DNA from: Utricularia gibba
Taxonomy: Eukaryota > Plantae > Magnoliophyta
Direction: 5' to 3'
NCBI GenBank assembly: GCA_002189035.1
Contig: NEEC01000012.1
Location: 992,001-1,056,000, forward strand
Length of the DNA: 64,000 nucleotides
Under the pieces are notes generated by a model. That model searched no databases and was not told where the DNA came from. It worked only from the letters and a program-made list of their open reading frames with translations. This document shows, one piece after another, positions 1 to 64,000 of this stretch. Numbering within the stretch: position 1 is the stretch's first letter; every line of letters begins with the position of its first letter. The position numbers were made by a program, and so were the translations under genes.

Positions 1-614
1 GAGAAAATTTTACTCTCCTTGGATAAGAAATACAATCATATTGTCATTGCAATTGAAGAAGCCAATTATATTAATGAATTAACATTGGATGAACTTGATG
101 GATTGCTCCAAGCATATGAGGAATGCTTGAAGTAACATGATGAGGCTGGTGCACAACTTCTACAGGTTAAAACCTTTGAGAGTGGAAAGACCACTTGAGA
201 ATGAGGCAAGGGTCGAAGTCATGGCAGAGGTCGTGGAGTTGGATGCAGAACACGACCTCTACTGATCAGAACAATGAAAATATTGACGGTTCATGCAGTA
301 GGGGCCGCTAGAATTGGAAAGGAAGGGGAGGAAGGAGAAATTAGGCCGAGACATTCAAACATGTTGATAAATCAAATGTTGATCATTATACTTGTCATCA
401 GAAGGCTCATTATTCATCGGAATGCAAGAGTGATATTGAGAAGCAGTCTAGTGCTGTGCAAGAAATTCACAAAGTCACAGAAACTGAAACAAGCTCAACA
501 ATTTTTCTTATGACATGCAGAGAAATTGCAGACTCATCCTTTGATTCCAATATTTGGTATTGGAATGCATACCTCAGCAGTCATATATGTGGAAATTAAT
601 CATTATTTCATCAG

Positions 615-858
615 TGTTAAGGGCGAAAATCAGTATGCTAGATTGGGCCGATTTTCGGGTTGTGAGTGGTACCGGAGGCATCGTTTCTTTCCGTCGTTTG
701 TTCGATTTGCTCAAATGAAATGAAAGTAGGCGAGGATTTTTTACGTGGAAACCACTGTGAGGTGGAAAAACCACGGAGTTATTGGAGCTCACCGGAGAAA
801 GTTTTTACTAGATGGAGATGATGGAGAAAGGTACAGGTTGGGAGGTTTTTTTTTATGT
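615..858 (-). repeat. Truncated 3' LTR of the Tat element
   Basis: Aligns with 8856-9095 (about 30 mismatches in ~230 nt by eye, mostly transitions) up to a poly-T run. Nothing matching 9391-9948 follows. Confidence 0.85.
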
Positions 859-1111
859 GCCCCTCCCATTGCTTCTCCCCTTTGTTCACTTTGTTCCCTC
901 GCACGATCCCAGTGCTTTTCAAATCCCACTGTGCTCGTCCTCCACTCCACCGTCGTGAATCCCACCAGGATACAAGGTTTTCATAGGTATCGACCTATTC
1001 TTCCTCCTTTCCACTCAGTTTTGGATGTTGTGGTCACCTTATTTGTGTTTTTTGTTTCTAAGGGCTCCTTCCATTCATTCCCATTTCTATTTGTCGATTC
1101 TTTTGGTTTTG

Positions 1112-2270
1112 ATGGGTAGAAAGTCTAGCGAGCTAAACATTTCCACGATTCGGGCAAAATACTCGATCCCTGGTGAGTATGTTGTCAATCAAGCCAGGGA
1201 TTGGCAGATTCCATGGGGGACGGGGAAGCGACCCCTCCCCTGATTTAGCCTTCCAATTCCCCTAGCTTATCTGGAAAGCAGTCTTCGCTTTCCTCTTCAT
1301 CTCCTCATTGCCCATTTCTTGAACATGTTCGCCACTCCTCTTTTTTGCCTTTCCCCCAATTCAATATTTTGTTTTACCACCTTTCTCTTCTATTTGGCGG
1401 GTTTGGACCCGAATCTGACCCTGGTGGATTTTTTCCAACTTTTTAAAGTCGCTGTCTGTAAAGCTAAACGTCCGATGCATGGTTTTTCTCACTTCCAATT
1501 TTGCCGGTTTGAGGATCACCCCGATTTCATTCTCAAAGCTCCCGATACTCACCATAATTGGTGGACATCCTTTGTTTGAGTTGCTCCTCCGTTTGGGGCT
1601 AGATGGAATTTTCCAATCAAACCCCCACTCCTTTTAAGATAAAACTTTTCAGTCGCTTTCGCCCTTCTAAAGACTCTCGTAGAGATGTATATCAGAGACT
1701 GGCTGAGTGTTCCGTTAGATTCGAGTTTTGAGCCTCAATGCTTTCGTATGCCACCTTATTGACATGTGGCATCGTCGGCTGTAATCAGGACGGGCAATGG
1801 CCCGATTTTCTTATTCCCCCAGGCTCCGCTTTGGAATATCGGCACCTCTTGCAGTCTCCATGTAATGTTCCTTCTAATCCAGCTGCACTCTCCAGCCCCG
1901 ACCCGATACCCCCTTTTCCTTCTGATCTGACTCTTCAGATGGGGAAGGCGATCGACGATGCCAACTCCGAAAAGGAAGACTTTAAGACGCATTCTGAGAA
2001 GGTTGAGGAGGATTTGAAGTAGAGCAAAGAACATGTTTTGGCCTTAGAGGCCGAACTACTCGAGCAATAGGAGTCCCGGAGGGAGGTTTTGGAGAACTTT
2101 GTAAACTCAGCATGCTTCTCCGAGTTGTCGGAGAACGGCGCTAGATCAATAAGGAGTTTGGGCTATCCATTATGGATCCTCGTTTTGACAAGATCAACTT
2201 GTTGACGAAGGACGAGAACATGTTTGACGTTGTCTCGGATATCTCTCCTGCACCTAAATTCGTCTTCGAA
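1112..2270 (+). pseudogene. Degenerate antisense extra ORF of the Tat element (between pol and 3' LTR)
   Basis: Fragmented plus-strand frames (MGRKSSELNISTIRAKYSIPGEY..., LTLVDFFQLFKVAVCK...HHNWWTSFV, coiled-coil-like SEKEDFKTHSEKVEEDLK) lie opposite to pol. This is the position known for Tat/Retand antisense ORFs. Confidence 0.55.
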
Positions 2271-3119
2271 GTGGATCGTGAACACCTAGGTGCACTTATT
2301 TGGGCCAGAGTCAATCGGGAGAATGAAACTAGGCTGTGGGCAAGACTACATGGGCATGTTGGCCCTTCAAATGATCCTCCTTCTCCTGAGCTTAAGTTGT
2401 TTTTTTTACTTTTCTACTATGCAGAAACAACATTCTTTTTCCCCGATGTTGGGGTTTTTGGATCTTTTTGGGAATTCCAACTTAGTTTGCCTAGTTTGTT
2501 TTCTTACTACTTCTTGTTCCGAATTGGTTTACGGTGCCCTTAAAGGGGCTTATATTTGGAGGGTTCACCGATGCCTTTGTGACCTGGGGGTAGGTGTTTT
2601 TGGGTCAGCTCTCGGGCTAGGCTTTTTGATCTTTGCATGCCTTAGGGTTTCCTTGCACGAGCGGGACCGCCGCTAGGGAAGTAGACTAAGACCCCTCATG
2701 TTTTGAGTGACTTCCCCGATCCGATTGGGCCCTCTTCTGGGTAGAATCCCGTTGTTTGGAACATGGGCGGATTTGCTCTGGGTGCTCTTGCCATCTCGAG
2801 ATTGGGTAGTAAGGTTTTGATCTAAGGGATTTTTTAGGGGTTTACACCGATGGTTTTTAGAGAACTGTTGCTCGAGTTATATCGGGGCTTATCCTCATCA
2901 CGGGTGCCCGGGTTTAGAAAAGCATGTGTAAACCAAGGGGGAAACCTTGAGTTGATCTACTGTCCCTGGGAAGGGCCACGGACCTAGAGTCAAGGCTTAT
3001 GACCTAGGTTGGGAGAGATTGCCTGGGCTTACGCAATTCGGCCAGAGCTTGTGTTTTCTAGCCAACTCTCCTCCGCTTTGGAGGAATGTTTTATCGTTTG
3101 AGTGTTCAAAGAAAAGAAA

Positions 3120-6100
3120 TTACCAAATCCAAAGAGGACCCATGATAGATATTGGTGTCCAGATGGCTAGGCATAGAATCTCCTCAAATGTATCGCATTC
3201 CAGGATCTTGGGAGTTCCACACCATCTAACTGCTCTAGTCAATATGCTCCCTTTCCAGTTGCGATCTAATTTTCCCATGTGTCTCTGTGGTTGGATGCTC
3301 CGGAGGATCAAATCTCCTTCCGAGAATTCCCTAAAGGATACAGACTGATTGTAGCTTCGTTGTGTTCTTCTCTGATAAGCCCCTAATTGACTATAAATAT
3401 TTTGTTGCTTTTCTTCCAACAGTTCCAATTCCAGTCTTTGTAAGTCGGCGTCTCCTCCTCATTATAGTGTTCAACCCTGTAGCTCTTCAATGTTAGTTCA
3501 ATCGAACACACTGCTTCCAACCCATAAACCAGCAAGAAAGGAGACTCTTCCGTAGTGGTCTGAGGGGTGGTACGATACGACCACAACACCTCATCCAGCT
3601 GATCCGCCCATGATCCTCCGTAGTCTTCGAGTTTGGTCTTCACACCCTGCTTGAGTGTTCGATTCGTTACCTCCGTAAGGCCATTACTCTGAGGGTGGTA
3701 CACCGAAGTGAAGTTATGCTTGACTGAATATTTGTTTAAGAATGCGTCCATTGTTCCTCCCGCAAATTAGGTCTCATTATCGGTCACTAGTTCTCGAGGA
3801 ATCCCAAACCGGATGAAGATGTTTCTCCAAAGAAATCGGATAACCATCTCCTCTGATATCTTAGTCACAGATTCGGCCTCCACCCATTTGGAAAAATACT
3901 CGACTCCTACGATAACAAATTGTTTTTGACCTGACGTTTGGGGGAATGATCCCATAATATCTACCCCCCATTGTTCAAATGGGCATGAGAGTGGAAGAAC
4001 GGTCAGATCGTTTACCTGTTCTCTCGGAATGTTGGCGTGGTATTGGCACACCTTACACTTCCTCACCATTTCAGGAATATCGTGCTTCATGGTTGACCAA
4101 TAATATCCACTTCTCAAAGCCTTGCGGCATAAGGATCGCACACCAATGTGAGCTCCACACTCTCCCTTATGCAAGTCGGTTATAAGTTCTTGAGAGTGCT
4201 CCTTCCCTATACACTTCATTAGGGGTCCGTCAAGGGATCTACGGTAAAGATTCTCGTTCACTAGTGTATATCTCTTCGTCCTAGACTCCAACCATCTGGC
4301 TTCTAGTTTTATTGGTGGTGTTTCTCCTCTTTGTTGGTATCGAATATAGGGTAGGGTCCAATCCTCAAAAAGGTTCAGTTGCGATGAGATGTCGTTCCTT
4401 GGTTGTTGAGTAATATGATTTACTGCCCGCAAGGTTCCTGACTGTGAACCCTACAGCCGGACTGTCACACTTCCCTCCTTTAGTTCCGGAAGCCCTGCGG
4501 CAAACTTGGCGAGACTATCCACGAGTCCGTTTTCCTCTCACGCAACATGGGATAAGGTGAACTCCTTGAAAGTTTTGGCCAGCTTCTTTACCTTGACACA
4601 GTATAGAGCCATGAGGGGGTCATGAGCTTCATATTCGTCCGAATTCTGTCCTTACACAAGCCGTGATATAAATGTTGGAGGGCTTCATATTCGGCCACAT
4701 TGTTTGAGGCGGGGAACAGGAATTTTACCGCGATATAAATGTGTTCCCCATCCAGAATCCAGATGTCTATGCCTCCTTCAACCCCATTGTATGTTGAACG
4801 GTCGTTAATTTCCATAAAACGGTCAATAGGCTGGGTCATCTCAACCACAAAATCGGCAAGTTGTTGGGCCTTGATTCCTGTTCTCGATTTGAACTTGATA
4901 TCCATCATGCTCAATTCGACCGCCCATTTTGCGACCCTTCCAGAAATCTCTGGTCGAGATAGGATACTCTTCAAGGGCTGATTAGTGAATATCATGATGT
5001 GTCGATACTAGAAATATGATTGGAGCTTGGTGGCCGCCATTTTCAAAGCCAAGATGAACTTCTTTATCACTGTATCGAGTTTCGGCTAGCAGCAAGACCT
5101 TGCTCACGTAATACACCACCAAGTGTTTATCTCCCAAGATAGTTTTCAGGACTACACTCACAAGAACGGGGGATATTGATAGGTAAAGCCCTAGGGGCTC
5201 CCCTTCCCTCGGGGAAACTAGAAGCGGAGGCAAGGAGAGATATTCTTTGAGCTTCTCAAAAGCGATTTGTTAGTCTTCGTACCATTCTAAGGCATTTCCC
5301 TTTCTCAACGCCTTGAAGAAAGACGCCGACTTATTGACTGACCGAGATATGAAAGGGGTGAGGGCAGCTAGTTTACCTATAAGGCTCTGGTATTCCTTTA
5401 TGATCCTTGGGGTTGTATTTCACATATTGCCTTAATCTTCTTGGGGTCGGCTTCGATCCCTCTTTCTGTTACGTAGTGTCTGAGGAATTTTCCACTTTGC
5501 ACTCCGAAGTAACATTTCAATAGGTTGAGTTTTAATCCGTATGACCGACATAAATAAAAGCAAGAAGCTAGATAAGCCAAATGATCCTCTTCATTCCTTG
5601 ACTTAACGATCATATCATCTGCATAAACCTCCATTGAAATTCCGATCTCGGAGGAAAAGATTTTGTTCACCAGTCTCTGATAGGTCGCCCCAGCATTCTT
5701 CAGACCAAAAGGCATTGCGACATAGCACTAAACCCTGTCGTTGGTGTAGAAGGTTGTTTTCGGCTGGTCCTTTTTCGCGACGAAAATTTGGTGATACCCA
5801 GAGTAGGTATCCATGGTGCTCAAGAAGCAGGACTCGACATTGGGTTCCACCAGCTTGTCTATCTTTGGTAAGGGATAGGGATTCCTTCACAACAGGTGTT
5901 GAGATCGATGATATCGACACACATTCTCCATTTTCCCCCGAGTTTCGGGACTACGGCTACCCATTCTGAGTATTGGATTTCCCTCACGTAACCGACTTCA
6001 AGAAGCTTCTTTGTTTTCTCCTTAGAGAAGTGTCGTTGCATCTGCCGAATCGGTTTTGCCCACGGATAGGTATCGATGTGATGCTCAGCAATAGATTGAT

Positions 6101-7250
6101 CAATTCCTACGAAATCCACAGCATTATTCCTTAGGGTTTCCGCTAACCTTTTTTCAAACTCGCCTTTTGTGTATCTCCCGATAAGAGCTGCAAGGATTTA
6201 TACCCCACCGGTTCCATGGCTCGCCTAGGAGGTTCCTGGGATTCCTTCTCCACCATCATTACTCTCGGTTTCTTCACGCAGGGGTCATGGCAAGAGGACA
6301 CATAACAAGACTGAGCGGCTGGACGGTCGATATCTAGCATGCAAATTCCCCTAGGTGTTGGGAATTTCACTTTCAAGTGCACAATTGAGGGCAGCATACC
6401 GAATTGGTTGATACCGGGTCAATCGAAGATCACGTTATATGAGACTTTCGAATCTAGAATCAGGAATTCTAATCTTTCGGTCCGGCTTTGCCCTGCCGCA
6501 CTGAACGTTGTTGGGTTTCTTTTAGACATCGTATGTTTCAAAAGCAGCAAAATTTTAAAAATTTTGAGAAACTCCAAACGCAGATCTTGGATGTTCAAAA
6601 TACCTTTTAGATGACTTCATTGTTCACCAACCGCCAATAGTAGACGGCCTTCATGGTATCCACACGTGGAGCACTCCGTCAATAACCTTTTCAAGGTTGT
6701 TAAATGCTGGTCGAATTCCTCAAATGCTAGCAAAGAGAATAGCCCCTTGTGGATCAATCTCAGAGAGCACGAAGAACAATACTCTTGTGAATTCCTCAGG
6801 GAACTTAATATGTGCCAGCCTATCCGTATTTGTGATATCCTCATTTAACAAACACTCTAGCTAGGGAGTTTTTAATTTGAGCATAAGTGCTTAAAGAACC
6901 TCACATTATGATCTCATCATAATTTTTATAGCACATAGATCAAGTAGAAGATTTTATCAATGATAAGATTTTCCAGTGAATTGATTGTCTATAAGAACAC
7001 ATACACCAACAATCGTGATGGGTATGCTTATTTTCCCAACAATTTGCACAGCCTGTTGATCGAATGCATATAACTCCATACGGATCGACGGATATCCCCC
7101 TCTTTAGATGACGCTAGTAGCTCGTCAACTTCCTTTTTCATAATGTTGCAGGAAGACCCTTGATCGATGAGGATCCTCCTCACCGTGGTTCTCCCGCATA
7201 TCCCGGTTACCACCAAAGATTCATTTCGTGCGGCTGCGCCAATGAGAATG
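3120..7250 (-). pseudogene. Tat gypsy pol (PR-RT-RH-second RH-INT), frameshifted
   Basis: RILIDQGSS (PR), MPFGLKNAGATYQRLVN and YADDMIVKS (RT), TNQPLKSILSRPEISGRVAKWAVEL (RH), NNVAEYEAL (second RH), HKGECGAH...CKVCQ and FEQWGVDIMGSFP...VEYFSKWVEAE, YHPQSNGLTEVTNR (INT). Confidence 0.95.
6509..7011 (-). mobile_element. Internally deleted solo LTR (same family as 12198-13697) nested in the gypsy protease
   Basis: Reverse complement of both ends of 12198-13697 (TGTTGGGTTTC... and ...ATACACCAACA). TSD AACGT/ATCGT (4/5). The protease frame rejoins across it. Confidence 0.88.
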
Positions 7251-7859
7251 TCTTTGTTAGAGAAATGGATCTCCTCCGTCTCCCATGCAGCTCTCTCAGA
7301 CTATCATTTCTCGATTTCGAAGATCTCTCCTTTTCTAGCCTCCTCCATATATCTCTTTCGTGATTTCTGGACTCGTCAATCTCGGTCCGCCCAGACACCA
7401 TGTGGATTTCACGGACGTAGGGGGGACTACCCTGCCCTCGATTCGTGTCTCTTGAACTTTCCGGTCTATCTTGGTCCCCTTCGTGGTTTGAGACTTCGCT
7501 AGCTCGCCAGATTCCTCCTATTGGTTTTGGGGGGAACTTCGGGTGTCGGCTGCCCTTGCTTCCCGTCTGGCTATCACGTCCCCTTTTTCGTTCTATCATC
7601 TGTGCAGGGTTCTGTATTGCATTGCTCATTCCACCACCCGTATGATACTACTCGATCATCTCTTCATTATTCGGCAGTTGACGGTGTCGTGTCCCGTGGT
7701 TTTATGTATTTCACAATAGGCCTCAGTTCTGGTTGGTTCCACCTGATATACCTCACGGCGTTTATTCGGTCGAGAGGGCCGGATAGGTTGCACTTCTTGT
7801 TGCGGTGCTGGGTGGATCTCTATGCAACTTTTCATCTCGACCTTGAGGTTGTTTTCAAC

Positions 7860-8777
7860 TCAAATATACTTCATGATTTTTTGTAGCAATTCTCCGAGAT
7901 TCTTTGGTGGGGATTTAGATAGACTTTGACCCAACTTTGACGTTCCCAAGGCCCGCTTCATTATTTGTACCCTTTCCTTCAAATCTAGCTTGACGTCGTG
8001 TGCCATACAGTTGAATCGATCAATGAATTTCTTTAAGCTTTCTCTTCTATGGTCGTACCGAATGGAATACAATGCTGCCTTTAATGGTGGGGCTTTGATA
8101 TTTACAGCATATCGGGTGGTGAAGAGTAGCACCAACTCCCGATAGGATCCCACACTACATGGCTCTAATTGTTTGAACCAGATCTTGGCTCCCTTTTGGA
8201 GCGAGCATATAAACAGCTTACACTTTATGGCTTCCAAATGCTGCACCGTAGCCATCCTCATGTCAAAATCAGTCACGTGAGATATAGGGTCTCCCTTCCC
8301 ATCATATGTGGGCAGCCTATCGGTGACTCTGAATCCCCTTTCAGGCTCTTCTCGAATCAATTCATCCGGGAAGGGATCAAAGCGAAGTGCAGGGGTCTTT
8401 CCCGGATCTAATCCAATTCTCTCTTCAGTTCTTCTTCCCTTTTTTCTAGGACTTCATTACTCACGTCTTTCCTATCCGTTCCGGGCTCATAAATGACTTG
8501 GTTGCGCCTTTTCCTTCGCAGTATCTCCTCCTCGATTTCAGACTCAGTCTCCATGTCCGGGGTATTCTGGAATAAGAGGTTGCTTCTTCGCTCCTAGTGC
8601 AGTTTTGGGTGTTCCCTCTTGGGCGTTGGAGTTCAGACATGAAGGTGTCCTGAAGTCGGCAAGGATTTCTGTTAGCAGGGCCTTCAATTGTTCCCAACTG
8701 GTGATCATAAGACCAAGGTCTTGCACGTCGGCGCTTCCATCATTAGTCGGGTTGGTGGCTATGCTATTTTCCGCCAT
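7860..8777 (-). pseudogene. Tat gypsy gag remnant
   Basis: LPTYDGKGDPISHV...CKLFICSLQKGAKIWFKQL...SYRELVLLFTTRY (retrotransposon gag motif); probable start MAENS just after the PBS. Confidence 0.85.
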
Positions 8778-9102
8778 GATCTGTGCTTAACAGGTGGCTC
8801 TTGTGGATTAGTCGAGTGGGACTGTGGAACGTAGCCCCATGATGGGTGCCAACAATGATAAGGGCAAAAATCAGTATGCCGGATTGGGCCCATTTTTGGG
8901 TTGCAAGTGGTACTAGAGGTATTGTTTCTTTCCTTCATCTGTTTGATTTGCTCGAATGAAATGAAAGTAGGTGGAGATTTTTTACGAGGAAACCACCATG
9001 AGTTGGAAAAACCACGGAACTATTGGAGCTTGCCGGAGAAAGTTTTTATTAGACGGAGATGATAGAGAAAGGTACAGGTTGGGAGGTTTTTTTTTAATCC
9101 AA

Positions 9103-9183
9103 TCCGCCGGCACCTTATGAGAAATCAAAGTCTTTGGGTTCCGGGGGAGTATGGTCGCAAGGCTGAAACGTAAAGGAATTGAC
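9103..9183 (+). rRNA. 18S rRNA gene fragment B (non-functional, 81 nt)
   Basis: TCCGCCGGCACCTTATGAGAAATCAAAGTCTTTGGGTTCCGGGGGAGTATGGTCGCAAGGCTGAAACGTAAAGGAATTGAC matches plant nuclear 18S as recalled, with about one substitution and one G missing. Confidence 0.92.
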
Positions 9184-9340
9184 TGTCCCACATGGGGTTT
9201 TAAAATATCCCGGAAGTGTTTATAAGCAAAGAATGGAACAATTGAGTCCTTCGCGAAGCCTTTCATCTTTTCCATGTCGTCCTCCACTAGTTTCTGTGCG
9301 AAAGAGTTAATCAAATCCATAGCTGAACTCATGTGAAGCC

Positions 9341-9390
9341 CAACCATAAACGATGCCGACCAGGGATCGGCGGATGTTGCTTTTAGGACT
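9341..9390 (+). rRNA. 18S rRNA gene fragment A (non-functional, 50 nt); in 18S it lies directly upstream of fragment B
   Basis: CAACCATAAACGATGCCGACCAGGGATCGGCGGATGTTGCTTTTAGGACT is the 18S segment that normally continues CCGCCGGCACC. Confidence 0.9.
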
Positions 9391-12197
9391 TCTTTTCATA
9401 TATATATTTTAATTATAATAATATTATATGATAAAAATAATTTGAAATATGTTATTAACCAACGATGTCTCAGAGCTCGAATTATTGCCTTAAATTAGCC
9501 TTTAATTGTGCCACAAAGTGGCCATGACGTCTGCTTCTTCCTCAATGGCATTGAGTAGCTTTGGGCACTCCAACTGACGTGCACGCCAAGGAGCATGCCG
9601 AAGCTCCCGTGCCATGACCCCCCGCGCAACCGGTTTCTCAAGCGCCACCCCCGATCACCGAATCGCCGCGCCCCACGCATCCTCGAGCATGGCGTGCGGA
9701 GGACCGACCCGACCGAATCATGAGCTTCGCAGGTGTCAGCTACCTTTTTGCACTAGTGCTATGATCTTGCTTTTCAGACATTCGCCGCCCATTCTACCAT
9801 GATTCAGTTACTCTTCAGATTGAGCCATGCCGCTCTTCTCAGATCCTCTAACAGATATCGATCTGTCAACAGACATTATCTCATCGAAAACCCTGCTTGG
9901 CATCCTTTTTGACAAACTGATTATCCCCAACTGGTTTGTATCCTATCAATCAGCTTGATACTTCTTATGGAAGAAGCTTCTCTATTTGAGGTTTTTTTAA
10001 ACTTCAAGTGGTAGATAGAGGAGATATTTCATTCTCTTTGAAGGATGGCAGTCATAAAATTATCATGGATGTTCTGTACATTTGTGGGTTGAAATGCAAC
10101 ATATTGAGTCTTGGATAATTGCTTGAGAAGGTCTTTGAAATGATTTTAATAGATAATAGGTTGGAAATCATGGTTGAGAAGAAACGGTGAATTGTCAATG
10201 TGCAAATGACATCCAACCATATGTTCTTGTTGAAAATTAATCATGCCTCCCCAATATGACTGAATTTATGCTATGATTCAAAGGCATGCAAATGGCATAT
10301 GAGGAATAGTTATCTAAATTTTGATGATTTTTCTATACTAAGTAGAAGGGACATGGTTAGAGAACAGTCAATTATATCCTATCCCAATCAATTATGTGAA
10401 GTATGTGTTGTAGGAAAGCATGATAGGATTCTGATTCCCAAACATTCCACCTTTCTTGCAACTAAGTGCATGGAACTAATTCATGGAGACGTGTGTGGGC
10501 CTATCAAACCAAGTATACTTGGAGAAAATAATTATTTCCTATTATTTGTTAATGATTACTCTCGGAAGACATTGATTTATCCAATGAAAAAAAAATCTGA
10601 GGTCTTTGGTTTGTTTCAGCAGTTTCATGCCATGGTTGAATGTCAAAGTGGCTTGAAAATCAAGTCTTCAAAGTGATAGAGGTGGTAAATTTATTCCAAA
10701 TGATTTTAATAAATATTGCAAAGAACTTGGTATTCATAGATCTCTTACAACTTCACGAACAGCACAACAAAATGTGGTGGTGAAGCGCAAAAATCATATT
10801 GTTTCGAATATGGCTCACAGGTTACTATACTAAGCAGATGCCTAGTAAATTTTGGTGTTATGCTGTAACTACTGCCGTTTATTTGATGAATAGATCAGTC
10901 ACACAAAGTCTGAATGGTCTAACGCCACAAGAAGCTTGGAGTGGTGTAAAGCCAAGTGTATCTCATATATTTGGATGCATCTGTTATGTTCACATTACTG
11001 ATGCTTTACAAAAAAAAACTTGATGAAAAAGAAGTCTGAAGATGGTCTTTTTTTGCTATGAGCAGAACTCCAAGGGTTATAGAGCCTTTAATCCTGTTAA
11101 AAAAGAAGTGATTTTTATTAGAGATGTCACTTTTGATGAGACATCTAATTGGGGCTGGCAAGCTTCACGATAGGAAATTGATTCCTATATTTACGTTAAT
11201 GACAATGATGAGTAGCAGCCACTACATGCAGGTGATAATAATCTCCAGCATTAAGAATAAATAGTTGTCAATGCCAATGCATCCCAATCCATTCCAAGGA
11301 GGAGAGTTAGAAGTATTCCAAGGTGCTTTGATGACTTTGTCGTGAACTTCCTTGAATCCTTACGTGCAAAAGGAGAAAATTCCAATATTCTGCATGAAGT
11401 GAGCAATTTCTCACACTTTTTCTTTATAGAGATTGATAATTCTAGAATTCAAAGATGCAATCCTAAAATAAGAATGGAGGGATGCAATGGATGAACAAAT
11501 CAGTGCCATTGAGAGGATTAATACCTAGGAATTGGTTGACAAAATTTTGAATAAAACCATCATTGGAGTCAAATGGGTGTATCAAGTTCAAGTCCAAAAT
11601 TGTGGCCAAAGGATACAAATAAAAGGAAGGGATAGATTTTAAAGAGGTCGTTGCTCCAATGGCATATTTGGAGACTGTTCATTTGATTCTGTCCATGGCC
11701 ACTCAACGTGGATGAAAAGTTCATCAAATGGATGTCAAGTCAGCATTTTTGAATAGGGAGTTTGAGGAAGAAATATACATTGAGCAGTCTTTATGATTTG
11801 TGAACAAGTTGCATAGAGATAAGATATAAAGCCCTTATATGGTTTGAAGCAGGCTCCTTATGTTTGGAATATGAGGATTCATTCTTATTTGATAAAATCC
11901 AATTTTCACAAATGTCCTCATCAACATGCCCTGTATTAAAGTGCAGTAAGGAGGTGATATTTTTTCTGAACTATTTATATACGTTGATGATTTGCTCTTA
12001 ATAGGCAGCAATCCTCCAAATTTTGATACTTTCAAGCAAGCCATAAAATCTGAATTTGAGATGTTTGATTTAGATCTGATGAGTTTTTATCTTGGTATCC
12101 AAGTAACACAAAAGGATGAGAGAATTTTTATCTCCCATCAAAGATATGCATAGGGCATTCTAAAACATTTTGGAACTGATTATTGTAAGAAAGATGA

Positions 12198-13697
12198 TGT
12201 TAGTGTATGTGTTCTAGAGACAATCAACTCATTGAAAAATCTTATCTTTTGATATTTACTTTGAATTGTGATCAAATTTATATCATTGATAAAATCCTCT
12301 ACTTGATCTATATGCTATAGAAATTATGATGAGATCATAATGTGAGATTCTTTAAGCACTCATGATCAAGTTAAAACTCCCTACCTAGAGTATTTGTGAA
12401 ATGAGGATATCACAAATTAGGATAAGCTGGCACACATTGAGTTCCTTAAATTGTTTAGGCAATGGTTCTCATAATTGATGTAATGAGATTACTAGAACCT
12501 ATGTGTGGGTGTCGATTAGAGAATCGATTTACTAGATGACTCATCTTCAAGATGCTACTATGGGAAGCTAACCAAGTGTCAGTAGCAAGATCTCGAATAT
12601 GACAGCCGTGCAAGTAAGCTTAGACTTGAAGTCAACAAAGTTATCTTGATCTTAAGCTCACATTTTCGCTCATTACTAATGGGAGCCTAACCATGGCTTT
12701 CCTAGTGTGGATGAGTAGGGATGTGACTCCTTAAGGTTGGAGATAATTGATTGATCAATAAAGGATTCATCACTCATGTTAGCGATGAGATCATATCTCA
12801 AGTAATTGCATCAAACCCTAACAGTAAGTTCTGGGCCCAGGGTAATGACACTCAAATTGTTTGAGTAGGTCATTGAGTGTTAGTGCTTGAATGCAATTAT
12901 AAGTTCAATACATCAGAAAGACACACACCCATGTTTTGGTATCGAATGAGATATAAGAATGATGAAAGCTATTCATTGCATGGTGGCTTGGTCATGGAAA
13001 GGCTCAATCAGTTCACCTGATTATTCTTTAACCCTGGGGATCATGATATGTTGCTAGACATCACTTATGATCAATAATGATGGATTTGATTAATCAAGAG
13101 TTAATTAATAAATCCATTCTTATGGCCTTGATTGAAGAAGCCTATAGGGTCACACACAATAGTGCAGTCACTCATCGATATAAAGTAGGATGACACAATT
13201 ACATAAGATGTAATTGGTAAAGTGGATAAATTAAATAGAGAGCTATTTTGAGATTAATATTGATTAAACTCAAAATAAAAGATCTCACATAGATAAGATT
13301 TGGAACATATACATATCTCTACAAGATACGATCTTTATGGAGATATGATTTGATATGTCACAAAATATTTATCAAAAAGATTTAGATCTTGAGATCTGCT
13401 CCAAGGTCTTCATACTCTTAAAGATTGATCCACAAGGAGGCGTTTTTCTCTACTAGCACCTGAGAAATTCGACCAGCATTCAAGAGCCTTGAAAAGGTTG
13501 TCGACGGAGTGCTCCACGTGTGGATACCATAGAGGCCGTTTGCTATTGGGTTGGTGAACAACGGAGTCATCTAAAAGATATTTTCAACATCTCTTTGTCT
13601 GATGTATACCGTATTCCAAGATCTGCGTTTGGGGTTTCTCAAAATTTTTAAAATTCCGCTGCTTTGGAGACATACGATGTCCACGAGAAACCCAACA
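12198..13697 (+). mobile_element. 1.5-kb solo LTR (copia-type, possibly Angela-like) inserted in the copia RT
   Basis: TGTTAGTGTATG...GAAACCCAACA termini. TSD GATGA/GTTGA (4/5). The RT frame CKK|VETPM rejoins across it. Homologs at 6509-7011 and 38245-39325. The lineage call is a tentative inference. Confidence 0.9.
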
Positions 13698-14382
13698 GTT
13701 GAAACACCCATGACTGTTGGCACAAAGTTATTTTTTGATGATGCAAGTTTTAAAATTGATCTAACTTTACATAAAAGTATGGTGAGAAGTTAATGTTATC
13801 TTACAAGTACATGACATCCTTTTATGTAGTGGGAGTGGTTAGCAGGTACATGGAGTCTCCAACTCACTTGCATTTTACAGCAAGAAAAAGAATTCTGCGT
13901 TACATCAGTGGAACACTTGATACAAAAATCTGAAAGCTTTGCTTTAGTTGGATACAGCGATAGTGATTGAGGAGGCAATCTAGATGATTCTAATAGCACA
14001 ACCGGGTTTTGCTTGGAGTTCTAAGAAACAACCGGTGGTTGCTCTATCCTCCTTTGAAGCAAAATTTATTTTAGCAAATTCTTGTGTAAGCCATGCCATT
14101 TGGTTAAGAAATCTGCTTGAAAATATTCGATTTGTGCATTTTGCTGCTACAAAGATAAAGATTGACAATAAATTTGCCATTGAACTCGGAAAAAATCCAA
14201 TGCTCCAAACTAGAAGCAAGGACATTAGTACAAGATATCATTTATCAGAGATTGTGTTATAGAAAAGTATGTAGAATTGGAGTATGTCAGAAATGAAGAT
14301 CAGCTTGTAGACATCTTCACAAAGCCATTGTCAAGCAGACTGTTTGTTGTGCTAAGAGGCATGATTGGAGTTTGAAAGACTT

Positions 14383-14672
14383 TAGCTTGAGGGAGGATGT
14401 TAGAGATCAAGTCTTGAAGCCTTTCTCAGGTTCTCTGGTTATGGATATTACATAGCATGGATGGAAGAGCAGTTATGCAACTTGTGAAGGAGAAGTTTAT
14501 AAATCTTCTCTATTAGTTGGTTATGTTTGAATAAACTTAACGTTAGGTGGTTATCTGTTATAAGTGTGTTGGTTTTAATAGAATAAAGTGTGATTCTCAA
14601 GTTGAATGAATAGACATCTTCTCCAATTGGTTCTTCATCTTTCTTGCTAAAACATCAAACCTTCTTGCAACA
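14383..14672 (+). repeat. Polypurine tract (TAGCTTGAGGGAGGA) plus ~275-bp 3' LTR of the copia element
   Basis: The PPT follows the end of RNase H; the LTR starts TGTTAGAG at 14398 and ends TTGCAACA at 14672. Confidence 0.8.
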
Positions 14673-16869
14673 GAAAGAAATATCAATTGCAGAAAAATAA
14701 TCCATATTATCTATCATATGGCTCCTATAGCTACTATCAATACACTATCGTCTCATGATATCACCAATGAAGCAATGAACTTTCTCACTCGTTGAACCTT
14801 CTATATTTGTTTAGTTGGTTTCAATTTAGCATCGGTATCCATTATTTACGTATCTTTAAATGTATGAGTTCATGAAATAGGATGTGTTTGATAAGTGGGT
14901 TGTTTTTATTTAGGTTTATTATTAATATTTATTTGAGATGCACGCCTATAACAAGTGATTTTTTGTGATTTTTCTATAACATTACATAAATAATTTTTGA
15001 TATTTTTATATTGTATATAAAATATCCAGTAATTCCTAATTTTTGCGCAAATTGTGCTGCCCGATGACACCCATCTCCAATCCAACACTCAACTCTCATC
15101 GTAGCTTCAGTATGCATTTTGTTTTGTGAATAATGCGATTGGATTTTATTATTCGCAAGTATCACAAAGGTTGAATTGACATGGTTTTGGATAACATAGA
15201 CACGTAATGACTATTGCAAATTTTTATATTGTTAAGAAAACAAATACAACTTGAAATTTCCAAATCATATACTCACCTCATAGTTACATAGATACATAAT
15301 GACTATTTGAAATCTTTCAATTCCTAACAAGTTCAACTAACAGCATGCTTGTTGTAATCTGACAAAGGATGATCTATCAATGACCGTTGTCCTATATGAT
15401 GGTGTGCCGTCATGCTCAGCACAATGCTTGCCTCTTGGAGATCTTGCAGAAATTTTCTTAGTTCATGCACATGTGACTCAACATTATTATGTTATCAAGA
15501 AATATAAAATAAAACATATTGCATGAGCATTTGAAAAGATATGATAGACATCTTTCTTCTAGAAGCCCATGGAAAAGATGTAGATACACTTACTTTGAGC
15601 TGGAAAAAGGTAATAGGAAGCAAGAGAGAGGAGAGGACTGATAAAAAAAAATAGGGAGGAGCATTGAGCATTTAGATCTACATTTTTCCACCAAATTTCT
15701 GCCCAAAACTATCATTTTCAACAAATCTACGACTGAGAGCAATCTCTAGACATTTTATTTCTATTTTTTGCACTTCCATTTCTGTTGTTGAACTTGCTAT
15801 TGTTACTTTTTGCATTTTCAGGCTTTGAACTTGTTTATGTTTGAGTTCTTCAGCATTTAGTTCTTGAGTTAATATGTTTAGTATTCCTATAACCCTTTGC
15901 CCTTTTTTTAAGTGTGTTAAAACTGGTTTAAGTCTATGAACACTTTTGAGTGACACAAGAGTTAGACTCTAGTGTAAAACTCAGTCAAGACACCTTCACT
16001 TTATATTTTCTATGTATCCTTGTTATTTTATGTCTTAAGCCATGAGAGCAGAACCCCCAAAAAACACCTTGTTTTCAGTAAATGTGATCGATTTCAGGAA
16101 ATGGCAATCGTTTCCTGTAGATTCAACCCTTGCTTAACACATTACATTAATTCTTGTAATTTATGTAGTAAAATAGCTAGGTTTATAAATTTTTTTTTAT
16201 GCGTTAAATGTGCTAAACCACGACATTCAGCAAATAAATTCAAGCGTTCATCAATTATGCATAGCAATTAATAGGCTAGAGACATGCCACGAGACGTAGG
16301 ATGCTTAATCTAAAATTACAGATGTACCTTCCAAAACATTGGCTGTTTGAAGAATTTTTACATTATGTTGCTTGTATTGCTTCCAAAGTTAGGGTTGTAG
16401 AAGTTGGAATTTAGAATTTGAGTGTGGCACCATTCCTTTATGTATTTGAATACATAAAGGAGAATTTGAGTCAGTTGCTACATTCACCAACATTAATTCA
16501 ACAAGGTCTTGAATTTCATCATTTGACACTTTTCTTGAGCCATTTCTATTCCAAAGTTTCACATTGATGGAATCAATGCCATTAAAAAACACAAAAAGTA
16601 CAAGATGTTTCATTTGGAAACCAAACCAGCAAAAACCATGGGTGCTTATCATACCACACTTGAAACTCTCCAATAATCATTAAGTTTAAACCAGCCAAAC
16701 AATTCTCCCAAAATAGGAAGTAAGAGATACAAACAATGATTGCTAAAGCTCATGTGGCATATCTCCAGTTCGCTTTCTTCAATCATAGTGATGGGTCGAA
16801 AATTATTAAAGGTGTTATGGACCTAAAGATTTTTCCCATCAAATATTATTTATAAAACTGAATAAACAA

Positions 16870-17250
16870 TGTACATCATATTCATGGAGAAAATAGTTTT
16901 TAGTTGTAAGTCATACTCGTAAGTGGGATAAAATAGGGTGTTTTTGTCAAGAAGTGCGTTTCTACTCTAAACAAATTATAAAACTCTTAGAATGGGTTCT
17001 ACACTAAAAACAAACAACAGATGAGTAGATTAACATTTCTTGAAATTTAAAAGTAACCATTTCACAAAATCAAAACATTAATCATACTTAAAGGAAGTTA
17101 AACATTTTTAGGTTACTATTCCAATTCATGTGCAAAAATAGTAGAGAAAACTATGAAAGAAGCATGATTGGTTAATGAAGACACTCAAACAAAGTTCATG
17201 TTCAAGCAAGAAATGTAAATACTAGCAAGTTCATGAAAGTGCAGAAAATA
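16870..17250. repeat. LTR-like repeat homologous to ~44030-44300
   Basis: Shared runs such as GTTTCTACT..AAA..AATT.ATAAAACTCT and GTTACTATTCCAATTCATG.G..AAAATAGTA. Boundaries not resolved. Confidence 0.55.
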
Positions 17251-18258
17251 AAGAGTTTGTGCAATTCTCCAAGTTAGTTTTGTGTGTGAGTCGTCATTTT
17301 CTTGTCGTGCAGACTAGTTCTAAGACTTTGCTATGAAGGTTCCTAGTTTTGCTGTTGTTCTGGGTGATGGGGGTAGTTCGAATATCACTCTAAAACTACT
17401 TCCGTTGTTTCCTTCTTAACAAATAGGTCTCTGTTTCTACAAGGCTTTAGGCATTGAAGGTATGTTCTACTATAAGTTTGGAACTATTCCTCCTTCATCT
17501 TCCTTCCTGAAAACTTTTCAAATGCACCTAAAATCACCTTCTAGCATTGGAAACCTCCCTTCTCAGTCTACCTACCCCAATATTGTTTTCTTTTGCTTGG
17601 TAAGCACTTTTTGTTCCCTATTTTCTGCAAGGTAGTTTTATTTCATCACGCATGCAAACATGTAATTCCCATTTTGCTCATAGACTAATAATTATTATGC
17701 AAAATGGTCAGAATACATGGTCCAACCCAAATGGACTGGGCATTCTTAGGCCTAGATGAACAGTAAGTTCACCCCCAACAAACAAATCAAAGAAAAATAG
17801 GCCCAAAAATAGGTTCATGCACAAAATAAATTCACTAATACTCATTTTGACATTTTTACCTATTCTAACTAGCTTAATGCCTTATACGAACACTAAAAAT
17901 ACCAAAAATATAACTCATTTTAACACAAAATCATACATATTGAATGTATTCCTAGATGGAGACATATCTTAGCAACCAATCAAGAATTTTTGAGACATCG
18001 AGCTCTTGAGATGCTCCTCTGATTGATGTAAACAGCCACACTCATTGGCCATACTTGTAATCTCCGATATTTGGGCTCCAAAAAAATGTAAGTTGGATTT
18101 GGGTAAGGCCGATTTAATCTAAGGCCCATCTAAATAGGAGAAAGTTGCTAGACTAATTGTTTCAGTGTTGGTGACTTCATGTTTAACAAATTGTAATGCA
18201 AGCATCACCACCTCTACATTTCAGTCCTAACGTTTTCATTGCACTAATATGAAGGCAC

Positions 18259-18494
18259 AAGCACCATGAATGCTTGATTGTGGTGTTGGCAGATCACGTC
18301 TAAAAAGATGAAGCTGCAAGCACCACAAATGCTTAGTTGCAGTGTTGGTGATTCACATCTAAAAAGATGAGTCAACAAGCACTGCGAATGTTTGATTGTG
18401 GTGTTGATGCATTGCATTCAAAAAAATGAAGCTACTAGAATTGCGAACGCTCAATTGCGGTGCTAACTCTCTGCATCTAAAATAGAGAATTTCA
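18259..18494. repeat. Tandem repeat, 59-bp unit, ~4 diverged copies
   Basis: Units start at 18259, 18318, 18377 and 18436 (CAAGCACCA..AATGCTT..TTG..GTGTTG....CA..TCTAAAAAGATGA). Confidence 0.75.
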
Positions 18495-20734
18495 CACAGT
18501 TGTCCAAATTTGAATGCTTGCAAGGTGTTTATAATACGACAGGGAAGCAAAAGCACATGTGACTACATTAGACTGAAAATGGCATTGCATAAGTTTAGGT
18601 AAACTCATACCTATGGGTTTTTAGTTGGTTTGTCTAAATTTGTGAAGTAAATTTAAACCTAACAGTACCCTATAGACGAAGCATAGGTAAAACATTAAAC
18701 TTATATATAAAACCAACTAAACCCATGAACAAAACAAGCACTCAGAGCTTGCCTCACATTCAATTGTAACCAACGAAAATCCAACACATGGTTTTAAGGA
18801 AGAGCCCTCATAATTAGCTAGATTGGCTTTAGGTTTCATAAATGACAAAATCTTAGTAGCACAAATCCCGATGAGCTCAAAAAGAAGAGTGAAGTTGCAG
18901 AATATGTGGACAGAAGCTGAATGAAGTTCATCAAATCCCAAGTTAAAGAAAAAAGAGTATTTTCAGAATGATAAGAAAGTGAAAATATCTGCACACATGG
19001 AAGAACACGCCATAGACTTCTAGGAGGGGGATCTGAGGAAGAACTTACAGGATGGAATGAAGAACATGAACCAAGAACCAAATCCTCTTTTGAAGACTTC
19101 TTTCGCTTCTGAAAAACATTACTCCTATCTCAAAATAGTTTTAGCTTTTTCATGTAACTGTTTACGATTATAGTATATTTTGTTTCTTTTCTTGTTATTA
19201 AGTTGTGGAACAAAGATGATTTTTATGTTATGTTATGAAAGTATTTTATTTTCCCTTAGTGTGAGTAGCTAGTCACTTAGGGGTGCCTTGGTACTAAAAA
19301 AGGATAATGTGCAAATCATCATTTTGATTTTATTAATCATAAATCACACAACTTCCTTACCAAATAGGATAGATCCAAAAGGAAGAGGTAATGAGACTTA
19401 TCTTAAACAATTCTAATGAGAGGTAGATCAAAGATTAGAAGAAAATAAGAGTTTAGGTAGACCTAAAGAGTGATATGAAAAACTTCTATGCTGAACTTTT
19501 AGTTATGGAAAAGTAAAAGATATATTTTTTTCAAAACATCATTATTTTCAAATAATAAAAGTATTTTTAAAATCATATGATAAAAAAAACTTTTGAAGAA
19601 GTCATAACGTGTGTGCTTTTTCAAAAATTTGTTGCCCAACATGTGGTACAAAATTGAAGAGTACTTTCTCTTAGGGCTGTTGCTTACGATATGGTGTGAA
19701 TTTTTTCTGTTTTCCCTTTCTTTCCTTATTTTTCTTCTATTTAGGTGGCTGCATTCCATAGGTCACTAATTGGAGTTCTTCAATATCTCAACTAGTTGTT
19801 TGATTGTAATTCTTTCTATTAGCAGGCCTTTCACATCACGATATTGAATGTTATATCTTGTTTTCTAAAGTTTTGATTTTGTTTTTATTTTTCTCTATCT
19901 CATTCAAAAGAATGGGGCGATTTTGTAACTGAGGACTTTTCAATTGAATTCATTGAAGAAATTTACCCTAGTACATTACATAAGATGAACTCAATTAATA
20001 CCTACATTTTCAATGGAATTAATCCATTTTTTTGTTTGTTGTTTCACCTTTGAGCTTGGTTGGTCCACATCTACATCCTCTGTGATCAAGTTAGGCACTG
20101 TAGTGGGTCTGTGAACCATAGGTCACCTTCTATTGATCCTTAGCAATTGTATATGGATCACTTTCACATATATATATTTATGGTGTAGAGATATGCCTCA
20201 CCGGGGGAGTTTTTACCAAATCCACCCACTACAAAAAAACTCAGTTCAAAACCATTCACTTTGTACATCTCACCTCAATTGCATGTCAAAACCACCCATC
20301 CTACCGATTTTCTTTTTTATTTTTGAATTTCTTTTTGACAACATATTTTGATACTATTATATTTTTTACAAAAAAATAAAAATGTATTACATTCGTTTTG
20401 CAAATATTGTAATAAATATTATTAAAGTATCTTTTTTAGAATTCAAAAATTATATTAAAAAAAATAAAATAAAATTATATTTTTCATAATTATTATATAT
20501 TCAAAAATATATACAATTAAATAATGGAAAAATAAATAATTTAAACAAAACGAAAAATCAAATTATATTATATATTCTTTTACAAATAATAAATCAAATT
20601 AAAAACCATAAATATCGCTTCATTTAACTTTTTCATTTTAATATTTTTTATTTATGTTGATTGGTGTAATTCATTAATTACAATTATCAGAAATAAAAAA
20701 AACATATATAAAAAAAACAACAATTACATATTTA

Positions 20735-21370
20735 TATCGATCACTACAATTCATCAACTATACTTACCAAAAATGAAACTAATAGAAAGAAAATGATAAT
20801 TACATATTTCTTCCAATAGCTATAATTCATCAATTACGGTTATCAGAAATAAAATTAATATAAAAAAAAATAATAATAGCCCATTTCTAACAATCACTAT
20901 AATCATCAATTATAGTTACCACAAATAAAAATAATATAAGAAAAACCACAATCATTTATTTCTGTCAATCACTATAATTCATCAATTACATTGATTAGAA
21001 AACATGGTGATAGTAGTCTATTAAGCAAAAGTGTTCCGAACAAACATAAAAGAGGAAATAAGAATTACTCGAGTAATAGCATGTATCTCTAAATTTTACG
21101 GTCACCGTAATTACCGATTACAGTTACTAGAATTGAAAGTAATATAATGAAATGATAACCAATTTCTACGGATCACCGAAATCATTAATTACAGTTACTA
21201 CAAAAAATGTTTATAATACTTCATTAAGCTAAACGATGATTACCTATTTCTGCTGATCATAGTAATCATCAATTACAGTTACCAGAAAATATGCTTATAG
21301 TATTCTACCAAGCAAAATGACGATTACCTATTTTTGCTGATCACCGTAATCATCAGTTATAGTTACTAGA
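20735..21370 (+). repeat. Left subterminal array, ~8 copies of a ~33-bp core (ATCACTATAATTCATCAATTACAGTTACCAGAA) at ~75-bp spacing
   Basis: Cores near 20737, 20813, 20889, 20966, 21100, 21169, 21253 and 21337. Confidence 0.85.
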
Positions 21371-21423
21371 TAACAATAAAGAAAAAGTGCTCCTAATATG
21401 CATAATGAAATAGAAAATTAAAA

Positions 21424-23021
21424 TTACTCTGGTAATGCTTTGTAATGCTCCCAGTCTGGATGGTCTTCATTCATTGGGGCTTGACCATTACGAAAATCAC
21501 GCACAAAGGATGGTATATCAGATGCATCTATAAGTTCATCAAGAAAAGTCTTCATCTCACCCCCTTCCATAAAAGATGAATCTTTTTTATGATCCATGTG
21601 CTTGTAGGAGTATGGAAATATGACATTGTCAACCTATTTGAGAACCATTAAAGTATAATCTAAACTAAAAAAAATAAAATTTCACTTATGAAATTTTTAA
21701 CTAAAATTATTACCGGATTTGTTGTAGACTCGTATTGGGAATCATCTACCAACAAGGTGTTACCATGTATATACTGGCTATGAAAAGCATCATCCTCCCA
21801 TATTTTTCGCAACTCTCTCAGCAAAACCATACTTGGTGGCTTCTTGAGGACTCAAAGGTTTATGATGGTGCATTTCGTTCCATCCCATATGAATGCCAAA
21901 TTTGACATCTTCTCGCCAAACATCCAGTTAATGACTTGGCTTAGTTGTGCACTGTTACAAAAAGAATAACATGTAAAACATATATATAAAAAAGATAATA
22001 TAATATTTTGTATATTACCCTCCACGTGAGGACCTTAATGCAACATCAAAATGTTGCATACACAATTCCATGAACTTCCTAGCATTTGGTCTTAGAAACA
22101 CTGAAAATATAGGGTTCAGTGTTTCTAAGAATGAAACCAATATAGCATTTGTTTCATTCAAGTCAATAAATTAGCAACTAAACATATGTTGCAAATGTGT
22201 GAAATACTAAATAAATACCATATTTGCTCGCCCATAAATCCACTTACCGGGATGCCCTTTGATGGTTGATGATGAATGAAAAATAATATCAGCAAAACTG
22301 CCATTGACGTCGAATACTACTAATTTCCGCACCATTGGAATATGACTACTTGATTCACAGAAAGAAGGCCATCTGGATTGATACCACTTTAGTTGTTGCT
22401 TCAACGCCTTATTTTCAGCTGCCAAATCATTGGTTTCATTGTAAACTACCACATCTTCGTGTAAATCATCAGCATCATTTCTACTTTGATCATCCACATC
22501 ATCATTTTTCTTTGTAATCCTTTTTTTCCCACACCAACACTTGGCTGTGTCCCGGACTCTAAAGATGGGAGGTAGGATTGTAGTCAATAACCTAGTCTGT
22601 CCTTTAAAGGAAGCAATGAATTCATCAACGACATCCCTTGGTAACATCTCAACACCTAATAGCAAGCATAAGTAAATTAGATCAATAAAATCAGAACAAT
22701 TCACATAAAAAAACATAGTATAAAAAATTGTTTAACACATAAAATACCTTGTGGTTTTCTCATAAGATGAGAATTTGGAAGTGTGCGTGGAAAATCATTT
22801 GGTAAATCTTCAGGAGGAGAAACCCATACAAAACTTGTCCACCAACTATCATAGTCACTTCGTAGAACTTTCACTAATTTAATTGTAGACTTACTCTTTA
22901 TCACATAATTTGGTGAATTCTTTATTCGACTAAACATGCACACAGCAAAGAAATAAGCAATTCTAGGGAAATGCTTTCCTCGCAGGCAATGTAAATCGAT
23001 GCCAATATATATGCCACTCAC
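21424..23021 (-). pseudogene. MULE-borne NIF/FCP1-like HAD phosphatase-domain gene, at least 5 exons, one in-frame stop
   Basis: Minus-strand exons ~23021-22748, 22655-22248, 22100-22019, 21951-21714 and 21633-21424, all with GT-AG introns and compatible phases. Spliced protein: ...RKLVVFDVNGSFADI...VFLRPNARKFMELCMQHFDVALRSSRG...LAFIWDGTKCT...LRELRKIWE...NTLLVDDSQY...NPVDNVIFPYSY...GGEMKTFLDEL...HPDWEHY. This follows the plant NIF-family motif series. TGA at 21852-21854. The 5' end is uncertain. Confidence 0.85.
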
Positions 23022-24007
23022 TTATGAGTCAAATGTGAAAATGAAATTTGAAGGCATTTCAAAACTTGCAACATAAATGGTACCACTAGTACACGCAAGC
23101 CACATCTAAGGTGCTTAGTGCTGATAGCAAAACCCTACAACATAAAAAGAAAGAATGCCATCTATTCTTTTTAGATTTACTCACAACATTGATCAATACA
23201 GTGTCAAAAAGTTTCAGATAAAACAAATGTTGTATGTTTTTAGATCCTCGTGAAATAGAGAACCCAATGCTATGACCATTAAGATATAAAAAACAAACAA
23301 AAATTACACATAAAGCATACCTGTTCTTGATGATTAAACCTTTGAAATGTGAAGATTGACACGGTAGTTGAAGAAGAAAGAGACGAATTGTGTAAATAAA
23401 TTTTTAAATTAATTAATTTGTTTTGTAAAACCCAATTTAATAAATTCAGGAAAATTGTCAGTCTGTTTAATCGGGAACCAAATGATACTTTTTCAATCAG
23501 AGATACTGAAGCATGTGATAAGTGGAAGGCACGTGAAGTAAAATTAGATGTGATTCTGCTAAAAATAGCAAATTTACAGATGGTCACCATAATTGAATAT
23601 AGTTATGATCATATATATCTTTTTTTACATCTATTAATGTTTTGAACACCATAAAACCTATAAATGCATCTGATTAATGTTTTGAAGATGGGATTATAAA
23701 ATATAATCATATATTGAACATAGTTATGAATTACATATGATTTTCAACTTATTACAATTTTTTTTACATACATGAATAAGATTCAAAAAAATGTGAAATG
23801 AATGTGTATGTAGTGTTTTTGATATAGTAATGAGAATGTGTTTCATTGTAAAAAATTCTTCGATTTCGACTTTTTTTACTCAAAAAACAGGAAAAGTATA
23901 TACATACTTTCTATTGCATCATACACATACACTTAATCACAAGTTTTTAGGTTGTTAAACATACTAAACCTTAATTAATTTGTGTAATTTTGATTATATC
24001 TTTAGAT

Positions 24008-26953
24008 GCTGACTGGTTTCTCCATTACGGTGTGCCGCCTATATTCCATTATCAGCCGAAAAACACCGACAACTACATGTTCCAAGATCAATAAAGTCTA
24101 CTGACATGTGTCCCCATGTTTTGGACTCACATGCCTCAATCACATGACCGAATTGTTCAAATTGAAAGAATTTTGAAAACCATTCTTCCATCCCTCTCCA
24201 GAACCTCATCTTCTTTCAAGCTCATTCTTAAATATCTCTCTATTTGGATGGCTTTCAGATCACTCTCATACAAGGTCTTCTTTGGAGGTCAAATCTATAA
24301 TTACGGGAATTACATAAGTTATAGTGTGGCACCAATCTAGTTTTTTAGTCAGATGCCGATATTTCATTGGAAGAATTAAAAGCAAGGTTATATGAGATTG
24401 TTCAATTGTCTTCTTCGAGGTTCAATCTTAGATTATCAGCCCAGTTTTTTCATGTTGTGACTAGAGAAACGAGGTATTTGAATTTAAAGACACAGAGCAA
24501 CCATGATTATCTTCATGAACCTAACCATGTTATTACTTTGCTGGATTTATTTGTGGAATACGACCCATTTTCTTAAGAAGAACCTCACTCACAATTTGGA
24601 GAAAACGGTAATGACTATTTCTTTCTTGTAAATTTAGAAATTGTATATATTTTTTTTAATTTTATGGTATTCTATTTTTCTGTAGATGAATATATGGATT
24701 ATGATTTCGATCCAGTCCAAAATATTGATGGCGATTCATTTATGCAATTCATTAATGAAAATGAGGTTCCCGATATTGATCATACTCCTCAAAACTCAGA
24801 AGGCGAAAAGAATGTGCTTGAAGGAAATGCAAGTTGTGATTCGGAATGGTTTCCTAACTCAGGTTTACATGATATAGAGGAAGAATCAAGTAATCATGGA
24901 GTATATACACATCAATATGAACCGAGATTCAAGGAAGGTGATCTATTTGAAGATAAAGAAGATTTTTGAAGACAAGTTAGAGAATTTTCCATTGAAATTG
25001 AAAAGGAGTTCATTGTTGGTGATACTGAGCCTAGAGTCTTAGAGATGTATTGCAAACAACGTGATACTCAAAATTGTCACTAGAGGATTCGCGCATTGTA
25101 AACGATTGGGAAAATGGAAGATCTCAAAGCTTATTGAGCCTCACACATGCAAGTGACAAGGGGCGGGATTCTTTTATCACAGAAACATCAATCATGATTA
25201 TATCTCTGAGATTGCTAAGCAATATATTGAAGCAGACATTGGGACCAAAGTGTCAACTATTATTGCAGCTGTATTGGATAGAACTGGTTATGAAGTACCA
25301 TATAAACGTGCATGGTATGGAATGGGAAAGGCCTTTGAGAAGGTGTATGACACATGGGAGGAATCAATGAAGAAACTTCCAGCTTTCTTAAATGAAGTTG
25401 CCTTACAAAATCCAGGCACCGTAATCCAATGGAGGAATAAGGAAGATGGAGTCACATGGCACTATTACTTTTAGGCATTTGGACCATGTATACATGCCTA
25501 CCAGCACACCCGTCCGGTTATTTCAGTTGATGCAATGCACTTGTATGCAACATACAGGCACAAAATGCTCATTGCAGTGACTATCTCTCAATGTGGAAAG
25601 ATTTTGCCACTTGTCTTTGCCATAATAGATGAAGAAATTGATGCTTCTTGGCTATGGTTTCTAGAGCTAGTGGAAACTTACATTGCTTTAGGAAAACCCA
25701 CGTGCTTGATTTCTGATAGATGTGACTCTATTCGAAAGGCAACAATAAGAGTTACAGCATTCAGTGAAGAATTCAGAGGATGTCATCGCTATTGCTTTCG
25801 TCATTTTCGAGCAAATTTCTTTGACAGATTTAAATCTGAGACGTTCACTGGGTACGTGGAGAAATTCTATGATTATATAGAAGAGCTCAGAATGATAAAT
25901 ATTGCGGCTTGGAACTACTTAATGAATGTTGCTCCTAAAGCTTGGACAATATCTCATGATGGTGGCCGAAGATATGGAACAATAACTACCAATCAAGTTG
26001 AAGGAATGAACGGTGTTTTGAAAGAAGCACGACATCTCCCACTTACGGCTTTGGCTCAGATATGATTAATTTGTGTTTTTTGTTTTAAATTTAATGAAAA
26101 TTTTGAATGCAAGCTACATTTGCTCGATGCAAAAAGTATATTTCAAAAGGTTTGGAGTTGGCATTAGAGGCGCAAAGGAAGAATCAAGTCCTTTCGACAC
26201 AAGCGCAACGACTGTTTGATAATTGGGACAAGCCTAATCCTTATTCAAGAGTAGAGATTTATGATCGTTATAAAATGATTGTTCAAGTAATCACCTGAAA
26301 GAAAGCAAATGGGAAAGATAGCATTTGCGTGGTGCGCATCAAGGAGGGCACATGCACATGCTGCAAATAGCAAAATTATGGAATACCATGCTCACATGCA
26401 CAATAGGTTAGACTATTATTTAATAATGTTCATTTATTCAATATGAAAGTCATGTTTATTTTAGGCGTGCAAAAGACTTGGAGTTGATTCACGACAATAT
26501 GTGGATCCCATACACTTACAACAACATTTTTTGAAAGCATACAAGGTCCAATTCCATCCACTTCGAGCAGAGAGACATTGGCCAGCAACAATGCCTCTCA
26601 TTCATGATCCTACATGTAAAAAGGTGATTAGACATGATGGTACATTTAGTTCACGATATAGGATGAATATGGATAGGGGAAGGAGCATAGGAAGGAGAAG
26701 TGGACATAATGGGAGACCAAGATTTTCACAAGATACAGCTTCACATGCACATAGTCCACCTCAGAGCCATTGGGTATCTATTGATGTACCATATCACCGT
26801 GATTTCGAAGGTGTTTCTCAACAACCACGGTCATCTCTTCAAGAACGACCTCAAGGTATGAACACTAGGTTTGATCTTCCTAGCTCGTCTACTCAACAGC
26901 CTAGGAAGCAGAAGTCACTTATGCATAAATTTTTTGGGTCGTTTATGAAATAA
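24008..26953 (+). pseudogene. MuDRA-type transposase (MuDR DNA-binding, MULE DDE and SWIM domains), with stops
   Basis: FKEGDLFEDKEDF (MuDR domain), FGPCIHAY...VISVDAMHLY...LPLVFAIIDEE..ASWLWFL...LISDR...HRYCFRHFRANF (DDE core), GRRYGTITTNQVEGMNGVLKEARHLP, GTCTCCK*QNYGIPCSH (SWIM). In-frame stops, e.g. 24967-24969. Confidence 0.93.
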
Positions 26954-26989
26954 AGATAAATATTATCAATATGTAAAATACTATTTGCC

Positions 26990-27395
26990 TGGTAACTGTA
27001 ATTGATGAATTACAGTGATTGGCATAATTATGCACTTATCGTTTCTTTTATATTACTTTTGTTTTTGGTAATTGTAATTGATGATTACAGGAATTGTCGA
27101 AAATAAACAATTTTCGTTTTGGTTACATTACTTTCATTTCTGGTAACTATAATTTATGAATTACAGTGATCACCAGAAATAAGTAATTGTCATTTTCTTT
27201 ATATTACTTTCATTTTAGGTAACTGTAATTGAGGAATTACAGTGATTGGCAGAAATATGCAATTATCATTTTCTTTATCTTATTTTTATTTCAGCTAACT
27301 ATAATTTATGATTGCATTGATTGTAAAAAATAGAGAATTATTGTATTACCTATATTACTTTCTGGTAACTGTAATTGATGAATTGTAGTGATTGG
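26990..27395 (-). repeat. Right subterminal array, ~6 copies of the same core in inverted orientation
   Basis: TGGTAACTGTAATTGATGAATTACAGTGATTGG-like cores near 26991, 27066, 27141, 27218, 27292 and 27362. Confidence 0.85.
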
Positions 27396-28399
27396 TTAAC
27401 ATAAATTATCATATGTAAAATTTGTTTTCACTAATTGAAATACAATTAGTATATAGTAAAACATGATTTCTATTATTGTATTATAAAAGAAATCAACACA
27501 TTATAGATATATATGTATTATAATGATTCATATAAGATATATCTTTGTATTTTTTCAAAAAAATCCAATATCTTGTGGAATATTATAAATATAAATATTA
27601 TATTTTTTTTCTATTTTAAAATTGTTGTAGATTTCTAATAACTGTAATAGATTATTACGATGCTTGAAAGTCTCGGATACTGTAATTTATATTGTAGACA
27701 TCAATTTTAATATAAATTAATATATGTAAAATTTGTTTTCATTAATTGAAATATAATTATTATATATAGGAAAACATGATTTCTATTATTATATGTTCAA
27801 AAATAATGATACATATAATATATATGTATTATATTTGTAATTTCAAAAAAACGTAAATATCTTGAGGAATATTAGAAATATAAATATGTGTATTTTTTAT
27901 TTTAAAATTATACAATTATAATTATGAGTAAGTTTTTTGAAAATATTTTATTAATTTGTTAGTTTGAGTGACATAAACAGTTTTTTTAAAAAAATTGACA
28001 TATTTATAACAGAAATTATATTATTTACATGTATATATTTATTACATTTAAATGTGTACGATATCTAAGAAGAAAAGCAATTGAAAAAAGAATAGAAAAA
28101 GTTAGGATAGGTGGTTTTGTCCAAGTGCACACAGTGAGTGTTTTTGGAATTATGTTTTTTGTAGTGGGTGGTTTTGAAAATGACCCCTCACCCGGGTTTG
28201 AAGCTTTCAAGCTAGCCACTTCATTGAATATAGACCCCATTAATGGTGGTTCTTCTCTGTTGTTTTACCATCTCTTTTCTCTTTACAACTTCCTTAGTTC
28301 CTCAACTAGTTGTTTCTATTTTTATTTTATCATTGAAAATTTATAGCATGTTATTAATTATTGTGTATTATTATTGCAAGTTTTTATAGAGGGAAAAAG

Positions 28400-28760
28400 T
28401 GATAAATGGAAAAACAGGTCCACTTCAAGTGCCAATACTCAAAAGAAACATACAACTAAAAGTATACGTGGGATTTACATAGTATGGAAATCTACCTTCG
28501 ACTTGCTATAGAAGAGATTGAAAAAGGAAATTTTTGAAATGCAGCATTCAACAAGGATGGGATAATCTACTAAAAGGATTCAACAAGGATGGGATAATCA
28601 TTCAACTAAATTGGATATGAAGCAACTCAGGAATAGATGGAATACTTTTCGAGAGCATTGGTCATTGTACAAGAGGCTGAGTTATATGACATGTGTAGGA
28701 TGGCATGAGGATAGTTGGACTATTAAGATGGATGAGAAGTGGTGGAAACTTTGAATTGAG
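28400..28760 (+). pseudogene. PIF/Harbinger Myb/SANT-like ORF remnant
   Basis: KQLRNRWNTFREHWSLYKRLSYMTCVGWHEDSWTIKMDEKWW resembles Myb_DNA-bind_3 proteins. Confidence 0.7.
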
Positions 28761-29642
28761 GTTAGCATTTAAGTTTTTTTTGTATATTTGTTAAAAATGT
28801 AATGGTTTATTACATTTATTTGGTACTTTAAAATTCATTATTGATAGTTTTCTAAATATGATGATGTATTATTGAGTATTGTATTATCCTTTCTTCTTTA
28901 TATGACATTATTGATACTTTCTAAATATGAAAATGTATTATAGTAGGAAAGTTCAAAGGCTAAGGATTTTAAGGATACGCCAACACTACTTTCTTCAATG
29001 ATGGAAAAAGTTTTTGATTCTGTGGTTGGATATTCTCCAGAGCACTATGTACCAAATGCTGGTTTAGTTGATGGTGATCCCTCTTCACCCATTTGAGATA
29101 GTATCTATGGTTGCAAGTAGAAAGGAAACATGTTACATTGTAAAGTGTATAAAAGAGTTGAAGGCTACCCCAAATATTGTTTAAGGAAGTAAGTTATGGT
29201 TTCAAGCTTTGGATTTGTTTCACAGACTGAGGAATAGGGAAATTTTCCTTTCAATTGATGGTCATGAGGACTGCTACACTTGAATTGTGCATGCATCTTC
29301 CAGGAACGAAGGTAGCACTTCTACATATTCACCCGATGTTGCTTGCTTAGATCAAAATGATTCAAGAAGTATATTTGATTAGTTTTTCTATTAGATATTA
29401 TTTGTTTATTAGAATGTATGCTAATTTTCAATTAGAACATTGCAAACTTTCCCATTATGTCATTCTTTTGTATTTGAAAGACAACGCTTATGGAAATATA
29501 TCGACTTATGATGGAGATGTTAACCACATAAAACATATATTTTTTGATATCTTAATTCATTTACAATTATATAATACCTATATTTTTTTTATGTCTACAT
29601 TTATTTCTAACCACACATTATATATATTTTTTAATTAATTAA

Positions 29643-29848
29643 TTCATTTATAATTATATAATATCTAGATTTTTTTTAATTTATTCATTCATTTTTAACC
29701 ACATAATATTTAGATTTATTTATTTATATATTCATTTTCAACCACATAATATCTAGATTTTTTAATTTATTTATTCATTTTTAACCACATAATATCTAGA
29801 TTTTTTTATTTGTACATTCATTTTTAATCATATAATATCTAGATTGTT
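29643..29848. repeat. AT-rich tandem repeat, ~44-bp unit, ~5 copies
   Basis: Repeated TTCATTTTTAACCACATAATATCTAGATTTTTTAATTTAT. Confidence 0.8.
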
Positions 29849-29849
29849 T

Positions 29850-30415
29850 ACGCAATGCTAAAAATGAGTTCCCACATTCACCACCAGGTACCTCATTTTA
29901 AATCAAGTATTTCATACCATAATATTTGATACAATCTTACTTGTCTAACTTTGTGATCAAAGGAAAATATTACTTAGTTGATACTGGTTTTTCCAACATA
30001 AATAGTTATATGGTACCATATCGTAGAACGCACTAGCACTTACAAGAATTTCAATGCTCAAGACATGGATATACTTGGCCTGAAGAGTTGTTCAACTATA
30101 TACATTCATCACTACATTCAGTCATTGAAAGATCATTTGGTATGTGAAAAAAACATTTTCACATTATGAATGACATTTCTTGCAACTTGAAGCTATGCCA
30201 TCAAGTGCATTTGGCAAATGCAACTATGGTTATTCATAGATTTCTTCGGCAAGTTAACGTAGAAGATGATGGGCATGATCTGAGTGAATACAATGATCCA
30301 AATCCATTATCTAAAATTGATGAAGATCCAATCGAAGAAAATGAAGACACTACATAAAGAAATTCAATGGAAATCATTCGTGATGCAATTTGTGATCAAC
30401 TTTGGAGAGCTTGAC
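29850..30415 (+). pseudogene. PIF/Harbinger DDE nuclease, 3' part only
   Basis: FPHSPPG, GKYYLVDTGF...MVPYRRTH*HLQEF, ELFNYIHSSLHSVIERSFGM*KKHFHIM, and IRDAICDQLW. Confidence 0.85.
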
Positions 30416-32038
30416 ATGTAATAGTATAAGAATTATTTTGTTTTCAACTTTGTTTGTATTTTAAAATATCTAATCTAAGGATTCAATATTTTGAATGTAA
30501 TAAATTAAAGTTGATGAATATTATAAATAAAAATAAATTTAGTTCAAAAGTAAATAAATTTTCAGAATAGTAGAATCTACTTTTGCATTTATTAAGTTTA
30601 CTTCAACTTTTCAAAAGTATATCTACAAAAGTAAAAGTAAACTATAAAAGTTTTATAGAACATTGTTCTAAATTTTTGCTTATTAGATACGTGATTTGTA
30701 GGTTAGAAGAGGTTATTTTAGTGATAAGTTTGCAGTTCCTAAAAGTTCCAAGGTATCTTTTTGATTAATTTTATATAAAGACTTGCTTTACCCATTTACT
30801 GTTTTTCTACATTTTATCATTGAACTGCCTTAATCTTGGTATAGACTAAATTGCTTATCGTGATAAAAACAAAATGCATTAACATTTATACAATAAGCAC
30901 ATAGCTCCTTATGTTCAATCTGTATCTACCATACTCATATTTTTCGTATGATTGGTTGTGATTTTGAATATAAATTTATTTAATATGTGAATTTTTTTAT
31001 CAGGGAGAATAGGTATAACTCATGGGTAGATCTAAGTATAAAATGCATGATGACATTATGTACTAATTTAGTCGAAAACATGAGAAACAACTTGAGTAGA
31101 TTTAGGCTGTTTAAAGTAGATATATAGACAAATTTTGGGTTAGATTAGGAACTCCAACATCACATACTCTGCACCAACTTGAGGTATTTTAGTATTATTT
31201 TATACTTAGAACCTATATTTGTTATTGTATGCATTTATATTTGATTTTATTTATTCAATTGGCATATTGTTGTTAGTTTGAGCTTAAACTAAACATGACA
31301 TTTATTCTATGATTTTGCATATGAGAAAACACAACAAGCACTTACTCCTTGTTCAACTCCGAAATTCCATGATATATCTCGTGTTTAATTTATATTTTTT
31401 AAAAATTAAGGTTTAAAAATTTATTTAATACAGATATTTGTTTTAATTGCAACAATACTCAAAATTTTCATTTATAAGTGCACTAGGCCGTGCAAGGTTA
31501 GAAGGACTGGCTTTAACATCATTGGTAACAGATCCATATGTTTTTTCACCTAATGTTGTTAACAAAATAGCTTCAATAATTGAATTATTATTAGTTTTGA
31601 GCTACTTGCTAGTAAAATAGGATAACTATTATGCTAATATTTCAGTTTTAAGTATGCAAATTTATTATATACACAATTGATATCTATTCACCAACACATT
31701 TAAATGATTCAGCAAAACTGACTTGGATCAATTTTGTCTAATATTTAACAAACATCGTTTGTGAAAATTGGATGGATATAAGGTCATTTTTGTTATAATC
31801 CATTCCTAATATTTATAAATTAGATATATTTGATCCTTATTGTTTCGTAATTAGTGGCAACCACAGATTGCAAAATTATTATATATATCGTGATATTTTT
31901 ACTGCTTAGAAATTATATGCGGAAAAAATTAAATAATTTAAAATCTTGAAAATCTTAAATCAATAATACTTGATAAAATGCTACGAAACTTTACCCGTCC
32001 GCGTCGTCTTCGTTTTCACTCAGCTGCATGACCAACAA

Positions 32039-33646
32039 ATGGCGGCGGAGGAAGAGAAGAAGCTCCACGCCATCGTCATCGCACCTCCATACCAAGGCCA
32101 CATCAATCCCATGACCAATCTAGCACTCAAGTTCGCTTCCAATGGAATTGTAGTTACCTTTGTCCACTTTCATCATATTCACCACAAACTCTTAGCAAGT
32201 CACGGCGGGGCAGATGCCGATCCTTTCTCCCGCGCACGGGAATCTGGCCTCGATATTCGTTACGAAACGGTAAGTGATGGGTTTTCTTTGGAATTTGACA
32301 GGGAGGAGCATTTCGAGGAGTACATACGAGGGGTTATTGAACGAATCCCATGGATTATGGAGGCGTTGGTGAAGAGGAAGATGGCCGAATTCGATTCGGT
32401 TTCGAATTGGGTCAATTTTTTGGTCTACGATACTGTCCATTTTTGGATTCCAGACATCGCCCAGAAATACAAAATCGTCAACGTTTCGGTGTGGACTGAA
32501 CCAGCGCTCGTGTTTTACTTGATTTGCAATTTAAAGCTTCTTCGAGAAAACCACCATTTTCCTTGCAAAGGTACTTCACTTCTAAGCTTCTTTTGATCCA
32601 CTTTATGCGTCAATTTCATTTGTTTCGTTTTTTCTTCAAACTTTCTGACATTGTTGTTTATGTGAAATGTTTACAAGCAGAGGATGCTGATGAAGAGATA
32701 AGATATATCCCAGGAATCTCTTCGATCAATACGAGGGACTTGATGACATTTTTCAGAGAATCCCAGGCATCAGGAGTCATTGCGTTGCTTCTTTCACAAG
32801 CTTTTGAACAAGTGTACAAGGCTGATTTCATTCTACACAATACGGTGGAAGAGTTAGAATCCCAAGTTCTCTCAAAACTCAATGTGCGTCAGCTAAACTA
32901 CGCCATTGGCCCACTAAATTTCGTTGAGGATTTAGTTTCATCGGAACCAATTAAGAAAAGTCTGTGGCCGGAGTTCAACTGCAGCCTGTGGCTCAGCTCC
33001 AAGCAACCTGGCTCGGTTCTATACGTGTCGTTTGGAAGTTTCGTTCATTTGAGCAATGAGACTATTGATGAGATAGCTCACGGCCTTCTTCTCTCTCAAG
33101 TGAACTTTATTTGGGTTCTTAGGACAGGCATTTCCAAAGATAGGAGTACTCTCAATTTGCCTGTGGGAATGGAGAAGATGAATGACAAAGGGATGGTAAG
33201 TTGAGGATTTGGTTTTTGTCTAATCGTTGACCACAGAGTTGATAAGTCATATTTTTGATGAACAGGTGATCCCATGGTGTAATCAGATCGAGGTTCTTTC
33301 ACATCCTGCAGTGGGAGGATTCATGACACACAACGGATGGAATTCGACGATCGAGAGCATCTGGTTCGGGGTTCCAATGATCTGTTTCCCTTGCATGAGT
33401 GATCAAGTCACTAACAGGAAGCTGGTAGTTGAAGATTGGAGTATCGGGCTGGATCTCTGCGATGGCAAGTTTGTGGATAGAATGGAAGTTGCAGAGAAGA
33501 TCAAGAGGCTGTTTGCCAGCAACGAATTGAAGCAAAAGGCAAAAGATGTGAAAGAGATCGTGCGTGGTGCTTTTCAGGTCGGCGGTACTTCCCACCGGAA
33601 CTTCGACCAGTTTATGGACAAGTTGAAGCACAAATGTTCATCTTGA
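32039..33646 (+). CDS. UGT86A-like: UDP-glycosyltransferase, group K/UGT86-like, copy 1 (exons 32039-32570, 32681-33195, 33266-33646; 475 aa)
   Basis: HAIVIAPPYQGHINP with catalytic His; ARESGLDIRYETVSDGFSLEFDR typical of UGT86; SVLYVSFGS; PSPG box WCNQIEVLSHPAVGGFMTHNGWNSTIESIWFGVPMICFPCMSDQ. GT-AG introns give an open 1428-nt frame. Family call is from motif recall. Confidence 0.93.
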
Positions 33647-33914
33647 ATTTACACATGGGGATTGCTTATTTAATTGAATATCTGATCCTCTATGTTTTAA
33701 TGCTGTTAAATGTATTGGAATACTAGGAAATACACTTTGAATTTGCTTATTGGATTAATAGTATGATCCCCGGCCACAATTTGAATGCTTTTTGTCTTGA
33801 ATGAAATACATCATTTGTTGTGATGTGTGCTCTGCGGTCGGTCTTGAGTAGCTTCTTGGAACCGTACAACTCGACCAGCAATATAAACCACCGACAATAG
33901 CCCAAGATCATCTT

Positions 33915-34750
33915 GTGATGTTAAAATCATCTATAAATCCCTGTTTTAGGTGGGTGATTTTTCAGGTCAAAATGCATTATATTTTGAATTTTAATGTACA
34001 AGATGCATTAAATAAAAATGATATTGAAGCTATTTTGTGTAATGTGTCTATGATTGTTTATGATGTGAGACATTTAGCCCAAAAAAGGTTTAAGTGTTTG
34101 TGTGAGATAAATAATTTATCATTTCAAATGATGAAAAGAGATTTGCTAACTCGATAGAATCCTACCTTATGCTTTAATTTTTTCTTACTTATAAGGAAAT
34201 TGTTTCCTTGTCTTACTTATGCATATCCATCTGAATATTTCGATTGATGATCATATGTATGCCAAGTTTGACATTTTAGTTGAATTACCTTTTGTTTTTG
34301 CAAATATAATCACTTATTTAATTGTGTTTATTATCTTGCCACACATGTTATGTTGGTTGTCTTGGTTGAAATATTTTGATGTTGATGTGGTCTATGATAT
34401 TACAAAATCTATGGTCTAAAAGTTTATGAAATATTCAGAAACTATACCTATATTTTTTCGTGTAGCAAATATGTTTGATCTTAGAATGAAGACATTTAGT
34501 TTGCAAACCTGGATAAACCTATTTTATGATTGCTCTACATTTCTTAGTCTACCTAATATTTGGCCTCATGCAGAAGTCATGTATATTACTGCTTTAGATG
34601 CTTTATCATATATGTAGACTTGTATGAGAGTGAAGCAAATATGCAATTTGGAAGTGAGGAGTCAGCACAAAGGTATCTCATCTTGTATGGAGTATTATTA
34701 TTCTATTATTTAACATCCCTAGCACCATGAGATTGGCTAGTCAGGTGGAC
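33915..34750 (+). pseudogene. Heavily decayed Ac-like hAT transposase fragment
   Basis: HYILNFNVQDAL...DLLTR*NPT (like HILNLIVQDGL...TRWNSTY) and IFFRVANMFDLRMK (like ILDPRxK). Confidence 0.6.
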
Positions 34751-35616
34751 TTGCACAATTAATGTACAATTGTATGATCATTATTCTATTTGTTGTGGAC
34801 TAAAATCGGCATTTGGTCAATCAAATTTTTGGGTATGAATCTGAATTATGTATGTGTTTTAATTATTAAGATTTCATTTTCAGCTAATGTATAAAGCAGT
34901 AAAAGATGCCAAGGATATTTGCATGAAGACCATAAGAACGGAAAAACCACAAAACTGAAGCAAGTCATCGGAGAAATGACTTCACTAAGGTGGCAAAAAT
35001 GAGGGGTTACAAATAATGTGTAGAATGCAGAATACTTTTCTCCTCAAACGCTCCCTCATTTATAAAAAAAGCTCAGCCGACCAATTTCTATGGATGTTAG
35101 TTACTTTCTGCACTCAATGGATATGTCGGTCGCACTTGTGATCTTGCTAACATATAACCATTGTCTACTCATGATTTTTACAAGTCGGCTGTTTTTAAAT
35201 TTCTATTGAAATGAATGACAATTGTTCTTCTTTGGTTCCCACAAGCACGCACTTCTGCTATAGGTTGTCAGAGTGTGTTTCCTACTTCCAAATTGATTTC
35301 ATCCTATAAGAACTGATTTGATACTCTATTCTTTTGCTGATTTATGTTGCCTTCCTGTGACTTTTTCCATGTGGTATCTTTCCATCGCTATTATTAGATG
35401 GTATCTAAAAATAAATTAATGCCAATAGTAATATATAAATAATGTCCAAACAACAAGAGGTATTCAATTATGCAAATATATAATATGTGAATACATAATT
35501 ACCAATAAACCATAGAATTTTGTATAACAAAATTAATAAATATTTATTATTTTGATTTTATAAAAATATGTGAAAATTTTTTAGTTTAATTTTATTAAAA
35601 TATGCGTATGAAACAT

Positions 35617-37815
35617 GATAAACGGAAATTTTAGCAATGTCATTGCAATAAAAGCAAATTTTCGTATAAAATAAATTTATAAGTCATAATCTACATGATA
35701 ATTGATTTTGTATCGTTTCAAAGCATGTTCTTCCACTGTTCTTGAATGTTGTTTTTACTTATATAAGACCCTACTTTCTCATTATTCTCAATTGATTTTG
35801 CGTCTTTCACACTACTTTGATCTTTTTAGAGAGAAAACGTATTTTGTAGATTTTTAGGGTACTTTTGGATCAATTTGAGAAGAAACAAGATCCACCAAAT
35901 TATAGACTTGATGGGCCACGAATCCCAACCCAAGACTCGGTCAAACGTTGAAGATTTGGTCCAAGATTCGTGGATACGATAGAGATGTGAATAAGATCTT
36001 CGAAGATTTAGATAAAAGATTTAGATAGAAGATCTTATCCAAACCCATCGAATAAGCTCAAACGAAGACTGGGATCTATTCTCTTATAAATACCCCACCC
36101 CTCAACCATTTGAAACGTCTTTGACTACTTTTACTTTGAATCTTTCCTATTTTCGTGTCTATTTTCATGTTTGAGTCGAGTCTGTGCGTGTAGGCACTTG
36201 CGGCTGAGTATCTGTGGTGATGCCTTGCTTGCGCAAGTCCTGCACGTGTGACTCTTTTACTATGTTTTCGACATTTAAATTGAGGTTTGATTCTTTTTTT
36301 CGCAACGTTTTCTTTACCAACGTGCTCTTTAGTACCATATAACCCTAAAGGAGTGTGAGAAAATCAAAAGTTGGCCTTAAGCACCTAAGAAGAATGGCTC
36401 AATCGAACATAGTTGGTAAGACATATTCTGTCTAATCTATCTGCGAAGTGTGAGATATTGGGGTTAGATTTTGGTGTGGGAAAAACATGGGTTATCACAA
36501 GAGGTGAAATGCCTCTGGTGGCGTTGTTGATTCCATAATCCCACAAAACAAGGAATGGTGCTATAAAGGTCACCGAGTAGCACCACTTTAGAATAACACC
36601 CCCAGAGCTTGTGCAAGCAGATCAGTCTTCAAGGTTCGCTCACACACATGGATGAGTTTTAAGTAGGTAGATCTTAAATCTAATGCCACTTTCCTTATTG
36701 TTTTCAAAACCAAATCTTTCTTTTGTTTTGAGTCTTTTTAAGTCTTTGTTTTGAAAAGAAAATTCCAATTACAATTCCCTGTGGATACGATCTTATTTTC
36801 TTACTTCGACGGTTTCTGTGTACTTGCAGAATCATCATCACTACACAAAATACAAATTTAGAAAACTTGTATAGTAGATGTCAGGGTCGATCATGAGGAG
36901 CTTGTTCTTGCTAAATGTTTCAGTAGATGCATAATTAAGGATAATAGTAGGTTTTTGTCTAAGGTCGGACTAGCAGTGGCAAGTAAGTTCAGTAAATGAA
37001 ATCATGTTTAAATGCAAAAGGTAACAAGTAATAGTTCTAACTCAGAATAATATGAAAATGTCATAAGAGTTTGCAAGTGATGTGGTGCTAAAATGTCTAA
37101 CTTAAATTACTATATTACCATACTCATAACTTTAAATAACCTAAGTCTACACAAGTCATTTGTCATATTTTCGGCTAAGCTAGTCCTCAATATCATCATC
37201 AACCTTACAATTAGGTCTACCCGCATGCAATGTGTATAAAACTAGGTCTATCCGGCTCTACTAGTTCTACCCTGAACTAACACCCACTGCGCCCATCTTG
37301 ATTTGTTGATCTACCATTAAACCAAGCTTCTTAGTCATGAAGTTACGTGTTCCCCTCGTTAAGTCTACCTATGAAATGATAGAAAAAAGAACTAAGAAAC
37401 AATGATAAATTTTACTAAGAATCCTAGACCCACACCACCATGCTTCACCTTAAGACATTCTTAGAGTTCTAATTACTCATACTTTGAAGGTAAAACATGA
37501 TAACCTTAACATAAAACAACGAAACTATCAAGAACATTATGAAAAAGTTGCGTGCAAAAACTGAAAACATCAACAAACTAAAATAAAACAGTAAGTCTTC
37601 TGGTTTCCGTTTGCTACTATTTCTTGGCCAGAACAGTAATGCTAAACTAGTTCTGATGCTGTTCTTGAGGGTGAAGTTCTTCTTCTCCTCTCCTGGTCGG
37701 TGTTCTTCGTGTTCGAGCTGTTTGTCGGTGGAGAAGTTCTTCTTCCCAACGTTGGAGGTTGGTGGAGTTGGAGGGAAAACCCTCGTGTGTATTCTAAAAA
37801 CTTCTTGTCTCATTT
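35617..37815 (-). mobile_element. Truncated Athila-like LTR (family of 47780-48818) carrying a nested solo LTR
   Basis: 35617-35695 and 36841-37815 are the reverse complement of ~47780-48818. Confidence 0.85.
35696..36840 (+). mobile_element. 1145-bp solo LTR (Athila-like)
   Basis: TGATA...CATCA termini; perfect TSD CTACA (35691-35695, 36841-36845); 3' end TTCCCTGTGGATACGAT...GTACTTGCAG typical of Athila-type LTRs. Confidence 0.88.
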
Positions 37816-38244
37816 CATCACTCAAATGTGCATAAGTAGATTCCTCTTAAAAAGTGTTTTCGAAGATCACATGTTATAGAATTGATCCCTTCAAGGTCAC
37901 TAAAGATCACTGTTGCCAACCCATTTTTTCTTCTTCTTTTTTTTTTCTTTTCGTTTCTTTTTTTTTTTGGTAGTGGAGGGGTAGCTTGTTCCAAACTAAT
38001 CCGGGCATAATTTGATTGCCCCTTTTCTTCGACAGAGTGTTGACCAAGCACTTACACCTTATAACACCAGACTCCTTCATTCTCCTCTGGATTTGTCTAT
38101 CCTTGCTCACCCTTTCACTACTTATTGAGTTTGCATATATTCTTTTAATATGTGCTACTCTTTAGGACTTGGGTCTCAGGTTTTTTCTTTTTGTTTTTTT
38201 TCTTCGACACTTTATTCTCCTCTCTTCTTGTTTTCGTGGTTGGC

Positions 38245-39325
38245 TGTTGGTTTATGTATTCTAGAGACAATCAGCTCATTGGAAAATCTTATCTTTTGAT
38301 GTTTTCCTTGAATTGTGATCAAGTTTATATCATTAATAAAATCCTCTACTTGATCTATGTGCTATAGAAATTATGATGAGATCATAATGTGATATTCTTC
38401 AAGCATTTATGTTCAAGTTGAAAAACTCCCCGGCTAGAGTATTTGTGAAATAAGGATATCACAAATACGAATAAGCTCACACACATTGAGTTCCCTAAAT
38501 GACTCATCTTCGAGATTACTAGAACCTATATGTAGGTGTCTATTAGAGAATCGATTTACTAGATGACTCATCTTCGAGATGCTACTATGAGAAGCTAACC
38601 AAGTGTCAGTAGCAAGATCTAGAACATGACAACCGTGCAAGTAAGCTTAGACTTAAGGTCAACAAAGTTATCTTGCTCTTAAGCTCACATTTTCGCTCAT
38701 TACTAATGGGACTCTAACCATGGCTTGCCTAGTATGGATGAGTAGGGATGTGACTCCTTAAGATTGACGATAGTTGATTGATCAATAAAGGATTCATCAC
38801 TTATGTTAGCGATGAAATCATATCTCAAGTAATTGCATCAAAGTCTAATAGTAAGTCCTAGGCTCAGGGTAATGACACTCGAATTGTTTGAGTAGATCTT
38901 TGAGTGTTAGTGCTTGAATGCAATCATAAGTTCGATACATCAGAAAAGACACACACCCTTGTTCTGATATCGAATGAGATACAATTATGATGAAAGTTGT
39001 TCATTGCATGGTGGCTGGTCATGGAACGGCTGAATCTGTTCACCTTATTATTTTTACATCTTGAGGATCATAATATGTTGCTAGACATCACTCATGATCG
39101 ATAAAGATGGGTTTCATTAATTAAGAGTTAATTAATAAAGCCATTATTACGTCCTTGATTGAAGAAGCCTATAGGGTCATACACAATAGTGGAGTCACTC
39201 ATCGATATAAAATAGAATGACACAATTACATAAGATGTAATTGGTAAAGTGGATAAATTAAATAAAGAGTTATTTTGAGATTAATATTGATTAAACTCAA
39301 AATAAAAGATCTTATATAGATAAAC
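38245..39325 (+). mobile_element. 3'-truncated copy of the 12198-13697 LTR family
   Basis: Colinear with ~12198-13295 from TGTTGGTTTATGTATTCTAGAGACAATC onward. Confidence 0.88.
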
Positions 39326-39700
39326 CCTTCCCTAGTCCTGCCCTGAAATAGGAACCTGATTATATCTAGAATATCCATCTAAAGAACAATAAAACGATTT
39401 TCCATCTAATTTTTCCAACATCTGATCAATTAAAGGCAAAGGATCATGATCTTTCTTTGTCACTTCATTTAATTTTCGATGATCTATACAAAACCGTCAT
39501 CCATTTTGCACCCTTTGTGGAACAAGCTCGCCTCTCTCGTTCTCTACCACGGTCATCCCAATCTTCTTTGGCACAACGTGAATGGGGCTCAATATACTTC
39601 AAGAGAGTTAAATTCAATTGAGTGTTCCCCAATGCTTTCAACATTTTCTCCTTCTCGGTTTGCTCTTCTTTCAACTTCAGCCTTCCTAGAAAAGAAGGTT
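39326..39700 (-). pseudogene. Athila-type RT fragment
   Basis: LSPIHVVPKKIGMTVVENERGELVPQRVQNG*RFCIDHRKLNEVTKKDHDPLPLIDQMLEKLDGKSFYCSLDGYSRYNQ. Confidence 0.88.
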
Positions 39701-40130
39701 GGGTCACCTTCATCGTGACATGTTCTAGTAGTACCTCCACTTCTACATTTTGTGGGTTTAAAAATATTCATGTTTGATGATGGGTGTAATTTATTTCAAT
39801 TTAACATGAAAAGATATTTCGTATGTAAGTATAAATATTGGGTAATTGATAATTTTATTTATAAAATAGGAAGGGCACGTTTGGTTGGTGGGTAATACCT
39901 AAATCTGGATTTAGTTTATTTAAGTGTAGACAAATAGGTTTTATAGATCTACAAAATTTTTCGTGTTTGGTTGATGGAGTTAATTTATTTGGTTTTAAGA
40001 TGAAAAGATGTTTGGTACGTGGGTATAAAATTAAATATATGATCAATGTTTACATGAAATTACCAATATACGCTTTCAAAGAAAAAACCACCCCTTTATA
40101 TAAGAATTAGTTTTCTCGCTCCCCCACCCT

Positions 40131-40156
40131 CCCCCCCCCCCCCCCCCCCCCCCCCC
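40131..40156. repeat. Poly-C homopolymer (26 nt)
   Basis: Seen directly; a second C-run lies at ~43033-43048. Confidence 0.9.
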
Positions 40157-40500
40157 AACTCTATTTTTTAGTGTGTTCACTTGCTTGGACTCAAGAATTT
40201 GTTGATTTCAGAATCAATTCGTGGGTTTAAATGTTGTATGTTGTCGCTGGTTTTGCTTCTTCTTGCTTCATTTCCTCTGATCTAGACCACAAGAAAAATG
40301 AATAGTGGAAGCTAGATGAGGAGGACTTGTTCCACACTATAAAGTAGATAGAGAAAGAAGGTTGGAAGATCGAGAATAGTTTTAATGGTAGGTATCACCG
40401 AGTGCTAGAGTCAAAGTTCTCGAAAGTCCACCTAGGAACTAACATCCACACATCCACACATATCCTCTAAGGTGTATACATGGAAAAAGGATTATTATCT

Positions 40501-41750
40501 TGTTGCATGTCGTTTTCCTCAACAAATTTTAAATATATAAAATGTAAAATACAAAAGAGCATAGTACAATTATCGATCTCAAGGAATTGAGTTTTGTAAA
40601 AAGTATTTTGTAAGAAACTTTTACAAAATGTCACAATTTCGCAAAAGGGGATTTTTAGTACATAAATAAAAGTTTCAACCTAATAATGAACCTTGACTAT
40701 GGGATGCAATTCCTAGGAATGAGATTCATCTCCTTCCTTTGTCTATCCTCACCTCGATTTTCACTAATTTCTTCTGAATAGCTGGTTATAGGAGCAAGGA
40801 ATAGCTTACTCTCCCTTACACTCATGTGATTCTCCTTTGGATGATTTAGGAAACAAAAGGATTGCCGTTGACTGCCTTCAAAACCAAATTGCGTGTGTGC
40901 GCCCAACCATTTCCAATGGCCAATGGCCAATGGCGAGCATGAGGCCACTACTCATCCATTTTCACGGTACCTTAGTCACAAAGAATTTGCTACTTCCCTC
41001 GAACCGGTTGGGTTGGAGTTGGTGCTCTTTGCCTTGCTCTTTATCAAAATTCACGAAGAGTGGCTTGCTCCTCATGGACTGAACAAGGAGTCATTACAAA
41101 AAGATTGTAACAAGACGCATGAAAGTATGCAAAATCCAGAATGAATTCAATGAAGAACCGATTGGAGTGCTCAAGATTTTGAAGGAAATTTCATCTTCTC
41201 CAAGAAATAAAAAGAGTTTAGCCCAAAAGAGCCATAAAAACAGAAACAAAAATGGAAGCTAAATGCTCTTCCTCCTTAGAGGAAAGGAAGCACCCAAAAG
41301 TTCTAATTCTAGAAAGAAAATATTAAAAGTCCAAAAGTCCAAAAGTCCTCGAAATAAGTGTTCCAAGTTGATTTTATATTACTCCCCACGTGCATTAACT
41401 CCTTCTAGCCCCTTCCCATCATTCCTTCTGTCTTGCATGCACCACCAGCTTTCCTTTGCATGCAAGTTAGCGCCCAATCATATCTGGAGACTCTGACATG
41501 TCATAAGTTAGGGGCCTTGACCAGTATTAGTCTTCTACCCACAATTGTTCCATGTCGCGTGCAAGGCACAAAAAGTCAGAGTCTGACCTCCTACAACACT
41601 CCACGATTGCCTTCTGACATATCTCGGTCAAAGTGCACAAACAAAAACAAGGAAAATATATACAAAATAGAAAAAGAATAATTTTCTAATAAAATCAAAT
41701 ACTTAACAATAAGACTCCTAATTTGGGTGACTTAATACTAGATTAACACC
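40501..41750. mobile_element. LTR-like repeat; related pieces at ~47200-47650, 53951-54445 (internally deleted) and 57290-57760 (inverted)
   Basis: Shared starts TGTTGC(A/G)TGTCGTTT, GATC(A/T)CA(A/G)GGA.TT...AAAAGT.TTTTGT and GACATATCTCGGTCAAAGTG...CTCCTAATTTGGG. No TSD found. Confidence 0.7.
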
Positions 41751-43149
41751 AAATAATACTTAGCAAGGCCGGTCATTAGTTTCAATGAGTTAACCAATAC
41801 TGTAGATACTGAGAGGAGGCCAAAAAGGAGATCGAACAAGTACTTATCTGTTATAGTCAGCAGTGTTATACTCGGTACTCATTTTATGCTTATGTCAACA
41901 TGTACCGAGGTTGCGCGTACTAGGATATAAAGTGTGGGCTAATTAGACGAAGTGACAACAAATGTTTGGAAATGATCAAGCTATCGAAGATAATATTGTG
42001 AGCTTTGTAGACGTGACCAAGAATAGAAAATTTGTCAAAGAGTTTGGTGAGCTTTGTAGACGTGACCAAGAATATGAGCTTTTCCTACCTTGACACATCT
42101 TATGACCCATCTGGTTTTGGTGTTGATTGTATTAATGTCACCCATAGAGTAGGGACTTCAAATCACACAATAGCATAGTTTCCTTGCGGTGTTTTGGGTG
42201 ACGCGCATGGGGGTTGAGGGGAAGCAATGATTCTATGCAATTCTTTGTCTAAATGGAGGAGCTTAATATGCAGACATGTAAGGAGTTACATTGCTTGGGG
42301 TCAACAATGGTGCAACAAGCTTGAGACTTGGTAGAGAACTAGCATATGGCTGGGAAGATCCTCATTGGTATGTCGTAGCAACTGTCTATGATTTAAGTGA
42401 CTATGAAAGAGAACCTATTGTGCATAGCCTAGCCTTTGACCTTACACCTTGAAATAGTTGTGTGGTTTTTATCTTGTGTTGGAGTTCAGGAATGGCTGTA
42501 TGTCTATCTTTTGTTACATCTATCCACTTGTTAGTTTATACACTGAATATTTTAGCTTTTAAGACAATGTGTATGGTATTGCACATGAAAGTTGGGGCTG
42601 AAGATGAAAACATGTAGCTTCTATATGCAACAACAGATTAAAATTGGGAAGGTTTTATATAGGGATGAACATTGTATTATCGGATAAGTAGTGTTCCAAA
42701 AGCACGTTGTTAGGAATGAGAGCACCGCATTGGCATTAACTATTGTGATGTCATCTACAAAAGCACTACATATGGGCATACTCTATGCAATGCTAAGTTG
42801 TGGCATTGGATCGAAAGATACTAGATAGTTGTTTGGAGTAATGAAAAAGTTATACGATGGTTTAAGCAATATCCATGCAAATTAAGACAACATCGTCTAT
42901 CAGGTAATAACCTTGTAGTTCTTCCACAACAGCTGCTCCTCATTCATCGAACGTTGACCTACCCATCGGCAATCGATGAATGTGAGAACCTCCATCTACT
43001 CAATGAGCTTTTCTAGAAATGCTCTAATATCACCCCCCCCCCCCCCCCGAACTAGAGAAAATTCATTGACTGAGGTGTGTAGGTGGTTGAGCACATGATG
43101 ATCTTGGACTGTCTAATGAAAGTATACAATCTCCAAACATGTGATGGAG

Positions 43150-43560
43150 TGGTGCAAGGAGTGTTGAGACACTCATTGAGTTGGCAAGTGACTTGTATGG
43201 TGTATCATCGATGTGTAGAGTATTTGCCCTTGAACTCTGTGTTGGGACCACTGTTGCAACTCAACATCTTCAGCTTAATAGTGCTTCTCTTGTTGTCATG
43301 CACGGGATAACTAGTGTCATATGTCTTGGATCCATGCCATTGGAAGACAAGCTTGCCAGTGGCCTTTGGTCAAAATCACCACTAGATGACGTCATACAAC
43401 TATTTTGTGAAAGATGTTACTCATAAAATGGAACAATAGCATCATGCATCCTCACCACATAATCATTGTATGAACTTATCGGGCTCTTGAAGACCAGATC
43501 GTAACATGAAAGTGTTTCATGCAACACTGTATCAACTCTTGTGCTCTTGGTGGGATATAC
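43150..43560 (-). pseudogene. Older relic of a NIF/FCP1-like gene related to 21424-23021
   Basis: YIPPRAQELIQCCMKHFHVTIWSSRAR, then after an intron-sized gap LYDVI*W*F*PKATGKLVFQWHGSK and NTLHIDDTPYKSLAN. Same motif order and apparently the same intron position. Confidence 0.72.
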
Positions 43561-44479
43561 AATACAACAACAAGACAATTGAAACATGAAAAAGAAATTG
43601 ATATCAAATTCAAAAACTTCATTCTACTCTTACAAAAGGTGGCAAGATGTGTTTAAGTGACTTCACTCTACTAGAGAACAAATTTAAAAACTTCTTCACT
43701 GCAGGCTTTGGCAAAACCTCCAAATCTAAAACAAGTAGAGAAAAATAGTATGTCATCTCACCCCCATAGATTAATTATAAATAAGCACATGCATGTGATT
43801 ATGTGATGACTCTCCAACATTCTACGAAACCATCATTCTTGTCGAACATTCTGGATTGTTTGGTAGGCACACCCATACAAAATTAGTCCATCAATCATCA
43901 TATGTGCTACTAACATCTTTAACAAGAATCACACCTAAGGGATGAAAAATTTTATAATGCAGTAGTGGCAAATCTAAGTGGAACCACCGAGAGCAAACGG
44001 TTTTGAATTGCAAGTCGTATACGAAAGCAAGATTAAACAAGGGGTTTTTGATAGAAGGTGGGTTTCTACTTTAAAGAAATTCATAAAACTCTGAAAAGGG
44101 GTTTCCACACTAAAGAAAAACAACAAAATACGTAAATCAGCATTTCTAAAGTTTAAAAGTAAACATTACATTTAATACAAAAATTAACCATGTTTATAAG
44201 ATAACCTAAACATGCTCCAGTTACTATTCCAATTCATGCGTGAAAATAGTAAAGAGCACGACAAAGAAAGCATGCTAAGTTGAAGACTCTCAAACAAGGT
44301 AAACATTCAAGTTCATTAATGTAAGCGTGGAAAGAAAGTGTAGAAAATAAACATTTTTTTAGATCTGCAAGTCTGTTCAATGGGTCGTTCATCTTCTTCC
44401 TCTCATGTAGATAGTGTTCTGTTGTCATTCTCGGGGATGGAAGTAGCTCTAGTGTCACTCTGGACTCCCTCATCTCCTT

Positions 44480-46080
44480 CTCTTTCTAGGGTATTCTAAT
44501 TCCTTGTCCCCACTCCTTCAAGTGATAATGCACTCCTCGGTATGATGCCAAGAAGCCTTCCATATTAGCATATCCATTATCGCATAGGTAGTTTGCTCTT
44601 GCATCATCATGTATCCATCTAATCTTGAGAGTACATCATTTAACATTCTATCTATAGAAGACCCATCCCACCAAATATGCAGTTATATAAAATATTGTGT
44701 CCTCATCACATACACCCAACACAATTTAAAATATCACACCCTTTTGATTTCTATACCTAGCATTTTCTGATGTCTTTATTCATATATTGATATACATACT
44801 GTCTATGGCTTCAACAGAACTCCACAAATAGATAATCAATTGTAGCCATATTTTAAAAAATATGTATGAAAGATTTGTCTACCTAGAAGAATTTGAAACT
44901 TCCAAGGGATGTAGATTCTCAGTGCCACATGCAACATCAATTGGAAGTACCGTGAAACACTCTCAGTACTCTTCCTTAAAATATGCGTTTGAATTCAAAT
45001 TTTTTTATGGTCAACTAGAATTGCTTAAAACATGCAAACCATCTCTAGCTCAGCAACGTATTTCCCAACCCTTAAAAATGAAGAATTTTCTGATGGGCTA
45101 CATAAAATAACAAAAGCATCTATAGTGATTCTCAAGTTCTCTATTGTTGTTCTGTTCACATCACTGACCAATCTACTCATGTACTCAACTTGTTTAGAAA
45201 TCTTATCAATGAGAGAATATCTGCGTCTCACCCTTTATCCCATGGTAATTTCCCTAATATAAGTATATTAACACATTCATCCTAATTAAGTATTCAGTTA
45301 ATAGTATCAGAGCTGCACTCAAGATGACATGACTTTCACTAGAAAAATTATTTTCCTCACAACACTGAAACAATCAAGGAAAATAAATCCACACACACAA
45401 AACTACTGATTTTGAAATTGAAAAATAAATCAGTTACAAGAACCACAATATGCATTGGCATTAGATAAAACCCATCAACAGCAAAAAAAAAAAAATGTAC
45501 TAGAAGACCCACTTGTCTACTCCCAATCAATACACAAATGTGATACTACCGGTAATTTGCGTTGCTTGCGGCTGGTTTCTGGTGGATCTATGTTGAAATT
45601 CAGAGTAATGTGAGGGCAAAATTGGAAGCTGCCACACTTTTTTACGTAAACCAATCACCCCCTCTTACTCCACGTCGGTCGTGTAGACACCATCATTGGA
45701 AATTCCTAGGTAAGTAAGAGCCTCGAGCTACTTTGTTATATGTTCTCACTTCGTTACTCTCTTCTATCGTTTTGTTTCCTTCATTGTAGATCATAGATAT
45801 CCCAGAAAAAGATACAAAGCAAACCCAGAACCATAATGAGGAGAAGTACCTCTTACAAGCAAAATAGCTAGTGAATGATGGTGGAAAGATCGAGAATGGT
45901 TTTAGACATGTATCACCAAGTGCTACAATCTCAATTCAAGAAGCTTTGTCCATGGACTGATATTTGCCATATCTGCAGATATCGAGTAAGATGCATACAT
46001 CAAAAAAAGACTAGCTATCTTCTTGTGAATTTCTTAGTCAAATTAGATGCCAGTTTCTATGAGGCAAGAAAACACAAGAA
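44480..46080. mobile_element. Second PIF/Harbinger relic: nuclease on minus (~44480-45260), Myb-like ORF on plus (~45830-46080)
   Basis: Minus: LRITIDAFVILC..., VLGVCDED, YLCDNGYANMEGFLASYRGVHYHLKEW. Plus: LVNDGGKIENGF...PWTDI. Confidence 0.75.
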
Positions 46081-46832
46081 ATTTGAGTAGTAGGTAATGG
46101 CCATCATCTATGAATTTGAGTAGTAAACAAATTTCTAATTTCATTATAATCTCTTTTAGATGCAAAAGTATTAGTTGAGATTGGAGTTGGAGAGAATTCA
46201 GTTCAATTAATGCTTTGAAATAACATGTTATTTTGATTTTGGAAACTTTTGATTGCAAAAGAATGTTGGTGTTTTATTTTGCTTGTATAGCAAACAATTT
46301 AGCTATGTGTTAAGTTGGTGTGTGTATAAAATGCAACAATAGGCACATGTATCTTACATGCACACCATGTTGGCAGTAAAATTGAATCAAATTAGATTTT
46401 GTAGGTGTGAGGCAATCAAAATTAAAATTATTTGATTATGAAATGTGACGTGACCCTCTAATCTAATGAAATTAGCAACCCATGAATATGAGGTGATTTT
46501 GATGCTTAGAAAGAAACCCACCTAAGTCTACCCTCAAGATAATGAATCTCTTGCAACCAGATAATGAAAAAAAAGGGAAATTAGGAGCCACACTTCAGAA
46601 AGAGAAGAAATTAGAAGCGATAATCCTCAGACACCACAAGCTCTAAAGCTTGATAAGTCAAAAAAGGAAATTCCTCGCAAGATTGATGAAATGAACTAAA
46701 AGGTCCTCAAAGAATACATCTCTAGAGTATTTATACCCTAAAATTAGATTCTAACATTACAAAGCCTAAATTAAAAAAAAAAAGCTAACTAGTCCAATAA
46801 CATACATCAAAGATGAAGAGATGTTTGAGACT

Positions 46833-47072
46833 CTAAAGTAGATGTAGCTTCAAGTAGTTGAACTCTTTTGATGGTAAGTCTTCAAGCCCAAGTTCGATTC
46901 CAATAGTGTCGAGTAGAACCTTGAGTGTAGTTTCAACCAGCTTGCTCTTGCTCGTTATCATTGGCTCTAGTGGAATGATCTTACCATCCAAAGTATTTAC
47001 TTGTGCAACATCCTCATCATTTTTTAAATATTCTTCATCATCTTGCTGGGGCTCCTCAACATGTAATTTCAT
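46833..47072 (-). pseudogene. Athila pol linker fragment
   Basis: ELGLEDLPSKEFNYLKLHLL resembles the ELKxLPxHLKY region upstream of RT. Confidence 0.4.
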
Positions 47073-47779
47073 CCTTTTTCTTCATGAAGTAAGCAACACA
47101 TCATGAGAATACTTGTATTTCATATCATAAAAACCATTCTATTGAGGATCGTGAAACAATCAAATGATGCTTTATGCCAAAATCTCTCTATAGCATGTTT
47201 TTTTTTAATTATAAAAAATGTAAAAAACAATTTATTGTAGTGCAAGTGTTGATCACAAGGAGTTTTGTTTTGTAAAAAGTGTTTTGTGTTAAATTATTAT
47301 GAATGGTTACAGGTTTGTAAAAGGGGTTTAAAATACTGAATTTTGATATGAACAATAAGTAATGAACCTTGATTAAGGCAAGATGTTTGTGGGAAAGAAA
47401 ATCCGCTTTATTCTTTATCTTTAGTTGCCTAGTCTTTCACTAGTTGATTTGGAATAACACCTTATAGCACCTAGGAATAATCAACATTTCATTACACTTT
47501 TTTACAAAGAGGAGTGAAAATAGCCACATGTGATTCCCCCTATGATGATTGTGAAGACAAGATTAAGCCCACTAATGTTCTAACCCAATTTTGAGCCCAG
47601 CAGCTACCTGAAAATCATGGAAAAGTCAAGGATTTCGTGCAACTCACTGCATGTCAGGAAGCAATGAATGCATTGTCTCGAAAACCGTCTGCAAGTTAGA
47701 GGTAGGAGCAACAGAACTGTCAAATAATGTACTTGTCTTGGGTAGTGAGAGGAGAGAGAATTGCAAAGAGACTAAGAGT

Positions 47780-50700
47780 TTTCGGAATACACACGAGGGT
47801 TTTCCCTCCAACTCCATGAAACCCCAACATCAGGGACGAGAACTTCTCCACCGACCAACAGCTCGAACACGAAGAACACCGACCAAGAGAGGAGAAGATG
47901 AACTTCATCCTCAAGAATAGCATCAGAACCAATTCACGCTACTCTTCAAGTGAGGGAATAGTAGTAGAAAGAAACCAGAACTCTTACTGCTTTATTTTAG
48001 TTTGTTGATGTTTTTAGTTTCTGCACGCAACTCTTTCACATTGTTCTTGACATTTTTGTTGTTTTATGTTAATGTTATCATGTTTTACCTTGAAAGTATG
48101 AGTAGCTAGAACCCTATGGATGTATTAAGGTGAAGCATGGTGGTGTGGGTCTAGGATTCTTAGTAAAATTCATCATTGTTTCTTAGTTCTTATTTCTATC
48201 ATTCCATGGGTAGACCGAAGGAGGGGAACAAGTAACTTCACAACTAAGAAGTTTGGTTTAGAGGTAGTCCAAGAAGTGAAGGTGGGTGCAGTAGGTGTTA
48301 GTCTGGGGTAGAACAAGTAGAACCAGTAGAACTTGGTAGACCTAGTTCTATACACTTTGCATGTGGACAAACTTAATTGTAAGGTTGATGATGATATTGG
48401 GGACTAGCTTAGCCAGAAATATGACCTGGGTAGACTTAGGTTATTTGAAGTTGTGAGTGTAGTAACATGGTAATTTAAGTTAGATATTTTAGCACCACAC
48501 CACCTACAAACCCTTAAGATATCTTTGTATTATTCTGAGTTAGAACCATTATTTGTTACCTTTCGCATTTAAACCTGATTTCATCTACTGAACTTACTTG
48601 GCACTGCTACTCTGAGCTTAGACTAAAACCTACTGTTATCCTTAATTCTGCATCTACTAAAAGACTTACCAACTACAAGCTCCTCGTGATCGACCCCCTA
48701 CATCTACTATACAAATTTTCTAAATTTGTATTTTGTGTAGATTCTGACTTATAAATTTATTTGATATGGAAATTTGCTTTTATTGCAATGACATTGCAAA
48801 AATGTCCGTTTATCAAATCGGCACCGTTGCCAAGGAGCGGTGTTTAATTTTTTTGTGTTTCTAGTTGATGCATTTACGTTCTTCTGGTGCAGATAGTCTC
48901 ACCTTCTTCCGAAAAATTGAGACAACTATTAGCAAGAACAGGATCAGAGTTAGGGAAGCAAGCAGATCAAGGCAGCTCCCACCCGAGACCAATAGTAATT
49001 TAAGAATGGATGAATGTGAGAAGAACTTGAACGAATTAGATGCTGCTGATCACACTCACAGGGGTGTGTGCATCAGATTTGCAGAGGATGGAGCAAACGA
49101 GTTGAAACCGACAATGAGCATCTTGACAATGTAACAACGGTATGCACATCATTCAAGGGAGCTTGAATGACCGAAGATTCAATTTGTTTAAGAGCTTTCC
49201 AATTGACTGTGTAAGGAGGAGCTAAAAAGTGGTTCAACTCACTAAAGCCTGGAAGCATAACCGATTGGATTGGAATAAAGAAGGTGTTTTTGAGCAAATA
49301 TTTTCTGGCTTGCGAGGCTGAAGGAATTAGAAAAGAGATTAGTGATGTTGAACAAATGAGTGGCGAATCATTGCACGAATATTGGGAAAGATTTAATCAT
49401 CTTTTGGGTTCTTGCCCACACAATGATTTTCACACCAATGCTTTGGTCAAATATTTCTATGATGAACTCTTATGCATTAACCGAGCCATGATAGATTCAG
49501 TGGTAGAAGGATTTCTAAGGAAGAAGACACTAACCGAAGCTCTTTCCTTGCTTGATGAGCTAGCTGAGCATTCTAAACATATTATCAAGAAGCAAACCTC
49601 AAACAAGAGGGTGTATAAAGTAGAGACTAAGCCTAGGATTTAAGAGACTGAACTCACAAAAAATGTTGCTGCTATGTCTGAAATGATGAAGGAGCTGTTC
49701 TTATTCGAAGCTAAGAACATGCCATGTGGAAACTACCACAGAACAAGACATGTTGTGAACAAGTGTCCAGATTTATTTGAAGAAGAGCATGTCAAGGCTA
49801 TGTGATATTTGGAAACTACCCCAAAAAGCGTAAGGATCCGGGTGGGTTTATTATCCCATGCAAAATAGGAGATTTGCACATCAGGAGAGCCATGGCAGAT
49901 CTAGAAGCTTCTATAAATGTCATGTCGGAAATTCTGTTTATGAGGCACTTATGTTGGGTCCTTTGCAAGCATCAGTTATACAAATTGAGCAAGTTGATAG
50001 GAGAGCAATTTCTCCCAAAGGTTTTGTTGAGGATGTTCTGGTGAAAATTGAGCATCTTGTATTCCCAACTGATTTTTATGTGGTGAGCATGCCCACTAGA
50101 GGATCAAAAGACACGACCATCATCATGGGGAGACCATTCTTGAGCACTTCAAATGCTATCATCAATGTCAAAATGGGAACCATTGAGCTTTCTATTGATG
50201 AAGACAAAATCACACTAAACATGAAGGATGTGAAGAATTATCCCAGTGATTTTGAGAGCATTTTTGTTGTGGATGTCATGGATGGACTAATTGATGAGCA
50301 CTTGAAGAAGGAAATTCAAGAAAAAGAAGAGACTCATGAATAATCTTTATTTGCAAAATTAGAAGCTGAAGAAAAATTTGAGCAACTAAATGTGGTGCAA
50401 GCCAAGACTCAAGAAGAGAGCTTAGCTAAATTGAAACTACTGTCTAACTATTTAAAATATATTTTTCTTGATGCAGAGTTCAGGAACCTTGTTATCATCT
50501 CTACTGGTGTGAGCCCAAACCAAGAGTTGCGATTGCTCGAGGTGCTGAATAGAAACAAGAAGGCAATAGGTTGAGCACTTGATGACATTGAGGGGATTTG
50601 CTCATTCATATGCATGCACAGAATATTCCTAGAGGATGGTGCAAAACTAGTTCGTCAACCTCAAAGATGCCTCAACCCGAACATGATGGAGGTGGTAAGA

Positions 50701-50908
50701 AAAGAAATTGTTAAATTTCATGATGCAGAGATTATTTATTCTATCACAGATAGTGAATGGGTGAGCCTCATTGACGTTTTGCCAAAGAAGACAGGGATGA
50801 CTGTGATGGAAAATGAGAAAGGCAAGCTTGTTCCACAAAGGGTGCAAAATGGATGGCGCATTTGCATAGATTATCGAAAATTAAATGAAGTGACAAAGAA
50901 AGACCATG
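47780..50908 (+). mobile_element. 5' half of an Athila-like gypsy element: LTR (to 48818), PBS, gag, protease, start of RT
   Basis: LTR end CCGTTTATCA followed by PBS-like AATCGGCACCGTTGCC. gag GESLHEYWERFNHLLGSCPHN; PR KDPGGFIIPCKIG...ADLEASINVMS; RT RQPQRCLNPNMMEVVRKEI...WRICIDYRKLNEVTKKDH, then cut. Confidence 0.92.
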
Positions 50909-50909
50909 T

Positions 50910-53330
50910 CGTTGTGCAACAACAAGAAAGAAACATAAACAAAGATAGAAGATGATAAATAGTCCACGTTGAAAGCTAAATCTATTCCTAATTAGGAATA
51001 ATATTCATGATAAACGAAAAGTTCAAGTGTAGCTGAAATCTTCTTCTTCATCCTCCATGATTCTTCTATGACTTTTCCCCTCAAAAAACCGTCTCCAGAA
51101 AGCTGTGTCGTGTGCTCCAATTGGGGAGCTATTTTCTCTCTCCATCTTGTCCTCCTTTTTATCCAAAATCCTCCTTTTTCTCTTCCTTGGATTTGGTGTG
51201 TACTCTTTTTCAAACTTTTGCCCCATCCTCTGCCACTACACTGTTCATATCTGACTCCTTGGGATTCGTGTTGCCGACATGTGCTGCATTGCTCAAAGGA
51301 AACTATTAGAAGTAAGGTTGGGACTAAATTGTAGATTTAGTCCCAACTAAGACTAAAATAACTCAACTACAGTACTATACGCAAAAATACATAACTAGGT
51401 AGTAAAACTTAATTTTTGTAGCACAATATGAGTCATTTCCCTATACTCAATCACTCAAAAATATGTGTTTTCAAGAACAAAAGTAATACAAAGTTCAATT
51501 AAGAAAAGTGAATCAAAGAACCTAAGTATGATTGATCCTAAAGTCTTAACCTTAGTCATCATAGAAGCAAATCTATTTGACAAGCAAAACAAGGATGGTT
51601 TCATAAATGAAAACGAAAAACGAAGAATGAAGAAAATTAGCACAATGGTCCCAATGCTAAAAAAAAACTAACTAAAAATAAAAGGAAACATAAACTCCTC
51701 CCAATACTTAATTTTGAGGATTTCCTCATCACCAAGTACAAGGTTACCTAAGTCATGTGGTAGTACAGAGTTTTAGATGGTGGTTATGAAAGAGTCCAAT
51801 TTGTTGGAAAGTGCTAGATTGGGGTGGATTGAGTAGTGCTCAATGGAATGTCTTGTAGTCATTGTAGGGGTTGAAAATTGTCAGAAGCATGAAAGTGATG
51901 GCACTCTTGATGCCTCCTTGCACAAAAACGGCTTTCTTGTCTACTTCCTTCAGTTAGCTACAAGAGAAAAGATCATTAAAATCTTGATAACAGATCTTAT
52001 TATCTACTTGAAGGGTGTGTTTGTCCAAATTCACATTGAGATGCTAGGTGAACTTGGTGATGAGAATCCATTTGGGTAGCAATCCACCATCTAAGATTTC
52101 TGGGAAGCTTCTTCATCATTACCTAGAGTAAGAGCACAATGACCTTGGCCATGATTCTAGTTCCTTTATGGCATTGTAACACTCACTAAAATACCTATTT
52201 AAAATGAAAAGAGCATGGGCTTTCAAGCAATGGATATTGAATTTGCATGCAGAAGAAGAGGGCTCATAAATAGACATGGAACATTTTAATTGGAGAATTT
52301 GAGCCACAATGAGAGAAATGGGGTCTTTGTTACCTAAGTAGGCAACAATTAGGTAAAGATAGGGATTTGAAAAGGTAGATGGATAAGGGAGATTAGGAAT
52401 TTGTGAAATGAAAGCAATCTAAGGGTAGTGAGTGTTAAAAACAAAAGAAGAGTGAGGACTTCTAAAATCAAAAACATGGTTTACCTCACATGCAGCAATA
52501 ATTTATGGTTCTTTGGTCGATTGTAACACTTTAATGAACCTCGACTAGCAGTAGGTAGTACATCGTGTGCGGCTACAATTTTCATAGAATGGTTTCAATT
52601 GATATTCATTTATCTTGATGCTTTTTCTTGTCTCAAATGAACGAATAACAAAAGTATCAAAGGGAAAAACATGCATAACTTTATAAGCTCCAAGCCACTT
52701 GGAACATAACATTTCTGAAAAAAGTTTCAATGTGATGTCAAACAAAATAACTTTTTGACTAACTATAAAATGCTTCACATGCAACTTATTAGCATGGAAG
52801 CATTTTACATTTTGCTTGTCCAGAAGTTGGTTGCTATAGGCATTGAGATGAATGTATTTTAATTCATTCAAGTCTAAAAGCATATTTTTGCCAGCTTGGT
52901 CACTAGTAATATTGTATACTTTGATTGGCCCCATATGTGCTTTGATGAAGTTCGACAGGAGAATGGTAAGTCTTACCACAAATCATGTGGTATGGAGATA
53001 TCCCAATTGAATTCTTGTAAGCAATGCAATATGCTCATAATGCATCATCTAATCTTAAGTTCCAATCTCATTTATTTGAGTTCACAATCTACTCAAACAT
53101 CCTCTTCACTTCTCAATTTGATATTTCCACCACGGCATTTGTTTGAGAATGTCTATTTATAGAAAGGTGATGAATGACTCCATAATTGACTAGTGCACTT
53201 TTTATGGCATGATTCATGAAATGGGTGCCACGATCATAGATGATGATTTTTAGATGACCAAACCATGGAAATAAGATATTGATTAAGAAATAGCTCATGA
53301 TTTTTATTTATGTGACCATATTCTTCTTCT
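50910..53330 (-). mobile_element. Athila integrase and downstream (env-like/3') region in opposite orientation
   Basis: IIYDRGTHFMN...HSQTNAVVEISN and AGKNMLLDLNELKYIHLNAYSN...KWLGAYKVMHVFP...KINEYQLKPFYE on the minus strand. Confidence 0.8.
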
Positions 53331-54699
53331 TTCCCCAAATCTGTGGCCCAGTTCTATCACCATCCAAACTCCAGAATTTTCCTCAAAACAGAATCTTTAT
53401 GAGTGCGACTCAGTAACCAGGAAATAATCACTTTGTTTACTGCTTTTTCGGAATTTACATTGATAAATGTATTGATTTTTGTAGATTTAGGTTTCTTCGA
53501 GAGATTGTTTACTGCATTTATTTGTTAATTAATTTAAAACCCTAGAATTTAGGTTGAATTGAGTGATTTTATGTGAATATGTTTGGTGGATGATCTTTCT
53601 TCTTAGAATTTATGAAGTTCAATAAAGCTTCAATAAATATTCCATTAATTACCTACAACTTATGATTATTGTAACTATGATGTTCGTTTAGATAAAAAGA
53701 AGATATATGTAGAATATTGAACTAAAGAAGAAAGGTTTCATGAATTTTAATTCATGAGTTTGAATACATTAACAATGCTAAAAATATTGAATAAATGATA
53801 GATTTTACTTAAAATGTGGATTTTCTTTGTAGAATCATTGTGGAACTTGAAGAAGAAGAGAGTATAGAGAATGAAATTTCCTTTATGGGTATATTGCAAA
53901 GATCCAAAAAATGAGATAAGGTTGGCGGTGGAAATGATGATTTGGTATATTGTTGCGTGTCGTTTACTCAACAAATTGTAAATATTTAAAACGGAAAACA
54001 CTAGAAAGCGTAGTATGAGTATCGATCACAGGGAGTTGTTTTTCGTGAAAAGTGTTTTGTAAACAACTTCTACAAAATGTCACGGTTTTATAAAAGGGGG
54101 TTTTTAAGATACAGAAATGAAAGATACAACCTAAGTGATGGGCTCTGACTACGGTACGCAGTTTATGGGAATAAGATTCCATCTCTTTCCATTATACGTC
54201 CTTGCCTCGATTTTCACTGATTTCTTTCAAATAATTGGTTATAGGAGCAAGGAATAGCCTACTCTCCCTTACACTCTGATTGATAGGGAGGCACGGGAAT
54301 ACACTCTGATTGACATATCTCGGTCAAAGTGTGAGAAAAAAGATATAAAATATACACAAAATAGGAAAATTGGAATTTTCTAGTAAAAATAAAATACTTA
54401 ATAATAAAACTCCTAATTTGGGCGACTACATTCATAATTAACACATAATAATAACTAATAATTAACTAGAAAATGATACTTAACATATATTGTTTTTTTG
54501 GTAAAAAATTTACAACATTTTATTTTCGAATATGAGCTCATTTATTGCATCTTAAAGGTGCTGGTATAGGAATATCTTCAAAGATACCTCAAGTAATTCA
54601 TGACGAATTGAAATAAAAGAATAAGGAAGCACAAAAACAGAATTTGAATAAAAATTTTGGAGCAAGTTCAAAAGATTTTGGGTCTTCTAATATTTTATC

Positions 54700-57600
54700 T
54701 TTTACTCCAATACTAGGTTACTATTGAAGACTTGGGTATGGATCCTCTTATTAGAGGAGTTAACACAAGAGTACAGTAAAAGATTGATGAGGTTTTTAGT
54801 GGTTATCAAGGACACACAAAAGAGTTAGACTCATTAATTTCCTGAATGTTTTATAGTGATGGATTACCTTTTAATCTTGCTCAAAATCTGTATTATGTGA
54901 ATGGTTTTTCATATGCTACTATAATGACCATTGTTAAGTGTCATTTTGTCACTATTCTTTAGATCAGTTTTACATCTAAATGTAATTAAAGTTGTTTAGT
55001 TTAGAGTTTATAATATAAGTTTTATGTTTTATCTAGATTAGGTTAATTATCTTAATTTAAGCATTTTCTCTAATATTTTTTCTACATTTGTTTAAGTTTT
55101 GTTAGACACGAACACGTGATATGAAGTGTGAGAAAGGGAGCTTCACATGGCAACAATATAGATCTTCGTGACTTGACGTTTTCTTGATTTTTGAAAAGAT
55201 ACCGAATAATGAGCCTTGACGTGTAGTACACGGGAGCCTATGATAGATGTAATAATTAATGTACTAGTGTTAGAGCAAGAGCTTCCTTGTAAGTCACTCT
55301 ATTCCATAGCAAGGTTACGTGGACATGAAAACTCAGACAAAAGAAATTTACTTTCAATTATTGTTTTTCAATTTCATTATTAGACTTACTTTATCTCTCT
55401 TAAGGGTTTTCCTATAACTTCTTTATAGAATTTGCTTTCCTTTTCTTTTATATGGTCATTTGTCACTAAAAATTCTTGTTTTTGGGTTGAGAGACTCCCC
55501 ACTTACGTTTTATTAGTTAAACTACACTTCTTCTTTGAATTTGATCAGGTTTCAAATGTGTCCATGCGATCATGTTACAATCTTTCTGTGACAATCTCCT
55601 TATTCAAAATTGATGGTAAACTGATCACTACTGACTAGTTTTGAAGAGAAACAAGGTGAAAAGCATGAACTCACGCTCTTTTGGTTCAAAGAAACAACAT
55701 TTTGTTTATTGCCGTACTTCAAGATTAATGGACAATTAGTGGTATCGAATCTGGACCTATTGGGTTATTCACAACACTCGAACAAACATGCACAATTCGA
55801 TCGTGAGGATAACAATGCAGAATCTCTTATCTTCTCGTTCGTCCAAGGGGGAGCAACATTGGGTTATTCGCATGCCTCTTAGCATGAGAGCGTAATGAAG
55901 AGTAGGATATTTTTTACTCCTACAATCAAGTAATTGAGAAGATTAGAGAAGAGTAGGTAATTTTTTACTCCAATCACAGGAACGTTCTCTTTATTTAAGC
56001 TTTATTACTTAAATTCATTCATGTTGTTTGTTTACAATTTCCTTACTCAAGCTTCATCATTCACATTTCTAACATCATTTACTTTATAAACCCATTTATA
56101 AATCATGACAGTTGTATTTGGTATAACTTCACATTTGATTAGAAAAACAACTCATAGTTGTTCGACATCCGTACTATACATTTTGTGTTTTATGAATTTT
56201 AAAAATCTTTAAAATCTATTGTGCAAATGACACACATCAATGATTTTCATATATAAGCCTTGATCTTTTAATATTTTAATAACCAAGTTATTGCAACAAG
56301 AAAAAAGTCAGAATGAGAAATGTTTAGAAGTTCTAAAAAGTACATGAGAGACAAAAGGAGTTAGTCTAACATGCGACGGTTGCTCAGATTCTCAAAAAAG
56401 ATCATTAATCAATTTTATGATCATCAATGAAAGTGGAACAATGTTTATGGAAGCTGTGAACTATGAAGCTCACAAAGATGCCAAGTTTATTAGTTTATTG
56501 AAGAAAATACCATCAGAAAAGTGCAAATAATGAATGTAATACAAATGATCGTAGATAATGCTATGGTTTGCTCAGCAACTCATCTTCTTATTGAGAAAAG
56601 CATATCAATTAAGTACCTACTAATATGTGTTGTTCCATAACAAATTTTAAAAGATTTTTTAGATGTAAAACAATAAAAGTATAGTATGGGTGTCGATCAC
56701 AGTGAATCGATTTTCAAGATAATGGTGAGGTTTTGAATTGAATATAACTTGTCACGATTTTGAAAACGTGTTGGTAAAAGTAAATGGCATTTAAGATGTA
56801 AATGATGAAACTCAAATAAAGAAACTATAAGATAAACAATACAAGTGAACTTAACGATGAAACTTAAATAAAAGTTATTCTGAGGATTGAAATCTTATCC
56901 AACTACGTTTCTTTTATTTCCAGTCTTCTCTAATTCTCTCGAATACTTGGCTATAGGAATAAGAAGATGCCTACCTTCCCTTATATTCTATTGCAATGAG
57001 GCATGGGAGTTCTGCGATGTGAGGTCAAGTTGTCACTATCCTTACATTCTCTTATATGAATGGGAAGATAATAAATCTTGTTGTCATTATCACGCATGTG
57101 CCTAGTGTTTCCAATTACAAAATGGTCCTGATACGAGATCATTATCTATCCATTAACCTAGGGTACGACCACAAAAGAAGCATTGTCTCTCTCGAACCAA
57201 AAGGGTGTAAGTTAATGTTTTTCACCTTTCTGCTCTTCAAGACTCGTTGGCAGTCTGTTCATTGTCATTTTCTAGTTATTATTATTATTATGTATTAATC
57301 TAATATTCAGTCATCCAAATTAGGAGTCATATTGTTAAGTATTTAATTTTATTAGAAAATCCCTATTTTTGTATTTTATACATATTTTGTTGTTTTTTTT
57401 CGTTCACTTTCATCCAAAATACCAGGAGGCAAGTTTGAAGTATTGCAGAAGACTTACAGGAGACCAGGCACTACCACTTCATGCCTTTCACACGACTTTA
57501 GTCAATTGTGGGTGGAAGACTGACACTAGTTAGGACCCTTGACTCACGACATGTTAGAGTATGCAGCAATGATTGGACGCTTACTTGCATGCATGAGAAA

Positions 57601-58450
57601 GCTTTTGGTGCATGCAAGACACAAAGAACGATGGAAGGAGCGTAGGAAGAGTTGATGCACGTAGAGAGTGAGATAAAACCAACTTAGAACAATCTCTTTC
57701 GAACTTTTGGCACTTTCTTTTGGCACTTAGTACTTTGGGTTCTTCCTCTCCTCCAAGGGAGAAAGAACAATTTATATTTTCTTTATACTTCCTCTCCTTC
57801 AAGGGAGCGGCAATGAGTAGGAGGCCACTTCTTACGGATTTTGATGAAGAGCAAGATGAAGAGCACCATCTCCAACCCTACAGGTTAAAGGGAAGTAGCA
57901 AATTGTTTGAGACCGAGGTACTGCAACAATGTACAGGTAGTGACCTTATGCCTGCCGTCGGTCATTTGCAATAATTGGGCACATGCAACAGTTTGAAGAT
58001 AATCGACGGCAATCCTCTTGTCTTCTCAATCAGCCAAGGGAGAATTACATGAGGCTATTCTTGTGCCTCCTGTCAATCATAGTGTAAGGGAGTGTAGGTT
58101 ATTCCCTTCTCCTATAGCCTTGAATTTGCTTAGTCATGTTTCTTCTTCCTCAACATGTGAGCAAAATTGGAGTATGTATAAGATGATTTCTTCTTCCTTA
58201 ACATTTGAGACATTGATTGACTTCTAAATATGCTGAAGATTTAGTATATGTGTACAATAATCTTCAAATATTATCTCAAAAAGTTCTAGAATATGATACA
58301 GGTGATACAAAGTTATGGGATTTCAAGAGTAATTCTGATGATATTGATATATCTCCTCTAGGAAAATTGAAAATTTATCATTAGATGAGCCTATACTTAA
58401 AAGAATGATTTTATAGGAACAAGTGTATGAAGATGTTTAGCAGCCAAATT
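54700..58450 (+). mobile_element. hAT transposase (DUF659/dimerisation type) broken up by insertions
   Basis: MFYSDGLPFNLAQNLYY (~54850), KGVSLTCDGCSDSQKRSLINFM...NVIQMIVDNAMVC (~56350-56580), LLSHVSSSSTCEQNWS and AEDLVYVYNNL (~58130-58260). Confidence 0.85.
54932..56239. mobile_element. Probable solo LTR (~1.3 kb) splitting the hAT ORF
   Basis: Ends TGTTAAGTGTCATTTTGTCAC / GTGCAAATGACACACATCA are short inverted repeats. The hAT coding sequence resumes on each side. TSD not recognisable. Confidence 0.6.
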
Positions 58451-58799
58451 CAAGTGAGAATCTTAATCACTCTTTTGACCTGGAGTTGTATGAGTATGAA
58501 GATGAAGATGATATAGAAGAATAGATTGTTAACTCTAATAATTATATTTAGTTAGGATATTTTTATCTCAAGTAAATCTTTCATTTTCCTTTATTTTAGT
58601 ATGTATGAATTGTGAATTGATTAGTTTTTTAATATTTCATTTATTTGGAAATATAATTTGTTTTCTAATTTAAAAAGTATAAACTTTGTATATATGAATA
58701 CTACTATGAATCTTATAGGATTCTTCTATACTTTACGAATCTTGAATCCAACATAGCAGAAATGAGATAGATTATACCTGCGATCAATAAATTTAGAAT

Positions 58800-59650
58800 C
58801 TACTTCTTTACCACTTCAATCATGAGAAGATTGAATCTTTTTTGCGGCTGGTAAATTTTTTCATTCTCTGGTTTTTAACTCTGGTAATGGAGTATGAATA
58901 ACACAAGGAATCAACTATTTTTCAGATATTTCTAAACTTAGCAAAGCAATATCATGAAATTCAGATTTTCAAGACAAATACTCTAGATAGCTCAAAACTT
59001 CAAAATCAGAAAATGAAATGTTTTCAGAATTAAAATACACTAGATATCTCATTGATCTAATCATGTTATTTTATGCCCTTATCAAGATTGAAGTCGAGTA
59101 CATGTCCATCAAATTGTAAAGATATTGTACTTGCTTAGACATCAATTTTTGAATTTGCTGCAGTCATAAACGGTAGTCCCAAAATGATGAACTTTGAGAT
59201 TCAAGAATTTTCACTCTCCATGAGAATAACTAAAAAGTCAACAAGGGAAATTAAAACTTTAAGATGAATAAATACATCATTAATTCTATCATCAAACTTA
59301 ACATATGATCTATCAAATTGACAAACAACATTAATGTGTTCAAGTTTAGTTAGTTTAGAGGCAAGAGAAAGGTACTAAGATCTAGGCATGATATTAATCA
59401 AAACTTCAAAATCTTCCATGGCAACTTAAATTTTTTTGTTTCACCAATAGTCAAAAAAATAGAAAGCATCTAGGATCCTTACATTTTCTTGGAATTCTTT
59501 TTTGGATAAATACTGAAATATTTTTTTTCAGTAAAAGAGATCAATTATTCCACTTTGACCTTCTTCTTGGAGTCAAACAAGTCTTTCAACATCTTCACAT
59601 ATTTGGGCTATACCAATGAGATATTATAATTTCATGTGTTTAGCTAATCC
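58800..59650 (-). pseudogene. Very decayed Athila gag-protease fragment
   Basis: KYVKMLKDLFDSKKK...IPRKCKDPRCF, INIMPRS, LVDFLVILME and IILGLPF. Confidence 0.7.
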
Positions 59651-60009
59651 TCTATAATAAACATAGGCATAATCTCATATCCATGGGATTAAAGGGGTAC
59701 ACCGAGCTAACAAACATGGCCTTAAATTCACCTGAAACCAAGACAATTTCATCAGTTGGTTTATGGGGAAGAACCCTCAAATTAGCCAGATTGCATTTAG
59801 GTTTCTTGAATGAGAAAATCCTATCAAGATGATCATATTGTCAAGAGATAAAACAACGTGCACTAGGCTCTTGAAAGTCACGACGACCATTTGCGTTGGC
59901 ATCACTAGTAACAGATTCATAAGTTTTTTACCTAATTGTTTAAGAACTTTAGAAAAACTGACCATGATAGTTTTAATAATTGAAATCATTTTATTAGTTT
60001 TAACCTACT

Positions 60010-60670
60010 TGCTATTAAAATAGATATAACTATTATACTACTATTTCAGTTTTAATTATGTAAATTCATTATATATACATAAATAATATTTATTTTTATA
60101 TTAAAATGTTAGTTTTGATCAATAAATTTAATTGATTTGGAGAAACTCACTTAGGTCAATTTTGTCAAACATTTAACTAACATCGTTGGTGAAAATTGGA
60201 TGTATATAAGGTCATTTTTTTTATTTGACTAACTTGTTTTAATACCAATCGATCCTCACTATTTGTAAATTAGATATATTTAATCACTGTTGTTTTGTAA
60301 TTTGATAAAATTGATTGTCGCCTAACTGATCGTGCGTCACCACCGACCACTATTCCACCTGCCACCAACCGACAACCGCCACCTGCCACCAACTGCCAAC
60401 CAGCAGTTGCCACGTCACCAACAATCGGTCACCATCAATCGTTGGATGTCGTCGACCATTTGCTATTGCTCACCAATGTCCATTATTAATATTAAAAGAG
60501 GCTAATCAAATGATTAAAATGGCAAATTTTTATACTCAACTTTTACTAATGTTCGTAAAACGTTAGAAAAAGTGATTACGTTAATTCTGGTGAAATTGAT
60601 AAAAACTGATACATGATAAACTAACATGATGAAAATTGAAATATTGATATAATAGTTATTCCTATTTTAC
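60010..60670. mobile_element. Non-autonomous MULE-like/MITE element in the UGT copy 2 upstream region; only its left ~250 bp remains at ~31610-31850
   Basis: AAAATAGATATAACTATT...ATTTCAGTTTT (60013) is inverted by AAAATTGAAATAT...AATAGTTATTCCTATTTTACC (60632-60670), with looser inverted similarity over ~200 bp. TSD not found. Confidence 0.6.
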
Positions 60671-61961
60671 CAACAAATAGGTCAAAACTAACGAACCCGT
60701 TAAGTTTAGGCGATCATTTTATTGAATCGGATAAGTAATTGATAGTCGTACTTGCCAAATTCGTAAAAACTTTGGTCTAAGTAGATACCATCCCATAATG
60801 GATTAAGAAGCACCAATGGCTTCATCAATATTCGTTTCTCTTCTCTGCGGTCAAGTTTTGCTTCCAGTGATTGCAACAAGCACCAACTCATCAAGTTCCA
60901 TGTCACATATTGGAGCGAAGAGGGATTTGAATAAGATAAAATAGAGAAGACAGCTCAAGAGAAGATGCATGATAACCAACAATCAAAAGGCCCGGTGAAA
61001 TCTACCCGAAGGCGATTCTCTAAAATTGTAAGTTGGCATTCAAGATTAACTCAAGTGAAGCTTTTGGAGATAGCCATGATCATGTGTAAGCGTAGACTAG
61101 GTTTGCAGATGACCCTTTCAATGGCCTCCTTGGTGATACATCGTTTTCACAAAAGTAAGATCGTAAAATATCAGATTTTTTATTTAGTTTGTGAAATCCC
61201 TTGGTGAATGAATATATGTGAATTTCTTCATGGTTGTTAAGTAAAGCCTCATCCAAGCTCCCGATTTTACAATCATCATTTTCCCTCCCCTTGTTCCTTC
61301 CATCAAACAAAGCTGAATCCTTGCTCCTCAAATGTCTTCTACTCCGCAAAGCCACATCTTTCGCCCACTTAAAAGAAAAAAGGGAAACATACTACAAACC
61401 CAGTAGACCAATCCACGCGTGCACCCCTCATATCACACCCATACTTGATATATCTTTCCCCGACGGCTGAGAACATGTTGGTAAAAACCAAACCAATTCC
61501 TGATTGCAAAAGCTGCCAAATGATTGAGTAGCATTACCTCAACAATTAGTAGTCATTTAAATTTATGTTCTATTTTGATTGATTAGCTATTATTTTTTTA
61601 ATTTTAAACTTGTGTTACGTTTTTTCGAGTTAAATAACATGTTCTAATATCTTTACTTCTGACAATATGATAGAAGATATTTCACAAATTTACTCACCTT
61701 TCAAAAGAATTTATAGCCATAAACATATATCCCTTTGACAGACTCAGTATTTTGTTACCTTCTTCCCCTTTCTTATTCTTCTACCCACCTCCTCCTTCCT
61801 ATCAATTAACTAGTGAAAGTAGAGAACTCGCTACAGAGATTTTAGACACAATCTCAATCGAGCATCAATTATTATATATGTCGTGATATTTTTTGCTTAA
61901 AAATTATATGCGAAAAAATTAAATAATTTAAAATCTTGAAAATCTTAAATGAATAATACTT

Positions 61962-61968
61962 TATAAAA
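61962..61968 (+). promoter_or_regulatory. Candidate TATA box of UGT copy 2 (TATAAAA); copy 1 has GATAAAA at 31972-31978
   Basis: Lies ~55 nt upstream of the ATG within conserved flanks. Position-based inference only. Confidence 0.45.
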
Positions 61969-62022
61969 TGCTACGAAACGTTACTCGTAGTCTTCGGAAT
62001 CACCCTGCTGCATGACCAACAA

Positions 62023-63623
62023 ATGGCGGTGGAGGAAGAGAAGAAGCTCCACGCCATCGTCATCGCACCTCCATACCAAGGCCACATCAATCCCATGACC
62101 AATCTAGCACTCAAGTTCGCTTCCAATGGAATTGTAGTTACCTTTGTCCACTTTCATCATATTCACCACAAACTCTTAGCAAGTCACGGCGGGGCAGATG
62201 CCGATCCTTTCTCCCACGCACGGGAATCGGGCCTCGATATTCGTTACGAAACGGTAAGTGATGGGTTTTCTTTGGAATTTGACAGGGAGGCGCATTTGGA
62301 GGATTACACGCGAGGGCAAATTGAACGATTCCCACGCATTATAGATGCGTTGGTGAAGAGGAAGATGACCGAATTCGATTCGGTTTCGAATTGGGTCAAT
62401 TTTTTGGTCTACGATACTTTCCACTTTTGGAATATAGACATCGCCCAGAAATACAAAATCGTCAACGTCTCGGTGTGGACTGCACCAGCGCTTGTGTTTT
62501 ACTTGATTTGCAACTTAAAGCTTCTTCGAGAAAACCACCATTTTCCTTGCAAAGGTACTTTACTTCTACGCTTCTTTTGATCCCTTTATGCATCAATTTC
62601 ATTTGTTTCGTTCTTTCTTCAAACTTTCTGGCATTGTTGTTTATGTGACATGTTTACAAGCAGAGGATGTTGATGAAGAGATAAGATATATCCCAGGAAT
62701 CCCTTCGATCAATACGAGGGATTTGAGGATGTTTGTCAGAGAAACATCAGGAGCCGTTGCGTCGCTTGCTTCACAAGCTTTTGAACAAGTGTACAAGGCT
62801 GATTTCATTCTACACAATACGGTGGAAGAGTTAGAATCCCAAGTTCTCTCAAAACTCAATGAGCATCAGCTAAACTTCGCCATTGGCCCACTAAATTTTG
62901 TTGAGGATTTACTTTCATGGCAACCAATTAAGAAAAGTCTGTGGCCGGAGTTCAACTGCAGCCTGTGGCTCAGCTCCAAGCAACCTGGCTCGGTTCTATA
63001 CGTGTCGTTTGGAAGTTTCGTTCATTTGAGCAATGAGACTATTGATGAGATAGCTCACGGCCTTCTTCTCTCTCAAGTGAACTTTATTTGGGTTCTTAGG
63101 ACAGGCATTTCCAAAGATAGGAGTACTCTCAATTTGCCTGTGGGAATGGAGAAGATGAATGACAAAGGGATGGTAAGTTGAGGATTTGGTTTTTGTCTAA
63201 TCGTTGACCACAGAGTTGATAAGTCATATTTTTGATGAACAGGTGATCCCATGGTGTAATCAGATCGAGGTTCTTTCACATCCTGCAGTGGGAGGATTCA
63301 TGACACACAACGGATGGAATTCGACGATCGAGAGCATCTGGTTCGGGGTTCCAATGATCTGTTTCCCTTGCATGAGTGATCAAGTCACTAACAGGAAGCT
63401 GGTAGTTGAAGATTGGAGTATCGGGCTGGATCTCTGCGATGGCAAGTTTGTGGATAGAAGGGAAGTTGCAGAGAAGATCAAGAGGCTGTTTGCGAGCAAT
63501 GAATTGAAGCAGAAGGCAAAAGATGTGAAAGAGATCGTGCGTGGTGCTTTTCAGGTCGGCGGTACTTCCCACCGGAACTTCGAACAGTTTATGAACAAGT
63601 TGAAGCACAAATGTTCATCTTGA
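62023..63623 (+). CDS. UGT86A-like: UDP-glycosyltransferase, group K/UGT86-like, copy 2 (exons 62023-62554, 62664-63172, 63243-63623; 473 aa)
   Basis: Same exon structure and motifs as copy 1; open 1422-nt spliced frame; 6-nt shorter in exon 2. Confidence 0.93.
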
Positions 63624-64000
63624 ATTTACAAATGAAGTTTGGCTATTTAATTGAATGTCTCACTCATCCTGTGTTTTTAATGCTGTCAAAAGCATTGGAC
63701 TACTCTAAAACACGCTTGGAGTTTGGTTATTGGATGAAAAGTATGATCCCCGGCCACAATTTGAATGCTCTTTGTCTTGAATGAAATGCATCTTGTTGAG
63801 ATGTCTGCCGTCCGTTTTCTGTAGCTTCTTGGAACCGTACAACTGGACCAGCATTATTATCCACCGACAGCGGCTGATGCAGAGCTGAGCACATGCATGT
63901 TTCTCATCCACATTTTATTAGTGACTACGCATCTGCCTTGTGCTGCATTTATAGTCGATGTTGCATGCTCGCTAACCGACTAACACTCTATCCGCCGTGA

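Follow-up and report, generated by a model that had tools for sequence, protein, structure and literature searches.

The window (the whole 64,000-nt stretch of Utricularia gibba DNA that was analyzed) contains a Mutator-like element (MULE) of the MuDR type, which is a dead member of a high-copy family. The second gene of this MULE family carries a whole NIF/FCP1-like domain and, as our data support, is no one-off fragment of the Pack-MULE kind. Our main reading, to which we assign a probability of about 0.7, is that this domain derives from a host, was fused to a Transposase_28-like module and was selected over the long term, a role as a transposon helper being proposed for the fused protein. 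The coordinates of all features are given in Table 1.

Table 1. Features of the MULE and of the second copy of its accessory gene (positions within the window)
Feature	Position	Strand	Remarks
Left target-site duplication	20196-20204		CCTCACCGG; directly outside the inverted end
MULE element	20205-28185		7,981 bp; bounded by inverted ends and a flanking 9-bp duplication
Left terminal inverted repeat	20205-20335	+	Aligns to the reverse complement of 28073-28185
Left subterminal repeat arrays	20667-21370		Periods of 76 nt and 84 nt (TRF); inverted matches to 26989-27395
Accessory gene, exon 5	21424-21633	-	NIF-like C-terminal part, tail, stop codon; AG acceptor, phase 0; HMM-aligned
Accessory gene, exon 4	21714-21951	-	HAD motifs III and IV (NTLLVDDS); in-frame TGA 21852-21854
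Accessory gene, exon 3	22019-22100	-	82 nt; RP..F motif and HAD motif II; length and phases as in exon 3 of host locus L024
Accessory gene, exon 2	22248-22655	-	LPP.FRV linker, acidic, coiled-coil-like, then NIF start (FDVNG)
Accessory gene, exon 1, frame A	22748-23021	-	Includes ATG 22937 and WWTSFVW region; 91 aa stop-free
Accessory gene, 5′ part, other frame	23021-23161	-	Candidate ATG 23161; TAG 23137-23135; codon listing
mudrA transposase remnant	24349-26950	+	About six stops or frameshifts; three-frame reading; Pfam MULE
Right subterminal repeat array	26989-27395		Period of 76 nt (TRF); inverted matches to left array
Right terminal inverted repeat	28073-28185	-	Local alignment to left end
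Right target-site duplication	28186-28194		CCTCACCCG; directly outside the inverted end
Second fused-gene copy	42906-44165	-	Heavily decayed, very divergent; five colinear tblastn matches, E 1e-6 to 0.03

Identity and abundance of the element

The locus displays the traits of MuDR-type MULEs, namely inverted ends, a 9-bp target-site duplication (9-11 bp being typical) and a MULE transposase domain. Its inverted ends are imperfect and about 125 nt long (20211-20335 versus 28180-28073 in a local alignment with the reverse complement), eight of the nine bases of the duplication are identical, and both ends carry subterminal repeat arrays with a period of 76-84 bp in inverted relative orientation. 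The mudrA remnant matches Pfam MULE (PF10551) at 25475-26062 (E 1.7e-12; 48.1 bits for a cut-off of 27.6; profile positions 1-98 of 99) and is head-to-head with the accessory gene. These features bear out the original prediction of a MULE with matching terminal inverted repeats and a MuDRA gene.

Contigs fitting the element at an identity of at least 80% numbered 240, 3896 and 1197 in three DNA runs, mostly at 90-95% or below. The mean depths of the NIF gene and of mudrA in these runs were 19.8 and 21.8, 1252 and 1075, and 385 and 529, respectively, contig-summed depth not being equivalent to copy number; in run X1, the depth of the flank was zero. In line with the earlier proposal, the accessory gene is not a one-off capture, since thousands of diverged contigs are found, the NIF gene is covered about as deeply as the transposase and a second copy lies in the same window.

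Structure and decay of the accessory gene

The predicted model of five minus-strand exons (22937-22748, 22655-22248, 22100-22019, 21951-21714 and 21633-21424) proved to be exact: every intron has GT..AG borders, the phases agree throughout and the joined reading frame (1128 nt, 375 aa) contains a single internal stop, compared to 21 and 44 in the two alternative frames. Exon 2 is one 408-nt open exon that covers the linker and continues into NIF motif I; it lies within an open frame of 169 aa, the GC content of this DNA being about 31%. The gene had been thought to start at ATG 22937, but the coding region extends further upstream, into a Transposase_28-like piece, the two being separated by a TGA and, at about 23021, by a frame change of 1 nt, this frame change and the start at 23161 being read from copy 1 (the copy carried by the MULE) alone. 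Once this upstream part is counted, the accessory gene carries about three lesions in 1.35 kb and can no longer be described as near-intact with one TGA as its only lesion. Nor is it better kept than the transposase (about six lesions in 2.6 kb), the lesion rates being equal (2.2 versus 2.3 per kb; binomial p = 1.0). The proposed origin of the TGA from CGA finds no support, since the aligned residue is Lys in the host and Pro in the second copy. RNA data gave no support for transcription of the accessory gene or for its splice junctions: none of the listed RNA runs contained the gene, and no contig of run X11 was placed on it. With its roughly three disabling lesions, its lost conserved residues and no RNA seen, copy 1 would make no product.

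The N-terminal part of about 200 aa had been reported as unrecognised, which was not confirmed, its first part being Transposase_28-like. The piece at 23134-23021 resembles Pfam Transposase_28 (PF04195) with an E-value of 0.0025 and a score of 18.4 bits, which is below the cut-off of 26.2, and over profile positions 3-34 of 69 only; the remainder of the domain sits past the frame change in copy 1. Furthermore, the WWTSFVW region resembles the stretch that follows a Transposase_28 match in an ORF (1244-1576) located beside a Ty3/gypsy element of the same window (score 62, compared to 25.6 ± 4.4 for shuffled sequences, none of 2000 reaching 62). The pieces of copy 2 gave no Transposase_28 match in Pfam. 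As for the product of exon 2, a comparison with 1.84 billion representative proteins gave no relative, and its closest named atlas clusters are N-terminal fragments of HAD proteins, including NIF, with weak scores.

The NIF/FCP1-like domain and its origin

NIF relatives were collected as 120 loci fetched with the pattern NTL[LI][VI]DD[ST]PYK, among which 42 host-type ORFs, from metagenomes, were used to build an HMM. This HMM matches the C-terminal part (about 200 aa) of the spliced protein (with X at breaks) with 172.5 bits (E 1.8e-52), compared to a maximum of 4.5 bits for 200 shuffled sequences, which confirms the complete NIF/FCP1-like HAD domain. By tblastn, the spliced protein matches 76 of the 120 loci (best match: 32% identity over residues 245-439, E 3e-28), and copy 1 shows about 33% identity with the closest fetched host sequence. 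The assignment to Pfam NIF (PF03031) succeeded indirectly: the single exon pieces have neither Pfam nor PDB matches, and the membership of the spliced protein is transitive, through the HMM of 42 relatives, two of which match PF03031 (E 5.7e-19 and 1.6e-42).

Copy 1 keeps 21 of the 27 residues that are invariant in the host family. Its motif I, FDVNG, retains the nucleophile Asp and has Asn in place of the second Asp, so that the canonical DxDx(T/V) is absent. Since D[LVIM]NG is found at motif I in all 42 fetched relatives, DxNG is a trait of the subfamily and not a sign of decay. The Ser of motif II and the DD of motif IV are also kept, the alignment columns having been assigned to HAD motifs II, III and IV on what we take to be the general fold. 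Conserved residues are changed at W224R, K274R (motif III position) and K308E (L013 numbering), and the replacements of the invariant Trp224 and Lys274 by Arg are probably due to decay. The nearest solved relatives are UBLCP1 (3shq) and CTDNEP1 (8ujl), which come ahead of the RNA polymerase II CTD phosphatase SCP1 (1t9z); this order does not suggest RNA polymerase II as an obvious substrate. UBLCP1 acts on the proteasome and CTDNEP1 on lipin, neither of them acting on RNA polymerase II.

The exon ends of the accessory gene at residues 266 (phase 1), 293 (phase 2) and 372/373 (phase 0) coincide with exon ends of four host loci (L024, L072, L077 and L023). Exon 3 has the same length and phases in L024, and host genes carry an intron at the NP| position, as found before exon 5 of the accessory gene. 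These three shared intron positions and phases indicate that the source of the HAD part was a plant NIF gene of the DxNG branch and that copying took place at the DNA level. In the tree, copies 1 and 2 join (SH-aLRT 91) as sister to flowering-plant-type host sequences (92). Both branches are very long (2.1-2.6 changes per site), and their grouping may reflect long-branch attraction.

Selection on the fused gene

Copy 2 lies 21 kb from copy 1 and keeps the N-terminal-plus-NIF layout, without the acidic, coiled-coil and motif I stretch. It adjoins a transposase remnant that we take to be PIF/Harbinger-like, read by eye from the motif series VLGVCDED..GW, GSSIDRMLNDVL and YLCDNGYANMEGFLASYRGVHYHLKEW; the open pieces of this neighbor (25-83 aa) gave no Pfam match, DDE_Tnp_4 having been sought. 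Over 159 aligned codons, copies 1 and 2 are identical at 0.56, 0.69 and 0.34 of first, second and third codon positions, chance identity at the third position being 0.27, and the N-terminal transposon-specific segments display the same pattern as the whole. In neutral simulations, the codon positions stay equal (largest difference 0.145, compared to 0.283 observed) and no match is left once identity at the third position drops to 0.40. As judged from these two decayed copies, which are the only ones in the test, the codon-position divergence shows past purifying selection on the fused gene. The notion of a selected phosphatase-like cargo is supported for the past of the gene; copy 1 itself has decayed as fast as mudrA.

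Discussion

Overall, the best explanation is that the HAD part was captured from a plant gene as DNA and that the fused gene then went through a long evolution within transposons, with purifying selection acting on it. Four parts made up its predicted product: the Transposase_28-like N-terminal module, the linker, a stretch that is acidic and coiled-coil-like, and the HAD domain of NIF/FCP1 homology, which was complete. The most serious competitor, which we consider improbable, is a functionless hitchhiker: a founder MULE would have taken up a host NIF segment in the manner of Pack-MULEs and amplified it with the family, the apparent constraint having its source in the host gene and in Transposase_28 ORFs under selection elsewhere, joined independently in each of the two copies. 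The retained host intron positions are what any DNA-level capture predicts, every copy seen here is dead, no RNA was seen and the very long end branches of the tree would suit relaxed constraint. However, the same colinear order (Transposase_28-like module, LPP.FRV linker, NIF) is found in two copies between which no DNA alignment is left, and these two copies group together in the tree. Furthermore, their third codon positions are near saturation while first and second positions remain 56-69% identical, including in the transposon-specific N-terminal segments, a pattern that the neutral simulations never yielded. A host gene with the fused layout is also unlikely, because no annotated protein resembles exon 2.

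It is even less probable that a Transposase_28-like ORF and a NIF fragment are mere neighbors brought together in the five-exon model by chance GT..AG sites. The upstream part is indeed in a different frame in copy 1 and transcript evidence was not found, but the open exon 2 spans the linker into NIF motif I, the phases are all consistent with one stop in the joined frame against many in the others, and the order is retained in copy 2. As for a host or domesticated NIF gene lying between two unrelated inverted repeats, the true relationship of the domain to host NIF genes is the point in its favor; this gene carries stops, sits beside mudrA within an element flanked by a target duplication and is present in thousands of diverged contigs, which makes such an arrangement highly implausible.

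Coming back to the selected fusion, the fused gene may encode an undescribed kind of transposon helper protein, although we regard the more precise scheme of a helper acting through a Transposase_28-like adapter and a NIF-like module as less likely than not. The Transposase_28-like module would link the helper to the element or to partners, and the NIF-like domain would act on a nuclear phospho-Ser/Thr target, either by binding it or by dephosphorylating it slowly, thereby favoring expression or transposition of the element. The nucleophile Asp and the Asp-Asp of motif IV are kept, the general-acid position being Asn as in every fetched host relative. It is conceivable, if rather doubtful, that Transposase_28-NIF fusions constitute an unrecognized class of transposon-encoded helpers, in which a phosphatase or phospho-protein-binding module joined to an adapter would have been selected and exchanged between MULEs and PIF/Harbinger elements, with the adapter also occurring in hAT and Retand elements, to counter host control of transposon expression or regulate transposition.

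No published description of a NIF-bearing MULE was found in the literature, in agreement with the initial impression that this combination had not been described. In plant DNA transposons, few proteins other than the transposase are understood, the main one being VANC, and the Ulp1 domain of KI-MULEs is still unexplained. If the fused gene was selected inside transposons, it would provide a second host-derived enzyme domain and a testable case of transposons borrowing host machinery. It would also place two poorly understood protein groups, Transposase_28 and the DxNG branch of NIF proteins, in a first biological context. The fusion involves a domain common to retrotransposon extra ORFs, and the fused gene seems to occur in two transposon superfamilies within a single genome.

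The accessory gene shares with host genes of the DxNG branch of the NIF family (PF03031) a homologous domain, the D-x-N-G of motif I, the DD of motif IV and three intron positions, but copy 1 is transposon-borne, has a very long branch and carries a transposon-type N-terminus in place of the host one. The canonical DxDx(T/V) of SCP1 and FCP1 is entirely missing from the DxNG branch. Extra ORFs with Transposase_28 (PF04195) are present in 23% of Retand Ty3/gypsy elements (PMC6317226); the N-terminal piece of the accessory gene matches the first half of this model, below the cut-off, but here the module belongs to a DNA transposon, in fusion with an enzyme-like domain. Pack-MULEs likewise acquire host DNA with introns between MULE ends, but they lack a transposase and carry mostly decaying gene fragments, whereas mudrA is kept here and the passenger, a complete domain, forms part of a fused ORF that bears a signal of selection; the element was therefore not classified as a Pack-MULE. 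KI-MULEs, or Kaonashi (KIU), are non-TIR elements whose non-transposase gene carries a transduplicated Ulp1 protease domain of still unclear function (PMC13317346). Assignment to this group was rejected, Pfam scans of the open frames of the element giving no Ulp1 (C48 peptidase) match. In both cases, a host enzyme domain was copied into the second gene of a MULE, long conserved and spread with the family, but here the domain is a NIF/FCP1-homology HAD instead of Ulp1, the fusion is with a Transposase_28-like module instead of VANC, the inverted ends are clear and the same type of accessory gene is also found beside a PIF/Harbinger-like transposase. VANC, the anti-silencing protein of VANDAL MULEs, binds to DNA motifs found in its own family and brings about hypomethylation (PMC13317346). 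The likeness with this non-transposase accessory protein of MULEs concerns the proposed role only, for which VANC serves as the model.

Structure of the element and of its accessory gene

The element belongs to the MuDR-type Mutator-like elements (MULEs), has a NIF-type second gene and lies in AT-rich plant DNA (GC 28-37%). Its imperfect terminal inverted repeats of about 125 nt, identified by an inverted-repeat search and local alignment, are bordered directly outside by a target duplication of 9 bp (8/9 bases matching), which sets the limits of the element (7,981 bp). Both ends also carry subterminal repeat arrays with a period of 76-84 nt, in inverted orientation. The mudrA remnant contains about three in-frame stops and about three frame changes, and its longest open piece (25475-26062) matches the Pfam MULE profile PF10551 (E 1.7e-12). 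The original prediction of matching inverted repeats flanking MuDRA and a second gene is thus borne out. A tblastx search with the mudrA region found no second MULE transposase in the rest of the window.

Main features of the window (strand given where reported)
Feature	Position	Strand	Remarks
Transposase_28-like ORF	959-1640 (ORF 1244-1576)	+	PF04195, E 0.16
Ty3/gypsy element	3120-8360	-	gag, RT, integrase
Target duplication, left	20196-20204		CCTCACCGG
MULE	20205-28185
Terminal inverted repeat, left	20211-20335
Accessory gene, exon 5	21633-21424	-	every intron GT..AG
Accessory gene, exon 4	21951-21714	-
Accessory gene, exon 3	22100-22019	-
Accessory gene, exon 2	22655-22248	-
Accessory gene, exon 1	22937-22748	-
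Transposase_28-like piece	23134-23021	-	PF04195, other frame than frame A
mudrA remnant	24349-26950	+
Terminal inverted repeat, right	28180-28073
Target duplication, right	28186-28194		CCTCACCCG
Copy 2	42906-44165	-	colinear tblastn matches to the spliced protein
Harbinger-like remnant	44237-45234	-	presumed, by eye

The five-exon minus-strand model proposed for the accessory gene proved exact, with GT-AG introns throughout. The joined CDS (1128 nt, 375 aa) has a single internal TGA at 21854-21852, compared to 21 and 44 stops in the two other frames; its coding frame is therefore preserved far above chance. This TGA had been considered the only lesion of a near-intact gene, but about three lesions were found and the coding region reaches upstream of the proposed ATG (22937). 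There, a frame that we call A is open from 23021 through exon 1. The Transposase_28-like piece matches positions 3-34 of the 69 of PF04195 (E 0.0025; 18.4 bits, below the cut-off of 26.2), terminates in a TGA plus a 1-nt frame change and is preceded by a TAG (23137-23135), eight codons past a candidate ATG at 23161. Splicing of a putative intron (23022-22931, bounded by GTGAGT, a strong donor-like site, at 23022 and by AG at 22931) would put this piece in frame with exon 1; this intron was rejected, on weak grounds, because the frame-A stretch that it would remove is also kept in frame in copy 2, the divergent counterpart of the gene. Overall, about three disabling lesions in the 1.35 kb of the accessory gene and about six in the 2.6 kb of mudrA correspond to 2.2 and 2.3 lesions per kb (binomial p = 1.0). 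Therefore, contrary to what had been proposed, the accessory gene shows no better preservation than the transposase. The MULE copy of the window is dead and less intact than initially supposed. No RNA run is listed as containing the accessory gene, and the comparison with one RNA run gave 0 matching contigs. RNA data thus lend the gene no support, and its splice junctions are only predicted.

A NIF domain of the DxNG branch

Pfam searches with exon-sized pieces gave no NIF match, and phmmer searches of the PDB with exons 2, 3, 4b and 5 returned only noise. Since such pieces are too short for a test of the NIF assignment, relatives were fetched from metagenomes with a degenerate DNA pattern for NTL[LI][VI]DD[ST]PYK, a motif common to both copies of the window. 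Among the at least 120 loci listed, 76 were matched by the spliced protein (X at each break) in tblastn, many of them by a single uninterrupted alignment over the whole domain (for example residues 245-439 for L013, 32% identity, E 3e-28). The two ORFs from these loci that were compared with Pfam both belong to the family NIF (PF03031): L013 (E 5.7e-19, profile positions 1-159 of 160) and L009 (two domains, E 1.6e-42). Furthermore, an HMM built from 42 listed host-type ORFs gives the spliced protein 172.5 bits (E 1.8e-52, residues 186-438), the first ~50 residues (186 onward, before motif I) being a low-complexity alignment only, whereas none of 200 shuffles exceeds 4.5 bits. The HMM score and the PF03031 matches of these two relatives thus confirm the assignment to NIF/FCP1-like domains.

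Motif I reads D-[LVIM]-N-G in 42/42 relatives among the matches listed, and the FDVNG of copy 1 therefore represents the ancestral form of a DxNG branch rather than a defect. A profile of this branch ranks UBLCP1 first among solved structures (E 1.1e-6), then CTDNEP1 and SCP1. This ranking places the branch as a distant relative within the FCP/SCP group, for which Pol II is not an evident substrate. The host alignment has 27 invariant residues; copy 1 retains 21 of them, the changes being W224R, N231Q, K274R, K308E, T316N and L172V (L013 numbering). Among the host-type relatives, L009:1977-3734 and L101:5975-7762 encode two tandem DxNG NIF domains per ORF of 586-596 aa. Two other loci, L089:9370-10086 and L102:1775-2371, have three in-frame stops within an otherwise good full-length NIF match; the two cluster on one long branch and may stem from organisms that use a variant genetic code.

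Origin of the fusion and its N-terminal module

Introns 2, 3 and 4 of the accessory gene coincide with exon ends in genomic host loci. These lie at residue 266 (phase 1, inside the Val codon that precedes F.RP), at residue 293 (phase 2) and at residue 372/373 (phase 0, after NP). Exon 3 has 82 nt and identical phases in the accessory gene and in one of these loci (L024), and host genes have one or two additional introns that are absent from the accessory gene. These common intron places show that the NIF domain was acquired as DNA with its introns, rather than through a processed transcript. The junction between this domain and the transposon-specific N-terminus falls inside exon 2.

The N-terminal ~200 aa, initially described as unrecognised, are Transposase_28-like in their first part. 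Besides the upstream match to PF04195 (below cut-off), the frame-A piece with WWTSFVW significantly resembles the stretch that follows the weak Transposase_28 match in ORF 1244-1576 (score of 62 versus 25.6 +/- 4.4 for shuffles, none of 2000 reaching 62). The latter ORF is located beside a Ty3/gypsy element near the window start, in the opposite orientation to its genes, and closes with the WWTSFV motif also found in the MULE accessory gene. Transposase_28 is known from extra ORFs in 23% of Retand elements (PMC6317226). Other searches were unproductive: exon 2 gave just two spurious matches, to repeat proteins, among 1.84 billion representative proteins, and 307 pattern matches, 0 of them genuine, as a protein in the metagenome scan; a protein atlas returned only weak leads to HAD fragments for exon 2, and nothing but noise for exon 5 or the N-terminal piece. 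Word-index protein searches with the 169-aa ORF, the MULE ORF and the 91-aa N-terminal piece found no match within a length window that leaves out full-length relatives.

Selection on the fused protein and size of the family

Copy 2 matches the WWTSFVW region, the LPP.FRV linker, RP..F/WSS, the W.G.K stretch, NTL.IDD.PYK and the C-terminal tail. It is full of stops and lacks the ~100-aa stretch containing the acidic region, the coiled coil and motif I; its DNA can no longer be aligned with that of copy 1. Over five significant matches (159 codons), identity between the two copies is 0.56/0.69/0.34 at codon positions 1/2/3 (0.27 being expected by chance at position 3), and the same pattern is found in both N-terminal transposon-specific segments. 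When neutral divergence of the copy-1 CDS was simulated and matches were recovered with identical tblastn settings, identity remained equal across the three positions (maximum difference of 0.145 versus 0.283 observed), and zero matches were left at an overall identity of ~0.40. The observed pattern, which exceeds these neutral simulations, indicates that purifying selection acted on the fused protein for the greater part of the period after the divergence of the two lineages. In domain trees of relatives from the matches listed, copies 1 and 2 join (SH-aLRT 91) and adjoin L013 and L042, which are host sequences of the flowering-plant type (SH-aLRT 92); with end branches of 2.1-2.6 changes per site, the grouping of the two copies may reflect long-branch attraction.

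Immediately upstream of copy 2, and also on the minus strand, lies what we take, by eye, to be a decayed PIF/Harbinger-like transposase; its short open pieces matched nothing in Pfam or the PDB. The fusion gene apparently occurs in two transposon superfamilies. Inverted repeats of ~1 kb around copy 2 (36841-37817 and 47762-48740, 86% identity) were considered as the ends of a long-TIR MULE and rejected: they lack a target duplication, and a gag-pol region comes after the right arm (from 48865), so that LTRs of two opposite-facing retroelements are the likelier reading.

A one-off capture at this locus was also weighed against the family that had been predicted. Contigs of three DNA sequencing runs (X1, X3 and X7; same species label, or plant metagenome) were aligned to 19900-25899 at a likeness of at least 80%. 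The three runs yielded 240, 3896 and 1197 fitting contigs, most of them with a likeness of only 90-95% or lower. Mean summed contig depth, a rough guide to copy number, is similar for the NIF gene (21300-22899) and mudrA (24300-25899): 19.8 and 21.8 in X1, 1252 and 1075 in X3, 385 and 529 in X7. Individual sites in the NIF exons have 13-31 different contigs, similar to 22 at a site in mudrA, and depth in the left flank is zero in X1. These comparable depths and diverged contigs indicate that the gene belongs to a diverged family with many copies and is not a one-off capture. Differences between copy 1 and the family contigs show a strong C>T/G>A excess (in X3, for example, 242 and 241 of the 761 variable places), as expected of methylated, silenced repeats. 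Several single contigs of X3 connect the left subterminal repeats (~20604-20878) with ~21989, 23175, 23279 or 23393 and so omit the NIF gene wholly or for the most part. They are possible deletion derivatives of the family, a weak indication given anchors of just 21-24 letters.

Possible role and comparison with known systems

Full-text literature searches found no paper on a NIF/CTD phosphatase passenger gene in MULEs or other transposable elements, which agrees with the initial impression that this combination had not been described. A 2026 review on gene capture by plant transposons covers Ulp1/KIU and VANC and no phosphatase (PMC13317346). Sequence comparisons indicate that the Transposase_28-like/NIF fusion gene derives from DNA-level capture of a host NIF gene belonging to the DxNG branch and was kept under selection inside transposons, in many copies. 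The interest of the locus is at the family level and not in the dead copy of the window. The most likely role, which we propose only tentatively (probability of roughly 0.3), would be that of a putative transposon helper binding or dephosphorylating a nuclear phosphoprotein. Among host CTD phosphatase-like proteins, CPL1 is involved in DNA methylation (PMC3776750) and CPL2 represses genes when tethered (PMC10027610). However, both are canonical DxDxT enzymes, whereas the domain of the accessory gene is of the DxNG type, and their link with silencing is therefore an analogy only.
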